Source of the DNA: Armatimonadetes bacterium CG2_30_59_28
GTDB lineage: Bacteria > Armatimonadota > Abditibacteriia > CG2-30-59-28
Assembly: GCA_001872605.1 (NCBI GenBank)
Contig: MNXM01000306.1
Coordinates: forward strand, 6,291 to 70,290
Length of the DNA: 64,000 nucleotides
Direction of reading: 5' to 3'
The notes below the pieces were generated by a model. It did no database searches, was not told the DNA's origin, and worked only from the letters and a program-made list of their open reading frames with translations. The translations under genes were made by a program, and so were the position numbers. Numbering within the stretch: the first letter of the stretch is position 1; every line of letters starts with the position of its first letter. Shown piece by piece: positions 1-64,000 of this stretch.

Positions 1-240
1 ACCGCCCCCGGGATTGAGGTACGCCGTCCTGCGGTGGAGCAACTGCTGACGATGAAGTTGTCGGCGTGGAGAGATGATGTCGATATCTCGGACGCACGGC
101 GGCTTCTCCGGGAGATCCCTCAAGGGCTGACTCGCGAGCAGGTATGGGTCCTGGTGCAGCCGTACCTCATTCCGGGCAGCGAGTTGAAGGCTCAGTATGC
201 GCTTGAGGATCTGTGGGAGTCTGAATATGGTTGCTGTTGA
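1..240 (+). CDS. hypothetical protein, 5'-truncated by window edge
   Basis: ORF track 34..240; the same frame is open back to nt 1 (no in-frame stop), so the gene probably starts upstream of the window. No recognisable motif. Confidence 0.3.
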   Translation, partial: TAPGIEVRRPAVEQLLTMKLSAWRDDVDISDARRLLREIPQGLTREQVWVLVQPYLIPGSELKAQYALEDLWESEYGCC

Positions 241-583
241 GGATATGGCGAAAGCTGCCATTGAGAGGGAGAACCTGACGTTGCGCGTTCTGGCGCAGGA
301 GTTGCTGCGCGAACACCCTCGACTGAGCGACCTCCCTCGGCCGCAAACAGACGACCCACGGCTGCTGTCAGTGGCGGCCGCTTTGGTTGAGTTGTTTGCC
401 ATGCGTCGCCATCAGGACCCACCGGAATGGACCGAAGCCATCGGCCCTTTGACTGAGCCTTTTTTTCTCCTCAACGCTGCAACCAGCATGCGTCGACTGC
501 GTGCTCTTTGTGAAACGCAGTCACCGGAACCATTGCGAAGACGCAGATTGTACGCTCCGCCCAACTTCCTGGAGTTCGCTTGA
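227..583 (+). CDS. hypothetical protein (start uncertain; track ORF 197..583, in-frame Met at 227 and 245)
   Basis: 128-aa ORF overlapping the previous ORF stop; no recognisable domain. Confidence 0.25.
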   Translation: MVAVEDMAKAAIERENLTLRVLAQELLREHPRLSDLPRPQTDDPRLLSVAAALVELFAMRRHQDPPEWTEAIGPLTEPFFLLNAATSMRRLRALCETQSPEPLRRRRLYAPPNFLEFA

Positions 584-1394
584 ATTGCCAAAGATATCCG
601 TCATTACTCCTACCCGCAATGCCGCCCTTGACTTGTCGGAGACGATCGAGAGCGTCGCCTGCCAGAGCTTCACGGACAGGGAATTCATCGTGGTCGACGG
701 CGGATCGACCGACGGTACGGTTGCACTGCTGCAGCAGCATGGATATGTGATCGACCGCTGGATCAGCGAACCGGACGACGGCGTCTACGATGCCATCAAC
801 AAAGGGATTGACCTTTCCACGGGAGAGTGGCTCTACTTCCTCGGGGCGGGAGACGAACTGGCGGATGAGAGCGTGCTGGAAAGAGTGTGGGAATGCGGAA
901 TGCGGAATGCGGAACGCGGAACGCGTCCCGAGGGATCGGGATCTCCACTCCGCTTCGAGAGTGTGGAACGCGGAGTACACCCGCTGTTCCTATACGGGGA
1001 CGTAATCTGGGGCGAGTCGGGGCAGCGTTACGATGGGCGATTCTCCAAGCTGAAACTGTGCCGGCAGAACATCTGCCACCAGGCGATCTTCTACCACCGA
1101 AGTCTTTTCGACCGGTTCGGCAAGTTCGACACACAATACGAGGTTTGCGCGGACTGGGCGTTCAATCTGAGGTGCTTCGCTGACCCGGTGGTCAGGCCCA
1201 CCCGTCTGAGCACCGTCGTGGCGAGGTTCAAGGGGGGCGGTCTGAGCAGCAGCGTACAGGATGAGTTTCTCGCGAATCGGGAAGGTCTCATCCGGGGGTT
1301 GGGGTGGCGGTATTGGGCGCTGTACCGGGTGAAGCAGGCTCTCAAGTTCAGACGCAGAACCTTTCCGCTGAAACCGACGGACGGCCTCGGATGA
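501..1394 (+). CDS. family 2 glycosyltransferase (true start probably TTG ~585, just before the 'ISVITPTRN' motif)
   Basis: N-terminal GT-A signature ISVITPTRN...FIVVDGGSTDGT...DDGVYDA; the 501 start overlaps the upstream ORF. Contains an in-frame heptanucleotide tandem repeat at 891-925. Confidence 0.75.
   Translation: MLFVKRSHRNHCEDADCTLRPTSWSSLELPKISVITPTRNAALDLSETIESVACQSFTDREFIVVDGGSTDGTVALLQQHGYVIDRWISEPDDGVYDAINKGIDLSTGEWLYFLGAGDELADESVLERVWECGMRNAERGTRPEGSGSPLRFESVERGVHPLFLYGDVIWGESGQRYDGRFSKLKLCRQNICHQAIFYHRSLFDRFGKFDTQYEVCADWAFNLRCFADPVVRPTRLSTVVARFKGGGLSSSVQDEFLANREGLIRGLGWRYWALYRVKQALKFRRRTFPLKPTDGLG
891..925. repeat. heptanucleotide tandem repeat (GAAYGCG)x5 inside the GT2 coding sequence
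   Basis: gaatgcg gaatgcg gaatgcg gaacgcg gaacgcg read directly at 891-925; unit length is not a multiple of 3. Confidence 0.9.
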
Positions 1395-2299
1395 AGCTCT
1401 CAATCATCATTATCTCTTTCAATTCGCTTCAGCTTTTGAGAGAGTGCCTGCGATCTCTTTTTGCTGAACCTGTTGACTTCGATTCCGAGGTCATCGTGGT
1501 CGACAACGCTTCATCCGATGGATCAACCGACATGGTTCGTGCGGAGTTCCCCCAAGTGCAACTGCTCGAGAATTCCGAGAACGTGGGGTTCGCAGCCGCA
1601 AACAACATCGGGGCCGGGCGAGCCAGAGGACAGTTACTGCTTCTGCTGAATTCCGACGCGCAACTGACGATGGGTGCGGTGAAGGAGTTGGTCGCCTTCA
1701 TGGAACGTCAACCGGCGGCGGGTGTATCCGGTCCGCGCTTGACCTACCCCGATGGCGCATGGCAGCCCAACGGGCTGGCTTTCCCCACTTTCTGGAGTTG
1801 GCTGGCCGAAGTCAGCGGTCTGACTTCGCAGTCATCTCCCAAGCGACTTGTCCCCACTCCCGTTGATGTCGTATCTGGTGCGTGCATGATGGTCCGCCGT
1901 GCGGCGTGGGAGGCTCTCGGCGGTTTTGACGATGGCTTCTTCTTCTACTGGGAGGATTACGACTTGTGCCGTCGAATTTGGGCACATGGGTGGGAGGTCT
2001 GGTACTGTCCGCAGGCGCACATTGTACATCTCGCTGGAGGCAGCAGCACGCTGGTTCGCTCGATGACTCGCGATGCGGCATCCGAGAGCACGCTTCGCTA
2101 TTTCCGCAAACACCATTCCCGGTGTGTTCTGCTGGCCGTCCTTGCAGTGTTAGTGCTCCGGGAAATCATGAGAATGGGGCAAGGGATGGTGTCGAGACGT
2201 AAGACCCCACGCCACAACCCTTTCGCGCAACTCTTGAGCCGTTTCGCCGCGGTGCAACGTCTCGAAGCGCCTCACCCCAAGAGGGGGCAAGGTGAATGA
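1391..2299 (+). CDS. family 2 glycosyltransferase (rhamnosyltransferase/WbbL-like)
   Basis: MKLSIIIISFN...VIVVDNASSDGS...; ATGA overlap with upstream stop at 1394. The track ORF start (1304) is a spurious 5' extension. Confidence 0.8.
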   Translation: MKLSIIIISFNSLQLLRECLRSLFAEPVDFDSEVIVVDNASSDGSTDMVRAEFPQVQLLENSENVGFAAANNIGAGRARGQLLLLLNSDAQLTMGAVKELVAFMERQPAAGVSGPRLTYPDGAWQPNGLAFPTFWSWLAEVSGLTSQSSPKRLVPTPVDVVSGACMMVRRAAWEALGGFDDGFFFYWEDYDLCRRIWAHGWEVWYCPQAHIVHLAGGSSTLVRSMTRDAASESTLRYFRKHHSRCVLLAVLAVLVLREIMRMGQGMVSRRKTPRHNPFAQLLSRFAAVQRLEAPHPKRGQGE

Positions 2300-3162
2300 G
2301 ACCGCCGGAGCAAATGCCGCTGACGGCGGCCTACGAGGCCGTCTGGCGCAAGCAGAGCGACTCTGCAAGCGTAGAGTGCCTTCTGTCCCGACGCCGAGAG
2401 CATGCCCGCGACTTGCAGACGTTCTATGGCCGGTGCTTGGGCAGACTTTCTACGTCCTGCCCCAAGTGCTTGGAGGTTGCTTGCGGCACGGCAATTCAGT
2501 CCTACTTTCTCGCTGAAATCGATGGTGTGCAAACCGTCGCACTGGACTTGGTTCCCGCGGCGATTCGGTTTGCCATTCAATTTGCTTCTCACCTCCCGAA
2601 CCGCCCCCGGTTTCTCGTTGGAGACGCCGCCCGGCTTCCTTTTGCAGATCACTCGTTTGACCTCGTCTTTAGTTGTGGCTTTCTCGAGCACTTCACCGAC
2701 CCGATGCCGTTCATAGAAGAGCAGATGCGGGTTCTCACGCCGAAAGGTGTGTTGGTTATTGATGTGCCGCAGAAGTTCAATCCATACACGTTCGTTAAGC
2801 GGTCCCTGATCAGAAAAGGTAAGTGGGAGTATGGTTGGGAAACCGAGTACGCATACGGAGAGTTGCGGACCCTCGGACACAAACTCGGCCTGCGCGTGGT
2901 GGGGCGCGTTGGGTATGGCTACAACTTGCGGAGAGACGGGGGCATCGGTCTGTTGCGCTACCTACCCAGACGGATTGCAGAACGGACGCACGCCGGCCCG
3001 TTCGGACCGCTCTTCTCCAGTCTGGCAAGTGTAGCGGACCAGTTGTGGGCCGGTCCTGAGCAGAGGTGGGGGCACTTGTTTCTTGTGTCCATCGCGGTGG
3101 CTTTCCAGCGTCGGTGCGATATTGATGACCGTGTCGCTGCGGATTTGCCATTCATAAAATGA
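2296..3162 (+). CDS. class I SAM-dependent methyltransferase
   Basis: Rossmann SAM-binding motif LEVACGTA...; 'LVFSCGFLEHF'; 4-bp overlap with the upstream GT2. Confidence 0.7.
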   Translation: MRPPEQMPLTAAYEAVWRKQSDSASVECLLSRRREHARDLQTFYGRCLGRLSTSCPKCLEVACGTAIQSYFLAEIDGVQTVALDLVPAAIRFAIQFASHLPNRPRFLVGDAARLPFADHSFDLVFSCGFLEHFTDPMPFIEEQMRVLTPKGVLVIDVPQKFNPYTFVKRSLIRKGKWEYGWETEYAYGELRTLGHKLGLRVVGRVGYGYNLRRDGGIGLLRYLPRRIAERTHAGPFGPLFSSLASVADQLWAGPEQRWGHLFLVSIAVAFQRRCDIDDRVAADLPFIK

Positions 3163-3571
3163 CGCGTTTCTCTGACGCTCACTACCATCGGTCTTGCCCT
3201 GAGGACGCGCAGTACGCTGGAACATACGAAAGACCAGAATGCGATAGGCAACTGGATCATTGATCGGCCCGAAATGAAAGTGCACGACTGCACCGTTTGT
3301 GTCGTTGAGTTGAGCAATTACCATCAGTTCGGCGATGGCCTTATCAGACCCGATCACGAATGTTGCTTGTCTGCGGACGTGGATTGCACGGAGTTCGGGG
3401 TCAAGGGCAATAGGAAAATCCATAGCCCTTACCGAGCACGGCAAGGGCTATGCGACAACGCTCAACCTTAAGTTCATTTCCGTTGTTCACGATCAAAATC
3501 TGGCGGAATCAGCCGGGAATATCGGGCACTGACACGCATCACGCGTCCTTCTACGCAGGCAATAACGGACG

Positions 3572-3580
3572 CCCCCCCCC
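3572..3580. repeat. C9 homopolymer tract in intergenic region (G6 tract follows at 3594-3599)
   Basis: gcccccccccctcgg ... tccgggggga read directly. Confidence 0.9.
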
Positions 3581-3738
3581 TCGGATTCATTCCGGGGGGA
3601 TTTGGAGGATTGGCTGGTAGAAGAAGCGCAGACCTAACAATCCGCTCCTACGAGTCGCACGACCGAAACGAGTTCGGTGGGATTCCTCCGAACAGTTTTC
3701 GGAGCTGAGCGAACAAGCACTATCACAAATCTGACTTG

Positions 3739-3745
3739 CCCCCCC
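3739..3745. repeat. C7 homopolymer tract in intergenic region
   Basis: ctgacttgcccccccgttcc read directly. Confidence 0.9.
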
Positions 3746-3855
3746 GTTCCTCCAAAAATGCGGATTTCGAAGTGCGGAATGAATCGCATCCTTCCACGCT
3801 GGATTTTCGTCTCGCGTGACGCCGACAGGTTGGTATGGATGATTCCTCCCGTCAA

Positions 3856-3884
3856 TTGACCCCCCCGAAACACGTTGCTATAAT
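3856..3884 (+). promoter_or_regulatory. near-consensus sigma-70 promoter TTGACC-17nt-TATAAT for galT; the spacer begins with a C7 tract (3860-3866)
   Basis: ttgacc(3856-3861) cccccgaaacacgttgc tataat(3879-3884); RBS ggagcg ~8 nt before ATG 3924. Confidence 0.65.
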
Positions 3885-3923
3885 GGGCTTGCTTTTATTC
3901 TTGCATATTGGAGCGGGCGTCTC

Positions 3924-4961
3924 ATGCCTGAATTGCGTAAGGACCCGGTGGTGGATCGGTGGGTCATCATCGCCACGGAGCGGGGTCAGCGACCGTACGA
4001 TTTCAATCCGGAGCAGGTTACCGCGGGGACCGGTTTCTGCCCTTTCTGTGAGGGCAATGAGAACAAAACCCCTCCAGAAGTCTGGGCCATTCGCAGCTCG
4101 GGAAGCGCCCCAAACTCGCCCGGATGGCAGATAAGGGTGATCCCCAACAAGTTCCCCGCACTGGCGATCGAGGGAGAGCTCAACCGGCAGGGACTGGGAA
4201 TGTTCGACATGATGAACGGCGTCGGCGCTCACGAGATCATCGTCGAGTCGCCGGACCACGGCTGGAAGGTATCTGATGCCTCTGAAAGCAAGCTGTTCGA
4301 TATATTCCGGAGCTACCGAGAGCGCATTACTGACCTGCAGAAGGACACGCGTTTCCGGTATTGCATGGTCTTCCGCAACTACGGCGCGGCCGCGGGAGCC
4401 TCGCTCGCTCATCCGCATTCGCAACTGATTGCGTTGGCGATTACGCCAAAGCGTGTGAAGGAAGAGCTCCATTCCGCCAAGGAGTGGTACCATGAGAAAG
4501 AGCGGTGCATCTTCTGCGACGTGATTCGACAGGAGTTGGTCATGGGAGACCGGGTTGTTTTGGACAATGAGCATTTCGTCGTTCTTTCACCCTTTGCCGC
4601 TCGATTCCCATTCGAGCTGGCGATATACCCCAAACGCCACTGTCACGATTTCACCTTGATGGGAGACGACGAGAGGCGCAGTCTGGCAGGAACTCTCAGG
4701 GAGACCTTGAAGCGCATTGCGGTTACGTTGCAGGACCCTCCCTACAACTACATTCTGCACACCTGCCCCAATACCACGCATGGAACCGGACCGACGCGCG
4801 TGAACTACTGGCTAACTCTGGAGCACGACTTCCACTGGCACCTTGAGATTGTGCCGAGGTTAACACGAATAGCCGGTTTTGAGTGGGGAACCGGATTCTA
4901 CATCAATCCCGTTGCTCCGGAGAATTCGACTCGATTTCTCCGGGAGGCCGAGCTGGAATGA
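3924..4961 (+). CDS. galT: galactose-1-phosphate uridylyltransferase (type 1 GalT, HIT superfamily)
   Basis: Zinc motif FCPFCEGNE; active-site HPH in 'GASLAHPHSQLIA'; ~345 aa is typical. Confidence 0.8.
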   Translation: MPELRKDPVVDRWVIIATERGQRPYDFNPEQVTAGTGFCPFCEGNENKTPPEVWAIRSSGSAPNSPGWQIRVIPNKFPALAIEGELNRQGLGMFDMMNGVGAHEIIVESPDHGWKVSDASESKLFDIFRSYRERITDLQKDTRFRYCMVFRNYGAAAGASLAHPHSQLIALAITPKRVKEELHSAKEWYHEKERCIFCDVIRQELVMGDRVVLDNEHFVVLSPFAARFPFELAIYPKRHCHDFTLMGDDERRSLAGTLRETLKRIAVTLQDPPYNYILHTCPNTTHGTGPTRVNYWLTLEHDFHWHLEIVPRLTRIAGFEWGTGFYINPVAPENSTRFLREAELE

Positions 4962-5003
4962 ACCGCCTGAGGGACGACAAGACGACTGGCACAGGTTGAC
5001 ATC

Positions 5004-7412
5004 ATGGACAACGCTACGGACTACGTAACAGAACTCGGTGAGAGCGGAATCGATCCCGGGGCTCACGCTCAACTCCTCGACTACCTGAAGCAACTCGAGG
5101 CGAACCTGGAGCGGCGGTCAGAAGAATTATCCGCGTTGCAGCGACGGTACAAGGAGCTTTTCGAGGCGGAGCAAAAGAAAACGCAAGAGCTTGCGATGCT
5201 GGCAGAAATCGGGGAAGGCGCGCTCGCCCATCACAACGTTGACGACTACATCCACGCTGCGGTAACGGCAATGCAACGGAATTTCAACTACTTCGATGTT
5301 GCTCTCTTTCTCGTCGATCAAAGCGCGAACGAGGTGGCGCTTCAGAGTCAGTCCGGCGGGTACTGCAGGGCCGCGCAGGAGGGTTACCGTCAATCCCTTG
5401 ATGTCGGTATCGTCGGCTGGGCGGCCACGACCGGAGAAGCGCTGCTCTCCAACAACGTGAAGGAAGAGCCGCGGTTCTACTGCGCCTTTCCGGAAGAGCA
5501 GCGGACGCAATCCGAGCTGTCGGTGCCGATTAAAATTGGTAACATCGTGAGAGGCGTAATCGATGTCCAAAGCCAGAAAGAGAACGCCTTCGCCTCCCGA
5601 GACGTGAGCGTTCTGCAAACGGTCGCCGACCAGATGGCCACGGCCATCGAGAATGCGCAGTTGTACGAGCAAATGGTGCTTCTAAAAAGATTTAGCGAAA
5701 CGATTGTGGCTTCCTTGCCTTCCGCCGTTTTAGTGGTGGATCGAGAATTGAGGCTTGTGCTCGCGAATCGGATATTCTGTGAGGAGGTGGGATCCGAAGA
5801 AGACGAGATCCGTGGGCAGCCCCTCGAAAGTATTCTCAGCCCCGTTCTGCTGCACGATGCAGGACTGCTGGACGCGATTCGCCAGACCATTGAAAGCGGC
5901 CAACCGCTCTGGCTTGGGGACGTAGCCTACCTTTGTGGAACCGGTGAGGAGTGCGTGGCGGATGTCCGTCTGACCCCGCTCGGGACATCGAATGAGGGCC
6001 GGTTACTGATTACCATCCGTGATGTCACGCAGCGAGCTCGACAGATCGCCCAGTTGTCGTTGTTGCACGACATGGGGGGACTCCTGCAGCGGTCACTGGA
6101 TCGGGATAGGCTGCTCTACACTCTGTTGACTTGTATCACGGCCGGCCCGGCTCTTGGGTTCAACCGGGGTTTTGTGTTGCTGCCGGATGAGCAGGGGGAG
6201 AACCTGCGAGGAGAGATGGCCGTGGGGCCGGTCACGGTTGAGGAGGCGCATCGCATCTGGGCGGAAGTCGGGAAGCGACACCGCGGACTCCAGGACCTCG
6301 TGGAGGCCTTCGCTCCTGAACAGATCGAGATGACGGATATTCAGCGACTGGTTTGCGGGATGCGTTTCTCGTTGAAGGAGTCGCCCTCAGCGATCCTCTC
6401 CCGCGTGATGCGGGAGAGCACAACCTTCAGAGTGGCCACCGACGCGGTGCGGCGTGACCTGTGTTACCCATACGGAGACGTCCTGCGAACGCAGGAGTTT
6501 GCCGCGGCGCCTCTCATTGCAGGGAGCCGAATCCTGGGGGTTGTGCTCGCGGATAATGCTTTCAACCAGGAACCGATTGTGGAAGAGGATCTGAAGCTGC
6601 TGACGACGCTCTGTAACCAGGCCGGTCTCGCTATATCCAACGCCATCGCTCACGCGCAGATTGAGGATCATGCCGATGAACTGGCGAAAGCCTACCAACG
6701 ACTGCGGGAGGCGCACCAGGAGCTTGTGCGGCAGGAGAAACTCGTAACCGTTGGAGAGATGGCAGCACGCGTGAGTCATGAAATCCGCAATCCCCTCGCC
6801 ACCATCGGAGGATTTGCCCGGTCGATGCTCAAGAACCCAGACGACGTAAGTCGCGTTAAGAGCGATGCCAGCATCATCGTCGAAGAGGTTGAGGAGTTGG
6901 AGGGGATCTTGGGGAACATGCTCGACCTAACACGTCCCAGCGGGCCCGCGTGTCGGTTGGAAAACGTTAACTCCATCGTGGAACATGCCTGCCTGATGGC
7001 GCGATCCGACTTCCAGAAATACCCCGTCTCGCTGGTGAAGCAACTGGACGACTACCTGCCGGAAGTCTTTGTGGATGCCCGCCAGATACAGCAGGGGTTG
7101 CTGAATGTTATTCGGAATGGACTCCAGGCGATGCCCGAAGGAGGTGAGTTGACGGTGGCTACGGCGTCCGAGGAAGACGGCGTTGTTGTCAGTATCACGG
7201 ACCATGGCGAGGGAATTCCGCCGGATGTCAGGGACAATATCTTTACTCCGTTCTACACCACCAAGGTGCAGGGAACCGGACTCGGGCTGGCCGTGACCAG
7301 AAAGATTATGGACGATCACCACGGCACTATCGAGGCGCAAAGTGAAGAAGGAGTTGGAACGACGTTCATCCTGAAAGTGCCCTACACGCAACCAGTCGAG
7401 GGAACGCCATAG
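5004..7412 (+). CDS. multidomain sensor histidine kinase (GAF-PAS-GAF-HisKA-HATPase_c)
   Basis: H-box HEIRNPLATIGGFARSM; N box LLNVIRNGLQAM; G boxes DHGEGIP / GTGLGLAVTRKIM. Long N-terminal region with GAF- and PAS-like segments. Confidence 0.85.
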   Translation: MDNATDYVTELGESGIDPGAHAQLLDYLKQLEANLERRSEELSALQRRYKELFEAEQKKTQELAMLAEIGEGALAHHNVDDYIHAAVTAMQRNFNYFDVALFLVDQSANEVALQSQSGGYCRAAQEGYRQSLDVGIVGWAATTGEALLSNNVKEEPRFYCAFPEEQRTQSELSVPIKIGNIVRGVIDVQSQKENAFASRDVSVLQTVADQMATAIENAQLYEQMVLLKRFSETIVASLPSAVLVVDRELRLVLANRIFCEEVGSEEDEIRGQPLESILSPVLLHDAGLLDAIRQTIESGQPLWLGDVAYLCGTGEECVADVRLTPLGTSNEGRLLITIRDVTQRARQIAQLSLLHDMGGLLQRSLDRDRLLYTLLTCITAGPALGFNRGFVLLPDEQGENLRGEMAVGPVTVEEAHRIWAEVGKRHRGLQDLVEAFAPEQIEMTDIQRLVCGMRFSLKESPSAILSRVMRESTTFRVATDAVRRDLCYPYGDVLRTQEFAAAPLIAGSRILGVVLADNAFNQEPIVEEDLKLLTTLCNQAGLAISNAIAHAQIEDHADELAKAYQRLREAHQELVRQEKLVTVGEMAARVSHEIRNPLATIGGFARSMLKNPDDVSRVKSDASIIVEEVEELEGILGNMLDLTRPSGPACRLENVNSIVEHACLMARSDFQKYPVSLVKQLDDYLPEVFVDARQIQQGLLNVIRNGLQAMPEGGELTVATASEEDGVVVSITDHGEGIPPDVRDNIFTPFYTTKVQGTGLGLAVTRKIMDDHHGTIEAQSEEGVGTTFILKVPYTQPVEGTP

Positions 7413-7439
7413 AACTGCGGCTCAAGAGAGCGACCGTCC

Positions 7440-7868
7440 ATGCAATGGAGTGGAAGACGGGTGGGAGACACATACTTCAAGGGAGATGATGCTACCGTGA
7501 AGACAGTTCTGGTGGTCGAGGACCACAAGCACGAGCGTATCCTGTATGAACGTGAGTTGACAGCAGAGGGTTACCGCGTGATTCTGGCTGAGAACGGGAG
7601 GGAAGCGCTCCAAAAGACCCAGGAAGAGCGACCGGATGCGGTGGTGCTGGACATCAACATGCCTCAGATGGATGGTCTTGAGGCGCTGGGAAGGATCCTG
7701 GAAGCGCACCACAAGACACCGGTAATCATCAACACGGCCTACTCCAGCTACAAAGGAAGCTTCATGAGCTGGGCCGCCGACGCTTACGTTATCAAGTCCT
7801 CGGATTTGACCGAGTTGAAGGATCGACTCAGAGAGGCCCTGTCCAGAGGCGAAACGGAAGGTGTGTGA
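7440..7868 (+). CDS. single-domain response regulator (CheY-like receiver); likely GTG start ~7497 with GGGAGA RBS
   Basis: VKTVLVVEDHKHER...DAVVLDINMPQMDGLE...; phospho-acceptor Asp context; no output domain. Confidence 0.8.
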   Translation: MQWSGRRVGDTYFKGDDATVKTVLVVEDHKHERILYERELTAEGYRVILAENGREALQKTQEERPDAVVLDINMPQMDGLEALGRILEAHHKTPVIINTAYSSYKGSFMSWAADAYVIKSSDLTELKDRLREALSRGETEGV

Positions 7869-9123
7869 TTTATTGGCCCCAGTGAGCACACGTCAGTTAC
7901 TCAAAGAAACCATAGCGATGGTTCTGGCAGGTGGGCAGGGCGAACGTCTCCATCCTCTGACAAAAGACCGCGCCAAACCCGCGGTGCCTTTTGGGGGCAT
8001 CTATCGTCTCATCGACTTCACTCTGTCAAACTGCCTCAATTCCGGTATCCGCAAGATCAACGTTCTAACGCAATACAAGTCCTACTCGCTGGCGCGCCAC
8101 TTGAGGATGGGATGGAGTGTCTTCAACAGCGAGCTGAACGAATTCCTGGAGGTGATCCCTCCGCAGCAGCGTTACACCGAGCGCTGGTATCAGGGAACAG
8201 CCGACGCGATTTTTCAGAATATTTACTCACTGGAATTGGAACGTCCCCGGCTCGTGCTGATTCTTTCGGGGGACCACATCTACAAGATGGACTATCGGGA
8301 GTTGATCCGCGCCCATCGAGACAAGGAAGCAGGATTGACCGTCGCGTGCGTGGAGGCCCCGGTGAACGACGCGCGCAGGTTGGGTGTGGCCCAGGTGGAC
8401 AACGACAGTCGCATTACCGGCTTCCAGGAGAAGCCCCTCAACCCGCAGCCTATGCCAGGCGACCCCGAGCATTGTCTCGCCTCGATGGGTGTGTACCTCT
8501 TTGACTGCGGGGTGCTTGTGCAGCGCGTGATCGAGGATATGAAAACCGACAGCGACCACGACTTCGGGAAGAACATCATCCCTCGAATGATTGAGACCGA
8601 TCGTGTCTACGCATGGAACTTTAAAGACGAGAACCGAAAGACCGTCAAGTACTGGAGGGACATTGGCACGCTGGACAGCTATTACGACGCCAACATGGAT
8701 CTGGTGCAGATCGACCCGCTCTTCAATTTGTATGACGAGGGGTGGCCGGTCCGCACGTACCAGCATCAGCGTCCTCCGGCCAAGACGGCCTTCGAGGAAC
8801 CGGGCACAGGCAGGACGGGAAACGTGTTCAACTCAATCATGTCGAGCGGTTGCATTGTTTCGGGTGCGACGGTTCGTCGCTCCATCCTTTCGCCCAGCGT
8901 GTTTGTTCATAGCTACGCAACCATTGAGGACTCCATTCTGATGGAGAATGTGGAGGTTCATCGTCATGCCCGCATCCGACGCGCCATTATTGACAAGCAA
9001 GTCGCCATCCCCGAGGAAGAGGAGATCGGGTACAACTCCGACATCGACAGGAAGCGTTTTACCGTCACCGAGTCCGGTCTTGTCGTCATTCCCAAGGGCA
9101 TGTCGTTGAGGAACACTCCGTGA
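7861..9123 (+). CDS. glgC: glucose-1-phosphate adenylyltransferase (ADP-glucose pyrophosphorylase)
   Basis: MVLAGGQGERLHPLTKDRAKPAVPFGGIYRLIDFTLSNCLNSGI closely matches the GlgC N-terminus. Alternative start at 7918. Confidence 0.85.
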   Translation: MCDLLAPVSTRQLLKETIAMVLAGGQGERLHPLTKDRAKPAVPFGGIYRLIDFTLSNCLNSGIRKINVLTQYKSYSLARHLRMGWSVFNSELNEFLEVIPPQQRYTERWYQGTADAIFQNIYSLELERPRLVLILSGDHIYKMDYRELIRAHRDKEAGLTVACVEAPVNDARRLGVAQVDNDSRITGFQEKPLNPQPMPGDPEHCLASMGVYLFDCGVLVQRVIEDMKTDSDHDFGKNIIPRMIETDRVYAWNFKDENRKTVKYWRDIGTLDSYYDANMDLVQIDPLFNLYDEGWPVRTYQHQRPPAKTAFEEPGTGRTGNVFNSIMSSGCIVSGATVRRSILSPSVFVHSYATIEDSILMENVEVHRHARIRRAIIDKQVAIPEEEEIGYNSDIDRKRFTVTESGLVVIPKGMSLRNTP

Positions 9124-9193
9124 CACCCCTCCTGACGCACTCGGAGCTCTGCCCTGATTCATAGCTACGGCGCAGTATTGACACGTTTCCCGC

Positions 9194-9223
9194 TTGACCG
9201 ACGCCCCATTCATTGCATATACT
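9194..9223 (+). promoter_or_regulatory. candidate sigma-70 promoter TTGACC-18nt-TATACT upstream of the sigma/GGDEF gene
   Basis: ttgacc(9194-9199) gacgccccattcattgca tatact(9218-9223). Confidence 0.4.
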
Positions 9224-9297
9224 CCTGAAAGAAACGTCGAGCGCAGAAAGCTCCGGAAGCCGAAGACACCGGCGCTCGACAACATTGGTTCAGGTCG

Positions 9298-10626
9298 ATG
9301 AGGAGTAGCGCCTTGGCCCGTCGCTCGATGATCCAAGCCACGACGGCAACAAACGTCAGCGCCGTCAACCGATTCGGGGAGTATGTTGAGACGCGCGACC
9401 CGGCGTTGCGCGACGAACTTGTCCTTGAGCATCTGACGCTGGTCGAGAAGCTGTCACGACGATACGCCAATCTGGGAGAGCCTCTGGAGGATCTCGTCCA
9501 GGAAGGCTACATTGGTCTGATCAAAGCCGTCGATCAGTTCAACCCGAAGATGAGCGTGAAGTTTACGACGTATGCGACCCACGTGGTCTCCGGCGAGATT
9601 CGGCACTACCTTCGCGACCTTGGCAGATTGATCAAGGAACCCGCGTGGCTGGTTGAGTTGCGGTTCCGGGTCAACCGTTCCGCGGATGAATTGTCCCAGC
9701 GACTGGGACGTTCCCCCACCGCCGAGGAGATTGCTGAGGAGCTGGGCATCCCGGAAGAGGACGTTGCCGAGGTGGCAACAACCCGAACGATTTTTCAGGT
9801 GGCGTCGCTGGACGCAGGTAGTCCCTCGGACGATGGCGACGATTCCATCTCTGCCATCGCCGAACGCATCGCGGACGTCCGTGAGGGGTTCGCTACCCCG
9901 CTGGAGGAGAGAATGGTTCTGCGCCAGGCAGTCCGCAGGCTGCGGAAGCTGGAGCGCTCCGTTATCTATCATTTCTTCTATCAGGAGCATACCAAAACAG
10001 AGATCGCGCGCAAGCTGGACATCTCCGTCAATTACGTGTCCTACCTGATCGGACGGGGATTGAATAACATGAAACAGATGCTGATTCGGGAAGAACGAAA
10101 CGAAGCCGTGCTGAGGCTTGAATTCATGGAGGCCCGCCTGACAGCCGAAGAGGGGCAGCTCGACGATTCGGCGATGGTTGATGAAACCACTGGACTTTAC
10201 TGCCGTGCCTTCTTCGAGCGGCTGCTACAGGACGAGGTGGCGCGGGCGAGGCGGTACGAGATTGAGTTCTCCTTCATCGTTCTTGTCGTCAGGGAATGGG
10301 CGCCGCTTGTGGAAAAGGTCACGGAAAGGGAGAAGGAAAAGCTTCTGCAACGTCTCGCGGATCTGCTGAAGAGGTCGCTTCGGGACGTCGACCGCATATC
10401 CTACTACGGTCAGGGCCGATTTGGCGCTATTCTTCCACACACTGGAGCGAACGCGGACGTCGTCTCAAAGCGAATATTGAGCCAGTTGCAGGGACATGAC
10501 ATCCGACCCCCGCGGCTGAAGTCAATCCCGCCGCCACACCTCGTGTGCAACGTCTACGCTTATCCCAAAGATGCCGCGACGGCAGAAGAGTTGATCGCCC
10601 TCCTGGAAGAGACTGACCGATCGTAG
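9298..10626 (+). CDS. RNA polymerase sigma factor (SigB/F/G-type, sigma-70 group 3) fused to a C-terminal degenerate GGDEF-like domain
   Basis: Region 2 'DLVQEGYIGLIKAVDQFNP...FTTYATHVVSGEIRHYLRD'; region 4 HTH 'TKTEIARKLDISVNYVSYLIGRGLNNMKQ'. C-terminus 'DETTGLYCRAFFERLL...RDVDRISYYGQGRFGAILPHT' aligns to the GGDEF fold with GGEEF replaced by GQGRF. Confidence 0.65.
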   Translation: MRSSALARRSMIQATTATNVSAVNRFGEYVETRDPALRDELVLEHLTLVEKLSRRYANLGEPLEDLVQEGYIGLIKAVDQFNPKMSVKFTTYATHVVSGEIRHYLRDLGRLIKEPAWLVELRFRVNRSADELSQRLGRSPTAEEIAEELGIPEEDVAEVATTRTIFQVASLDAGSPSDDGDDSISAIAERIADVREGFATPLEERMVLRQAVRRLRKLERSVIYHFFYQEHTKTEIARKLDISVNYVSYLIGRGLNNMKQMLIREERNEAVLRLEFMEARLTAEEGQLDDSAMVDETTGLYCRAFFERLLQDEVARARRYEIEFSFIVLVVREWAPLVEKVTEREKEKLLQRLADLLKRSLRDVDRISYYGQGRFGAILPHTGANADVVSKRILSQLQGHDIRPPRLKSIPPPHLVCNVYAYPKDAATAEELIALLEETDRS

Positions 10627-10730
10627 AGGAAGCCAATGGCCACGGGGCCCGATTGTCGCCACCCGGTTTGCGTGACCGATTGCTCGGATATTCCCCGATC
10701 TGACGAGGGAGTCTGGAGGACTCATCAGCT

Positions 10731-12164
10731 ATGCTTGTATACAATACGCTCCACCGCACGAAGGAAGAGTTTGTCCCGCGAGAGATCGGGAAAGTCTCCA
10801 TGTACGTCTGCGGCGTGACGCCCTATGACGCGCTGCACCTGGGGCATGTGAGGACTTTCCTCTCCTACGACATGATCCGTCGCTATCTGGAGCGACTCGG
10901 TTACGAGGTGCGCCACGTCCAGAACGTGACCGATATCGATGACAAGATCATCAACCGCGCCAAGCAGTTGGGGGTGGATCCTCTGGATCTTGCGAGAAAA
11001 TACTCCGACGAGGCCCTTCAGGACTGCGACGCTCTCGGCATGCGGCGCGCACACGAGTACCCGCGTGTCTCCGTTCACATGCCGGAGATTCTGGAGATGA
11101 TCCAGTCACTGGTGCAGAAGCGAGCAGCCTATGTGCGGGATGGCAGCGTGTACTTCGATGTCAGTCGGTTCCCCGACTACGGTCAACTCTCCCATCAAAA
11201 CACCGCGGAGATGCAATCGAGCGGGAGGATTGAGGTCGACGGAAGTAAGGATGACCCCCTCGATTTTGCTCTCTGGAAATCCTCCAAGCCGGACGAACCT
11301 CGTTGGGACAGTCCGTGGGGTCCGGGCCGCCCGGGGTGGCATGTCGAGTGCTCCGCTATGTCCCTCAAATACCTTCAGAATGGGTTCGACATCCATGGAG
11401 GCGCCGTTGAGCTGCAGTTCCCGCATCATGAAAACGAGGTGGCCCAGTCGGAAGCCTACACAGGTTCTCCCCCCTTTGTGCGTTACTGGTTGCATGGAGG
11501 CGTGGTGTTTGTCGATGGCAAGAAGATGGCCAAATCCCTCGGAAACTTCATCACCGTTCAGGAAATCCTGAAGCAGGCCACTCCTGATGCGTTGAGAATG
11601 ATGTTCTACTCCACGCACTACCGTAGTCCTTTTGACTACTCGGCGTCCAGACTCGAAGAAGCGAAGGCGGCCTGGGAACGGATGCAACTGGGAATGTTGA
11701 ACCTACGCCGGGATCTCGGCAGGGAGACGAGAAGCGACGGCAGCCCCGCTGCCTCCGGCTATTTGGCGGACCGAGCGGAAGATGCGGAGCGGAAATTCGG
11801 GCGCGCGATGGGTGACGACTTCAATACCCCCATTGCTCTGGCGGCGCTCTTTGACCTTGTGTCTGAGGCGAACAAGTACCTCGCCGAAACCGCTCCATCT
11901 CCGTCCCGCTCTGCAGAAGCGGCAGCAGCTTTCATCGCCCTGGAGCGTTCTCTGTTGGTATTGGGGTTTGCCGTGGTCGAGGGCGAAGGCAAACATGGGG
12001 AAGATCAGACGGCCCTGCTGCTCGATCTGTTGGTGGAAATTCGTGAGAAGGCGAGAGAAGACAAGCAATTCCAGCTTGCTGACGCTATTCGGGCGCGCCT
12101 CCACGAGATGGAAATTGTTCTGGAGGACCATCCGGATGGAACGACTTGGCGCCGAAAGAACTAA
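10731..12164 (+). CDS. cysS: cysteine--tRNA ligase
   Basis: HIGH motif 'LHLGHVRT'; KMSKS motif 'KMAKSLGN'; zinc-binding Cys; 477 aa. Confidence 0.9.
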
Positions 12165-13770
12165 AACAGACGCTCCGCGCCCGACGGCTGCACTGCCCCG
12201 TCGCGTCGCTATTGCTTGCGGACTATCAAGACGCCGACGTCCCTTACTGACTTTCGGTTGCTTCGTTGTGGCGCTGGCGGCCGTTCTGGGAGGATATGTA
12301 TCCAGGAGCGGTCCGAGTCGGGCAAAGTACATTCTCGGTGGGGTGCGGGTGCGGTCCATCGAGGTGGGGGGGCTGAACCCAACCGAGGCAAAGAGTCGAC
12401 TCGAGTCGTCGCTGCCGACCCCGTCCAAGGCGGAGGTCGAATTCGTCGAGGACGCGCGCCGTTTCGCTGCAGCTTGGCCAGACCTCGGCATCGGGTACGA
12501 CTATGAGGCGACCATTGCGAACGCGGTGGCTGTCGGTCGGCGAGAACCGCTGACCTCACGGCTGCGGGATCGCTTCGCCCTGATGACCCGGGGTATCACC
12601 GTCCCCGTTCAATACTCGTGCAATACGGACGCGACCGAAGCCTGGTTCACCGCTCTTGCCGCCGAGATTGACGAAGAACCCATTGATGCAGGGGCCACAT
12701 GGCGCAACGGTGGCATTGAACTCACCCCCGGGAAGGAAGGCCGCAAGCTGGATGTCAAAGGGATGACGACGGCATTGATCAACCACAGCAAGCGGGGGCG
12801 TGTGCCCAAGCAGATGGCCATTGCCATGCGCCCATCCCCACCGCGCGTGCGCCGAGCTGATCTTGCCACTCTTGAGACGGTGATCAGTCGGTACTCGACT
12901 CCTTTCAACCCCGCGAGAAAGAGCCGGACCCAGAATATGAAACTGGCCGTTCAGTCTATCGATGGGGAACTGATTCGCCCGGGGGAGACCTTCTCCTATA
13001 ACCGGTGTGTGGGCCCCCGGCTGGAGAGGTATGGCTATCTGCCGGCTCCCATATTTTCCGATGACGAGGTCGTCCAGGGAGTTGGCGGTGGAATCTGTCA
13101 GGTCGCCACGACTATCTACAATACCGCCCTGTTTTCGGGGATCGAAATAGTGACTCGATCACACCACAGCCGTCCCATCGACTACGCCCCGAGAGGCCGG
13201 GACGCCACCGTGTATTTCGGGAATACCGACCTGAGATTTCGGAACAACACCTCTCTGCCGATCTATATCCGCGTCTACATTGGCGGGAGTCGTGTCTACT
13301 GCGATTTTTACGGCAGTAAATCGCAGGAGAAGAAGGTCTCCTTGCAGTGTACCGAGGACGTTCGTGTGGAACCGATCGAGGAACGGACGGACGACCCGGG
13401 AATCCCTGAAGGGGAAGAAGTTGTGGATGACGAAGGTCGTCCTGGATTCCGGACGACGATAGTGCGGACTATAGGACCCTCGGGACCTGCGGGAAGGGAA
13501 CGGCGGGAAGTCGTTTCCAGGGACTTCTACCGTCCACGAACGCGCAAAATCCGGGTGGGAACTTCCCCGGCAACGACGGCCATGCCTTCTGATGGCTCGG
13601 TGAAGCTGCCACCATCTTCCCATTATGGAACGGCCCAATCGGGGTCGACAGGCTCTCCAACGGCGCCGAAGCTGCCGGGAGCAGGAGGCAAACCAGTTCC
13701 ACGGAAGGCGCCCAAATCCCCGGGATTGCGTGTTGAGGACCTTGGCAGTCCCTCGCCCCCACATCGTTGA
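12136..13770 (+). CDS. VanW family protein with signal-anchor, G5-like region and Pro/Ser-rich C-terminal tail
   Basis: VanW core 'GETFSYNRCVGPR...GGGICQVATTIYNTALFSGIEIVTRSHHS...DATVY'. The track ORF 11782..13770 is a 5' extension overlapping cysS; first Met after the cysS frame is at 12136 (29-bp overlap with cysS). Confidence 0.75.
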   Translation: MERLGAERTKTDAPRPTAALPRRVAIACGLSRRRRPLLTFGCFVVALAAVLGGYVSRSGPSRAKYILGGVRVRSIEVGGLNPTEAKSRLESSLPTPSKAEVEFVEDARRFAAAWPDLGIGYDYEATIANAVAVGRREPLTSRLRDRFALMTRGITVPVQYSCNTDATEAWFTALAAEIDEEPIDAGATWRNGGIELTPGKEGRKLDVKGMTTALINHSKRGRVPKQMAIAMRPSPPRVRRADLATLETVISRYSTPFNPARKSRTQNMKLAVQSIDGELIRPGETFSYNRCVGPRLERYGYLPAPIFSDDEVVQGVGGGICQVATTIYNTALFSGIEIVTRSHHSRPIDYAPRGRDATVYFGNTDLRFRNNTSLPIYIRVYIGGSRVYCDFYGSKSQEKKVSLQCTEDVRVEPIEERTDDPGIPEGEEVVDDEGRPGFRTTIVRTIGPSGPAGRERREVVSRDFYRPRTRKIRVGTSPATTAMPSDGSVKLPPSSHYGTAQSGSTGSPTAPKLPGAGGKPVPRKAPKSPGLRVEDLGSPSPPHR

Positions 13771-14046
13771 CCGGCACCAAATGCGTTCCCAATATCGGGG
13801 GATTCCCCCCGACGGCGGTTTGACTTTCTACTACGCGCTCATTATAATCACCGATGTCAACTGGAATTCGTGCCAAAGGGCCGGGGGGCCCGAGGGGAGG
13901 TGCTGCCAGCTAAACAGCGTCAATGGTTTCGGCCCGGAATGACGTACTGAGGTCAAAGCCGATCAACAGAGCAACGTCACAATAGAACATTATACCCGGC
14001 GCGCCCTGCGAAGGCGTGCAGAACTCAGCAAAGGAGAAATAGAAAT

Positions 14047-14784
14047 ATGGCGCCAAAAATGCTCTTGATAGCGCTGGCCATTTCCCTGACAGCCGGCGCG
14101 GTCCTCGCTGACCCGAACTTCTACGGGCAGACAGGACTCACCCTCAACCCCACCGCTGACATTGCAGAACCTGATGAAATTCAGGCCCGGCTGTCGACGA
14201 TGAATCAGGACACAGCGCTCCTGGACGGCAAGTGGTGGGCGGTTTCAGGCAATGGGATCGTGTCGGAGAAGCTGGAGTTGTCCCTCGGATACGTGAACCA
14301 GTCCGACGTTCTCGTAGATGACTCTGGCATCACGGCAGGACTCAAGTACTCGCTGCAGCCGGAAAACGAGAAATCACCCGCGATTGCTCTTGGGGGGATA
14401 TGGGTCAGTTCCATGGACCAGACCGGCGCTTACCTTGTTCTCAGCAAGACGTTAAGCATTGGTGAGGAGAAGATGGGGAAACAGCCCAAGAAAGTGCGTG
14501 GACATTTGGGAATTCGATGGGACGAGTTTTCAGGCGCGGCGGACGAGTCGGACGTGACCGTCTTCGGAGGCCTGAATGCCGGTCTGGGCACCAGCTTGTC
14601 CTTCGAGGGAGAAGTGGGAACCCGGCATAACGTTCAGGCAGAGACCCCCTGGGCTGCGCTGCTCAAGTACCAGATTACCCGTAAGACCTGCGTGAGCGCT
14701 GGGATGGTTCAGACGGGATTTAGTGACGACCCGGAATTCATCATCAGCTTGGGGCAGGTATGGCCCAATCTGGAGATGAAGTAG
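14047..14784 (+). CDS. hypothetical secreted protein (signal peptide)
   Basis: MAPKMLLIALAISLTAGAVLA signal peptide; AGGAGA RBS 7 nt upstream; no recognisable catalytic motif. Confidence 0.5.
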   Translation: MAPKMLLIALAISLTAGAVLADPNFYGQTGLTLNPTADIAEPDEIQARLSTMNQDTALLDGKWWAVSGNGIVSEKLELSLGYVNQSDVLVDDSGITAGLKYSLQPENEKSPAIALGGIWVSSMDQTGAYLVLSKTLSIGEEKMGKQPKKVRGHLGIRWDEFSGAADESDVTVFGGLNAGLGTSLSFEGEVGTRHNVQAETPWAALLKYQITRKTCVSAGMVQTGFSDDPEFIISLGQVWPNLEMK

Positions 14785-14815
14785 TCTCCCCGCAACAGCA
14801 ACCCCCGCGGAGGGC

Positions 14816-15934
14816 GTGGATTCCCGGAAGTCAGCGATGCTGAATCTCTGGCCGATCCGAGTCCCACGCCCTTCTGTTTTCTCGCTCAACCTGCCACGAG
14901 AGATGGTCAGCAGTATGCGATATGGTGGAATGCGTCGAGGTCCCATGGCGCCGACCCTCGTCTGGACGGCAACGTTTGCTTGCTTTGTTGCCAGTGCTGG
15001 ATACGTCCAACCACAGGAGACCTCCGTTGACGAATGGAACCGTAACTGGCGTTACTATGCCTCCGTGCGAATTCGGTGCCAATCCTACGATTTTGACGCT
15101 GAAATCGACGCCGATTTCACACGCATTCTCAAGGAGTATCGGGTCCCCGGCACCTTCGATCGACGCTCAATCCGCATCTGCGAAGCAGGTCTGAGTGATG
15201 GCTCCGCACCTGAAGTGCCGTTCGCATTTTCGCCAAATCCCGATTTTGATCCCACCTTCAACGCTCGCGGCAAATTGCAATTCCGCGTGACGCGTGGGGT
15301 TTCAGACCGCACGTTCCATGTCTACTTTGACCTCCTCGAGAACGGCGAGAAACCGCTCGTATCTTACGGCGCTCCGCAGGCGAGCGGGAACTGGCTGAGC
15401 AACGGGAGTTTTGAGGATCTGGATGCCAAGACTTCGTCGCTTGTCGACTGGCCATTCGAGCGCAGGAATGCAGTCAAGGCTGTCACGGGGGCAGCCCGCA
15501 CCGGAACCGTATCTGTGCAGCTCCTTTCCCCCAAGTCAGGACAGGCCGCCAGTCTGGGCATTCCCGGCAATGGCGCGTTTCGGGTGGTTTCGGGGGAGAA
15601 GTATCGGTTGTCGTTCTGGTCGCGAGGGGAAGACACGAACGACCGGCCGCTGCTGGTTACCGCCTACTGGTATGATCTGTCAAGAAAGTATTCCGGGCAT
15701 GAGTTGATGGCCGAGGAGGGGCGGAGCCATTGGGATTGGAGCGTGTTCTCTGGGAACCTTGTCGCTCCCCCGGAAGCTGAATGGCTGAGGTTCTACATCG
15801 CGACTTACACGACCAGCGGGGGGGTCTGGATCGACGACGTTTGCCTGACCCCCGAGAAGCTTCCCCGGCTTTCAGACTTGACGATTATTGAGCACAATCT
15901 GGCACCGGTAATTGTTGTGGAACCCAACGAGTAG
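14816..15934 (+). CDS. hypothetical secreted protein with carbohydrate-binding-module-like C-terminal region; true start probably internal Met 14903-14930
   Basis: Internal 'MRRGPMAPTLVWTATFACFVASA' looks like a signal peptide; 'GNWLSNGSFEDLD...VSVQL...' resembles CBM4/9-type beta-sandwich modules. Confidence 0.45.
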   Translation: MDSRKSAMLNLWPIRVPRPSVFSLNLPREMVSSMRYGGMRRGPMAPTLVWTATFACFVASAGYVQPQETSVDEWNRNWRYYASVRIRCQSYDFDAEIDADFTRILKEYRVPGTFDRRSIRICEAGLSDGSAPEVPFAFSPNPDFDPTFNARGKLQFRVTRGVSDRTFHVYFDLLENGEKPLVSYGAPQASGNWLSNGSFEDLDAKTSSLVDWPFERRNAVKAVTGAARTGTVSVQLLSPKSGQAASLGIPGNGAFRVVSGEKYRLSFWSRGEDTNDRPLLVTAYWYDLSRKYSGHELMAEEGRSHWDWSVFSGNLVAPPEAEWLRFYIATYTTSGGVWIDDVCLTPEKLPRLSDLTIIEHNLAPVIVVEPNE

Positions 15935-16734
15935 TGAGCGCCGTGAGAATCCTGTCACGTCTGTTGATCATCGGTGGAACCATCGGCGTCCTTCTCGCCG
16001 TCAGGAGCCTTCGCGCGCCCGATCTCAATGATTCGGGCAGAGCCCACAAACCCGAGCCGGCCGGTGACCTTTACGGAGCTGTCCCAATCGGCGGGACACT
16101 CATTGGCGGCAAGCTGCACTACGTCGAGCTTGACCTCGAACAATGGGATTTGAGGGTGCTTAGGGCCGAGAGCATCGGGGCGCAGGTCGCCGATGCAGAA
16201 ACCTACGCCAGGAAGACCGGTGCACGCATCGTCATCAACGGGGGATTCTTTGATGAACAACTGAAGCCCCTTGGGTTGGTGGTGACAGACAACAAAGTCA
16301 ACAACCCCATCCATCCCGCGAACTGGGGGGTCTTTCTTGTTTGCGACAGCGGCCCCCGCATCGTCCATCAGAGGGACTACCGAGCGGGTCCGGAACGCTA
16401 CGCGCTGCAGAGCGGGCCTCGCCTTGTTGTGAAGGGAGAGGTTACATCCCTGAAGCCCGGGAAGGCATTTCGGTCAGCCGTGGGTATTACCTCCCACGAT
16501 AGGGTCGTCCTTGCCGCAACGGAGAACACTGCTCTGAGCCTTGCGGAGTTTGCCGAGATTCTCGCCCGACCGCAATCTCAGGGAGGACTCGGATGCGTGG
16601 ACGCACTCAATCTCGACGGAGGCCCTTCCACGCAGTTCTTCATCAACCTCGACAACGTCCGTGTTAGTGTTCCCGGGGGATGGGGAATACCGACGGCATT
16701 GGCCGCTTTCCCCCGTGGAAACAAGGGTCGGTAG
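15934..16734 (+). CDS. phosphodiester glycosidase family protein (DUF2233 / NAGPA 'uncovering enzyme'-like), GTG start
   Basis: Signal anchor; motifs 'RIVINGGFFDE' and 'ALNLDGGPSTQFF' characteristic of the family. Confidence 0.65.
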   Translation: MSAVRILSRLLIIGGTIGVLLAVRSLRAPDLNDSGRAHKPEPAGDLYGAVPIGGTLIGGKLHYVELDLEQWDLRVLRAESIGAQVADAETYARKTGARIVINGGFFDEQLKPLGLVVTDNKVNNPIHPANWGVFLVCDSGPRIVHQRDYRAGPERYALQSGPRLVVKGEVTSLKPGKAFRSAVGITSHDRVVLAATENTALSLAEFAEILARPQSQGGLGCVDALNLDGGPSTQFFINLDNVRVSVPGGWGIPTALAAFPRGNKGR

Positions 16735-16806
16735 GGTAGGATGAACCAATCTCGACACAACGGCTGATTCATGGAACACGTCCGGCAACAAGGTGAACGA
16801 TCGAGC

Positions 16807-17865
16807 ATGAACGAGCACATACCCAACAAGGATGTTCCGCGGTTCCCGTGGGCGCTTTTGATCCGAGTCCTGGCAGCATGTGCGCTTGTGGGCTTCGTTG
16901 CCTACCGATCGGATCTCGGACGAGTCTGGAACGCGCTGGGGCAAATTGATCTGGCCGCGCTTGGCAAGGCCATGCTGCTCTACGGTGCGTTACAGGTTCT
17001 CAGCGCCACCAAGTGGGGATTGATTCTCAAGTCACAGTCAGGTCCTGGAAGCAATCATGTCCCCTATCCTCGCCTGATCCTCTTCTATTTCATGGGCATG
17101 TTCGCCAATCTCTTCTTCCCCAGCAGTGTCGGTGGTGACGCGCTCAGAACGGTCATGGTATCGCCTTTTGCCGGAGGCATGGGCAAAGGATCCCTCTCGA
17201 TTTTGATGGAGCGCGCGACGGGGTTCTTCGCCATGATCACGATCGGGTTAATGGCGTCCGTATTGATCGCCAACTCCGTCGGTTCCCAGCCCGGGACGCG
17301 CATGGACGCCATCACCACCACGGGAGCTCTCATCCTGCTTGGGGGAGCCGTAGCTTGTCTGGTCTTCTTCACCGCCACGATCCTCTTCAGGAAGATGGTC
17401 CTTATCGGTCGCGTACCACGATGGACCACCGACCGGCTCAGGAGGCTTCTCAGGGACTTCGCGGAATGCCTGGAAAACTTCGGTAGGAATTCAGGACTCC
17501 TGCTTGCTGTCTTCGGCGTTTCCTTTGTCTTTCAGTTGGGTTTTGTTTGCCTGACCTGGCTCATAATGAAGGCCAGCGGAGTGGAGCTCTCCTTTGTCTA
17601 TCTGTGCTACTTCCATCCCGTGCTGTCGACTATCAGCTTCATTCCCCTTACTCCGAATGCTTTGGGCGTGAGAGAGGTAACGGTCACCGCGCTCCTGGCG
17701 GCCCAGGGGTTGCCCAACCATCTCGCGCTGCTCTTCTGTCTGTGTACCTACATCGTCATGACAACCCTCAGCCTCCCCGGCGCTTTGGCCATTGTCTTTA
17801 TGAAGACAGACCTTGCCTCTATTGCCAGAAGTAGAAGGCGTCCTCCGGACGCGCCATCACCGTGA
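16807..17865 (+). CDS. UPF0104 / lysylphosphatidylglycerol-synthase-TM-like (flippase-like) polytopic membrane protein
   Basis: ~8 predicted TM helices; 'FPSSVGGDALR' motif typical of the family; AAGGTG RBS before ATG 16807 (track start 16771). Confidence 0.5.
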   Translation: MNEHIPNKDVPRFPWALLIRVLAACALVGFVAYRSDLGRVWNALGQIDLAALGKAMLLYGALQVLSATKWGLILKSQSGPGSNHVPYPRLILFYFMGMFANLFFPSSVGGDALRTVMVSPFAGGMGKGSLSILMERATGFFAMITIGLMASVLIANSVGSQPGTRMDAITTTGALILLGGAVACLVFFTATILFRKMVLIGRVPRWTTDRLRRLLRDFAECLENFGRNSGLLLAVFGVSFVFQLGFVCLTWLIMKASGVELSFVYLCYFHPVLSTISFIPLTPNALGVREVTVTALLAAQGLPNHLALLFCLCTYIVMTTLSLPGALAIVFMKTDLASIARSRRRPPDAPSP

Positions 17866-17925
17866 CGCAGGGCTCGTCGCGGACGACAGAGGCCTGCTCG
17901 CGCCGCGTGCGCAACAGCCGGAGGT

Positions 17926-18825
17926 TCACGGTCTGCGGAAGGCATACGCCTCGATAATGGTGGCGATTTCCAGGTGAAGAAGGGAGTGGGCCATTTGCGC
18001 GAGGGAATTGTAGAGCTTTTTGGCGGAGTCGATGAGTGGTCTGCCGTAGATGTTGGGGGTGCCGGGCAGCAGAACGGGCCTCTCAAAGCCTTGCCGCCGC
18101 ATGAGGGCCAACAGAGAATGGGCTGAGAAGTGATTGAGGTGGTTGAGCGTGTCGAGACCGGGATCTCGCTGAGGGCATATTGCGGAGAGGATGCGCGATC
18201 TGGACAGGTGGAAGTTCACGTTGGGTACCCGGACGACCGCGAGACCGCGTGGTTTCAGAATACGGCGAATCTCTCGAAGGATGCTTCGCGGGTCAGGCAC
18301 GTGCTCCAATACGTCCCACAGGGTGACAACGTCGAAAAACTCACAGGGATATCGGGCTTCGTGAAGCGTGCCCTGGAAGACATTGAGGCGCAGTCGGTCT
18401 CCTGCAAAGCGCGCTGCTGGCTCTGAGACCTCCACCCCATGGCACTCAAACCCCTCGGCTCTGGCGCCTTCGAGGAAGATGCCCAGCGAACAACCCACGT
18501 CGAGCAGTTTGCCCTCGGATTGATACCGACAGATGCGACGCAGTCCTTCAGTGAATACATACTGCCGGTCGTGACGAAAGGTCTGTTCCCAGTGGTCCCA
18601 GTCGGTATAACTCCCATCGTAATAGGCGAGAAGATCGACTTCTGACGGCACTGGATTACAGTAGATGTAACCGCAACGCAGACAGCGGACAACCGGCTGG
18701 ATTTCCTCCATGCGGATGATCCTGGCGTCCCGTGACGAGCACACGGCGCAGGGGCGATCCACCTTGGGGATGGGACGATCAGCGCACAACAGAGTGGTAC
18801 ACCTCCAGCGTTCTCGCTGCGACAT
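17926..18825 (-). CDS. class I SAM-dependent methyltransferase with N-terminal zinc-ribbon
   Basis: CAVC...CLRCGY zinc ribbon; 'LLDVGCSLGIFLE' motif I; 'VVTLWDVLEHVPDP'. Track ORF starts at 18861. Confidence 0.7.
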   Translation of the reverse strand: MSQRERWRCTTLLCADRPIPKVDRPCAVCSSRDARIIRMEEIQPVVRCLRCGYIYCNPVPSEVDLLAYYDGSYTDWDHWEQTFRHDRQYVFTEGLRRICRYQSEGKLLDVGCSLGIFLEGARAEGFECHGVEVSEPAARFAGDRLRLNVFQGTLHEARYPCEFFDVVTLWDVLEHVPDPRSILREIRRILKPRGLAVVRVPNVNFHLSRSRILSAICPQRDPGLDTLNHLNHFSAHSLLALMRRQGFERPVLLPGTPNIYGRPLIDSAKKLYNSLAQMAHSLLHLEIATIIEAYAFRRP

Positions 18826-19933
18826 GATCCCATTGTAGCGGACACGCCCATCGCAACGCACCTTCCCTCAACTTGGCGCGAAGCGGGGCGGAATCAACCA
18901 ACGCAGTCATGTGTTGCGCCAAATCTCTAGGGTCCGCAGGAGCTGAGGTGAGTAACACGTCTTCTCTGTCGGTGAGGCCAAGCTCCTCCATATCCGCGTC
19001 TCTCTGAGTGGTGATGGTGGGCAATCCGTGCGACATGGCGGCCATGAACGAGGTCCGCCGCATGGTCGCTCCGTCCGTGAAAGGAAAGACAGCGATGTCT
19101 GACCACGAGAGGTGATGGGACACCTCATTTGCGGTCAGAAAGCCGGTCCAGATTACGGAGTCCCGCAAACACAACGTATCTGTCAGGTCGGCCAGCCGAC
19201 GGTGATACGCATTGGAGGCAGGTTCAAATGAAGACATCATGAGCAACCGGGCTTGCGGATGTCGTTGGCTGACAGCGCGGAATGCTTTCAGGAGTTCCTC
19301 CGCGCCTTTGTTTGACTGCACAAACCCGAAATGAGCGATGACAATGTTGTCGGGGCCAATATCGTATCGCGAGTTGAGACGCGCCTCATGCTCCGGACCA
19401 AACTCGGCCACGGAGATTGACGGGGAGAGGCGGATAACCTTGATCTTGCGTCGCACCCAGGGCAGCAGCCGATCGTACAGCCTTCGTTCTGATTGCGCCG
19501 TTAGAATCACTGAATCGGCAAACGTAACGATCGATGCCACGGTGAGTTTGCGCAGGAAGTGCGTCACGCCAAACTCATGCACCGTGACAACCACCGGCAA
19601 GTCTGGGAGTCGCTTCTTGACTTCTCTTGTGAGTCCGGCAAGATCGGGCAGATGTCCGTACGCTTTGCCGGGGTACTGGAAGTGGAGGACATCAAAGGAT
19701 TGACTGGAAATCCAGTCGATTGCCCTTCGCCAGTTTCTCAGTTTCCAGTTCTCCAGTTCATGGCAGACATCTACGCGTGCCGGCGCCTCGTTACACCGGG
19801 TCGTTACGACCTCAACATCCGCCCCAGCCTGTCGCAGTTCGAGGATAAGCCGTTCGGCGTAATCCCCTATTCCGCAGGGAACCGGAGGATAGGATCCGGT
19901 AACCATGGCCACTCTCATCGGCATGACACCCAC
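18779..19933 (-). CDS. family 4 (GT-B) glycosyltransferase
   Basis: MRVAMVTGSYPPVPCGIGDY N-terminal GT4 domain; C-terminal Glycos_transf_1-like region. Confidence 0.75.
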   Translation of the reverse strand: MGVMPMRVAMVTGSYPPVPCGIGDYAERLILELRQAGADVEVVTTRCNEAPARVDVCHELENWKLRNWRRAIDWISSQSFDVLHFQYPGKAYGHLPDLAGLTREVKKRLPDLPVVVTVHEFGVTHFLRKLTVASIVTFADSVILTAQSERRLYDRLLPWVRRKIKVIRLSPSISVAEFGPEHEARLNSRYDIGPDNIVIAHFGFVQSNKGAEELLKAFRAVSQRHPQARLLMMSSFEPASNAYHRRLADLTDTLCLRDSVIWTGFLTANEVSHHLSWSDIAVFPFTDGATMRRTSFMAAMSHGLPTITTQRDADMEELGLTDREDVLLTSAPADPRDLAQHMTALVDSAPLRAKLREGALRWACPLQWDHVAARTLEVYHSVVR

Positions 19934-19942
19934 TGGAAGGCG

Positions 19943-22318
19943 CTACTGTTCAAGTCGCACATCCCCAAGGTGGTAGGCAGAAGTGGGGATCGCCGAGAGT
20001 TCCCCGACCTTGGTGTCGGTTGTTACCCCGTCGACGAAGAGACGGTACGAGCTGTCGAGTTCCTTCCGATTGACGCGTAGGTAGAAGCGATCAACAACCG
20101 CGTGGGAACTGTTCCACAGCGTCATCGGCAAGTGGCCAAAAGCAGGAAGGTGGTTTATGGAGTAGGCGTCATTGTCGCCCTGACATATCAGCCGAATCTC
20201 CGGAACAATCTCCCGGGGAGTCCCCGCCCGCCATTTCAGGGCTACCTCGATGAACCCTCCGTTCGCAGCTCTTCTGGGTATCAGTTGAGCGTCCAGCAAC
20301 TCCAGACCGTTGGACGAGAACCTTGTTGCGCCTCGCGGTGTGGCGGGAAGCGTGAAAAGAGTCTTCAGTCCCTGTGCGTGGTCTGCTCCTTGCCGCAAGG
20401 TCACCACGCCATCGGAGTAACGGATAACGCCATATCCCCTGTCGGAAAAGATGAGGTGCTGACAGGGATCCATCAGGTAGATAACCGAATCTCCCAATAC
20501 CGGCTCCCAGAGGAAGGGCTCATGTAGATCGCGGATGACGTACTCCGCCCGTCCCGGGCTTTCCTCACCGTAGAACCGCTCCCTCCGTGAGACGCGCGGT
20601 CCAAGATGTTGGGAAACTGTAACGGAAGCATCCCTTGGGAGTTGCCTCACAGCCCCGGCCATGGCGCGGATGTGTTCAGCGTCCCAGAATCCGCGTGTGA
20701 CGGCAGGGAGCGCGAACGTTCTCTGGTAGAACACCCCTGAGCCGATCAGGAGTACGCCAAGCCAGACAGTCATTCTTCGCGTGGACATGCGCAGCCGACG
20801 GATCACCTCCGACATGGCCATCAGGGCTGCGACAAGAATGGCGGGCAGAAATGTCGCCGGGTATTGGGTCTGGTAATTCTTCATCAGAACCCAACCGCTG
20901 ATCAGGTGAAGAAAGAGAGCCGGCACGATGGTGAGCAGCACGGAGGGCGTAAGCAACGACAGGAATCCCAGAGGGGCCAACAGCGCAAAGAGGTACAAGG
21001 CATTCTCCCAGGTGAACAGCTCTACCACAATGAGTCGTGGATTGAGCGCGAAGGTTTTCAGCATCCCCAACATACCGGTCTTGAGGTGTCCCAGCATCTC
21101 CCGTTGCTGGGTTTCACCGGCGAGTCCTGAGGATACGTGAGAGAACCTCGGGAGCACAATGAGCGCCGCGGCCACATAGAGAATACAGCCGACGAAGACC
21201 CATAGTCCTCTTCTTGTCAATGAAGCATTGCCCCTCCATCGCCACGCCGCGTAAAGTCCCATCAAGGCCAGCACAAAACCCACGTCTTCACGACAAGCAA
21301 GCGACAGAAGTCCACTCACCAAAAACATCCTGCCGTTTCTCTTCTCCATCGCATAGAACGCAAACAGCAGAAACGGGATGGCCAAAGTGTTACCGTGGAT
21401 GGAATGCAGACAGACTCCCTGGATGGCGGGGTGCAGAAAGTAGGCGATGCAGCACACTAATGCCGCGCCATTGCTTTCCAGCTTCTCGCGAGCAAGTAGG
21501 AAGAGAGGGAATGCCCCCAAGGCGACAAACAGGGCCTGGGCGAACAAGGCTGTGCGAGGGTTTGAGTAGATCCAGTAAAGCAGGGAGATGGGGAGGTACA
21601 TCAGTTCCACACGGCCGCTGAAGGGGCGGAACTCCGGGCGGGCCTTGTCGACCGAGTGAACCAGCAGTCTTCCGTGGGCAGTGTTCCAGAGCGTCTGATC
21701 CATCACACCGAGGTCTGAAGTGAAGGTAAGCCATGCGTTGTGGCGGGATATTGCCGAAACGCTCAGGTAGGTTAATCCGCACACCAGAATGAGCGCCAGA
21801 CCCAGCCATGTTCTGCTTGGCACGGGTTGAGCCGCCATTGGAAGATCGCCGAACGTTGACAACGCGGGCTGTCGGACACAGAAGCAGACATTGGCGGCGG
21901 CGAAGAAAATGAAGGATGTAACGCCCAGGCAGAATAGCATGGAACTGAGACGATCGTCCGACCCCGGCTCCACCAAAGCTTTGGGCACGCTCTGCGCCGC
22001 GATCCACAGCAGCAGCGCCAGTGCCATCCACAGGAAACTCAGCGAGGAGTTCCGTGCTGCTTGCTGAGTGGAGTGCTTCCCAAAGGTGACCGCGCACCCA
22101 GCGAAGACACTCCAGAGGAGGATGGTCAGAAGCAAACAAGGGAGGATTTGCGCGGGAGCCGGGACAGCCGAAGGAGACGGTTGCAATGCTTGGGCGAGCA
22201 AAGCTCCCGTTACGAGGGGAATGAGAGCGTAGCGAAACGACTGTATTGGATGGCCAGCACGCTGCCGTCCGTTGTTGAGTCGCGTTGGTGACGGCTCAGC
22301 AGAGGGGCAGTCACACAT
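19943..22318 (-). CDS. large polytopic membrane protein, DUF2079-like (putative membrane glycosyl-/arabinosyl-transferase-like) with ~290-aa extracytoplasmic C-terminal domain
   Basis: More than 12 predicted TM helices; 'DLGVMDQTLWNTAHGRLL' resembles the DUF2079 signature; soluble C-terminal region. Confidence 0.35.
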   Translation of the reverse strand: MCDCPSAEPSPTRLNNGRQRAGHPIQSFRYALIPLVTGALLAQALQPSPSAVPAPAQILPCLLLTILLWSVFAGCAVTFGKHSTQQAARNSSLSFLWMALALLLWIAAQSVPKALVEPGSDDRLSSMLFCLGVTSFIFFAAANVCFCVRQPALSTFGDLPMAAQPVPSRTWLGLALILVCGLTYLSVSAISRHNAWLTFTSDLGVMDQTLWNTAHGRLLVHSVDKARPEFRPFSGRVELMYLPISLLYWIYSNPRTALFAQALFVALGAFPLFLLAREKLESNGAALVCCIAYFLHPAIQGVCLHSIHGNTLAIPFLLFAFYAMEKRNGRMFLVSGLLSLACREDVGFVLALMGLYAAWRWRGNASLTRRGLWVFVGCILYVAAALIVLPRFSHVSSGLAGETQQREMLGHLKTGMLGMLKTFALNPRLIVVELFTWENALYLFALLAPLGFLSLLTPSVLLTIVPALFLHLISGWVLMKNYQTQYPATFLPAILVAALMAMSEVIRRLRMSTRRMTVWLGVLLIGSGVFYQRTFALPAVTRGFWDAEHIRAMAGAVRQLPRDASVTVSQHLGPRVSRRERFYGEESPGRAEYVIRDLHEPFLWEPVLGDSVIYLMDPCQHLIFSDRGYGVIRYSDGVVTLRQGADHAQGLKTLFTLPATPRGATRFSSNGLELLDAQLIPRRAANGGFIEVALKWRAGTPREIVPEIRLICQGDNDAYSINHLPAFGHLPMTLWNSSHAVVDRFYLRVNRKELDSSYRLFVDGVTTDTKVGELSAIPTSAYHLGDVRLEQ

Positions 22319-23315
22319 CCTCGGGGCCGCTCTCTTCGTCTCGGCCTGAGATTAGCAAGTGCTTGCACTGCTTCTGAATCTTGTAAACCTCTTTCCGCAG
22401 CGCAACGATTTGTGTGCCGATGAATCCGAAACTCAAGAATTGAATGCCTCCGAGAATCAGAAGCAACACGAGGAAGAACAAGGGGCGGCCCGGGGTAAGG
22501 TTGCCCGTGTAACGGAGAATGGCGAGGTACACACCTCCCAGGAATCCAAGTAGCCCCAGGATCAGTCCCACCAGTCCAAAGAGCAGCATGGGTTGCTCGA
22601 AGAGGGAGAAAACGAGGTGAGAGCGTGCGGTGTTGCCCAGTTTGAACTTCGACTTGCCCTTCTTCCGAGACGAGAGGGTGGCGGGGACTTCGGCGACGCG
22701 GAATCCGAGTGCGAAGGCTTTGGAGAGTATCTCAATATGGATTTCCTTCCCATCGGACTCCAGTTCGAGCGACTGCAGTACGTGGCGACGGTAGGCCCGT
22801 GTCATGCCCGTCATGGTAGACACGCGCCCCGACATGGCCATTCCCAGAACTCTATTCCCGGTTCGGCTGATCCACGCGCGGAATGGAGGCACATTCTCCA
22901 CCTTTCCGCCGGGCATGTAAGGAGACGCGACCACCATGTCGGTCATCGGCTCCGCTTGCAGTTTGGCGATCATCTGAAGAAGGCATTCCGAGCTGTAGCT
23001 GAGGTCGGCTTCGGTGGTCACAACAATCCCGCCCCGCGCTTCGCGCATTCCGGCCCGCAGGGCATAGCCCCGACCACGGTTGGGTTGGTAGGAGACCAGC
23101 CGGACGCGTGCATCCCGGGCCGACGCTTCACGGGCGACTTTCTCCGTCTCATCCAGACTGCCGTCATTAACCAGAATCAACTCAAAGGTAAACGGCTTCT
23201 CATCAAAAGCCTCGGTGAAGCGAGCCGCGATGTCGGGAATGTTATCCGCTTCATCGTACATGGGGATAACCAAGGAGACATCGAGGGTTGATGACTGTTG
23301 TGTTTCGGAACTCAT
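22311..23315 (-). CDS. GT2 polyprenyl-phosphate glycosyltransferase (Dpm1/ArnC/GtrB-like) with C-terminal TM helices
   Basis: VSLVIPMYDEADNI...LILVNDGSLDET...; two C-terminal TM segments as in GtrB/ArnC. Confidence 0.75.
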   Translation of the reverse strand: MSSETQQSSTLDVSLVIPMYDEADNIPDIAARFTEAFDEKPFTFELILVNDGSLDETEKVAREASARDARVRLVSYQPNRGRGYALRAGMREARGGIVVTTEADLSYSSECLLQMIAKLQAEPMTDMVVASPYMPGGKVENVPPFRAWISRTGNRVLGMAMSGRVSTMTGMTRAYRRHVLQSLELESDGKEIHIEILSKAFALGFRVAEVPATLSSRKKGKSKFKLGNTARSHLVFSLFEQPMLLFGLVGLILGLLGFLGGVYLAILRYTGNLTPGRPLFFLVLLLILGGIQFLSFGFIGTQIVALRKEVYKIQKQCKHLLISGRDEESGPEDV

Positions 23316-23354
23316 GAGTCGATTCCACCTGTAATCTGGTTCATCTCCGCACCG

Positions 23355-24545
23355 CTAAGACAGGGCATGGCTGTAGACAGTCAGCAATTTCCCGACCTGT
23401 GCATCGCGACTGTATTCCCGCTCCGCGAGCTGCCGCGCTTGTTGTCCCATACGCAACCGCATTTCCTTATCCCTCAACAACTGTGCAAGCGCAAGCGCCA
23501 GGGCGTCGGAGTCCTCGGGAGGGACGATGAGACCCGTCTCCCCGCTCCTGATGATGGTGGGGATCCCACCCACGGAAGTCCCAATTGCGGGTTTTCCCGA
23601 CGCGGCGGCCTCCAGCAGGACGATTCCCATCCCCTCGCTGCGCGAGGGCAGCAGAAAGACATCACATGCGCGGAAATAAGGCGGGAGTTGATCATGCGAT
23701 AGCGGGCCCACGAACTGTACCTGCGAGGCCACGCCCAGCCGTTCCGCTTGATCTCCGAGGGCGTCTCTCTCCTTGCCCCCGCCGACGATGATGAATTTGA
23801 CCCGACTTTCGCTTGTATCCAGTTGAGAAAGGGCCTGAAGGGCCAAGTCAATTCCCTTCCGACCGATGAGGTTGCCTACGAATAGCACGTGCAGGTCAGT
23901 GCCCTCGAAACCGGCGGCCTCTCTTGCCTCTGCAATATCCGACGCCGGATGGAACTGGGCGATGTCCACCCCTGTCTCGAAGATCAGGCTCTCAGGAACG
24001 GTCCGGCCTCCGAGCTCCGTCGTCAGGTTCAGCAGGGGTTCACTGTTGGCTGTGCAGACTTGGGCCTGCCTTAATGTCCATCGGAGCAGAGACTTCAGAC
24101 CAGGCTTCATCCCCCAGACAAGGAGATCAGATCCGTGGGTGGAAATGACGAGTGGAATCCCACGGTGCCGCCTCCCCAAGGCGGCCATCAGCCCCGTCGG
24201 GATGGCCCAGTGACCGTGAAGAATGTCATACTCTCCCTCTCGAAGCGCCCTCCGTAAAGCTCTGATGCCGCAGCGCATGTAGCTGAGCATCAGCTTGACG
24301 GGAATGGAGGAATAGTCGGCGAGTATCTTCTGCTCCGACCGAAAAGAGAACCGTGTTATGTTCACGCCGTCGGTTTCCTCGACCGCTGGGCTATCCTCAA
24401 AAATTCTCGGGGTCAGAACATCCACGGCGATGCCACGGCGAACGAGTTCATCGGCAAGGTCCTTGATAAAGGTGCCGCGCACGCCCCCTGGGCGGTCCGG
24501 GTAGGTGGGTGTTACGAACAGCACTCGCTTGGGAGATCGATTCAC
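23355..24545 (-). CDS. family 4 glycosyltransferase
   Basis: RVLFVTPTYPDRPGGV...; C-terminal 'EGMGIVLLEAAASGKPAIGTSVGGIP' (E-x7-E-like GT4 motif). Confidence 0.8.
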   Translation of the reverse strand: MNRSPKRVLFVTPTYPDRPGGVRGTFIKDLADELVRRGIAVDVLTPRIFEDSPAVEETDGVNITRFSFRSEQKILADYSSIPVKLMLSYMRCGIRALRRALREGEYDILHGHWAIPTGLMAALGRRHRGIPLVISTHGSDLLVWGMKPGLKSLLRWTLRQAQVCTANSEPLLNLTTELGGRTVPESLIFETGVDIAQFHPASDIAEAREAAGFEGTDLHVLFVGNLIGRKGIDLALQALSQLDTSESRVKFIIVGGGKERDALGDQAERLGVASQVQFVGPLSHDQLPPYFRACDVFLLPSRSEGMGIVLLEAAASGKPAIGTSVGGIPTIIRSGETGLIVPPEDSDALALALAQLLRDKEMRLRMGQQARQLAEREYSRDAQVGKLLTVYSHALS

Positions 24546-24550
24546 TTTGC

Positions 24551-25534
24551 TCAGACATCCTCTTCTTGATGCAAACGGCTCCGCTCAAATTCGACGATCT
24601 GTGCGAGTGTATCATCCAGGCTGAGCTTCGGCTCGAACCCGATCAGCCGCCGCGCCTTCTCAATGCTCGGCACTCGTCGCTCCATGTCCTCAAACCCGGG
24701 CTGATACGCTTCCTCGTAAGGTACGTGAACAATGCTGGACGGGCCGCCAACAATTCCCAATATACGTTCCGCAAGTGCGTTGATGGTTACTTCCTCATCG
24801 TTCCCCAGATTGATCACCTCGCCGACAGTTTCCTCTGTGTCCATCATTTCAATGACCGCTGGCGCAACGTCCAGGACGTTGCAGAAGCAGCGCGTCTGGT
24901 TGCCATCCCCGTAGACGGTAATGGGTTTTCCCCTCAAAGCCTGACGCACAAAGCGTGGAACAACCATCCCGTAGTGCCCCGTTTGTCGGGGTCCAATCGT
25001 GTTGAAGAAGCGGGCGATGAAGGCTTGGACGCCAAACTGGCGCACGTATGCAAGAGCCAGGAATTCGTCCAACGCTTTGCTGCAAGCATAGGACCATCGG
25101 TTTTTCGACGTGGGCCCGAGAACAATGTCGGCTTCCTCGACAAAGGGGATGTGTAACCCCTTTCCGTACACTTCCGAAGTCGACGCGATAAAGACGGGGC
25201 GCGCATGGCGACGCGCCAGCTTCAGCGCCATTTCGGTTCCCTGCACGTTGATGGTGATCGTGTGAACGGGATCCTCGATAATCAGTCGTACACCCACCGC
25301 TGCAGCCAGATGGATGATGCGGTCGCACTCCGACACCAGTCGGTCCATCACCGTTTCATTGAGCACCTCGGCCTCAACGGTGTGAAGGCGCGAGTGGTTC
25401 CGAACGGGGGCGAGGTTATCCATATTTCCCGTCGAGAGGTCATCAAGCACGACGACATCGTTGTCTTCCTTCAATAAGTATTCGACAATGTGACTGCCGA
25501 TGAATCCCGCGCCACCGGTGATGAGATATTTCAT
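24551..25534 (-). CDS. NAD-dependent epimerase/dehydratase (UDP-sugar 4-epimerase / UDP-glucuronate decarboxylase-like SDR)
   Basis: MKYLITGGAGFIGSHIVEYLL Rossmann motif; YxxxK present; extended-SDR length 327 aa. Confidence 0.8.
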   Translation of the reverse strand: MKYLITGGAGFIGSHIVEYLLKEDNDVVVLDDLSTGNMDNLAPVRNHSRLHTVEAEVLNETVMDRLVSECDRIIHLAAAVGVRLIIEDPVHTITINVQGTEMALKLARRHARPVFIASTSEVYGKGLHIPFVEEADIVLGPTSKNRWSYACSKALDEFLALAYVRQFGVQAFIARFFNTIGPRQTGHYGMVVPRFVRQALRGKPITVYGDGNQTRCFCNVLDVAPAVIEMMDTEETVGEVINLGNDEEVTINALAERILGIVGGPSSIVHVPYEEAYQPGFEDMERRVPSIEKARRLIGFEPKLSLDDTLAQIVEFERSRLHQEEDV

Positions 25535-25552
25535 GGGTGCACTCTCAATAAC

Positions 25553-26998
25553 TTAGGATGGTTTGCGTACCCCAAACGAATACAAAGTGATTGCTCCGAA
25601 GTGTTTCGTTGTGTCGCAGCGAGCGTTCTCCTTCAGCCACTGTAACACGTGATTTCTGGGATCAATGCCCATCTGTGACCCTGGAGAGATAACCAGAAAG
25701 ACCCGATGGACTCGTTGAATCTCCGTCCGGCCAAAATCGGCAGCGACCGTTTGCATCGAAGGGGGTATCGTCTTTGGCATTCCTTCCCAGTGAAGGCTGC
25801 CATGTGTGTAGTACGCAAAGGGATAGAAACTATAGGGACCGTTGAAGACCGCAATATCTCCCTGCTGCCAATGGCGCTCAATGTATGCGGAGATGTTCCG
25901 CCACGGGTCTCTGCCTGCCTGGTCGGGACCGTAATACTTCCAGTAGGACGCGGCAGTAAGAATCAACACCATGCCGAGGTAAACGGGAAGCGCCGCAGAG
26001 CGTCGCCTCTGCATTCGTTCGAGTCCCAGCCCCAGAATCCACATCAACGGCACGAAGGCCGGAAAGAAGTATTTGGAATGGCTCATACCGGTCTTCCAAC
26101 TCAGCGCCATGCTCATGGCAAATGGAATCGCGAAGGGCAGCAGTGTGGCGGCATGGAAGAGCCGGTTGGGCTGGCGCCAAGTCATGGCACGGAGGAACAC
26201 AATGAATGATAGGCAGACGGTTAGCAGACACAATGTGTGCAGAGAGCTATCCTGCAGGTAGTACGAGAATCCGCTCAGGAAATCAGTGATCGCAACAAAG
26301 CCAGCGGCGCAGGCACGGCCCCAGTCTCCACCGGCAGAGCTGGAAGCGATGGACGTGGCGTGATGGAACAGTCCGGTCGCCCACGGCAAGTAACAAAACA
26401 GGATGGCCGCTTGTGCCGCAAGGAACCCTCGCCAGCGGAGGAGCGGTCGTCCTTCTGTCACGGCTACCACCGCCCAGCCAGCGACCACGATAGACCAGGC
26501 CAGGTTATGTGTATACAACCCCAGAACTGTGAACACGACGTGCCCGACGGCGCTGCGCGTCGACCGTGTTTGCAGCATTCGTAACAGACAATACAGGGAC
26601 CCGGTGCAGAAGAGCACGAGGAAAGAGTACATCCGCGCTTCCTGCGAATGGTGAATGTGAAGAGGCGACACAGCCACTAATACCGCGGCCCACATGCCGG
26701 CGCGGGGGAAACCGAGGCGATCGAGAAACTGGTAGCTCAGTGGCACGGTCGCAATCCCCGCAAGGGCCGAAGGCAGCCGCACCAGCCATTCGCTCCTGCC
26801 AATCATTGCGACGAAATGAAGCATCACATGATACAGCGGTGGATGCAGGTCGCCTCTCCATATTTGCGCGAGAGATCTTTCCGCAAGCAGCACGCTGAAA
26901 CTCTCGTCCACCCCCAAGCTCTTCGTGCCCAATTGGTACAGCCGCAAGAGGGCGGCAACACCAATGATGCAAACCAGCAGCGTTTTGCTCCGGTTCAT
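25553..26998 (-). CDS. GT-C fold membrane glycosyltransferase (GT39/GT83, ArnT/PMT-like)
   Basis: First periplasmic loop 'LGVDESFSVLLAE' (DE motif); 10-12 predicted TM helices; 'RLPSALAGIATV'. Confidence 0.65.
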   Translation of the reverse strand: MNRSKTLLVCIIGVAALLRLYQLGTKSLGVDESFSVLLAERSLAQIWRGDLHPPLYHVMLHFVAMIGRSEWLVRLPSALAGIATVPLSYQFLDRLGFPRAGMWAAVLVAVSPLHIHHSQEARMYSFLVLFCTGSLYCLLRMLQTRSTRSAVGHVVFTVLGLYTHNLAWSIVVAGWAVVAVTEGRPLLRWRGFLAAQAAILFCYLPWATGLFHHATSIASSSAGGDWGRACAAGFVAITDFLSGFSYYLQDSSLHTLCLLTVCLSFIVFLRAMTWRQPNRLFHAATLLPFAIPFAMSMALSWKTGMSHSKYFFPAFVPLMWILGLGLERMQRRRSAALPVYLGMVLILTAASYWKYYGPDQAGRDPWRNISAYIERHWQQGDIAVFNGPYSFYPFAYYTHGSLHWEGMPKTIPPSMQTVAADFGRTEIQRVHRVFLVISPGSQMGIDPRNHVLQWLKENARCDTTKHFGAITLYSFGVRKPS

Positions 26999-28191
26999 TG
27001 CGGTTGTCGTGTCCGTGCGCGACTCCCTCGTAGGATATGCGTCGCTGCATCAGTAATCTCTCGACTGGATATCAACGCCATACACCGCACCAATTTGGGA
27101 CAGACCTCCAGTTCGCAGCCGCCACAAGGCACTTCTTTGCGGATGGGAATATGGTGATCCCCAAAGGGACGCCACTCGTTGAGAGTGGTCATGCTGGCAA
27201 ATGCAACGACGGTTGGCGTCCCTACCGCTGCCGAGATGTGCATGGCGCCACCGTCCACGGTGACAACAAGGCGGCATCGCTCGAAGAGGGCGCCCAGTTC
27301 CTTCAGCGTCAGACTGCCTGTGAGGTCGAGGTGACGTACGTGGATGAGATCGGTAATCTGTCGGACGAGGTCGCGCTCCCCCGGGCTTCCTGTAAACACG
27401 AGATCGACGCCATTCTCATCAACCAGCTCGCGCGACACTTCCGCAAACCGCTCTGCAACCCACAGCTTCGATTTGCATCCAGCGCCGGGATGGACCGCCA
27501 CGAGCGGCCTTTGCCCATGACTAAAATGCAGCGACAGCAACTGATCTACACGTCCTCGGGCCTCCGCGGGGATGGGGAAGAGGAGGGCGGGTTCGAAAAG
27601 TGTCTCGGGTTGGTTAGTGGGATGAAGGGCTTGTGCAACGTCCAAACTCCGATAGACTTCGTGCTGGTACTTGGTGCGCTGCGCGATCCGGTTCAGAAGA
27701 AAGCCTCCTCCCTGGTCGGCATAACTCACCCGGTACGGAATGCCGGCGAGTGTCATGAGCAGCAGGTTGCGAAAATCTCCGCGCAGGTCAATGCCGAGGT
27801 CAAACCTCTGAACCCTCAGTCGGCGCGCCTCTCGGATGAGAGACGGCAGCAACGGCGGTGCAGAGCCACTTCGATCAAACCACGGCGCCGCGTAAGATTG
27901 GAGGTCATCAATGTCGGGGTTGTCCACCAGCGTCTCCATTGACCAAGGACCCACCAGGGCCGCTATCCTTGCTCGAGGGAACTCCTCCCGAAGCTGGTGC
28001 AGGGCGGGAGTGCTCAACAACACGTCGCCAATATGGTCCAGCCGGAGGACAATCGCTCTCTTTGCAGCGGGAGCGGGACCGCGGCGCCACAGAGGCGAGA
28101 ACAACCCCAGAACCCTCCGGGCGGCTTCTCCAATAACATCCACGAGGGTAAAGAGCGTGACCCAGCGGCGTTTCTTGAATCGGTACGTCAT
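26995..28191 (-). CDS. family 9 glycosyltransferase (ADP-heptose:LPS heptosyltransferase-like)
   Basis: 'AVHPGAGCKSKLWVAERF' and 'VTVDGGAMHISAAVGTPTVVAF' match GT9 signatures. Confidence 0.8.
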   Translation of the reverse strand: MTYRFKKRRWVTLFTLVDVIGEAARRVLGLFSPLWRRGPAPAAKRAIVLRLDHIGDVLLSTPALHQLREEFPRARIAALVGPWSMETLVDNPDIDDLQSYAAPWFDRSGSAPPLLPSLIREARRLRVQRFDLGIDLRGDFRNLLLMTLAGIPYRVSYADQGGGFLLNRIAQRTKYQHEVYRSLDVAQALHPTNQPETLFEPALLFPIPAEARGRVDQLLSLHFSHGQRPLVAVHPGAGCKSKLWVAERFAEVSRELVDENGVDLVFTGSPGERDLVRQITDLIHVRHLDLTGSLTLKELGALFERCRLVVTVDGGAMHISAAVGTPTVVAFASMTTLNEWRPFGDHHIPIRKEVPCGGCELEVCPKLVRCMALISSREITDAATHILRGSRARTRQPQ

Positions 28192-28353
28192 TGATCAGCA
28201 GCCCACCCGGGTTCGGGGAACGCTCCCCCGCCGTGTCCGTTCGCTTTCGAGGGCAGACGGGAGATTCTTCTCAATGGCCACAGCCGTTCCTGCAGCGTGT
28301 GGTCAAGATGATTCTCTTCGAGATAAGCCCAATGATCCGGATTCTGCGGGAGT

Positions 28354-29583
28354 TCAGATTTGTCCGCGGGGTTCCCTGTCTCTTGCGCTTGCCCGGCGTG
28401 CAGGCCGTCTGGCAACTGCCGTCAGCTTCTGCAACTCAACCTGCTGGAGGACTGATCTGTAGGTGTCCAGTAATCGGTCACTTGTAGCCTCGTTCGAGAA
28501 AAGCGTTGACGCACGTCGAAGCCCTCGTTCCCTCAGGTGAGACGCCAACTGCGGGTCGTTCAGCAGTTTGTGAAGCTGCTGCGCGAGGTGATCGGCATCT
28601 CCTTCACGGAAGATCAGTCCGGCATCTCCCATCACGTTTGGGATTGAGCCGGACGATGACCCAATCACTGGAACGCCGCTTGCCATCGCCTCAACCAGCA
28701 CTCTCCCGAATTGCTCCTTCCAAAGGGGAGTGGTCATTGATGGAAGCACCAGCACATCCATGGCATTCATCCACTCGGGGCACTCCTGAATGGAGATTTG
28801 GGTGTCGATGCGCAACCTGTTAGCGATGCCCGCTTCCTTTGCGAAAGAGAGCAGACGCTCACGGTCCGGTCCATCTCCGGCGACCAGAACGCTCCACTTT
28901 TCCCGATGAGCGGCCGTCGCCATCAGGAGAAGATGCACTCCTTTTTCGGGGATGAGCCGTCCAACATATCCGACAATTGGTGGGGGAAGCCCCAGGCTTT
29001 TCCGGGCATTGTCTGTGTTCCGAGGGCGGAAACGGTTTGTGTCCACGCAAAGGGTGGAGAAGACGTCGATGGGCTTACAGAATCCGCGCTGCAGGAGCAC
29101 GGTTCTCGCTGGTTCGCTTCCCGCGATGGCTCTGGTAGCGGTGCGGTAGACGACTTTCTCGCAGGCCTTGTGCAGATGGCGCCGCCGGCTGAAGAACGAA
29201 TGCTGTTGATTGATGTTCTCCCAAGTCATGAAGACCAACGGTACTGAGGGATGCACACGATTCCGTGCGACGCAGACCTGCCGGGCAACGAGGCTGGAAG
29301 GTTCCTCGTCGAGGTGGATCAGGTCCGGTTGGGCTATACGCATGGTCGCTTCGAGGTCGATGTAGTGGTGAATGAACTGCTTCCCCTGGAACCGGACGGA
29401 AAGAGGGCAGACGACAAACCGGTCGGACTCGAGCGGTTGGGACTCGCGGAACTGGCAGCCTTCCGTCCAACCTCGGGGAGTAACTATCGTGATCGAAGTG
29501 TCCGGATGCCTACGAGTCAGGAGCGACCACTTCTCGCGGTAGGGTGGGATGACTGCTGCGTGAGAGATGACGAGTATTCTCAC
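28354..29583 (-). CDS. family 4 glycosyltransferase
   Basis: MRILVISHAA... N-terminal GT4 domain; C-terminal 'EQFGRVLVEAMASGVPVIGSSSGSIP'. Confidence 0.8.
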   Translation of the reverse strand: MRILVISHAAVIPPYREKWSLLTRRHPDTSITIVTPRGWTEGCQFRESQPLESDRFVVCPLSVRFQGKQFIHHYIDLEATMRIAQPDLIHLDEEPSSLVARQVCVARNRVHPSVPLVFMTWENINQQHSFFSRRRHLHKACEKVVYRTATRAIAGSEPARTVLLQRGFCKPIDVFSTLCVDTNRFRPRNTDNARKSLGLPPPIVGYVGRLIPEKGVHLLLMATAAHREKWSVLVAGDGPDRERLLSFAKEAGIANRLRIDTQISIQECPEWMNAMDVLVLPSMTTPLWKEQFGRVLVEAMASGVPVIGSSSGSIPNVMGDAGLIFREGDADHLAQQLHKLLNDPQLASHLRERGLRRASTLFSNEATSDRLLDTYRSVLQQVELQKLTAVARRPARRASARDREPRGQI

Positions 29584-29589
29584 GGACAG

Positions 29590-30633
29590 TCAGTCCAATT
29601 GCCCGCCGTGCGACCGACCGTGTCGGAAGTTGTTCACCAATGCCCGTCCCCCCGGCACTAGGGCCGACAGAATGTACAGCGATCTCTTGTCAATAACGGA
29701 CGGCGGCCAGCAACATGCCTGGATGAACCCTGACACGGACAACAAGGGCTGGCTGTCCGCAGCGATTCGACTGACCGCGAGCCTCTGTCCCGCCCACGTC
29801 TGAAGAGCGCGAAGCCCTCGTTCCGGGCCCGCATATCGTCGGCAGACGGCGATGTACTCGTCGAGCATTTGCATCTGGGAACTGCCACTCTTGGACGCTT
29901 CGTGCAAGCGACAGTTCGCGAGCACCCCATCGATCCTCTGAAAGAGATACTCCCGACTTAATCGAATCCAGAGGTCGAAATCCATCGCGTACGGCAGTCC
30001 TTCGTCGAGACCTCCCACGTGTTTCACCATCTCGCGCAGGAAAAATACCCCTGGTTGAGGCAGCCCGTGGGATCCTTTCAAGGGTGGGGCGAAGAGATGG
30101 ATGAGTGCTTCATGCCCGTGGAAGTGCGTGGGGAGATGCTGGAGCAATCCTCCGGACTCATTGACGAGGTCACAGGTTCCAAAGACTACCATGGGAGCCG
30201 TCTGACAGACGACTGTTTTTGCTATTGCCCTGAAGACGCCCGGACGATAGACGTCGTCTGAGTTCAGCCACCCGATCACTTGCCCGGTTGCCCTGGCCAG
30301 CCCCTTGTTAACCGCGTGCGATTGCCCCCGATCTTTCTCGCTTACCCAGTGCGCCAGCCAAGCTTCGTACTTGCGGATGATCTCCACGGAATTGTCCGTG
30401 GAGCCGCCGTCAATGACAACATACTCGAGGTCCGGGTATCCCTGCAACAGCACCGAGCGGATCGTTTCTTCGAGAAACCGCCCCTGATTGTAACTGGGCG
30501 TGACGACGCTGAATCGCGGCCACGGGTTACCGTTGGCCATCAGATCGGGCAGAGCGGGCGTCTCCTCCGTCCACGGCCATCCTTTCCGGTCTGGGGGCGG
30601 CGGCGGGAGATCATTCAGCGATGGAGATCGCAT
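29590..30633 (-). CDS. family 2 glycosyltransferase (start at internal Met; the track ORF to 30774 overlaps the gmd 3' end)
   Basis: '[25 protein letters not shown]...[12 protein letters not shown]...LNSDD'. Proposed start gives a 19-bp overlap with gmd. Confidence 0.7.
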
Positions 30634-31679
30634 GATGGGCGGTCCGTGCAAGGAATCAAGTTCAAGCCAGCGAGGCGATGTCCGCTCGGACTCTCTGAGT
30701 CCGCGCTCGGACTCAAAGAGTCCGCGTCGACCATGATTTGTACCAAGTCGTTGAAGCTTGTCTTCGGCTCCCATTTCAGGATTTGCCTGGCCTTCGTCGC
30801 GTCACCGACCAGCAGATCTACTTCCGTTGGCCGCATGTACCACGGATCGATTTCAACGTGATTCTCCCAGTCCAAGTTCACATACGAGAAGGCCCCCTCA
30901 AGGAATTCTCGCACCGAATGCGTTTCCCCGGTGGCAATCACGAAGTCATCTGGCTGGTCTTGCTGCAGCATTCGCCACATCGCTTCCACGTATTCGGGAG
31001 CATATCCCCAGTCTCGCTTCGCGTCCAGGTTCCCCAGGAAGATTTTGTCCTGTTTCCCCGCAATAATAGACGCAACCCCTCGTGTGATCTTACGGGTAAC
31101 AAAAGTCTCCCCCCGACGAGGGGATTCATGGTTGAACAGAATGCCGTTGCAGGCGAACATCCCATAGCTCTCGCGGTAGTTGACCGTCATCCAGTAGGCG
31201 TACACCTTCGCTACGGCATAAGGACTGCGCGGGTAGAACGGCGTTGTCTCTTTCTGGGGAACTTCCTGCGCTTTCCCGTACATTTCCGAACTGCTGGCCT
31301 GATAGAAACGGGTTTGCAGTCCGGTTTCGCGAATTGCTTCGAGCAGTCTGACGGTTCCAAGTCCGGTGACATCGCCCGTGTATTCCGGGATATCGAAGCT
31401 GACGCGGACGTGGCTTTGCGCCGCGAGATGGTAGACTTCGTCCGGCTGAATTTTGGACAGCAGCTTGATAAGATTGGTGGCATCGGCGATGTCCCCATGG
31501 TACAGAAGCAAGCGCGCGTCCTGGCTGTGTTCGTCTCGGTAGAGATGATCGATTCGCGCCGTATTAAACGTTGACGACCTGCGAATGATGCCGTGCACCT
31601 CATAGCCTTTCGCCAGCAGCAGTTCTGCAAGGTAGGATCCGTCCTGACCGGTAATGCCGGTGATGAGCGCCTTCTTCAT
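30615..31679 (-). CDS. gmd: GDP-mannose 4,6-dehydratase
   Basis: '[47 protein letters not shown]' nearly identical to Gmd consensus. Extra ~40-aa Ser/Pro-rich C-terminal tail encoded by a 21-bp tandem duplication. Confidence 0.9.
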
Positions 31680-31686
31680 GCTTTCC

Positions 31687-32463
31687 TCAATTCCCCGTTT
31701 TCAGCTTCGCCGGAGTTGCAATTGCAACCAGATGCCAGGTATCGGCGTCGATGGCGGTGTCGAGGTCGAATGCCGGGCAGAGGTGGAGCGCCTCGAAGCC
31801 ACACGCTTCGAGGATGAACGCCATTTCCTGCGCCTGGAAGTACCGAAGTGAATGAGTTTCCTCCAATTCACCCGTCAGAGTGTTCCCCTCGAAAGCGAGC
31901 ACCCGGAACTTGACGTCGGCAACCTGGCGAGCGACGTGGAGAGTCGTAGTTGAGATTCGCAACAGTTTGCCGGTCCCCAAGGGGAACTCCCTGACGCGAA
32001 CCGGATCGTGCCCGCGCAGGATTGGCGCGGCGTGCCAGAAGTCAAAGAGGAAGACGCCGCCGGGTTGTAGGTGTGAGCGAATCGCGCAAAGAGTCGTTCG
32101 CAGGTCCTCGTTCTCAGGGATATAGTCGATGGCGTCGAACATACAGATTGCCGCGTCGAAGCGGTCCTGCAATTTGAGTTCGCGCAAGTCCTGCTCGTAG
32201 AGGTCCACGTCGAGATTTCGAGCTTTCGCCTTCTTCCTGCACTGCTCGAGCATGGCGGCAGATCGATCCACACCCGTCACGGCATACCCTCGTTCCCGCA
32301 GGCGTAGGCCGTGGTTGCCGGTCCCGCAGGCGAGGTCGAGCACGGTGTGCGGCGTCTTGTGAAAACGCGCAAATGCTGCCTCGATGAAGTCACACTCTCC
32401 GTCGTAGTCTTTGCCGGCGTAATAGATGTCGTAATACTGCGCGTAGTCGGCGAATACACTCAT
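31687..32463 (-). CDS. class I SAM-dependent methyltransferase (probable sugar methyltransferase)
   Basis: '[20 protein letters not shown]' motif I; '[13 protein letters not shown]'. Confidence 0.7.
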
Positions 32464-32490
32464 GTTACGGTTCCTCGTCGGAGAGCTCTC

Positions 32491-32829
32491 TCAGAAATGT
32501 TCTTTGTCCTGCGTCCCGGCATACGGTCCCTGCTTGACCTCGAGCAGAACGGTGTCCTCCAGCATGCGAAAGCCGTGGCCGCCGGAAACGATGATCGCTA
32601 TATCCCCCGCAGCGAGAACGCGGGTGGCCGCCAACTCACGGGTTTCACTGTAGATGCTGATCTCGCACAACCCTTCCCGCACCATGATGACTTCAGAGGT
32701 GCCGCAAATCTCACGCTTCACGGGAAGATGCGCGTGTCGTTTGACTTCTCCACCTTCAGGATACACGATGAAACCCACTTGGAAGTTGTCCTCCGACGGC
32801 GTGACAAAGGTCGTCTTGTCCGGCCGCAA
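32491..32829 (-). CDS. small cupin-domain protein (possible sugar ketoisomerase/epimerase-like); TTG start, possibly longer
   Basis: 'GEVKRHAHLPVKREICGTSEVIMVREG...AAGDIAIIVSGGHGF' has the double-His cupin pattern; the frame stays open upstream to 32904 without an ATG/GTG. Confidence 0.4.
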   Translation of the reverse strand: MRPDKTTFVTPSEDNFQVGFIVYPEGGEVKRHAHLPVKREICGTSEVIMVREGLCEISIYSETRELAATRVLAAGDIAIIVSGGHGFRMLEDTVLLEVKQGPYAGTQDKEHF

Positions 32830-32928
32830 TTTCGCTGGCAGGATATAGGCCAGCGGCCGGCCATCGTGTGAGATCAGTTCAACCGGTATGGGTTCCCACG
32901 CTCCTTACCTGTTGGTTCGTTTCTGCAG

Positions 32929-34062
32929 CTACTTGTGCAACTTCCGCAACGCGTCGGCGATGAAGGCGATCTGGTCTTCCCGGAGGTTCGAGCTGGAAGG
33001 AAGATAGAATCCGCTTTCCCACAATCTCTCCGACACAGGCATCACGGTGGTCGGGTCCGCGTATCCGCGCTCCACCATTATCGGCTGCTTGTGCATCGGG
33101 TAGAAGAAGTCACGCGTGTCGACGCCGTGCTCCTGCTTCAGAAACTGCCGCGTTTCGTCTCTCGAGCACCCGAACTTCTCTTCATCGATGAGGATGCCGT
33201 ACATCCAGTAAGAGTTCTTGCATTCGGTTGTCGAGACAGGCGGCAACTGGATGCCCTCAATGTCAGCTAACGCTGCCGCGTAGAGCGATGCGTTCCGGAT
33301 GCGCTTCGCGACATTCTCCTCCACCTCCTCGAAGGAAGCGAACGCGTAGGCCGCCGTCAGGTTGTTCATGCGGAAGTTGTAGCCGATGTCCTCGTGAATG
33401 AAGCGCGTGGAACCGAAGGCCATGTCCTTCAGCATCGTCGCGCGCTTCGCGTGGTCATCAGAGTTCGTCACAAGGATTCCGCCCTCGCCGCTTGTCACCG
33501 TCTTGTTGGCATAGAAGCTGAAGCACGCGATGTCGCTCATGCTTCCCGCCTTTTGTCCCTTGTACTCGGTCCCGATGGCTTCGGCGGCGTCCTCGATCAC
33601 GTACAGCCCGCGCGCGCGCGCGAGCGCCCGCAACGGATCCATATCGACGGGATAGCCGTAGATGTGCACGGGAAGGACGGCACGCGTTCTGTCGGTGATG
33701 GCCGCCTCGATCAGGTTGACGTCGATACACCAGGTGTCGGGATCAGAATCCACGAAGACGGGGCGCGCGCCGCTGTGTATGACTCCGAGAGCGGTGCCCA
33801 CCATGGTGAATGTGGGGACGATCACTTCGTCGCCCGGACAGATCCCCAAGGTGGCAATGGCGAGGTCCAGAGCGGTGGTGCCGCTGGTGGTAGCGATGCC
33901 GTGCTGCACGCCGACGTACGCGCCGAAACCCTCCTCCAGTTTCCGGATGAAGTTGACCTCCTCATCCAGACACACGGAGGAAACCCAGTTCCGGTCGACG
34001 ACAGCGTTGATGTACTCCTTCGCGTTCCTGGGGATGACGGGGATACAGACGGGGATTGGCAT
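32929..34062 (-). CDS. DegT/DnrJ/EryC1/StrS family PLP-dependent sugar aminotransferase (GDP-perosamine synthase-like)
   Basis: 'SGTTALDLA'; 'FSFYANKTVTSGEGG' with PLP-Lys context; adjacent to gmd. Confidence 0.8.
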   Translation of the reverse strand: MPIPVCIPVIPRNAKEYINAVVDRNWVSSVCLDEEVNFIRKLEEGFGAYVGVQHGIATTSGTTALDLAIATLGICPGDEVIVPTFTMVGTALGVIHSGARPVFVDSDPDTWCIDVNLIEAAITDRTRAVLPVHIYGYPVDMDPLRALARARGLYVIEDAAEAIGTEYKGQKAGSMSDIACFSFYANKTVTSGEGGILVTNSDDHAKRATMLKDMAFGSTRFIHEDIGYNFRMNNLTAAYAFASFEEVEENVAKRIRNASLYAAALADIEGIQLPPVSTTECKNSYWMYGILIDEEKFGCSRDETRQFLKQEHGVDTRDFFYPMHKQPIMVERGYADPTTVMPVSERLWESGFYLPSSSNLREDQIAFIADALRKLHK

Positions 34063-34092
34063 GGCGCTTGTTCTCTTTCTCCTGTTAAATGG

Positions 34093-35394
34093 CTAAAGTC
34101 CGTGGTTAGATCGCGATGTGAGACGTTCCCTCGCATCTTCGAGAATCTCTGCAAGGCGCTGTCGGTGATCTTCCACTGTGAACCGGGCCAGCCTCTTGGA
34201 ACCGCGGGCGATGAGGTCTTGTCGAACCTGATCATCCGTCCACACCTTCCGAATGGCCTCCGCCAGCGCGCAGGTGTCTTTCGGGTCGGCAAGCAACGCC
34301 GCGTCGCCCGCCTGTTCCCGGATGCCCCGAATGTCGGAAGTGATCACCGGGCAACCCATCGCCCACGCCTCCCACACGGGGATGTTCGCTGGTCCAAAGA
34401 ACGTGGGCATGACCAGGGCCACAGCCCCGGCGTAAAGCGCGGACATGTCCTCGTCCGGCAGGTATCCGCAGTAGTGAATCAGATGAGATACCTGCCCGAA
34501 TTCGGCCATGTGAGCGACCAGAGAAAAATAGTCCTGCCGGATATTGCTGCTGGCGGAGCCACAAAACACGACGGGGATTTCCAGTCCCGTCGACAGCTTC
34601 AGGCGCTCCAGCGCCTGCACGATGCGCGCCTGATTCTTGTGCGGCCAGAATTGCGCGGGATAGAACAGATACCGCTCCGGTAGGTCGTACTTCTGGCGCG
34701 TCCGCTTGATTTCGTCGGAGGACACCCCACCGTGCAGGTAGTCAGCGGGAAGCGTCGGCAATACCTTCACTCTGCCCGGTGTGACCCCGTAGGGTTCATA
34801 GAAGGTCAGCACGTCTTCCTTTCCCGCTTCGGAGTCGACCAGCACGAAGACCGCATGACGCGCACAGTTGCGGAACAGGTACTCCCGTCGCTCCCATTCC
34901 CCGTTGGCAGAAGTCTCCGCAAACTCCGGCTGCAGGCGGTGTTGCAGGTCGTGTATCGCCGTGATGTAAGGCACGCGAGCCTCAAAGGAAATGGTCTCAG
35001 TAGAGGGATACAGCATCAAATCGGCGCCGTGCTCACGGAACCACTGCCCGTGTTCATCGTTCCACTGAATGTCATCTGGATGCGGCACTGGCAGAGACCG
35101 TTTGCATTTCCGGAGAAACTCACGCAGGGGCCCATCGTCCCCGATGCCTTTAAGCAGCCTCTCTCGAATTCCCTGCTTTCCACCGGACGGATGCGGTGCA
35201 TGGATGGAAAGCCTCTCGGCACCGCTGGCGTATAGACTCTCAACTTCATGAAGGGCCTTCTGGTCAGCAAACAGAACCATCTCATCACCCGAAGCACCGC
35301 GCTGCCATTCCATCAACGCGCGCAGCATACTGAGCGTGTACTGAAACACCCCCCCACCGCCGCGGTCAAGCTGAGCGTAGAAACCAATCTGCAT
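34093..35394 (-). CDS. family 4 glycosyltransferase (Glycos_transf_1 C-terminal domain)
   Basis: 'LVMPTFFGPANIPVWEAWAMGCPVITSDIRGIRE' resembles the GT4 donor-binding motif. Confidence 0.65.
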   Translation of the reverse strand: MQIGFYAQLDRGGGGVFQYTLSMLRALMEWQRGASGDEMVLFADQKALHEVESLYASGAERLSIHAPHPSGGKQGIRERLLKGIGDDGPLREFLRKCKRSLPVPHPDDIQWNDEHGQWFREHGADLMLYPSTETISFEARVPYITAIHDLQHRLQPEFAETSANGEWERREYLFRNCARHAVFVLVDSEAGKEDVLTFYEPYGVTPGRVKVLPTLPADYLHGGVSSDEIKRTRQKYDLPERYLFYPAQFWPHKNQARIVQALERLKLSTGLEIPVVFCGSASSNIRQDYFSLVAHMAEFGQVSHLIHYCGYLPDEDMSALYAGAVALVMPTFFGPANIPVWEAWAMGCPVITSDIRGIREQAGDAALLADPKDTCALAEAIRKVWTDDQVRQDLIARGSKRLARFTVEDHRQRLAEILEDARERLTSRSNHGL

Positions 35395-35451
35395 TTGCGC
35401 TACCGATTCTCCTGTGGCGTGGACTCGCGCTGACGCGTTCGTTGGCTTGCT

Positions 35452-36420
35452 CTACACATCCAGCCAGTTGTCCTTCTCGATCAGGCGCCGCAATCGCGCA
35501 TCGGTGAGGATTCGGGCGATGTAGGTCACGTAGTTGCACTGGCGATCGCGGCGCAGCATGTAGTCGACAAGCTGTTCGGTTGGCTGGAGGGGACTATCAA
35601 TGCTGTAAAGTCCCAGCTTCACCCCTGCTTTGGCGAAATGCGTAAGGACCTGCAGTTTGTCCGCCCGTCGCAGTCGATACGCGGCCGCTGCGTCGCTCTG
35701 TCCGTTGATACGCATCCGGTTGCGGAGGTATCGGAACCCAATCCTCGACGCGTCCTGAACGTGCCACCCGATTGCGGCAGGATTCCAAAATATCCTTCCT
35801 CCGCTCGCGTAGACCTTATTGCACAACCCAACTTCGCCGTCCCCAACGAGACGGAGGTCGCCCGGGGCGCTGCAAGGATTGTAGCCGCCCACTCCCATGA
35901 GCATCTCTCTGCGGATCGAGAGGTTGCCGGCATTCACCGAAACGGGAAAGGTGAGTTCCTTGAACTGCGGACCGTAATTGATCTCACCGAGAATCTCTCG
36001 GTAGCTGGCTAAGAACTCTTGTGGTTCTCCATTGATCCACCGGAGAATGATTCTGCCTCCCACGCAACTGACCTTCGGGTCTTCATACGGCTGGGTCATC
36101 TGCCGCACCCAGCTCGAGTCAACGACCACGTCATCATCGATCAATCCCAGTATCTCTCCGTTGGCAGATTTGAAACCGGTGTTCCGTGCATAGTGGCTTC
36201 CAGGCTTCGGCTCATACTGATAACGGATCGGGATGGGAGACGCAGTGCTCATCTCCTCGACCACGGCTCGAGTGTTGTCCGTTGAAGCGTTATCGACCGG
36301 CACGATCTCGTAGTCGCAACCGGGACTCTCCTGATGGGTGAGAGCGTAGACGACCTCGCGCAGAAGTGCGCCGCGATTGAAGGTGGGAATGATGACGGAA
36401 AACTGTATCATTCTGGGCAA
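35452..36420 (-). CDS. family 2 glycosyltransferase
   Basis: 'FSVIIPTFNRGALLREVVYAL...YEIVPVDNASTDNT...IDDD'. Confidence 0.8.
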   Translation of the reverse strand: MPRMIQFSVIIPTFNRGALLREVVYALTHQESPGCDYEIVPVDNASTDNTRAVVEEMSTASPIPIRYQYEPKPGSHYARNTGFKSANGEILGLIDDDVVVDSSWVRQMTQPYEDPKVSCVGGRIILRWINGEPQEFLASYREILGEINYGPQFKELTFPVSVNAGNLSIRREMLMGVGGYNPCSAPGDLRLVGDGEVGLCNKVYASGGRIFWNPAAIGWHVQDASRIGFRYLRNRMRINGQSDAAAAYRLRRADKLQVLTHFAKAGVKLGLYSIDSPLQPTEQLVDYMLRRDRQCNYVTYIARILTDARLRRLIEKDNWLDV

Positions 36421-37349
36421 GCCGACTCCGCTGGTAGCAGAGCGTTTTCTTTCAGGAATGTGACGAAGCGATTGGTCATCGACTTCAGTTCGGTCGCCGA
36501 AAGCTTCGGCATATTCGCCTTCTGCTTATTCTCTCGCTGCTGGTTTGTCCGTCGTGTGAGGCACTTTGCCAATGCCTCTTCTTCAACTGCCACTCCGAGG
36601 AATTGGGACAAGCTATGGATGCTATCCGGTTGGCTGAGTTCCGGGGTCTCCATCCTGAAGATGGGGACCGATGGGTGTTCGCGCTTCAGGCTCTCCACTC
36701 TTGCCTGGATCTCGAACACGTACCACAGACACCGGTAGTATGGATGCTGGAACTCCGGGTACTCCCAGAATTCGTCAGTGAGCCTGATGTGATTTTGGGT
36801 GATCCCTGGATCCAGATACCAATGGTTTCCCTCGGGGTCGCCGGGAATCTCCCCCAGTTGATAGATGCTGTGTGCAGTCTCTTGGGGATCTCTGATCAGA
36901 TGGACTACTCTGATCTTCGCACCAAAATGCTGAATTGCGTAGTCAGAGAAGGACTTGATGAACATGTGATTGGTCTCCACGTAGTACCGGGCATTCCCCT
37001 CCGCACAGGCGCGGTAGATAGCCAGCAGCTTCCTGCTGTGAAAACACCTCCGAGCCGCGCCGTCAGTGCCGCGGTTCTTACGGATCATCATGGTGCCATT
37101 CATCACAGGCTCCGGCTCGTGGAGAGACACATAACCCGGCACGCAAGAGATGATCTGGGTCAGCTTCTGACTGCCCGACCGTCCTGTTGTGGCGACAAAA
37201 GTGTAGTGGTCCACCTCCGCACATCGCTCCTGGAATGCCAAGCGTTGTCTCCTGCGCCAGGGGGGATCCACGAAGTCGGTTGCCCCCAACAACAGGTTGC
37301 CCGCGTTCCCTTCGACATCGCGGAGTCGTCTTTTCAGGTCTGAAATCAT
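36408..37349 (-). CDS. sulfotransferase family protein (Stf0/Sulfotransfer_3-like)
   Basis: 5'-PSB-like P-loop 'FVATTGRSGSQKLTQII' (cf. 'TPRSGSTLL' in Stf0-type sulfotransferases); ~310 aa. Confidence 0.5.
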   Translation of the reverse strand: MISDLKRRLRDVEGNAGNLLLGATDFVDPPWRRRQRLAFQERCAEVDHYTFVATTGRSGSQKLTQIISCVPGYVSLHEPEPVMNGTMMIRKNRGTDGAARRCFHSRKLLAIYRACAEGNARYYVETNHMFIKSFSDYAIQHFGAKIRVVHLIRDPQETAHSIYQLGEIPGDPEGNHWYLDPGITQNHIRLTDEFWEYPEFQHPYYRCLWYVFEIQARVESLKREHPSVPIFRMETPELSQPDSIHSLSQFLGVAVEEEALAKCLTRRTNQQRENKQKANMPKLSATELKSMTNRFVTFLKENALLPAESACPE

Positions 37350-37406
37350 GAGTGGGCGGCTCAGAGATTCTCCCAGCGAACCATCACGTCTACTCGCGGT
37401 GTCGCT

Positions 37407-37906
37407 TCACTGCACTTCAGCAAATGGCAGGTGGGACATGGATAAAAAGATCGTTTCATCGCTCTGCCGGATGGGATGGTTCCGGCACTCCGCCGGAGTC
37501 ACCGCAGGAATCAGGTCGAGTGCGATGTCATCCCTCAGATAGAAGGCGTTGTAGCCAAACCTATTGGTCCCAACAAGTCGGTAGCCCTTGGTGTTCGCCA
37601 GACTTGTCAGCGCTGGCAACGAGGCTCCGTGGTAGTGGGGATGTTGCGCCGCGTCGTAGCCCCAGTCCGGGTCGTAGGGAACCGTTATGCTGCGCAAGCC
37701 GACTGGATGAATGAGTGGAAGCCCACGCCAGGAATATGCGGCAGAGGCAGTCCATGGTCGATAGGAGCTCGATAATGTGACGCGAACACGGTCTGTTCCA
37801 CTTTGTCCGTGACACTTCTCTGCTCAGCCAATATCGGGCGCATCTCCCGAAGCAGCGGCGCGAGCGCCTTTCGGCACAATTGTTTCACTTTTCGCTTCAT
37901 CAGCAT
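37407..37906 (-). pseudogene. possible frameshifted gene remnant (two adjacent-frame ORFs 37685..37906 and 37407..37697)
   Basis: Two minus-strand ORFs in frames differing by 1 nt overlap at 37685-37697 and together fill the otherwise empty 37350-38036 gap in a tightly packed operon. No confident family assignment. Confidence 0.3.
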
Positions 37907-38036
37907 TTCTCAGAAAGCCGAACAAGCTGCTCATCCATGATGAAATCCTGCCCATCCATGATCCGCTCGCAAAGGAAGTCCACAAATGGGGTCCGCTCCC
38001 GGTAGCAGTGTGCGTGTAGATAGAGCGGCAGCAAGG

Positions 38037-39284
38037 CTACCTCTGCAGCAAGTAATCGAGGATGGCGCGCCCTTCCTGAGCAAGGGAAGAGAGACTATAC
38101 TGACTGTACACGAGTTCTGTTAGGTTGATGGCCAAGCGATTCGCTTCGTCGGGCTGGGTGATCAGCATGGTAATGGCGTCTGAAAAAGATTGCGGATCAT
38201 CCGCAAGAAGGATATCTTTTCCGTGCGTTACAGCGAGTCCCTCTGCTCCAAGGGTTGTAGATACCACTGGGACGCCGCTCGCGCCGGCCTCCAATATCTT
38301 GAATCGCGTGCCCGACTCAAATCTCAAAGGCACGAGGGCAATATCTGCATGGCACAGGTAGGGCAGTACCGATTCCACCTGTCCGGCAACTGTTACGCCA
38401 GGCCCCCCCAAATCAGCGAGCGCTTCCTTCGAGCCAGATCCCACAATGCAAAGATGAACTCCCGGCACTCGTTGTCGCACCAAGGGGAGAATCTCTCTAG
38501 TGACCCACCGAGCCGCATCCTCCATGGGACTTCCAGCCCCAAAACTGCCGGCAAGATGCAGGCAGGGCTTAATGAGCATTGGAGGCGCTGGCGGGCGCTG
38601 GCGATAGGATTCCATGTCGATGGCGTTCGAGAAAATGTGGACTTGCCGTGGGTGCCTGGCCAACTTCAGATAGTAGTCAACGTCCACAGGGGACACGGCC
38701 GTGGTCACATCGGCCAGACGTGTCCCTCTTACCTCCTCGAATTCCTTTTGCCTGCCTGCTTTCTCTATCCGTTTGGCTTCTCGTCCCGCCGTCGCGTAAG
38801 GGATTCCCCTTAGGAGAAAGCGTGACCAAACGCTGTCCGTGTCCACGACTACGCGGCGGCAGGAGTTTTGCTTGAGGTAGTCCAGCAGCGGGTAAGAGAT
38901 GTTCCCGTAACCCAACCAGATCACATCGGCCCCCACCGCGTCTGCCGTCTCGAACACATGCCGAAAACTGACCCGCCTCTCCAGATCTACCAGATTTCTC
39001 CCCAGCACCCTCCTGGCAAGGTAGTTCACACCTTTGGGCACGAATAGCTCATGAGATGTACCAGCGAATAACGGATCGAAGTGGAGACATCTGCACAACG
39101 AGGAGAAGAAGGATACCGCTTCTGGGCCCCCGATTGCCTTTACGGATAGTCTGCAGTGAAGGTGCAGGTTACACACCCGTGAAAGGGCCTTGATTGAGTT
39201 CTCGATCCGCAAAGCTGGACCACCAACCGGTGGGTGCTGCAGAACAGGGGTTGTGAACAGTACGGTCGGTGTGCCTATCGGCAT
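38037..39284 (-). CDS. family 4 glycosyltransferase (start at internal Met 39284; the track ORF to 40181 is a spurious Cys/Trp/Arg-rich extension over the upstream gene)
   Basis: C-terminal 'RFKILEAGASGVPVVSTTLGAEGL'; the N-terminal 299 aa of the track ORF are low-complexity and overlap the real CDS 39376..40878. Confidence 0.7.
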   Translation of the reverse strand: MPIGTPTVLFTTPVLQHPPVGGPALRIENSIKALSRVCNLHLHCRLSVKAIGGPEAVSFFSSLCRCLHFDPLFAGTSHELFVPKGVNYLARRVLGRNLVDLERRVSFRHVFETADAVGADVIWLGYGNISYPLLDYLKQNSCRRVVVDTDSVWSRFLLRGIPYATAGREAKRIEKAGRQKEFEEVRGTRLADVTTAVSPVDVDYYLKLARHPRQVHIFSNAIDMESYRQRPPAPPMLIKPCLHLAGSFGAGSPMEDAARWVTREILPLVRQRVPGVHLCIVGSGSKEALADLGGPGVTVAGQVESVLPYLCHADIALVPLRFESGTRFKILEAGASGVPVVSTTLGAEGLAVTHGKDILLADDPQSFSDAITMLITQPDEANRLAINLTELVYSQYSLSSLAQEGRAILDYLLQR

Positions 39285-39375
39285 CGTGCCATGTCCCAAA
39301 TTCAGTCCCACCTCTCTTTGGCCAGTGAGTTTCTGCGCCGAGGCGTTGTCGCCTTGGAATGCAGGGTTGACCGAA

Positions 39376-40878
39376 TCATCTTTCGCATATTGCGATAGAT
39401 CGTGAGGGGGGATAGGATCGTTCAATCCCGACCCGCGAGAAATGGTTTTGCAGTCTCTCAACGAACTGGCCTTGGTCATACCAGTCGAACCGATCCGGAT
39501 TCGCGCTATAGGCTGGAAAATACTCCGGCTCGGCCACAATGAGGGGGTCGTCTTTCGCGATGAATTCCACCAACAAATACCTGTCCGCAAACTTGCCCAG
39601 TGAGGTAAGGATATCATCAAACCCTTTCCCAAGTCCCAGCGCCAAGTGATGAATGATTCCCAAGGCAAGCGCCATCTCACACCGAAGCCGCTCGGTGGCG
39701 GGCCGGAGAAGCGGTGCGTTGTCCTCACGATGTCGGTTTCCTGAATGGTCATCCCACGGCATCGGTGGGAGCTCGGGCGTCGGCCGCATGATGTCCATGA
39801 CGAGAGGCAGTATATCCGCTTCTTCTGTCTTCGCCCTTCGATACAGGATGTCCATACACGCTTCATCGGTGTCGAAGGCCACCACCTTGCACCCCAGCCT
39901 TGCCGCAAGGCGAGAGAACCAACCGGTATTGCTGGCCGCGTCCAGGACCGTGGCTGGCCGAAAATGCTGAATGGCTTCGTAAATAACCCGCTGCTTGTTG
40001 GTCCATTCCCGCACAGGTTCCAGAGGGAAGTCTTCGCTCTTGGCTGTGTAGTAATCGCTGTAGTCGCTGAACTTTTGTGCGACAGCCAGCGACTCCACTT
40101 CTCTTCGCAACAATGACAGGAACTTGTGCTTGCGGGCTCCCGCCTCCGCCAGCGCGAACTTGCGCCGCAGCACCCGCACACCGTAACGAACCCAGCGAGG
40201 CGAGAAAATCGGGAAGACCTCGGACAGACTAATACTGCCGTTCCCCGAATTTAGAGTTGTCTCGAAAACCCTCCTCCTTGCCGCTGCCGGACCCTTGCGG
40301 CGCAGCATGTAGAGAGGAAACAAGAAGTACGGAACACACATACGATGAAACATCGCATAGAAAGCATTATCGTATTCGGTCCACAAGCGGCTAAATAGCC
40401 AACTTGGAGAGCAGTCGCGCAGGTGCTCCTCATGCACAAGCTCGTTTGTTGGGGTAATCGAGGTGAAATCTACGAACACCGGACGAGTTGCGTCGAACAG
40501 GATGTTCCAGGGGTGCCAATCCTTGAGGGTCAAGTCATGCTCTCCAAGTTGATCCAGCAGATCGATATGGAATAGAGCGGCATCCTTCAGCATGGAGGCC
40601 GGCCATTCATGCGGATAGGTGGCGAAAGGGATTCTCTGGTGCTGAAGCACGCGCTCGTAGTTCCTGAACCGAGGTGTGAATTCTGCCGGCCGGGTAGGGA
40701 CAATCCCGTACTGGAACAAATTGTGCCGTTCACACTCATCCAGTATGTCGCCGCATCGATCACCAAAGCCCGGGTAAATGCCGCGATAGATTTTACCCCC
40801 TTGAACAAAGACCTCGCCACAGGGATCGAACCCAAGGTAGCGAACGGTCTCATCGGGATGCCCTCTTCCCGGGCTCAT
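39376..40878 (-). CDS. bifunctional protein: N-terminal protein-kinase-like (APH/PKL fold) domain plus C-terminal class I SAM methyltransferase (WbdD-like candidate chain terminator, reversed domain order)
   Basis: Kinase catalytic-loop-like 'LKDWHPWNILFDATRPVFVDF' (Brenner motif D..H..N plus DF); MTase motif I 'VLDAASNTGWFSRLAARLGCKVVAFD'. Confidence 0.55.
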   Translation of the reverse strand: MSPGRGHPDETVRYLGFDPCGEVFVQGGKIYRGIYPGFGDRCGDILDECERHNLFQYGIVPTRPAEFTPRFRNYERVLQHQRIPFATYPHEWPASMLKDAALFHIDLLDQLGEHDLTLKDWHPWNILFDATRPVFVDFTSITPTNELVHEEHLRDCSPSWLFSRLWTEYDNAFYAMFHRMCVPYFLFPLYMLRRKGPAAARRRVFETTLNSGNGSISLSEVFPIFSPRWVRYGVRVLRRKFALAEAGARKHKFLSLLRREVESLAVAQKFSDYSDYYTAKSEDFPLEPVREWTNKQRVIYEAIQHFRPATVLDAASNTGWFSRLAARLGCKVVAFDTDEACMDILYRRAKTEEADILPLVMDIMRPTPELPPMPWDDHSGNRHREDNAPLLRPATERLRCEMALALGIIHHLALGLGKGFDDILTSLGKFADRYLLVEFIAKDDPLIVAEPEYFPAYSANPDRFDWYDQGQFVERLQNHFSRVGIERSYPPSRSIAICER

Positions 40879-42572
40879 GTGTGTCTCTCAGCAAGTTGCA
40901 CTAATCCCTCATCCATAACAAAATCCTGCCCATCCATGATCCGCTCGCAAAGGAAGTCCACAAATGGGTCCGCTCCCGGTAGCAGCATTTCTCGCTTGTC
41001 ATACCGAAAACTCCACCAAGTGGAATTCGGGTCTCGAACGACGGGAAAGGGAATCTGCCGTTCCACAAAATAGCAGTACGCGTACTTGCGCGCGAGCGCC
41101 CATTGTTCATCCGTCAATATCGGGATACTCGCGGCTTTCCGCAGCAGGGCGCGGTAATCGTCTGGGTTCAGCCCATCATGCGTGAATCCTTTGCCTCCAT
41201 AGTGAGCCTCGCCCGCCAATATCACCGGCTTCCCATGAAGGGCCAGTTCCAGTCCGGATGTCCCATACACCGTAACCCCGCCGTCGACCAGGTGGAAAAA
41301 GTCGAGCGGACTAATCTCCTCCTCCGCACGAATGATTCTCACGTGAGACGGCAAGGCTGGGAAGTGACGGTCGAGAAGACATTGCACCCCACTGTCCGGA
41401 TTATCCCACGCTTCCGCCGGATGGACTTTCACCAGCCACTGGACTTCCGGAATCTCCACAATGGTTCGCACGGTATCCAGCATCCAATCGTCGAATGTCT
41501 CGTACGCCATCGGTGAATAGTCGCTTACGCAGTCCCAGTTGATGTGGGACATGATGCCCCAAACCGGTTTGTCGCTGCCCCCCGAGTATTTTCCGCGCAA
41601 CGCGTCAACGTTCCCCATGTACTCGTGGAAGTGTTTCATGTCGAAGCTGACTTGCTTGTGATACCGATCGCGAAGGAAAGCGTCCAGCCTCTCGTTCTGT
41701 TCGACTGAGAGCGTTCTCGCGCGACACGCCTCCCAGGCCGCGTCGCTCATGTTGTGGAAGTCCAGTCGACTCCCGTCGTCGATGTGTCGGAAGTAAAACC
41801 GCGCAGTCAGATAGGAACCCATCCAGGCCGTCACTGGAATGGAGCGCGTTAGCGCGGTGTGCAACGGCGGTCCCCAATCGACATACGTGCCGTGAGACGT
41901 GAAGACTCTGTCAGGTTTGTGGCGGTCATAGGCAACTTGTGCGGCCGCGGCGCTGACCAGCGCGCTGTAGGCGTACTCCCGAACGACCTCTTCATGACCA
42001 TCGATACTGTGTCCCTGTAAGTAGCGGATGATCGCCGACCGCGCGTTCTTCCCGACCGGCAGGTCCCCGCATTTCACATCATCCAGGTTCCCCCAGCGGA
42101 TCGACTCGGTCGCGTCCCATAGTTGTGCTCTCAGCCGTTCCGGCACATAGTCTCCGTTGGAACTGTAAGGCACGGCCATCGCCTCAAGCACCTCCGTCGT
42201 CGCGGCGCGGCAGGCGGAGCAGGTTGTCTGCCATTCCGCAACGGGAACGCTGTCATCCACTTCTCGAGCCATGCAGGCGCGGTAGGGACCGTCACAGATA
42301 ATTGCGTGAATGTCGATGCCTCTGACCATCAAGACAACCGCGATCGCGCTCTCCAGTTCCAGCATCAGCGGCATTCCACCCGGCACCCAGAAGAGCACTC
42401 GCTGGCCAGTGGGTGCAGCGCGAGAAGTAGCCAGGAGGTCTTCCATCATCCTGTGCTTCTCCACTGTACGGAGGGGCCATCCCTTCTGTAACCGCCGCCC
42501 AACCGGAATCGTCCACAGCAGCGGACTTAACAGACGTCGGAGCGACTTACTGAAGAAGGTCGGTTCACTCAT
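40875..42572 (-). CDS. Capsule_synth (KpsC/KpsS/LpsZ-like; GT99/GT107-type) glycosyltransferase (start at internal Met 42572)
   Basis: 'WLVKVHPAE' (KxHP motif) and 'GTSGLELALHGKPVILAG' match the KpsS/KpsC family; the first 197 aa of the track ORF overlap the amidase gene and look spurious. Confidence 0.55.
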   Translation of the reverse strand: MSEPTFFSKSLRRLLSPLLWTIPVGRRLQKGWPLRTVEKHRMMEDLLATSRAAPTGQRVLFWVPGGMPLMLELESAIAVVLMVRGIDIHAIICDGPYRACMAREVDDSVPVAEWQTTCSACRAATTEVLEAMAVPYSSNGDYVPERLRAQLWDATESIRWGNLDDVKCGDLPVGKNARSAIIRYLQGHSIDGHEEVVREYAYSALVSAAAAQVAYDRHKPDRVFTSHGTYVDWGPPLHTALTRSIPVTAWMGSYLTARFYFRHIDDGSRLDFHNMSDAAWEACRARTLSVEQNERLDAFLRDRYHKQVSFDMKHFHEYMGNVDALRGKYSGGSDKPVWGIMSHINWDCVSDYSPMAYETFDDWMLDTVRTIVEIPEVQWLVKVHPAEAWDNPDSGVQCLLDRHFPALPSHVRIIRAEEEISPLDFFHLVDGGVTVYGTSGLELALHGKPVILAGEAHYGGKGFTHDGLNPDDYRALLRKAASIPILTDEQWALARKYAYCYFVERQIPFPVVRDPNSTWWSFRYDKREMLLPGADPFVDFLCERIMDGQDFVMDEGLVQLAERHT

Positions 42573-42588
42573 CGGGGTAGGAGCTGCA

Positions 42589-43986
42589 TCAAAGGCATGG
42601 CGGTATGGGGTGGGTGCCGATCGGCGCCAAATCGTGACCTTCCAGGAATCGCACAAACTCCAATAGCAGGTAATCATTGAAACGTCTGGAAACCACCTGC
42701 GCGCCGAAGGGCAACCCGTGCGGGCCCGCGAATACCGGAAGACTAATGGCCGGAACCCCGCAGAGCGTCCAGACGAGGCACGCGTCCGGCCGATCGACGG
42801 AATCCAGACCCCGCAGTGGTTCTCCTCCGGTTGACAGACCCAGCACAACGTCGCAATGATCGCAGAGAAGATAATCGAGCTCGCGAGCCAATTGATTCTG
42901 CCGGTCAAGGGCGTTCTTGTACTGATCCAACGAGATTCCATTGCCTCTCTCAATGATCTCATACATGATGCCACTGATAAGGGTTCGCTCTTTGAACTCC
43001 TCCTTGAAGTAGTACGCAAGCGTACGGTCATAGATGATGGAGTGGACTTCGTGTGCTTCGCTGAAGGATGGTGGGAGATCACGATAGTCAACAACAATGT
43101 CGTCGAGTTGACTGAGTTGGTCTGCGTAGCGCAGGAGGGATTTTTGCGCGTATTTCTCAGCACAATCCCACTTCGGCCCCCTGACTACGGCCACTCGCCA
43201 AGGGCGGTCTCCCTTGGTCCGCCGCGCCGGATCACTGAACGCCGCGTTGCTGATCGGATAATCCGGGCCGTGCACCCGGATCGCCTCGAACATCAGGGAG
43301 AGATCATCGACGTTCCGCGCGAAGAAACCCACCGTGTCCAGAGAATCCGTGGTCTTCAGCATCCCGGTGCGGGGAATGAGTCCGAAAGAGGGCTTGAAGC
43401 CATAGATCCCGCAGTAGCTTGCGGGGCGAATCGTCGATCCGGCGGTCTGCGTTCCGAGCGCCAACGGCGTCATGTACGCCGCCACGGCCGCCGCTGAGCC
43501 ACTGGAGGATGTCCCCGGCATATACTCCGGGTTGTGTGGGTTTTTCGTGGGACCGGGCGTGTGAACTGCAAATTCCGCCGTAACCGTTTTCCCAAGAACG
43601 ACTCCACCAGCCATGCGGCAACTATGGACCACTCGGGCATCGTTTCCTGGCTGGAAATCCTTCCAGATCGGACTTCCCATTTGCGTGGGTAAGTCTCTCG
43701 TGTTGAAGATGTCCTTGACACCAATGGGGATGCCGCCTAACACGCCCACGCCCTCGCCGGTCCGCAGCCTTTCGTCCACACTCTCTGCCTGTTGTAGAGC
43801 CAGACTCGAATTGATGTGTGACCAGGCATTGATAGACCCATCCCATTGGTCTATGCGGTCGAGACACGCCCGCACATAGTCACGCGCGCTCAGTTCCCCT
43901 GCTCGAATGCGACCGGAGGCTTCCGTTGCACTGAAGAGTACAGGCTTGTCATTCATTCGTTGTGCCGCTCCACGGGTATCCGTCAA
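42589..43986 (-). CDS. amidase-signature family amidase (GatA-like)
   Basis: Amidase signature 'GGSSSGSAAAVAAYMTPLALGTQTAGS'; Ser-cisSer-Lys triad context. Confidence 0.75.
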   Translation of the reverse strand: MTDTRGAAQRMNDKPVLFSATEASGRIRAGELSARDYVRACLDRIDQWDGSINAWSHINSSLALQQAESVDERLRTGEGVGVLGGIPIGVKDIFNTRDLPTQMGSPIWKDFQPGNDARVVHSCRMAGGVVLGKTVTAEFAVHTPGPTKNPHNPEYMPGTSSSGSAAAVAAYMTPLALGTQTAGSTIRPASYCGIYGFKPSFGLIPRTGMLKTTDSLDTVGFFARNVDDLSLMFEAIRVHGPDYPISNAAFSDPARRTKGDRPWRVAVVRGPKWDCAEKYAQKSLLRYADQLSQLDDIVVDYRDLPPSFSEAHEVHSIIYDRTLAYYFKEEFKERTLISGIMYEIIERGNGISLDQYKNALDRQNQLARELDYLLCDHCDVVLGLSTGGEPLRGLDSVDRPDACLVWTLCGVPAISLPVFAGPHGLPFGAQVVSRRFNDYLLLEFVRFLEGHDLAPIGTHPIPPCL

Positions 43987-43994
43987 GTCGCCTT

Positions 43995-45155
43995 CTACGC
44001 GACCGGTTCGTGAGTTCGGCGGTATCCTTCCACTGCTTCCACGAACTGTTGCTCCGTCAGGGCCGGGATTGCCAATTTCCTGCGATGCTCAGCCATCACG
44101 GCCTCAAATTCGTCTTCGGTTAATCCGGTAATTTCGAGGTAGTAGTCCAGAGCGGGAGGTCGTTCCGAGTCATGCTTCTTTGCCATCTCAAAGGCCTCGT
44201 CGCGCGTCATCAATCCCGCGCGAACGTCGGCACTGGCATGATCGGTGCCGCGACCAAAGCCCCTCTTCAGAAACTTCGTGTAGTCATGCACCCCGGCCAT
44301 ACGACATTCCACGCTTTTGTAGCGTTTGTAGCTTCCCTCAACATGATCCTCCCGCCACCCGTAAACATCCCGGACGAATTCCATCTGGCGCTCGTCGTCC
44401 CAGAAGATGTAATCGCCGAGGTGGATACCGATGACTCCCACTTTCTCCAGCTCCTCGACGGAAGGCAGCTTGAATCCAGCGAGATCTCGCAGGGGTATCT
44501 CATCGCAAGCCATTTGTTCCGGGTAGAGCTTCGCGGATACCTGGGTGAAGTAGTCCCGGTCGAACCGTCGCACGGGGTCGTAGTGGGTGGCGCGTCCGGA
44601 AGCCTCGGCAATGGATTCCCCCCAGACGATCAGCGGGATATGGTATTTTACAGCGATCTGCAGCGGAAACGCCCCAACGCCCTGGTGACAATGCCAGCAC
44701 GCGTCGCCGATGGTGAACAGCGATCGCCGCGCCAGCCTGTTCACCAGACCCCGGCTCGGAGTGAATATGATGTGATCCACATCGAATTTCTCCAGAGCGT
44801 TCTGAAGGTTGTATTTTCCCGCATCGCTGAACCAATTGTGGCTGAAAGTAACCGCCAATGGTTTCATGTGGTAAACTTTGGTGAGAACGTGAAGCTGAAA
44901 GGTGCTGTCCTTTCCGCCGCTAATCGGGACCAGGCAATCATAATCATTCCCCAGGCTCTTGTGATGGTCAAGAATCTCACGGAGCTTCTCCTCACGCGAA
45001 GTCCAGTCGATGTGAATCTTCTGCTCAGACGACTGGCACGCTTGGCAGATGCCCATCTCATCAAACTTGATTCCTTCGTTTGACTCCGGCATGCAGCAGC
45101 GGGTGCAGTAGTGCATATCCCGGAACATCGGTTGGCCGTAATCAGGACTCGACAT
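43995..45155 (-). CDS. N-acetyl sugar amidotransferase (PP-loop ATPase; PseA/WbuX/WbpG-like)
   Basis: PP-loop 'LVPISGGKDSTF'; N-terminal zinc-ribbon CxxC...CxxC; ~386 aa as in the LPS/Pse amidotransferases. Confidence 0.7.
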   Translation of the reverse strand: MSSPDYGQPMFRDMHYCTRCCMPESNEGIKFDEMGICQACQSSEQKIHIDWTSREEKLREILDHHKSLGNDYDCLVPISGGKDSTFQLHVLTKVYHMKPLAVTFSHNWFSDAGKYNLQNALEKFDVDHIIFTPSRGLVNRLARRSLFTIGDACWHCHQGVGAFPLQIAVKYHIPLIVWGESIAEASGRATHYDPVRRFDRDYFTQVSAKLYPEQMACDEIPLRDLAGFKLPSVEELEKVGVIGIHLGDYIFWDDERQMEFVRDVYGWREDHVEGSYKRYKSVECRMAGVHDYTKFLKRGFGRGTDHASADVRAGLMTRDEAFEMAKKHDSERPPALDYYLEITGLTEDEFEAVMAEHRRKLAIPALTEQQFVEAVEGYRRTHEPVA

Positions 45156-45167
45156 CGTGCTTACTCC

Positions 45168-45734
45168 TTACGCCGTTCCTTCGCCTTGCCAGTGAGCTGC
45201 ATATTCGTTTCCAAGTACGCCAAACTCAAGGATGTCCACGTAGCGGCCGTCCTTGAAAGCTGCCTCGCGTCGGCGTCCTTCTTCCCTCATGCCGAGGTAC
45301 AGGGCCAGACGCTGCATGGTCTCATTGTCCTCAAACGTGCCGCAGTGAACCCGATGGAGGTTGAGAGCATTGAACCCGTGGTCCAGCAGAAGTCGTGCAG
45401 CATCCCTACCGTACCCGTTCCCCCACGCAGTCCTGTCTCCAATCAGAATGGCGAACTCGGCCGACCGGTTCACCCAGTTGATCTCCTGAAGAGCGATATT
45501 GCCGACGTGCCGGTCATCCTCCCGTAGCACGATGGCAAGGACGACGCAATCACGAGACTGCGCAACGCGTCGGACATGCTCAACCGCAGCACCCACGCCA
45601 TACGGGAAGGTGTGATGCGAGTTTCCGCGGCATACTTCCTCATCGTTGAACCACGATGGGTACGGCCCATCACAGTCGCTTTCGCAAAGGGGACGCAGGT
45701 AAACTCTCTCGCCGATGAGAAATGGATTGATCAT
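45168..45734 (-). CDS. GNAT family N-acetyltransferase (PseH/RimL-like)
   Basis: 'HVGNIALQEINWVNRSAEFAILIGDRTAWGNGYGRDAARLL' acetyl-CoA binding motif A. Confidence 0.75.
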   Translation of the reverse strand: MINPFLIGERVYLRPLCESDCDGPYPSWFNDEEVCRGNSHHTFPYGVGAAVEHVRRVAQSRDCVVLAIVLREDDRHVGNIALQEINWVNRSAEFAILIGDRTAWGNGYGRDAARLLLDHGFNALNLHRVHCGTFEDNETMQRLALYLGMREEGRRREAAFKDGRYVDILEFGVLGNEYAAHWQGEGTA

Positions 45735-45746
45735 CTGTCGCCTCCT

Positions 45747-47024
45747 TCAATCCTGCAGTTCGTGCGTGTGCTCAAGCACCTTATCGATGCCTGTGACAAC
45801 ATCCTCCAAATCCTTCGCGGCCAGGCTGGCGTGAACCAAATCCGTAAACATCAGTTCCTCGAGATACATCCGCTCCGTGACCGGGCAAATGCCTTTCTCA
45901 TAGTTCACATTGCCCTCATAGTAGGGTGGCGTAAAGGGACAACCGTTCGCGCCATAGCCGGTGCGACTTTGGTACATGGGTTCCAGATAGATGGGTTTCA
46001 TGTAGCCTTTGTACATCGGGATGCCCTCGGCGTTGAGAGCTTCCACAAAGCGGTCACGGTGCACACCCAGCGCCTGCGCGTCGTAACGGATCGCGAATTC
46101 GTAATAGCCGTGCCGCACGCAGTCCCTGACGACGGGTGGCGTGATACCCCGCAGGTGCTTCAGCCTGTCTCTCAGGAAATCAGCAGCTTCGATGCGCGGG
46201 AGCAGCAACCTCTCCAGCTTTTTCAGTTGCTCCGATGCGATGGCTGCCTCCACTTCTGTCATCCGGTAGTTGAACCCAATCAGATTCGAGATGTCGTCAA
46301 CGCCCTTGTTCCCTACCACTACTTCGCCGTGGTTGCGGATGAGTTGCAGCCGTTCGGCGAACCGGTCGTCGTTGGTGACGACCACGCCACCCTCGCCGCA
46401 TTGTATGGTTTTGTGGCAGTTGAGGCTGAAAACGCCGATATGGGCCAGCGTGCCGGCGAACCGGCCATGGTATTGAGCTCCCGGTGCCTGGGCCGCATCC
46501 TCGATCACGACCAGGTTGTGCTCTGCTGCGAGCGCCATGATTCCATCGAAGTCTGCGGGGTGGCCAAACAGGTCCACCGTAATAATCGCTTTGGTACGAG
46601 GCGACAGCACCTGCCGAATGGTCTCCGGTGTGATACAGAAGGTTTCCGGGTCGATGTCCGCGAAGACGGGCACGGCGTTGTACATTAGCGCGCCGGTCGC
46701 GGAGGCGGTCATCGTGTAGGGAGAGACAATAACCTCATCACCCGGACTGACCCCCGCCGCGCCCACCGCGGCATACAGACCGGACGTCGCGGAGTTCACG
46801 CTAACGGCGTGCCTGACGCCGAAGTACTCTTCCCACTCTCGTTCCAGCTTCCGTACCCTCGGCCCGCCATAGAATTGTGGCGACCAAGTGCCGAGGTAGC
46901 CGGAGAGGACACCGGTGTCCAGCACCTCCATGACGGCACGTTTCTCTTCCTCGCCGATGGTGACGTACCGCGGGAACGGATCGGCTCGCACCGGCTTCCC
47001 GCCACAGAGTGCAAGTTTGGCCAT
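45747..47024 (-). CDS. DegT/DnrJ/EryC1/StrS family sugar aminotransferase
   Basis: 'SATSGLYAAVGAAGVSPGDEVIV'; 'FSLNCHKTIQCGEGG' PLP-Lys; 425 aa. Confidence 0.8.
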   Translation of the reverse strand: MAKLALCGGKPVRADPFPRYVTIGEEEKRAVMEVLDTGVLSGYLGTWSPQFYGGPRVRKLEREWEEYFGVRHAVSVNSATSGLYAAVGAAGVSPGDEVIVSPYTMTASATGALMYNAVPVFADIDPETFCITPETIRQVLSPRTKAIITVDLFGHPADFDGIMALAAEHNLVVIEDAAQAPGAQYHGRFAGTLAHIGVFSLNCHKTIQCGEGGVVVTNDDRFAERLQLIRNHGEVVVGNKGVDDISNLIGFNYRMTEVEAAIASEQLKKLERLLLPRIEAADFLRDRLKHLRGITPPVVRDCVRHGYYEFAIRYDAQALGVHRDRFVEALNAEGIPMYKGYMKPIYLEPMYQSRTGYGANGCPFTPPYYEGNVNYEKGICPVTERMYLEELMFTDLVHASLAAKDLEDVVTGIDKVLEHTHELQD

Positions 47025-47026
47025 CG

Positions 47027-48178
47027 TTAGTGCGCCATTCCATCACAGGTTGAGATCGAGAATACCATTTGGCAGATCAAGTCGACGACGCGACTCGTCG
47101 CGAGGCCGTCTGTCTTGAGGTTCTCGAGGTTCTTCCGCATGGCCGCGCGCGTCTGCTCATTCAGCAGCAGGTTTTCTGTCACGGCCTCAATTTCCTCGGC
47201 AGCATACACCGGACGACTGTAGTCGGAACGGTTGGTGGGCAGCATGTCCGGGCGACGCAAACCAGGCTGCAGACTCAGCGTGACGCAACCAAGATAGCAT
47301 GTCTCGACCAGCAATTCGGTGTTCATGCCGACCACGAGGTCGGCCGCGAGGGCGACGGCGCGCGCTTCACCGTTCGTGGAGACCACAACCGCCACGCGCT
47401 CCCCCTTCATCTCCGTGTATTTGCCCGCGGGTTCGCGAGGGTGAGGTCTGACCGCCAAAACGACTCTGCGCCCGTCCCTCGTTGCGATGCTGTCGAGCGC
47501 ATCCACGAGCATTCTGACCACGCTCTCTTCCGTATACCCCAGGTAGTTGGGATGAGCGGGATCGTCTCCATATAGTTCGGCCAGAGGCTGTGACGCAAAG
47601 AGCACCAGAAGGTCCTCCGGTCCTGCGCCAAGCTGTCGGCGTATGGCCGTTCCAGTCATTTCAGAAAAATTCCTGCGCCACCAGACTAAGTCATCAAACG
47701 CTGGCTGCCCCGTAATCTCCAGCAGGGAGGGAGGAAAGCCTTCCGCAATCATCTCCTCCCGCGCCACTTCGTCCATCACCGCGATTCGGTTAGGCAGATA
47801 GGAGAGGTTACCCTCAGCATCGCTGAATCGTCGGGTGTAGTTCGACCAGAAATCCAGGAGGGCCAGTGAGGCTGTACCCAGTTCGCGCGCCGCGGCGATG
47901 AAGCGCTTCTCCAACTCGACGTCGTTGCATGAGGTGCCCGTGAGTAGAAACGATGCAGTCGCGTTCTCGAGTAACTCTTGCGCGTCCTCGACGGACGTGG
48001 TGTCTAACAACCGCTCATGGGCCCAGCCACGTTTTTCCCAAATGGAGCACGCTTCACGGTAGCCGAACAGTTGCAGCCGCACGACTCCGTGCCACCGGAG
48101 CGCCTGCAACACGGGCAGAACAGCGTTCGCCCCACCGGGATCTCCGCAGACGACAGCGACCGTTGGTGGGTCAGACAT
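47027..48178 (-). CDS. GT-B fold MurG/PseG-like protein (possible UDP-sugar hydrolase of the nonulosonic-acid pathway)
   Basis: N-terminal 'VAVVCGDPGGANAVLPVLQAL' resembles the G-rich loop of GT28/PseG; position between aminotransferase and deacetylase. Confidence 0.35.
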   Translation of the reverse strand: MSDPPTVAVVCGDPGGANAVLPVLQALRWHGVVRLQLFGYREACSIWEKRGWAHERLLDTTSVEDAQELLENATASFLLTGTSCNDVELEKRFIAAARELGTASLALLDFWSNYTRRFSDAEGNLSYLPNRIAVMDEVAREEMIAEGFPPSLLEITGQPAFDDLVWWRRNFSEMTGTAIRRQLGAGPEDLLVLFASQPLAELYGDDPAHPNYLGYTEESVVRMLVDALDSIATRDGRRVVLAVRPHPREPAGKYTEMKGERVAVVVSTNGEARAVALAADLVVGMNTELLVETCYLGCVTLSLQPGLRRPDMLPTNRSDYSRPVYAAEEIEAVTENLLLNEQTRAAMRKNLENLKTDGLATSRVVDLICQMVFSISTCDGMAH

Positions 48179-48863
48179 GAGTGGCTCGCACCCAGCGAAT
48201 CAATTCAAAAGCCTCCGCTGCATCCAGCCCCGACGCGCTGCCCCAACGTCGGGCTTGGGCGCGGATGGACTGCGGCGATCTGGGATGTGGGAAGTCCCGG
48301 GACTCGCTTTCATACACGGCCATTGCCTGGATTTTGGCGTCAAGCGTCGATGCCACATCGACGAACACATTCGGCTTGAAAGCCGGAGCGAAGCTATCGA
48401 AAGCCCACTCGGTGGAGGAGGGGACCTCGTATGCGTACACCGCCTCAACTGTGCAGCCTCGCACGGGACGCGTCGCGGTTAGCGTTGCCCGGAAGGTGAT
48501 CACGTGGTCGATGTTCAGGTCGCCACCGTGCTGCGTGTAAATCACGCGCGGCTGCACACGATCAACCACCGCTTCGATTAGTTTCACAATCTCCAGAAGG
48601 GGCACCGTGTCGAACCGGTTATCGGGAAGATCGTGGATGATCACATTCTGCACGCCAAGCAACTGATTGGTGCTTCGGGCGTTGGCGTGGAGATCTTCGA
48701 GTAGCGCTCCCTCCGCTTCGCTGCGGTTCGCGTAGCGGGATGTCAGCCCCTCACCGAGAATGACAACGTGAACGTCTTCCCCCGCTGCTGTCAGGCGCGC
48801 CATGGTTCCCCCGCATCCGAGGACTTCGTCATCAGGATGTGCGGCGATAATCAGTGTGCTCAT
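48171..48863 (-). CDS. PIG-L/LmbE family N-acetylglucosaminyl deacetylase
   Basis: 'IIAAHPDDEVLGCGGT' zinc-binding motif; 'HGGDLNIDH'. Confidence 0.8.
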   Translation of the reverse strand: MSTLIIAAHPDDEVLGCGGTMARLTAAGEDVHVVILGEGLTSRYANRSEAEGALLEDLHANARSTNQLLGVQNVIIHDLPDNRFDTVPLLEIVKLIEAVVDRVQPRVIYTQHGGDLNIDHVITFRATLTATRPVRGCTVEAVYAYEVPSSTEWAFDSFAPAFKPNVFVDVASTLDAKIQAMAVYESESRDFPHPRSPQSIRAQARRWGSASGLDAAEAFELIRWVRATHV

Positions 48864-49555
48864 TCTGGTCCCTCGGTGGGAGTGATAGTGACATCGGCTT
48901 CAATGCGGCCGTCCAGTAGGGCGGCGCGGTGGAACTCGTACCGAAAACCCGCGTGCTCCAGGAAAGCGCGAGGATAGCCATCGGCATCCAGCATGCGGAT
49001 GAAATCGTGCAGGCGCAGGAGGTTGTTTCCCGGCCCAATCCGGCTCTCATCCGGTGTCCTCCGGGCGAAGGCGACCCCCTCGCCTTCTTGCGGCAGTGGT
49101 TGCGGGTTATGCTCGATGATCTTGCGGATCATCAAAGCCGACAGCCGTGTTGCCCGAATGTAGATTTCCTCGGCGTTACCTTCCAGCGACAGACCTTCCT
49201 TCATGTACACCGGGCCCGCGTCCATTTCAGGAACCATGCGGAGCGCAGTTAGCTTCGTCGAGCGGTGTCCCCGTATGATCAGATTCTGCAACGGACTGCC
49301 GCCGCGTCCGTACGGCACATCCGTCATGTGGAAACAAACACACTCGTAATTCGAGGCAATTTCCTCCGGCACTTTCCATGACCAGTGAAGAAAGAAAACA
49401 TACCGTGGGTTCAGGAGACGCACGGCATCGATTGTGAGTTCTTCAAGCTGTGCGACGAACTCCCATTCACCGGGGTAGGACGAGATCGCTTCGTCAAAGC
49501 ACCGTCGATTCCAGGGCTTGCACCCCGCCACGAGATAAGTTCCTTGCGCAGCCAT
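48860..49555 (-). CDS. formyltransferase-like protein (Fmt/PurN fold)
   Basis: 'CFHMTDVPYGRGGSPLQNLI' (cf. HxSLLPxxRG) and 'TALRMVPEMDAGPVY' (cf. hxxxxxlDxGxI). Confidence 0.5.
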   Translation of the reverse strand: MAAQGTYLVAGCKPWNRRCFDEAISSYPGEWEFVAQLEELTIDAVRLLNPRYVFFLHWSWKVPEEIASNYECVCFHMTDVPYGRGGSPLQNLIIRGHRSTKLTALRMVPEMDAGPVYMKEGLSLEGNAEEIYIRATRLSALMIRKIIEHNPQPLPQEGEGVAFARRTPDESRIGPGNNLLRLHDFIRMLDADGYPRAFLEHAGFRYEFHRAALLDGRIEADVTITPTEGPE

Positions 49556-49557
49556 GA

Positions 49558-50631
49558 TTACTCTGTTTTACCCCCGATCAGGGTCCAACTCAACGGGGTG
49601 CCGCGTGGGGTGTTGCGACTCGCCTTCCGCCCAATCACGTCGTCGAGGTGTCGTGTGTGAAGTCCCACGCCGGGACGTATTGAGCGCACATTATCAAGTG
49701 TGAATGGGTCCCCGGCCTTCATGTCCTGAACGACAAAGAGCGATCGGCGGAAGATGCGACTGCTGACCTCGCGCTCCTGCAAGCCGTAGTTCACCCTCCC
49801 CAATGCCTTCTCGACCGTGCGAATCGACTGCACGATCTCCTTCATCTCCTGCGGTTCGACCGAGAAGGCGCTATCCGGTCCCGTGTCCTTCCGAGAGAGG
49901 GTAAAGTGTTTCTCGACCACACACGCCCCTACGGCCACCGCTGCAGCGGGAACCGCTGTGCCGAGAGTGTGATCGGACAGCCCGACCGGAACGCCGAACG
50001 CGTCAGCCAAGTGAGGCATCGTCCGCAGGTGCATTGCCTCCGGAGGCGCGGGATACGCGCTCGTGCACTTCAGCAGGAGAAGTTGTTCACACCCCGCCTC
50101 CCGGAGTGTGCACACCGACTCGTCAATCTCCGCGAGGGTCGCCATGCCCGTTGACAATATCGCGGGCTTTCCGGTGGAAGCTACCTTCCGCAGCAGCGGC
50201 AGGTCCGTGTTTTCAAAAGAGGCGATCTTGTGTACCCCCACGCCTATCTTCTCGAGAAAGTCGACTGCCGTGCTATCGAACGCAGTGGAGAAACAGTCGA
50301 TGCCGACCTCGTCCGCAACCTGTTTAAGCTTCGGCTGCCACTCCCACGGGGTGAACGCCTCCTTGTAGAGATCGTGCAGGACACGCCCTTGCCAGATCGT
50401 TCCCTTGATTCGGAAAGGCTCGTCGTCGCAGTCGATGGTCATCGTGTCGGGGGTGTAAGTTTGCAGCTTGATGGCGTCTGCGCCTGCCTCCTTGGCTGCT
50501 CTAACGATCTCGACTGCGCGGTCGAAGTCGTGGTTGTGATTGGCCGACATCTCCGCCACGACGTAGACGGGATATCCCGGACCGATGCGACGACCGTTGA
50601 TTTCGATGAAAGGATGCATTTCAGCGACCAT
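49558..50631 (-). CDS. N-acetylneuraminate/pseudaminate/legionaminate synthase family (NeuB/PseI/LegI) with C-terminal SAF domain
   Basis: 'ADAIKLQTY', 'KIASFENTDLPLL', 'GLSDHTLG', SAF domain; GAGGA RBS before ATG 50631 (track start 50736). Confidence 0.85.
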   Translation of the reverse strand: MVAEMHPFIEINGRRIGPGYPVYVVAEMSANHNHDFDRAVEIVRAAKEAGADAIKLQTYTPDTMTIDCDDEPFRIKGTIWQGRVLHDLYKEAFTPWEWQPKLKQVADEVGIDCFSTAFDSTAVDFLEKIGVGVHKIASFENTDLPLLRKVASTGKPAILSTGMATLAEIDESVCTLREAGCEQLLLLKCTSAYPAPPEAMHLRTMPHLADAFGVPVGLSDHTLGTAVPAAAVAVGACVVEKHFTLSRKDTGPDSAFSVEPQEMKEIVQSIRTVEKALGRVNYGLQEREVSSRIFRRSLFVVQDMKAGDPFTLDNVRSIRPGVGLHTRHLDDVIGRKASRNTPRGTPLSWTLIGGKTE

Positions 50632-51415
50632 CCAGTTGATCCTCGTACAGGAGTTGCAGGCGCAGATAGACTTTCCGTCCATTCTCCACGAAGTACGCGC
50701 CCGCATACGGTGGGAACGTTCGGGCGCGCAGAACATTGATCAATTCCCTCGCCCCGTAACTTCGATCTAAGTCAATAGGGTCTATCGTTTCCACGTCACT
50801 TGTTCGGTGGTGCGTCCTCACTGCATTTTCCTGCTTCGTTCTCGGAGCGTGACCGGTGCGCACCAGCGGCCATGCCTCCCGGAACACATCCAGGCAGCAC
50901 TGTTCCAGTTTGTGGTACAGGGACTCCCCAGTATCCGCCGCTTCCACCGGCACTTCGCGCTGGGCGATAATGTCCCCCGTATCGACCCCCGCGTCGACAT
51001 AGTGCAACGTCGCCCCTGCGGGAGTGCCCTCGATGATGCTCCACACGTTCGGGTATTGCCCCCGGTTGTAGGGAAGAAAAGATGGGTGCAGGTTGATACA
51101 GCCTAACGGAAAAAGCTCGAGGAAGTCGGATTGCAGGATGTAGTTGAACAATACTGAAATGCCGAGGTCTGGCCGCAGCGCGCGAATGCTCTGAAGGACG
51201 GGAGGGCTGTTTAGCTCTGATCCGTCGAACACACATTCGGGCGCCAGTGCAGCAGTCTCGGTGATCTCCGCACCGAACTGCTGCTCGTCTTCCGGATGCA
51301 CCACCAGCCCCACGGTGTTGGCGTTCTCGGACTTCAGGTACTTCAGTATCTCCCAGGCGACACGGTTGTTCCCAAGATAGAGAATGCGCGGACTCATGTT
51401 CTCAGGCGCGCCCAA
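50621..51415 (-). CDS. formyltransferase family protein (Fmt-like, N- and C-terminal domains)
   Basis: 'CINLHPSFLPYNRGQYPNVWSI' and 'ATLHYVDAGVDTGDIIAQ' match formyltransferase catalytic motifs. Confidence 0.65.
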   Translation of the reverse strand: MGAPENMSPRILYLGNNRVAWEILKYLKSENANTVGLVVHPEDEQQFGAEITETAALAPECVFDGSELNSPPVLQSIRALRPDLGISVLFNYILQSDFLELFPLGCINLHPSFLPYNRGQYPNVWSIIEGTPAGATLHYVDAGVDTGDIIAQREVPVEAADTGESLYHKLEQCCLDVFREAWPLVRTGHAPRTKQENAVRTHHRTSDVETIDPIDLDRSYGARELINVLRARTFPPYAGAYFVENGRKVYLRLQLLYEDQLDGR

Positions 51416-52121
51416 AATGCTTCAATAACGCCTCGGCGATGACGAAGTCTACCTCGTCGTGCATGTCGATGGCGAGGTCGTCATCTCGAACAACGACACG
51501 GGTGCCGTCACCGGTAAGTCGATCGTGCTCCATCAGCGTGGCTCGGCTGGAGACGTACACATACCCATCTTCTCGGTAGTCGTGTTGCACCCACTGCCGA
51601 TTGGGGCGGCGAAGGTCGAAATGAGGACTGTACGAGCCATCCTCTTCTCTCCTCCAGATCTTGTAGTTGCGTGTGTCCTGGCACACGGTAACCACGTCAC
51701 AGCCAGTATCGAGGAAAATCTGAATGCACTCGTCGATGCAATCGGCGTCCAACAGCGGCGTCGTGGGCTGCAGGGTGACAACCGCGGACACGGGGAAGGC
51801 GTGCTCTTCTTCCATCATGCGAACGGCGTGTTGCAGCACCGGCACCCAGGGGACGGCGTCTCCGCCCAGCTCATCAGGGCGCCTGAAAGGCACTTCCGCC
51901 CCGCACTCTTTGGCGATGGCTGCAATCTCATCATCATCGGTGGAGACAATAACGCGGTCGAGTAAACGCGCCGTGTGGGCGGTACCGATGATGTAATCGA
52001 TCAATGGTCTGTCCAGCAATGGCCGGATGTTCTTCCGCGGCAATCCCTTCGATCCTCCGCGCGCGGGGATGACGCCAAGGACACCGCCGGCGGAAGAACG
52101 GGCTGGTTGTTCAGTGCTCAT
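51402..52121 (-). CDS. acylneuraminate cytidylyltransferase family (CMP-nonulosonic acid synthetase, NeuA/PseF/LegF-like)
   Basis: 'GVIPARGGSKGLPRKNIRPLLDRPLIDYII' N-terminal CTP-binding motif. Confidence 0.8.
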   Translation of the reverse strand: MSTEQPARSSAGGVLGVIPARGGSKGLPRKNIRPLLDRPLIDYIIGTAHTARLLDRVIVSTDDDEIAAIAKECGAEVPFRRPDELGGDAVPWVPVLQHAVRMMEEEHAFPVSAVVTLQPTTPLLDADCIDECIQIFLDTGCDVVTVCQDTRNYKIWRREEDGSYSPHFDLRRPNRQWVQHDYREDGYVYVSSRATLMEHDRLTGDGTRVVVRDDDLAIDMHDEVDFVIAEALLKHFGRA

Positions 52122-52133
52122 ATTGCAGGCTCC

Positions 52134-53333
52134 TCAATGGGTGCGATGCCGATTCAGGATTTCGCCAACTGTTGTCACAACGCGGTCCACGTCTCCATCC
52201 TGCATCGCCGGGAAGAGCGGCAAGGTGATGATGCGTTCGTAGGCGGCCTCGGCCACGGGACACTGGCCGGGGCGCGTGCCGTAGCGTTCCTGATAGTAGG
52301 GATGCAGGTGAACGGGGATGTAGTGGACGTTGACTCCAATGCCCTTGTTGCGCAGCTCCGCGAAGATGGTCTGTCGGTCCGCTGTGACTCGAGACAAATC
52401 CAGCTGCACGACATACAGATGGTAAGCATGGGACACTTCCGGCGCTACCACGAGTGGTTCCACTTCGGGCACGGACGCAAAGGCTTCGTTGTACCGGGCA
52501 GCGATTGCTTGCCGTCGCCGCACCCACTGCGGCAGCTTGCGAAGCTGGCTGAGGCCCAGCGCGCATTGGAAATCGGTGATGCGGTAGTTGTAGCCGAGGT
52601 CGACCATCTCGTAGAACCAGGAGCCCTGCTGCTCTCTCTGGCGGTGATCGGTGGTGATGCCGTGGTTGCGGAAGGTGCGCGCCCGTGAGGCAAACTTCGG
52701 GTTGCTTGTCGCGACCACGCCCCCCTCCCCTGTCGTTATAGCTTTGACTGGATGGAGGCTGAACGTACTGATATCCGCCAAACTACCCACGGGGCGCCCA
52801 CGATAGCTTCCGCCGAGAGCGTGGCAGGCGTCCGCCACGAGTCGAAGATTGTGCTTCTGGGAAATCGCACTCAGAGCGTCATAGTCGCAGGGCTGGCCCG
52901 CATAGTCCACGGCGATGATGGCTTTCGTTTTTTCCGTTACCCGGCTTGCCACGTCTTCGGCGTCGAGCAGCAGCGTGTGCTCGTCAACATCCGCGACGAC
53001 CGGCGTGCCGCCCTGAAACGCCACGCAGTTTGCGGTCGCTGCAAAGGTGATGGCGGGGATGATGACCTCACCCCCTGCCCCGATGCCGATGGCATACATG
53101 GCGCAGTGCAAAGCCGCAGTGCCGTTGCACACGGCGACCGCGTGGTCGGCGTCCACGAATTCAGCGAAGCGTTGCTCAAACTCAGGAACCTTCGGACCGG
53201 TGGTGAGCCAAGCGGAGCGGAGCGCCGCAACGACAGCGTCGATGTCGTCTTCGTCGATGCACTGACGACCGTAAGGCAATGGTGAGGGATTTTCCGATGT
53301 GTTCTGTTCAGCCACTCGACTACTCCTGATCAA
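52134..53333 (-). CDS. pseC: UDP-4-amino-4,6-dideoxy-N-acetyl-hexosamine transaminase (PseC-type DegT aminotransferase)
   Basis: 'LPYGRQCIDEDDIDAVVAALRSAWLTTGPKVPEFEQ' is the characteristic PseC N-terminus; 'FSLHPVKAITTGEGG' PLP-Lys. Confidence 0.7.
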   Translation of the reverse strand: MIRSSRVAEQNTSENPSPLPYGRQCIDEDDIDAVVAALRSAWLTTGPKVPEFEQRFAEFVDADHAVAVCNGTAALHCAMYAIGIGAGGEVIIPAITFAATANCVAFQGGTPVVADVDEHTLLLDAEDVASRVTEKTKAIIAVDYAGQPCDYDALSAISQKHNLRLVADACHALGGSYRGRPVGSLADISTFSLHPVKAITTGEGGVVATSNPKFASRARTFRNHGITTDHRQREQQGSWFYEMVDLGYNYRITDFQCALGLSQLRKLPQWVRRRQAIAARYNEAFASVPEVEPLVVAPEVSHAYHLYVVQLDLSRVTADRQTIFAELRNKGIGVNVHYIPVHLHPYYQERYGTRPGQCPVAEAAYERIITLPLFPAMQDGDVDRVVTTVGEILNRHRTH

Positions 53334-54312
53334 GAAGCTCTCTCAGCTCCTCCACGCTCAGCCACTCCGTGTTAGCGTCGCTGGTATAGGCAAAGCCTTC
53401 GGGAAGGGGCTTGCTGTCCGGCCATTGGGGTTGCTCCCACCACGGATGGGTGGGAGTCACCACAAATCTGTCCTCAAACTCAAAGGAATTGCGCGCTTCG
53501 TCTTCCGAGATCAATGCCTCGTGCAGTTTCTCTCCCGGTCGGATGCCAATGAACTCGACATCGATGTCGGACGCGATGGCCGCCACCAGGTCCATCATTC
53601 GCATACTGGGTATCTTAGGGACGAAGACTTCACCACCGTGCATCAGCTCGATGCAACGGATGACAAAGTTCACGCCGTAATTCAGCGTTAGCCAGAAGCG
53701 CGTCATACGCTTGTCAGTGACGGTGAGGGTTCCCGTCTCGCGCTGTTTCAGGAACAAAGGAACAACGCTGCCGCGGCTGCCCACCACGTTGCCGTACCGG
53801 CAACAAGAAAGGCGAGTGCCACTTCCTGCCGCGTAGGCATTCCCTTGGATGAACATCTTCTCCGCGCACAGCTTGGTGGCGCCATACAGATTTACGGGGT
53901 TCACTGCTTTATCGGTGCTGATCGCCATGACCTTTTCCACGCCGCAGTCGATGGCGCTTTCGATGACATTCTGTGTGCCGAGAATGTTCGTCTTCACCGC
54001 CTCAAACGGGTTGTATTCACAAGCAGGCACCTGCTTCAGCGCCGCTGCGTGAACAACGATGTCCACTCCGGCCATCGCTCGACGCAACCGCTCTCCGTCT
54101 CGCACGTCGCCGATAAAGTAGCGCAGGTTGGGGCGGTCGAATCCTCCGGTGCGCATCTCGTGCTGTTTCAACTCGTCTCGGCTAAAGACAATGAGTCTCT
54201 TCGGTGAGTGATTCTTCAACTGCGTCGCGATGAATTTTCTCCCGAAAGATCCGGTCCCCCCTGTGACGAGCACCGATTTCTCTGACCAGTTGACACTTTC
54301 AGGCATACTCAT
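53320..54312 (-). CDS. pseB: UDP-N-acetylglucosamine 4,6-dehydratase (PseB/FlaA1/CapD-type, Polysacc_synt_2)
   Basis: 'LVTGGTGSFGRKF', 'IVFSRDELKQHEM', 'HAAALKQVPACEYNPFEAVKTNILGTQNVI', 'STDKAVNPVNLYGATKLCAEKMF', 'YGNVVGSRGSVVPLF'. ATGA overlap with the wzt stop supports a start at 54312. Confidence 0.85.
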   Translation of the reverse strand: MSMPESVNWSEKSVLVTGGTGSFGRKFIATQLKNHSPKRLIVFSRDELKQHEMRTGGFDRPNLRYFIGDVRDGERLRRAMAGVDIVVHAAALKQVPACEYNPFEAVKTNILGTQNVIESAIDCGVEKVMAISTDKAVNPVNLYGATKLCAEKMFIQGNAYAAGSGTRLSCCRYGNVVGSRGSVVPLFLKQRETGTLTVTDKRMTRFWLTLNYGVNFVIRCIELMHGGEVFVPKIPSMRMMDLVAAIASDIDVEFIGIRPGEKLHEALISEDEARNSFEFEDRFVVTPTHPWWEQPQWPDSKPLPEGFAYTSDANTEWLSVEELRELLDQE

Positions 54313-55646
54313 TGGCTCCATCCCTCGGGATTGCGCACCTGTTCGGTTCGCTCGACCTGCCACGGTATGGGGACTGCGATCACGCCACCGCGGTTGGACT
54401 TGGTAACATAGGACAGGAAGGATAGTTCGTCCTTGATCTCAACATAAATCCCTCTCCGGGTATCAATTCGCTCGGGTCCCACAGTTAAGGCCAGTTCGAG
54501 TTCGTAAGTTCCGTGGTTCAGCAGTGGGGTGGGAATCTCGAAGGAAGCGTGGTAACGGCCTGCGCTTCGCGGGAACTGGTCCTGCATGGTTTCGCCAATG
54601 TAGTTGTCCCAGTCTGAGTCTTGGGACACCAGGGCGCGGATGTTCTCTTGCGTCCAGACCTCCACGAACAATATCAAGGTCGGGAAATCCCGATGAAGCT
54701 CAAAATCCATTTCCACCCGGATGGGGTCGAGTACTCCGTGGCGAAGGCACAGGGAACCCGCTGAGTTCAGCACTCTGACCGCGAGGATTTGCCCTTCCAT
54801 CGACTGCCTTTTCTCGTAAACAAATGCGGCATTTTCCGGTTTGGACTCTTCATCCATCGACGCTCTGTAGGCTTCAATCACGGCGGTTGGCTTGCCATCT
54901 CTCCGCAGGGCACCTCCGTCCAGCAGGATCGCTCTATTGCAGAGCGCCTCCACGGCCTTCAGGTTGTGGCTTACGAAAAACACGGTTCGGCCACCCGTTG
55001 CCACCTCTCTCATCTTGCCGAGGCATTTTCGCTGAAAGGACATGTCCCCAACGGAGAGGACTTCATCCACTACCAGGATTTCCGGTTCCAGGTGAGCGGC
55101 GACGGCGAAGGCGAGGCGGACAAACATGCCGCTGGAGTATCGCTTGACCGGAGTATCGAGGAACTTCTGTATTTCGGCAAAACTCACGATCGCGCCGAAG
55201 CGTCGCTCGATTTCCCTCTTCTTCATGCCAAGAATTGCGCCGTTGAGGTAAATGTTCTCTCGTCCCGTTAATTCGGGGTGGAACCCGGTGCCCACTTCGA
55301 GAAGGCTCGCAACGCGTCCTCGGAGTCTGACCTCCCCTTCTGTTGGCTCAGTGATGCGTGAAAGAATCTTGAGCAAGGTGCTCTTACCGGCCCCGTTGCG
55401 GCCAATGACACCGACAACTTCTCCCTGCTCAACCTCGAAAGAAACGCCCTTCAAGGCCCAGATTGTGTCTACGCCAACTCGCTCTTCGTTGCCATTCCGT
55501 GAGCCGCCAAAGCGCGCGGCCAGATTGCGAAACGGTGTTGCCGCAGCATCGACGATCGCTTCACGAATTGTCTTGTAGGGCGCCTCCGCTTTTCCAATGC
55601 GGTAGCGTTTGCCGAGATTCTCAACTTGAATGATGGAGTCTGACAT
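54309..55646 (-). CDS. wzt: polysaccharide ABC transporter ATP-binding protein Wzt with ~170-aa C-terminal beta-sandwich (Wzt_C-like) extension
   Basis: Walker A 'GRNGAGKST', ABC signature 'YSSGMFVRLAFA', Walker B 'ILVVDE'; extra C-terminal domain beyond the NBD. Start at Met 55646 leaves a 9-bp gap to wzm. Confidence 0.85.
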   Translation of the reverse strand: MSDSIIQVENLGKRYRIGKAEAPYKTIREAIVDAAATPFRNLAARFGGSRNGNEERVGVDTIWALKGVSFEVEQGEVVGVIGRNGAGKSTLLKILSRITEPTEGEVRLRGRVASLLEVGTGFHPELTGRENIYLNGAILGMKKREIERRFGAIVSFAEIQKFLDTPVKRYSSGMFVRLAFAVAAHLEPEILVVDEVLSVGDMSFQRKCLGKMREVATGGRTVFFVSHNLKAVEALCNRAILLDGGALRRDGKPTAVIEAYRASMDEESKPENAAFVYEKRQSMEGQILAVRVLNSAGSLCLRHGVLDPIRVEMDFELHRDFPTLILFVEVWTQENIRALVSQDSDWDNYIGETMQDQFPRSAGRYHASFEIPTPLLNHGTYELELALTVGPERIDTRRGIYVEIKDELSFLSYVTKSNRGGVIAVPIPWQVERTEQVRNPEGWSQ

Positions 55647-55654
55647 GGGTTTTA

Positions 55655-56509
55655 CTACACCACGTCGGCGAAGGTTCGCTCCATTCGTCGGAAATAGACC
55701 GCGCCACTTATCAGAATCAGGAGACTCAGGAAGGCAGCCAGCCCCAATGGAAACCACTGGAAGGGGCGATTGAGGAGCGCGGACCGATAGCCTTCCAGCA
55801 GCCCTGCCATCGGGTTAAGGATTGCCATTACGCGGTATTTCGCTGGTAGAAATGACAACTGATAGAAGACCGGCGATGCAAACATCCAGAGCTGAATCAG
55901 GAAGGGGATCGCATACCGGATATCACGATACTGAACATTCAGTGCCGACAACCACAATCCCATGCCCAAGGCCAGAACCATGGTCAGGACGACGAGGAGG
56001 GGAACCATCAAAGCCCCCGCTCCAGGCACGATGTGATAGTAGAAACACAGACCAAGGAGGACGATGAACGCCAGGACAAGGTCGAGCAACCCGGAGAGCA
56101 CCGCAGACCCCGGCACGATGAGGCGCGGGAAGTAGACTTTCGTGATCAGGTTGGCGCTCCCGACAAGGCTGTTTCCCGACTGAGTGACGGCATTGGAGAA
56201 GAACGTCCATGGTACAACCGCACAAAAGTTGAAAAGGGGATACGGAACTCCCGCCGGCGCAATGCCTCTTGTGCGCCCCAGAATAAGCGAGAACACGATC
56301 ATCGTGGCAACCGGCTGAATGATCGCCCAGGTGCCTCCGATCAGGGTCTGCTTGTACCGCACCTTGATATCCCGCCAGGTGAGAAAATACAGCAGCTCGC
56401 GGTACTCCCACAACTCACTCAGGTTGATGGAGGAAAGGCCCGTGGATGGTCTGATGAGCAGCCACGGTAGAGGACCTCCTTCTGCATGTTTGAGGGAATC
56501 CGTGGGCAT
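55655..56509 (-). CDS. wzm: ABC-2 type polysaccharide export permease Wzm
   Basis: 6 TM helices; 'LWEYRELLYFLTWRDIKVRYKQT' is the typical ABC-2 N-terminal motif. Confidence 0.85.
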   Translation of the reverse strand: MPTDSLKHAEGGPLPWLLIRPSTGLSSINLSELWEYRELLYFLTWRDIKVRYKQTLIGGTWAIIQPVATMIVFSLILGRTRGIAPAGVPYPLFNFCAVVPWTFFSNAVTQSGNSLVGSANLITKVYFPRLIVPGSAVLSGLLDLVLAFIVLLGLCFYYHIVPGAGALMVPLLVVLTMVLALGMGLWLSALNVQYRDIRYAIPFLIQLWMFASPVFYQLSFLPAKYRVMAILNPMAGLLEGYRSALLNRPFQWFPLGLAAFLSLLILISGAVYFRRMERTFADVV

Positions 56510-56796
56510 TGATGCTGCTTCAGCGATCTGAGTGGTACCTCACAAATGCAGCCGCCCTCCCTTTGCGGGGTAACAGCCAGTCTGGCAAAGGAATCATCCC
56601 GTCTGTTCGGGGACCGCAGGGCTCTCGATAGGCCATTTTTCAACTGTACGGTTTGTTGCCGGAATGAAGCGCGCGGTTCGCGTGAAGAGAAGATGCATGT
56701 CAGGAACAGTTCCACGACAGGGCTGGCCCATCACGCTGAATGCAGCGCGGACGCTGAGCGCTGCTCGGAGATGTCGGCGCGCTCCCTCGTCGCCAG

Positions 56797-59700
56797 TTAC
56801 CGCACATCAACCTGCACCTCAAGCGGATTGGAGCCTTTTTCGGCAAACCAGATGAGGTCGCCCTGGATCAAATCCCACTTCAGCGTGTAATCCCCCGGCG
56901 TCTCCGGCGCCTGAATCCTCGCAACGACGTCCACTGTATCGCCCTTTGAGACCGATGTCGAAAGGTTAGTCAGCAGCCCCTTGGTTACCACTGTCCTCCC
57001 GCTGCCGGAAAGCCATCGGTAGCTCAGTTGCACCGGCAAGGGGCCACCGGATTCCCACCGCAGCGCCCCGGTATTCTGGATGCGTATACGCACCGTGTAG
57101 GTCTGGCCGGCAACCTGCGTCTTGGGGCTGTCGTGACTGAGAAATTTCGCCAGGTACAGGCTGTCGACCGCCACGGGTATGTTCACCGTCGATGCGCCGC
57201 GGTTGCTGAACCATCCCTGGCCTTCCTGGAACAGGTCCCATTTCAGCGTGTAGACCCCGGGCATATCGGGAGCGCGCGTTTGGGCGTTAAGTGTCACTTC
57301 CTCCCCGAGGCTGACCGGGCGCTGCAAATCGGTGAGAATGGGCAGGCTCTCGACGTTGTTCCCCGATTCGTCGATCCAGTGGTATCCCAGCTTCACGGGA
57401 TTTCTCCCGCCCAGCGCCCAAGTGAGGGTCCCGGTGTTCCGTATCGAGATCGAGACAGTGTAAAGCTGACCGACAATCATGTTGTTCGGATGGCTGCGCG
57501 CCGTGAAAGTAGCCGCATAGGAGGGGCGCGCCACGATCACTCCTACGTCAAGGGGTCGAGATCCCTGAGTGGAGAACCACAGTGAATTTCCCTGCACCAG
57601 GTCCCACTGAAGGGTGTAGGTGCCGGGAACCACGGGCGATTGAACCTGAGCGACGACCCCGGCGGAGCGTCCCGGATCAACGTCGTATGGCAATGAGGTG
57701 AGTGCGCCGCCGGGCTGACTCGTCGGGATGGAGACCGTGTTCCCCTGGTCATCGATCCAGCGATACCCAACCCCGATGGCGTTGGGCCCCTGATAGTACC
57801 ACTTCATGGATCCCGTGTTCTTCAGCCTCAAGTTGGCGATGTAGATTTCTCCCGGAGTCATGCTCGAGGGAATGACGCGCTCCTCATATTCCACTCCATA
57901 CAAACTGACCACCGTCACCGGAGCCTCGAGACTTGTCGCGCCCATATCGGAGAACCATGTGTTGCCTCCGAGGCGCAGATCCCATCGCAGCACGTATTTT
58001 CCCTGGACATCGGGAGCGCGAACGCGCGCATCCACTTTGACTTCAGTCCCAGAGGGCACAACCGCGGGAACTGCTGTGATCAGGGGCGGATCGTCGAGTG
58101 GGGTTCCGTCCATGTTGTACCAGTGATAGCCCATGCCCACCGGCTGCTCCCCCGTGCCCTGCCAGGAAGTGGCTCCGGTGTTCCGGATGGTCACTTCCAC
58201 CGTGTATTGTTGGCTCGGGGTCATTCGTTCGGGCGTCCGCCCCCCGATGAACATGACACTGTAGGGCATTTCCACATTCACGCCCACGCGAATGGGCGAG
58301 GTATTACGCTGAGAAAACCAGAGCAGCTCTCCCTGGCGGAGGTCCCATTCCAGGATGTACTTCCCTTGTTCCGCCGGCGCTCTCACCTGCGCCTGCACAA
58401 CGGCCTGCTCCTCATAGTTGACCGGCACCGGCAACGGCGACTTCAGGCCGTGGGTAATTCGGCCCTTGTCGTCAATCCACCGATAGGAGATCTGCACAGC
58501 GTTGTTGCCGCTGTTCAGCCAGGTCATGGTACCGACATTGCGGAGGGTCAAATCAACGGTGTAGACTTGACTGCCGATCATCGTCGTGGGCGTGTTGTGC
58601 TGCAGGTACTCGACTCCGAAATCGCTGAGCAGCTTCACTTGCCGTGTTGCGAACGCCGTATCCTCTTCCTCGTCGGTTGCAGCTACCCGAAGCGTGTATA
58701 CCCCGGAAAGGCCGGATGTGTCCCAGCGCGCCAGCAGCCCGTCCTGAACCGGTGCGGTGATATTTTCCCGGATGGATACCCACTCGCTCGGGTTCTCGCC
58801 GACCCCATAGTCAACGCGTCCGGATTTAAGCGTGCCCGTTGCCGCGTTCAGGGAACCCAGGATGTCAACAATGCCCTGCACTCGCGCATCCGCCGGCGGG
58901 TGTGAGATGACGGCAACCGGCGGTTGCCGCCGCAGTTGCAGGACGAAGACGTCTTGATTGTTGTGCAGCGCCGCGTCAAAAACGATGCTGTCTCCCTGCG
59001 GAGACCAATCGGGAGATGAAACGCTGCCGCCGGCCGCGGGTGCCTCGCGAGCCGCCCCGCCCCCGCGACTGGCAAACCACAGCTCGCGACGACTATCGCG
59101 TTGCATCACGCCCACGAGTTTGGATCCGTTCGGGGACCACGACGGTTGCTCAAGCCCCCTAACGACGGAGTTTGGCTCGCCTCCGGTGCAGGGAATGACC
59201 CACGTTCCCCCCTTCCCCGGCTGCAGCGAAAAGTAGGCGATTATGCTGCCATCCGGAGACCAACTTGGGTCCCATGCGCCTGTCACCAGCAGTCGCGGGT
59301 TGCTGCCGTCAGACTGCATGACCCACAGGCTATCGGCGCCGTTCCTGTCGGAAACGAAGGCGATCTGCGACCCATCGGGCGACCAAGTGGGCATCCAATC
59401 GATGCTCTCGTTGTCTGTCAACTGGAGCTGCGTCGCGCGCTCCAAGTCTATAATCCATATATCCGGGTTGCCTCGACTCCCGCGATTGCTCGCGCAAGCG
59501 ATTCTCTTCCCATCCGGAGACCATGCAGGATCGTCGTAGAACTGGAAAGGCGACAAGGCTGCGGTGAGGCGATATGGATCTGTTCCGTCCGCATTCATGA
59601 TCCAGAGGTCTTTGTTCCCCTGGCGACCGGACACGAAGACGACCTTGGTCCCGTCGGGCGAGAATGAAGGTTTGGCGTCGGTTTCACGCTCGCGCGTCAG

Positions 59701-59832
59701 TGGGGACACGCGACCAACCGAATAGGCCGCCATCGAGATGGAAGTGAGCGAAAACAGCAGAAGCACTGCGGCAGGCACGGCAAAGCGCAGACGCGCGCCG
59801 GCTGTCGAACTGGTTGAGTTCGATCGATTCAT
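56797..59832 (-). CDS. large secreted protein: signal peptide, TolB-like beta-propeller (PD40 repeats), then six tandem ~100-aa Ig-like repeats
   Basis: Signal peptide 'MNRSNSTSSTAGARLRFAVPAAVLLLFSLTSISMAA' (GAAAGG RBS before ATG 59832). Repeated 'SWSPDGS' propeller blades. Six repeats share 'Y.V...RNTG...W......V.LGYHW.D..G......P......G.Y.L.WDL.QG...WF'. Confidence 0.7.
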   Translation of the reverse strand: MNRSNSTSSTAGARLRFAVPAAVLLLFSLTSISMAAYSVGRVSPLTRERETDAKPSFSPDGTKVVFVSGRQGNKDLWIMNADGTDPYRLTAALSPFQFYDDPAWSPDGKRIACASNRGSRGNPDIWIIDLERATQLQLTDNESIDWMPTWSPDGSQIAFVSDRNGADSLWVMQSDGSNPRLLVTGAWDPSWSPDGSIIAYFSLQPGKGGTWVIPCTGGEPNSVVRGLEQPSWSPNGSKLVGVMQRDSRRELWFASRGGGAAREAPAAGGSVSSPDWSPQGDSIVFDAALHNNQDVFVLQLRRQPPVAVISHPPADARVQGIVDILGSLNAATGTLKSGRVDYGVGENPSEWVSIRENITAPVQDGLLARWDTSGLSGVYTLRVAATDEEEDTAFATRQVKLLSDFGVEYLQHNTPTTMIGSQVYTVDLTLRNVGTMTWLNSGNNAVQISYRWIDDKGRITHGLKSPLPVPVNYEEQAVVQAQVRAPAEQGKYILEWDLRQGELLWFSQRNTSPIRVGVNVEMPYSVMFIGGRTPERMTPSQQYTVEVTIRNTGATSWQGTGEQPVGMGYHWYNMDGTPLDDPPLITAVPAVVPSGTEVKVDARVRAPDVQGKYVLRWDLRLGGNTWFSDMGATSLEAPVTVVSLYGVEYEERVIPSSMTPGEIYIANLRLKNTGSMKWYYQGPNAIGVGYRWIDDQGNTVSIPTSQPGGALTSLPYDVDPGRSAGVVAQVQSPVVPGTYTLQWDLVQGNSLWFSTQGSRPLDVGVIVARPSYAATFTARSHPNNMIVGQLYTVSISIRNTGTLTWALGGRNPVKLGYHWIDESGNNVESLPILTDLQRPVSLGEEVTLNAQTRAPDMPGVYTLKWDLFQEGQGWFSNRGASTVNIPVAVDSLYLAKFLSHDSPKTQVAGQTYTVRIRIQNTGALRWESGGPLPVQLSYRWLSGSGRTVVTKGLLTNLSTSVSKGDTVDVVARIQAPETPGDYTLKWDLIQGDLIWFAEKGSNPLEVQVDVR

Positions 59833-59942
59833 GGCGAGGCCTTTCTGATAGCGGGAGCGGCATACGGGGCAACACTGGGCCGTCACCCGTCGTATAGCCC
59901 TAACTCCAAAGTCTGAGGTGGTATTCTACACGATAGGGAAGT

Positions 59943-59988
59943 GAACGTCAACGTAAACAAGGATCGCGCGAGTGTCACGGACGTTGAC
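59943..59988. promoter_or_regulatory. inverted repeat (GTCAACGT ... ACGTTGAC) in the divergent intergenic region between the surface-protein gene and the GT-C gene
   Basis: gaacgtcaacgt(59943-59954) ... gtcacggacgttgac(59974-59988); candidate operator. Confidence 0.3.
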
Positions 59989-59996
59989 CCTATCAG

Positions 59997-61763
59997 GTGA
60001 TTTTGGTACACTCCATTTTGCCTGCAAACCCCTCGCAGGACTGCTCAGAGGAGAAGTCGGAGACAAAGGTGGCCGCCTTGCAGATTTCCCGCCGCGAAAA
60101 ACGCTGGCTGGTGGCGTTTTCGGTCGGCATCATGCTGTTGACGATGCTGCCGTATCTTTGCGCCTGGGGGATTACGCCACCCGGGATGCGATACCAGTGG
60201 CTCCTTTACAACCCCGATGAACCGAATGTCCACCTCGCATGGATGAGACAGGCTGCCGACGGGCACGCGGCATTTGTGGACCTTTTCACCACCGAACCTC
60301 AACCTCGGATGTTCGTCCATCTGCTTTTTCTTGCTTTGGGTCTGCTTTCGCGGGTTCTGCACCTTCCTTTGGTAACCACGTACCACGCATTCCGGATTCT
60401 CGCGGGGATTCTGCTGCTGCATTCCGTCTACTGGCTGGCCGCATATTTCTTTCGGTCAGTTTCTCTACGCAGGACAGCGGTCTGGGTGACCGCGGTCTCT
60501 TCCGGATTAGGGTGGCTTGCGTTCACGCTGAACGTTGCGTTCACGCTGAACGACGGCGGCTCTGCAAATCCCGACCTGTGGGGATTGCGCCCGGTGGACG
60601 TGAGCCGTGGTCTCATGATGCCGGAAGGATTCACGTTCCCGTCCTTGCTCCTCTATCCACTTTTCACCTTCTCCATGTTCCTGATGGTTTGCTGTTTTCT
60701 TTACCTGCTGTGGGGCATGGAGGGGAGCAGCCGCAAAGCCCTCATAGCAGCGGGGCTGTGCGGTTTGATCTTGGGCAACATTCATACCTACAATCTCCTC
60801 GTTGTATACGCTGTGCTGTTCTTCTATCTATTGACAGGGCCGAACCTGAAAAGGGCGTCTGTCCTACGTCCTTGTGGGAAGGTTGCTCTTTTCATTGCCA
60901 TCTCGTGCCCTGGTCTCATCTATCAATACATTAACTTCAGAACCAATCCCATCTTCCAGGAGAAGGCGCTCACACTGACTCACCCACAGCCTCCACTCGA
61001 CATGGCCGTCAGTTACGGAGCAGTACTGGCGTTAGCCGTTTTGGGAAGCGCCATGCTTCTCGAGAGGAAGCGCGAAGAGGTCTTTCTGGTCGTCTGGTTG
61101 TTTGTCGGCTCCGCGATCATTTACGCGCCCGTGTCTTTCTCCCGCAAGTTGATTGAGGGTCTGCACATCCCCATGAGCATCCTCGCCGCGTATGCCATCG
61201 TGCGTCTCATCAACGGACTGCTCCTCAAACGACGGACTGTTCGTTCCGCGGGTGGAGGACAGCAGCGACGTTTGCGAGGTGTTTTGATCGGGGTGGTCGT
61301 TCTCGGAATGAGTCTCTCGAACGTGCAGTTTCTGAAATTGGTGATGGAATGGGTGCCGGAGAATAACGCTTCACGGCTGGGGGCTTTGATGCCGCCGTAT
61401 TATCTTTCCGAGGACGACGTGGCTGCCACAGAGTGGCTGGAGAGTCACGCATCCGAGGACGCGATCGTTCTCTGTCTGCCGTACCTGGGGAGCTACCTCC
61501 CTTCGTTGACGGGGAAACGTGTGTTCATCGGTCATTGGGCTGAAACGCTGCGGTTCGCGGAAAAGCTGTCCTGGATTCGCGACTTCCTGGGTGGAGGCAC
61601 TCCGGCAGGTGGCATGGACGCGCTCGGCGAGTCTGGCCAGTCGGTCTACTTCGTTTACGGTCTCTACGAACGTCTGGTGACCCCCGCATGGGTTCCTCCG
61701 CCCGGGTGGAGAGAGGTCTTCCAGCGGGGCAGCGCCACAGTCTATCAGTACACGGGAACCTGA
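59997..61763 (+). CDS. GT-C fold polytopic membrane glycosyltransferase-like protein
   Basis: 12+ TM helices; first extracytoplasmic loop 'YNPDEPNVHLAWMRQAADGH' (DE motif typical of GT-C enzymes). Confidence 0.45.
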   Translation: MILVHSILPANPSQDCSEEKSETKVAALQISRREKRWLVAFSVGIMLLTMLPYLCAWGITPPGMRYQWLLYNPDEPNVHLAWMRQAADGHAAFVDLFTTEPQPRMFVHLLFLALGLLSRVLHLPLVTTYHAFRILAGILLLHSVYWLAAYFFRSVSLRRTAVWVTAVSSGLGWLAFTLNVAFTLNDGGSANPDLWGLRPVDVSRGLMMPEGFTFPSLLLYPLFTFSMFLMVCCFLYLLWGMEGSSRKALIAAGLCGLILGNIHTYNLLVVYAVLFFYLLTGPNLKRASVLRPCGKVALFIAISCPGLIYQYINFRTNPIFQEKALTLTHPQPPLDMAVSYGAVLALAVLGSAMLLERKREEVFLVVWLFVGSAIIYAPVSFSRKLIEGLHIPMSILAAYAIVRLINGLLLKRRTVRSAGGGQQRRLRGVLIGVVVLGMSLSNVQFLKLVMEWVPENNASRLGALMPPYYLSEDDVAATEWLESHASEDAIVLCLPYLGSYLPSLTGKRVFIGHWAETLRFAEKLSWIRDFLGGGTPAGGMDALGESGQSVYFVYGLYERLVTPAWVPPPGWREVFQRGSATVYQYTGT

Positions 61764-64000
61764 TGCGCCAACATGCACCCATCAAAGCGCCGCGCATATT
61801 TTCCAGCCTGCCCGGCTGGCCGAGGGATGCTGTCTGCTGCTTCTTATTGATTGTGCTCTCCGTTATCTTCCTCCACAAAGTCGTGTTCCTCGGGAAGGTT
61901 CTTCTTCCGGCGGATTTGCTGCTTCTGATGCCTCCGTGGAAATCCCATGCCGCAGAGATGTTCCCGGATTTTCATCGCGTCTACAACCCGATGCTCGATG
62001 TGATCCAGCAATACTATCCATGGCGGCTGTTCTCCTCAACCTGGATTCGTGAAGGAGTGCTTCCCCTTTGGAATCCCCACATGTTCTCCGGGACATCTTT
62101 CGTGGCGAACGGGCAATCTGCCATCTTCTATCCGCTGAACCTGCTCTTCTGCCTGATGCCGGTCAAGTTGGCGTTTGGATGGACGGCGGTGATGCATCTC
62201 GCCCTGATCGGGGTCAGCACCTACGGGTTCCTGCGGTGCATCCTGGCGCGCCGCGTCGCTGCGCTCACGGGTGCCGTCGCCTTCATGTTCTGCGGCTTTA
62301 TCTCAGCGTGGCTCGAGTTCACGACGTTCCTCTGCACGGCGACATGGCTGCCCATTTCTCTGTACATCTTCGAGCGGACGGTTTGCCGTCATTCATCGGT
62401 CGCGTCGGACCCAACACCACCCTCTCGGTTTTACGTCGGCATGTCGCTGACCGGACTTTCCCTGGGAATGGCTCTCCTGGCAGGACACCTGCAGATCGGG
62501 CTTTATGTGTGGCTCACCTTCGGGGCGTATGCGGCCTACCGAATGATTTCCGTCGGCAGCGTCATTCCAGGTCGCAGCCAGGAACGCGCACGCACGCCCA
62601 CACGCCCGCACTCGCCTGGCCGTTTTCTCTCAAGGGTTGTCTTAGCCGTGATGATCGGGCTTTTTGTTGGCGCGCCCCAGTGGTTGCCGGTGATGGAGCT
62701 GACCCACTTCAGCACCCGCGCGGGGGAATTCCGCCTTGAGAGCATTTGGGGAGCCCGATTGACGGTTACGCACCTGCTGACATTCCTCGTGCCCAACTTC
62801 TTCGGCAACCCGGTAGACTACAATTACTGGGGTTCGTTCAACTTCATTGAGTTGTCCGGCAGCATTGGGGTCGTGGCTCTTCTGCTCTGGGTCCCCGCTC
62901 TCGTCGCCCTCTTCCGACGGAAAGCCGACAGATGCGAGTCGCCCGACTCGCATCAGCAGACCGGTTTCTGGTTGGCCCTTCTCCTCGTCAGCATGTCTAT
63001 CGCCATGCTGACACCGCTCTACTACGTCTTCGTCCATTGCATCCCCGGGTTCGCGCAATTGCGGGGTCCCGCACGGGCACTGCTAATGATCGACTTCTCA
63101 GGGGCTGTGCTGGCAGCGCACGGTGTCGAAGCGCTGCTGAGACGCGTGGACGGAGAATCGAGACGCGCCCTGCACCGCGCCACGCTCATCGTTGCTGGAC
63201 TGCTCACGGGAGTGATGATGGTGGGTGTCCTGTTTCTTGCGCAGGAGTATCTGTCCGATTTTTTCTTCTCCTACGGAATGCGACAACTTGCCGTATTCGC
63301 GTGGTTCCTGGTCGTCGGAGTTCTGCTAATGCGCCGGGTGTCTCAGCGCCCATCAAATAACGGCAACGCCTACCAGCTCCCCTCGCTGGGGAGTCCTGCA
63401 ATGTTGGCGTACTTCCTCCCTGTTCTGGTCGCGGTGGAATTGTTTGTCGCCGACATGCGTTTCAACCCGCAACTTGATGCGGAGATGGTTTACTTCGACA
63501 CCCCGTCAACGCGCTACTTGCAGGAGGACCCGTCCATGTTCCGCGTGCTTGGCATCGGGACGAGTTTCCTGAACTGGTTACCATCCAATACGCTGATGTC
63601 CTTGGGACTGGAGGAGATTCAGGGGTCGGACTCGCTGTGGACGAGAAACTACGCAGGCTATCTGAACGACGTACAACCGGGCGCGCCAACATTCGGGTGG
63701 AACAGTCAACTTTCTCCGCGGTTGGATGATCTCAACGTGAAGTACGTGCTCGCACCCCCCAACATGGGCCTCGAGCCTCCTCCGGGAGAACTGATCCTTG
63801 ACGGCGACCTGCGGATCTATCGGAGACCGCACCCGAAGCCGAGATGTTATGTCGACGATGGCCGGGCATTGGAGTATCACTGGTTGAATCCTAACCACTT
63901 GCGGGTGCAAATTGGCGAGGGATCTGCCGGTGACACGGCCCTCCACTGGTCCAACGCGTGCTATCCTGGTTGGCAGGTGTGGGTCGATGGACAGCGAGGG
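61763..64000 (+). CDS. YfhO-family membrane protein (3'-truncated by window end; not in supplied ORF track)
   Basis: ATG at 61763-61765 overlaps the upstream stop (TGATG); frame +2 stays open to nt 64000 (~745 codons). Multiple TM helices; 'LTFLVPNFFGNPVDYNYWGSFNFIELSGSIGVVALLL' matches the YfhO signature. Confidence 0.55.
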   Translation, partial: MRQHAPIKAPRIFSSLPGWPRDAVCCFLLIVLSVIFLHKVVFLGKVLLPADLLLLMPPWKSHAAEMFPDFHRVYNPMLDVIQQYYPWRLFSSTWIREGVLPLWNPHMFSGTSFVANGQSAIFYPLNLLFCLMPVKLAFGWTAVMHLALIGVSTYGFLRCILARRVAALTGAVAFMFCGFISAWLEFTTFLCTATWLPISLYIFERTVCRHSSVASDPTPPSRFYVGMSLTGLSLGMALLAGHLQIGLYVWLTFGAYAAYRMISVGSVIPGRSQERARTPTRPHSPGRFLSRVVLAVMIGLFVGAPQWLPVMELTHFSTRAGEFRLESIWGARLTVTHLLTFLVPNFFGNPVDYNYWGSFNFIELSGSIGVVALLLWVPALVALFRRKADRCESPDSHQQTGFWLALLLVSMSIAMLTPLYYVFVHCIPGFAQLRGPARALLMIDFSGAVLAAHGVEALLRRVDGESRRALHRATLIVAGLLTGVMMVGVLFLAQEYLSDFFFSYGMRQLAVFAWFLVVGVLLMRRVSQRPSNNGNAYQLPSLGSPAMLAYFLPVLVAVELFVADMRFNPQLDAEMVYFDTPSTRYLQEDPSMFRVLGIGTSFLNWLPSNTLMSLGLEEIQGSDSLWTRNYAGYLNDVQPGAPTFGWNSQLSPRLDDLNVKYVLAPPNMGLEPPPGELILDGDLRIYRRPHPKPRCYVDDGRALEYHWLNPNHLRVQIGEGSAGDTALHWSNACYPGWQVWVDGQRG

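Follow-up and report, generated by a model that had tools for sequence, protein, structure and literature searches.

What does a large exported protein do at the head of a gene cluster for surface glycans? The question is raised by a gene in a 64,000-nt stretch of DNA of Armatimonadetes bacterium CG2_30_59_28 (contig MNXM01000306.1, positions 6,291 to 70,290; hereafter the window). Armatimonadota are diderm Terrabacteria without Pal, in which the connection of wall polymers, outer membrane and glycan export is barely known. The initial annotation of this DNA suggested either a glycosylated S-layer-type protein or a polysaccharide-binding anchor. Here we find that the gene is real and that its product is an exported envelope protein of Armatimonadota without an enzyme domain. 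As it stands, it is an uncharacterised protein built from two known domain families.

The gene and the export of its product

A single long open reading frame lies on the minus strand at window positions 56797..59886, counted from the first GTG. An ATG at 59832 (MNRSN...) yields a product of 1011 aa. The three closest orthologues are also 1011 aa long and start at the equivalent ATG, and the gene was set to 56797-59832, minus strand. A sigma-70-like promoter candidate (TTGACG-17-TAGAAT, 59923..59951, minus strand) with 10 of 12 consensus matches is located about 90 nt upstream of the ATG.

Residues 1-36 (59725..59832, minus strand) represent a predicted signal peptide with cleavage after SMA, before A. 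The sole hydrophobic segment of the protein, aa 11-40, is N-terminal, and the identity of the N-terminal segment among orthologues is 31-36 %, compared with 63-83 % for every other segment. The segment closes with an AXA-like site directly before the conserved AYSVGRV, and aa 1-35 are disordered in the AF2 model (pLDDT <50). Taken together, hydrophobicity, divergence, the AXA-like site and the predicted disorder fit a cleaved Sec signal. A lipobox cysteine is absent from the signal peptide, and the rest of the protein has no transmembrane segment, lipobox or C-terminal sorting signal. The mature protein comprises 975 residues (~107 kDa), is acidic (pI 5.2) and contains only 2 Cys. No catalytic family was matched in Pfam or NCBIfam searches. 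Neither Poly_export nor Wzz-type domains gave a Pfam match and no transmembrane anchor is present, which speaks against a polysaccharide export accessory protein of the OPX/PCP type (e.g. KpsD/KpsE, Wza/Wzc). The initial description of an exported modular protein, with a predicted Sec-type N-terminus followed by a propeller and beta-sandwich modules, holds.

The propeller resembles TolB, but the protein is not TolB

Residues 37-302 (58927..59724, minus strand) form a six-bladed PD40 beta-propeller of the TolB type, as judged by Pfam (E = 1e-37), blade motifs, PDB matches and Foldseek. Six motifs of the form '[PA]x[WF]SP[DNQ]G' are spaced 41-47 aa apart, and the AF2 model places ~24 strands in this region. 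TolB propellers in the PDB were matched at E about 6e-21 (26 % identity between the propellers), and TolB structures 1C5K/2HQS superpose at an rmsd of 2.0 A over 239 columns. The PD40/TolB-type propeller that had been proposed to follow the signal peptide was thereby confirmed.

TolB likewise carries a six-bladed PD40 propeller behind a signal peptide, is the closest solved relative of this propeller and is the best NCBIfam match. Is the protein then the TolB of this organism, partnering Pal in a Tol-Pal system? Against the NCBIfam TolB model it reaches 183.3 bits, under the equivalog cut-off of 343.15. Furthermore, the TolB_N alpha/beta domain gave no Pfam match and the PDB alignments span only TolB residues about 180-410, that is, the propeller of TolB. 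No tolQRA or pal genes were present among the scanned ORFs of the window, and Pal is reported to be absent from Terrabacteria, Armatimonadetes using OmpM as a tether instead (bioRxiv 10.1101/2021.05.31.446380). The protein also differs from TolB by six additional Ig-like modules. With its sub-cut-off score, the missing TolB_N domain and the lack of a tol-pal context, identity with TolB is effectively refuted, and we consider it extremely improbable.

Thousands of matches to the N-terminal quarter of the protein come from COG0823-type PD40 proteins, labelled 'Tol biopolymer transport system component', in Acidobacteriota, Armatimonadota and Chloroflexota. These are likewise exported PD40 propellers combined with other extracytoplasmic modules. 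However, they pair the propeller with kinases, wHTH domains or proteases, whereas FW repeats take that place here.

A linker module is followed by five FW repeats

The propeller is followed by a linker module (aa 303-404; 58621..58926, minus strand), modelled by AF2 as an eight-stranded, all-beta, Ig-like domain (pLDDT 79-91). It is not homologous to the repeats behind it: BLASTP returned no HSP with any of them, and a forced alignment gave 18 % identity. The linker is 63-75 % conserved in close orthologues and was detected in distant orthologues as well.

The remainder of the protein consists of five homologous repeats of 118-127 aa each, all encoded on the minus strand: repeat 1, aa 405-522 (58267..58620); repeat 2, aa 523-643 (57904..58266); repeat 3, aa 644-770 (57523..57903); repeat 4, aa 771-892 (57157..57522); and repeat 5, aa 893-1011 (56800..57156), which forms the C-terminal end. 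Compared with each other by BLASTP, the repeats gave E values of 1e-21 to 4e-34 (70-101 bits), while the best of 100 shuffles reached 20.8 bits. They belong to PF16158 (N_BRCA1_IG, the NBR1 FW domain), which was matched in five stretches with 108.7 bits against a cut-off of 28 (E = 2.8e-31). Repeats 1, 2 and 4 are supported by Pfam, repeat alignment and BLASTP, repeat 1 also by an AF2 model and fold matches (4OLE, 6VHI, CARDB), and repeat 3 by repeat alignment and BLASTP; the best Pfam stretch, 908-995, lies in repeat 5. Repeat 3 has a variable inserted loop at about aa 701-712, modelled with low pLDDT at aa 704-708. Repeat 5 is the sole basic module (pI 9.1) and shows the highest position-specific conservation of all repeats.

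In 15 aligned repeats from three orthologues W34, W48, W92 and W101 are invariant, and the consensus contains IxNTG...W, GYRWxD and GxYTLxWDLxQG..WF, so that the aromatic motifs quoted in the initial annotation were recovered. A single-repeat AF2 model (repeat 1) reached a pLDDT of 95.7. With this model Foldseek listed 4OLE (TMq 0.60) and 6VHI (0.59) in the top 15, other E-set domains being equally good; by sequence and fold together, human NBR1 (4OLE) and ILRUN (6VHI) are the best solved relatives. The suggested beta-sandwich or Ig-like fold is supported by these models. In contrast, the view that the repeat could not be assigned and might be an undescribed module did not stand. When a single repeat was compared by HMM and structure with the NBR1-like, CARDB and CBM families, the NBR1-like family matched; in Pfam, N_BRCA1_IG was joined only by a weak CARDB match and no CBM family. 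The protein is a member of already known domain families, not a novel repeat. Of the six tandem ~100-aa repeats first described, the tandem modules are correct, but BLASTP resolves five repeats of ~120 aa, and the sixth module, aa 303-404, is unrelated to them. According to the models, 'six Ig-like modules' is valid at the fold level only.

The four conserved tryptophans have been assigned to the core of the FW fold (PMC3357945). The repeats share with the FW domains of NBR1, ILRUN and C. thermophilum Nbr1 the Pfam match, the four Trp and the Ig-like beta-sandwich, at a sequence identity of only about 16 % to 4OLE. The eukaryotic domain is present as a single copy in a cytosolic autophagy receptor, whereas here five tandem copies occur in a bacterial protein with predicted Sec export. 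Characterised FW ligands are exclusively proteins or peptides of the eukaryotic cytosol (PMC9233695, PMC9582228), namely MAP1B, TAX1BP1 and the N-terminal peptide of Ams1; a peptide ligand in the beta1/beta6 pocket is known for CtNbr1-Ams1 only (PMC9233695). Published accounts of bacterial FW proteins deal with XRE-FW regulators that carry one copy (PMC3357945) and not with exported arrays.

Related FW arrays are fused to peptidoglycan hydrolases

A search with the FW profile retrieved 12,268 cluster representatives. Of 61 other FW-array proteins related to the one studied here, 54 also match PF16158. Amidase_2 was found in 8 of the 61, SpoIID in 7, Amidase_3 in 2, and YkuD and Polysacc_deac_1 in 1 each; some bear lectin-type modules (F5/8 type C, CBM_4_9, NPCBM_assoc). 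Among 135 loci with FW arrays only, 161 of 227 FW-array ORFs have an Amidase_2 or SpoIID core, and in these the array is always located at the non-catalytic end. The closest non-orthologous arrays are fused to peptidoglycan hydrolases. These Amidase_2-FWx5-6 and FWx4-SpoIID proteins, mostly from Chloroflexota MAGs, contain tandem arrays of a length similar to that found here, with a peptidoglycan-cleaving domain where this protein has a non-enzymatic propeller. The fusions give indirect support to an anchor role, as one of the initial suggestions had it, by analogy with the hydrolases. Wall binding by FW arrays would thereby be attributed through guilt by association, and Ig-like arrays in exoenzymes can also be plain spacers.

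The architecture is fixed within Armatimonadota

The full architecture defines a small orthologous family that was found only in Armatimonadota; among the 150 best FW-array proteins, no more than 8 combine PD40 with FW. Distant orthologues (34-43 % identity) all retain PD40, linker and five FW repeats. The number of repeats is constant, they correspond by position between orthologues, and every module past the signal peptide is 63-83 % conserved in close orthologues. This conservation across close and distant orthologues points to purifying selection and a fixed array.

Genomic neighbourhood

On the same strand, a Wzm/Wzt pair begins 287 nt downstream of the gene. The Wzm-type ABC-2 permease (55655..56509, minus strand) was identified by ABC2_membrane (E = 5e-19), and a homologue with 48 % identity holds the same position in a second locus, L002. 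The Wzt-type ABC ATPase (54309..55646, minus strand; ABC_tran E = 6e-23) has a weak Wzt_C match (E = 4e-4) under the cut-off; its gene call of 445 aa was taken from locus L003, and the L002 homologue has Wzt_C. No terminator-like site or unusual hairpin was found in the 287-nt gap. Co-transcription of the gene with wzm would have to bridge this gap and is putative.

The rest of the co-directional envelope-glycan cluster (17926..54363, minus strand) was assigned by a Pfam scan of its ORFs. It contains PseB/PseC-like genes, a CMP-transferase, NeuB, formyltransferases, PIG-L, WbuX, a sulfotransferase, glycosyltransferases of families GT2, GT4 and GT9, PMT_2, DUF2079 and methyltransferases, as well as two adjacent polytopic membrane proteins (564 and 825 aa) with no firm family match. 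No Wzy_C/O-antigen-ligase-type transferase was matched in the scanned ORFs of the cluster. The locus is an ABC-transporter-dependent cluster of the nonulosonic-acid type, ~42 kb in size, and the original placement of the gene at the head of a surface-glycan locus, upstream of the transporter, is correct.

Envelope-glycan genes are immediately downstream of the orthologue in 7 of 11 assessable distinct genomes. Wzm/Wzt follow directly in the window and in L002, whose loci otherwise differ. In four Fimbriimonadaceae-type genomes the genes after the orthologue encode a membrane protein, two PMT_2 GT-C enzymes and a flippase. The next gene overlaps the orthologue by 4 nt in one locus (L007), indicating an operon there, and is separated from it by 18 nt in another (L009). 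In L005 and L087 the gene precedes GT2, GT4, LPG_synthase_TM, DUF2079, a methyltransferase, Bac_transf and GT9. The distal GT4-GT2-DUF2079-methyltransferase block of the window (24527 to 17932) is syntenic with the genes directly after the L005 orthologue (34-51 % identity). The recurrence in 7 of 11 genomes supports some functional tie to glycan assembly. The linkage is not universal, since in a clade of four Ca. Thermosaccharophagus-type genomes the orthologue lies beside a methyltransferase and an HtrA-like protease instead of glycan genes.

Possible functions of the protein

The explanation that we favour, tentatively and at somewhat less than even chance, is that the protein acts as a non-catalytic adaptor in the periplasm or envelope. 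Through its FW array it would be fixed to a conserved polymer of the cell wall or envelope, much as FW arrays appear to attach the peptidoglycan hydrolases in which they occur, and the propeller might serve as a peptide- or protein-binding platform as in TolB. Itself neither enzyme nor transporter, the protein would be co-expressed and work with the machinery of envelope-glycan assembly or export (Wzm/Wzt in the window, GT-C enzymes and a flippase in relatives), which it may scaffold or position with respect to the wall. The window and L002 versions of the protein share 67 % identity, compared with 48 % for Wzm and 45 % for Wzt, and the sugar pathways differ (nonulosonic-acid type in the window, methyl- or carbamoyl-modified type in L002), which suggests a conserved rather than a variable ligand. 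Against the adaptor speak the known FW ligands, which are cytosolic proteins and peptides of eukaryotes, the four Thermosaccharophagus-type genomes without glycan neighbours and the 287-nt gap before wzm; a conserved gene at the edge of a variable glycan locus may also owe its place there to position alone.

The same difference in conservation bears on a lectin-like role, in which the FW repeats would specifically recognise the polysaccharide of the adjacent locus and the protein would anchor that glycan. Many CBMs share the beta-sandwich fold, the repeats have conserved aromatic residues, the gene adjoins glycan export genes, and lectin-type modules accompany some other FW arrays. A glycan-specific lectin should co-vary with its ligand, yet the repeats of the window and L002 retain 65-75 % identity in spite of the different glycan pathways. 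Moreover, the conserved tryptophans are described as core residues, no match specific to CBMs stood out in Foldseek, and known FW ligands are peptides. The initial annotation had itself held that a match to an Ig family with no carbohydrate role would speak against its proposal; the FW ligands and the missing CBM match weaken the carbohydrate reading on this ground, and we regard a lectin for the locus glycan as improbable. It ranks as less likely than a glycosylated S-layer-type protein, which is possible, if itself rather unlikely. The cluster would make the glycan for such a surface or envelope glycoprotein, Wzm/Wzt or a flippase would carry it across the membrane, and a GT-C or ligase-type transferase would join it to the acceptor on the outer side. 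A precedent is given by the S-layer genes sgsE (Geobacillus stearothermophilus NRS 2004/3a) and sgtA, which adjoin Wzm/Wzt-dependent slg clusters whose methyl-capped glycan is transferred by WsaB (PMC2943079). As with SgsE, a large exported structural-type gene is found here beside a Wzm/Wzt cluster with methyltransferases. Apparent translational coupling to PMT/PMT_2-family GT-C genes in relatives, a conserved protein beside a varying glycan locus, the acidic pI, the two Cys, the size and the multi-Ig architecture would fit an acceptor as well. In contrast to SgsE, to which it has no sequence relation, the protein comes from a diderm host and is accompanied by no detected WsaB-like transferase; Pfam and NCBIfam found no SLH or other known anchoring domain. 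The protein lacks Ser/Thr/Pro-rich linkers: these residues reach at most 9 of 20, in a single variable loop. It also shows no signal that would take it across a diderm outer membrane, and PMT_2 enzymes modify lipids and glycans besides proteins. The Thermosaccharophagus-type orthologues, with no directly flanking glycan gene, also speak against an acceptor.

These orthologues, with their HtrA-like protease and methyltransferase neighbours in 4 of 11 genomes, instead fit a periplasmic protein-binding adaptor unrelated to glycans, for example in envelope proteostasis or signalling, that happens to flank a variable glycan island. The adjacency could then reflect position and not function. PD40 propellers occur widely as extracytoplasmic ligand-binding domains, fused to kinases, wHTH regulators, sigma factors and proteases, and the FW domains characterised to date bind proteins. 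A flanking core gene would be expected to be better conserved than its glycan neighbours, as this gene is, and the 287-nt gap and the gene's own promoter-like site point in the same direction. However, in three of the four orthologue clades glycan-assembly genes, though of differing types, have independently stayed immediately downstream, and the overlap in L007 indicates an operon. We consider an incidental neighbourhood unlikely, to about the same degree as the glycosylated acceptor.

Wider implications

FW function is called enigmatic even in eukaryotes, and none has been reported for bacterial FW domains. The strong co-occurrence of FW arrays with peptidoglycan hydrolases, and here with glycan-assembly operons, offers a testable hypothesis for a bacterial role. 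A bolder and doubtful extension of the adaptor reading is that tandem FW arrays are a widespread, unrecognised bacterial wall-targeting module, as the number of cluster representatives and the fusion of most arrays in the fetched loci to Amidase_2 or SpoIID would suggest. The protein might then be a single-chain functional analogue of TolB-Pal in a phylum lacking Pal, its fixed-length rod of six modules tethering a TolB-type propeller to the wall and coupling envelope-glycan assembly or export to it. If true, the FW domain of NBR1, an enigmatic part of a eukaryotic autophagy receptor, would gain an ancestral function in bacteria. For annotation, the name 'PD40 propeller / FW-repeat exported protein' is appropriate, rather than TolB or 'novel repeat'.

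The target gene and its product

The target gene is a single unbroken ORF, 56797..59886 (-). The initial annotation had put its upper end at 59832, and this position is an ATG start which yields a 1011-aa product; the three closest relatives are also 1011 aa long and have an equivalent start. They differ from the window protein by one residue (P0001, M522V) or are 78% (P0002) and 67% (P0003) identical to it. The substitution lies at the boundary of repeats R1 and R2: codon 522 (58267-58269, -) encodes Met in the window and Val in otherwise identical JGI (3300008010) and ENA (ERZ27293378) copies, a single-residue population variant. A promoter-like site was found upstream of the gene (59951-59923). 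Neither a terminator-like site nor an unusual hairpin was detected in the 287-nt gap before the Wzm gene, where folding equalled that of shuffles (z = -0.06), and searches for tRNAs and Rfam families around the target gene found none.

The sole hydrophobic segment of the protein is N-terminal (aa 11-40). Orthologues share little sequence in this region (31-36%) until an AXA-like site, which is followed by a conserved AYSVGRV; all other segments are conserved at 63-83%. Residues 1-35 are disordered in the full-length AF2 model. Because of these features we take the N-terminus as a predicted cleaved Sec signal. No lipobox, second TM segment or C-terminal sorting signal is present. Purifying selection acts over the whole length of this exported, non-catalytic, multi-module protein.

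A TolB-type propeller followed by five FW repeats

The N-terminal propeller had been described as TolB-like, and the comparison with databases bears this out. PD40 is matched with E = 1e-37 (Pfam, aa ~50-300), the blade motif [PA]x[WF]SP[DNQ]G occurs six times at intervals of 41-47 aa, and aa 37-302 hold ~24 strands in the full-length AF2 model. TolB structures superpose on the propeller at 2.0 Å over 239 columns with 26% identity, and the PDB sequence matches are TolB propellers only (E ~6e-21, covering TolB residues ~180-410). The propeller is thus TolB-type, but the protein stays below the cut-off of the NCBIfam TolB model (score 183, cut-off 343), and TolB proper can be regarded as practically ruled out. 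Besides TolB, a full-length fold search returned generic multi-Ig matches (alpha-2-macroglobulin, complement, mastigoneme) that are uninformative at TM < 0.2. The propeller of TolB is a platform binding Pal and TolB-box peptides. Pal is reported absent from Terrabacteria, and therefore the partner of the present propeller must be something other than Pal; the outer membrane of Armatimonadetes is tethered via OmpM and secondary cell-wall polymers (bioRxiv 10.1101/2021.05.31.446380).

The remainder of the protein had been read as six Ig-like repeats of a type that could not be assigned to a named family. The latter view has to be abandoned, since the repeats belong to PF16158 (N_BRCA1_IG, the FW domain), matched with 108.7 bits in five stretches (cut-off 28). 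By homology there are five repeats of 118-127 aa (R1-R5; aa 405-522, 523-643, 644-770, 771-892 and 893-1011), which share 33-43% identity with one another. Pairwise BLASTP between them gave E = 1e-21 to 4e-34 (70-101 bits), compared to 20.8 bits for the best of 100 shuffles. The preceding aa 303-404 form an eight-stranded all-beta module (pLDDT 79-91, AF2 model) without a BLASTP HSP to any repeat, so the count of six holds at the level of fold only. When 15 repeats of three orthologues are aligned, 19 columns are invariant, of which exactly four are Trp (W34, W48, W92, W101); the FW domain owes its name to a signature of four tryptophans (PMC9582228, PMC9233695). When the repeat profile was compared with the PDB, the only meaningful matches were human NBR1 (4OLE, E = 3e-4) and ILRUN (6VHI, E = 0.039).

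For the proposed structure check, a single repeat was modelled with high confidence by AF2 (all-beta, pLDDT 95.7). Foldseek matched this model to generic E-set Ig-like folds (a GH3 Fn3-like domain, NPC2, NBR1 4OLE, CARDB and ILRUN), all at TM ~0.6, and no CBM family stood out among these matches. R3 carries an extra Ser/Thr/Pro/Gly-rich loop, SIPTSQPGGALT (aa 701-712, 57697-57732, -), without counterpart in the other repeats. This loop is variable among close orthologues and has low pLDDT at aa 704-708; the mature protein contains no other segment of low complexity that might be modified.

The FW module is common, the full architecture rare

The 15-repeat profile produced no match in a word-indexed search; HMMER, run in its place exhaustively over 1.84 billion representatives, retrieved 12,268 proteins at E <= 1e-3, of which 473 reach E <= 1e-30. 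With so many matches, the FW module is a common one. Arrays reach 14 copies, and among the matches listed the N-termini are by eye mostly signal-peptide-like. PD40 and FW repeats occur together in 8 of the 150 best matches, and the full architecture of PD40, linker and FW repeats is rare. Five distant orthologues (P0125-P0128 and P0136, 34-43% identical) likewise comprise PD40, linker and five FW repeats in ~1000 aa. Between orthologues each repeat pairs with its positional counterpart (R5 always with R5), from which we conclude that the five-copy array is old and has kept its length. All full-length orthologues in species genomes derive from Armatimonadota MAGs (three Ca. Thermosaccharophagus, two Fimbriimonadaceae, two unclassified). 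Only the domain combination and its restriction to Armatimonadota are new; the repeat is of a named family, the propeller is TolB-like and the gene arrangement recalls known protein-plus-glycan-cluster pairs.

Related FW arrays are often fused to cell-wall enzymes

Of 61 other FW-array proteins, 54 matched PF16158. Partner domains in this set were Amidase_2 (8), SpoIID (7), Peptidase_S8 (5), Amidase_3 (2), YkuD (1), Polysacc_deac_1 (1) and some lectin-type modules. We further analyzed 135 FW-only loci from genomes and metagenomes, mostly of Chloroflexota, which were chosen by similarity to the target array and represent its nearest relatives, not all FW proteins. They contain 227 ORFs with at least three FW repeats. 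An Amidase_2 core is located N-terminal to a 5-6-copy array in 87 of these ORFs, and a SpoIID core C-terminal to an array of mostly four copies in 74; both types of gene are present in 50 loci (among L017-L079 and L094-L163, mostly Chloroflexota/Ca. Limnocylindria). For these counts the two parts had to lie in the same ORF, and the catalytic-core queries are unmatched by the FW HMM, a rule meant to keep Ig-like segments in the queries from inflating them. The pair of Amidase_2-FW and FW-SpoIID proteins with a common non-catalytic array recalls how SpoIID and SpoIIP pair in sporulation. As far as found, the searchable literature makes no mention of exported FW arrays tracking cell-wall enzymes. 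Publications on bacterial FW domains cover only single-copy XRE-FW regulators (PMC3357945), and no function has been reported for the bacterial domains (PMC3357945, PMC9233695).

Glycan-assembly genes adjoin the target gene

The target gene heads a co-directional cluster of ~42 kb (59886 to 17926, -). This cluster encodes Wzm and Wzt (the latter with a weak Wzt_C domain), a nonulosonic-acid set (PseB-like dehydratase, DegT aminotransferases, CMP-transferase, NeuB, formyltransferase-type genes, PIG-L), a WbuX amidotransferase (43995-45155), a sulfotransferase (36408-37349), glycosyltransferases of families GT2, GT4 and GT9, PMT_2, DUF2079 and methyltransferases. Within the nonulosonic-acid set, beside PseB/PseC-like genes, an N-formyltransferase (Formyl_trans_N and N_formyltrans_C) is encoded at 48860-51415 (-), together with a second ORF that holds the formyltransferase C-terminal domain only. 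This hints at an N-formylated nonulosonic acid.

Glycan-assembly genes lie immediately downstream of the orthologue in 7 of 11 assessable distinct genomes; L001, the locus of the 78% orthologue, is outside this set, as its sequence ends 454 nt past the stop codon and includes no Wzm start. In clade A (window and L002) Wzm/Wzt follow directly, and the remaining glycan genes differ between the two. Identity between both loci is 67% for the target protein, 48% for Wzm and 45% for Wzt. In clade B (L007=L014, L016, L092, L009) the orthologue is followed by an unannotated membrane protein, two PMT_2 GT-C enzymes and a flippase, the next gene overlapping the orthologue by 4 nt in L007 and being separated by 18 nt in L009. 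In L005=L087 it is followed by GT2, GT4, LPG_synthase_TM, DUF2079, MT, Bac_transf and GT9; the GT2/GT4/DUF2079/MT block is found again, with its gene order kept, at the far end of the window cluster (34-51% identical). Clade C (four Thermosaccharophagus-type genomes) has a methyltransferase upstream and an HtrA-like protease downstream, neither of which is a glycan gene.

A homologous class-I SAM methyltransferase (~220-256 aa) is located directly upstream of and co-directional with the orthologue in six distinct genomes (L005/L087, L006=L011=L091, L012, L013, L084, L010); in L010 it overlaps the start of the orthologue by 22 nt. The window clade and the Fimbriimonadaceae clade lack this methyltransferase there. 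At 14856-18672 of L006, a locus of the Ca. Thermosaccharophagus type, a TPR protein of 904 aa is encoded together with an ExbB/ExbD (TolQ/TolR-like) pair, 4-7 kb downstream of the orthologue. Beside a TolB-like propeller this pair is suggestive.

A possible adaptor or anchor of the cell envelope

In well-studied autolysins and endolysins the non-catalytic end is taken by wall-targeting repeats (LysM, SH3b, SLH, choline-binding). Because the nearest FW arrays are placed likewise, at the non-catalytic ends of peptidoglycan-cleaving enzymes, we infer that the FW rod may attach to a wall or envelope polymer that is conserved. As the target protein has no signal beyond that for Sec export, its place in a diderm would be the periplasm. 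It might work alongside the glycan-assembly machinery, since the operonic linkage recurs with different kinds of glycan-assembly genes; that the glycan neighbourhood is incidental seems unlikely to us. Our analysis tentatively favours a non-catalytic adaptor or anchor. We give little credence to the more novel reading in which FW arrays would be a general bacterial wall-targeting module and the target protein, from a phylum without Pal, a single-chain analogue of TolB-Pal.

The main rival is a glycosylation acceptor, comparable to SgsE, which adjoins its slg cluster (PMC2943079). PMT-type neighbour genes and the position of a conserved protein beside a variable glycan locus speak for it, but a ligase-type transferase was not detected among the cluster ORFs scanned, the protein lacks an anchoring domain and a route across the outer membrane, and a search of it for Ser/Thr/Pro-rich, glycosylation-prone linkers found none. 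We regard an acceptor role as rather improbable. FW repeats acting as a glycan-specific lectin are disfavoured and very unlikely: they do not co-vary with the glycan pathway, match no CBM family, and their conserved Trp have been described as belonging to the core (PMC3357945).

Other genes in the window

Two polytopic membrane proteins are encoded divergently from the target gene, at 59997-61763 (+) and 61763-64000+ (+). The 564/588-aa protein, for which neither Pfam nor NCBIfam offers an assignment, matches AUJ92_19880 of Armatimonadetes bacterium CG2_30_59_28 at 100% identity, and this match identifies the source of the window or a population nearly identical to it. An N_methyl/DUF1559 neighbour had first pointed to Planctomycetota, an assignment dropped in view of this match and of the Armatimonadota origin of the full-length orthologues. 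The family of the 564/588-aa protein comprises 115 homologues, in which every organism name given is Armatimonadota. The protein was rejected as a conserved partner, as its family is absent from all orthologue loci, and the membrane proteins after the orthologues in L007 and L009 have no HMM relation to it. The 825-aa protein matches YfhO (GT-C) below threshold only (E = 1.5e-5). Neither of the two is kept beside orthologues.

Several long ORFs overlap by several hundred bases (38037-40181/39376-40878 and 40875-43163/42589-43986, -; 10731-12164/11782-13770, +). They encode a GT4 protein, a capsule-synthesis-like protein, an amidase and a VanW/PG_binding_4/G5 protein, and their first-start-codon coordinates are probably too long. 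A 442-aa ORF at 9298-10626 (+) combines sigma-70 regions 2, 3 and 4 with a C-terminal GGDEF diguanylate-cyclase domain, an unusual fusion of a sigma factor with a c-di-GMP synthase domain.
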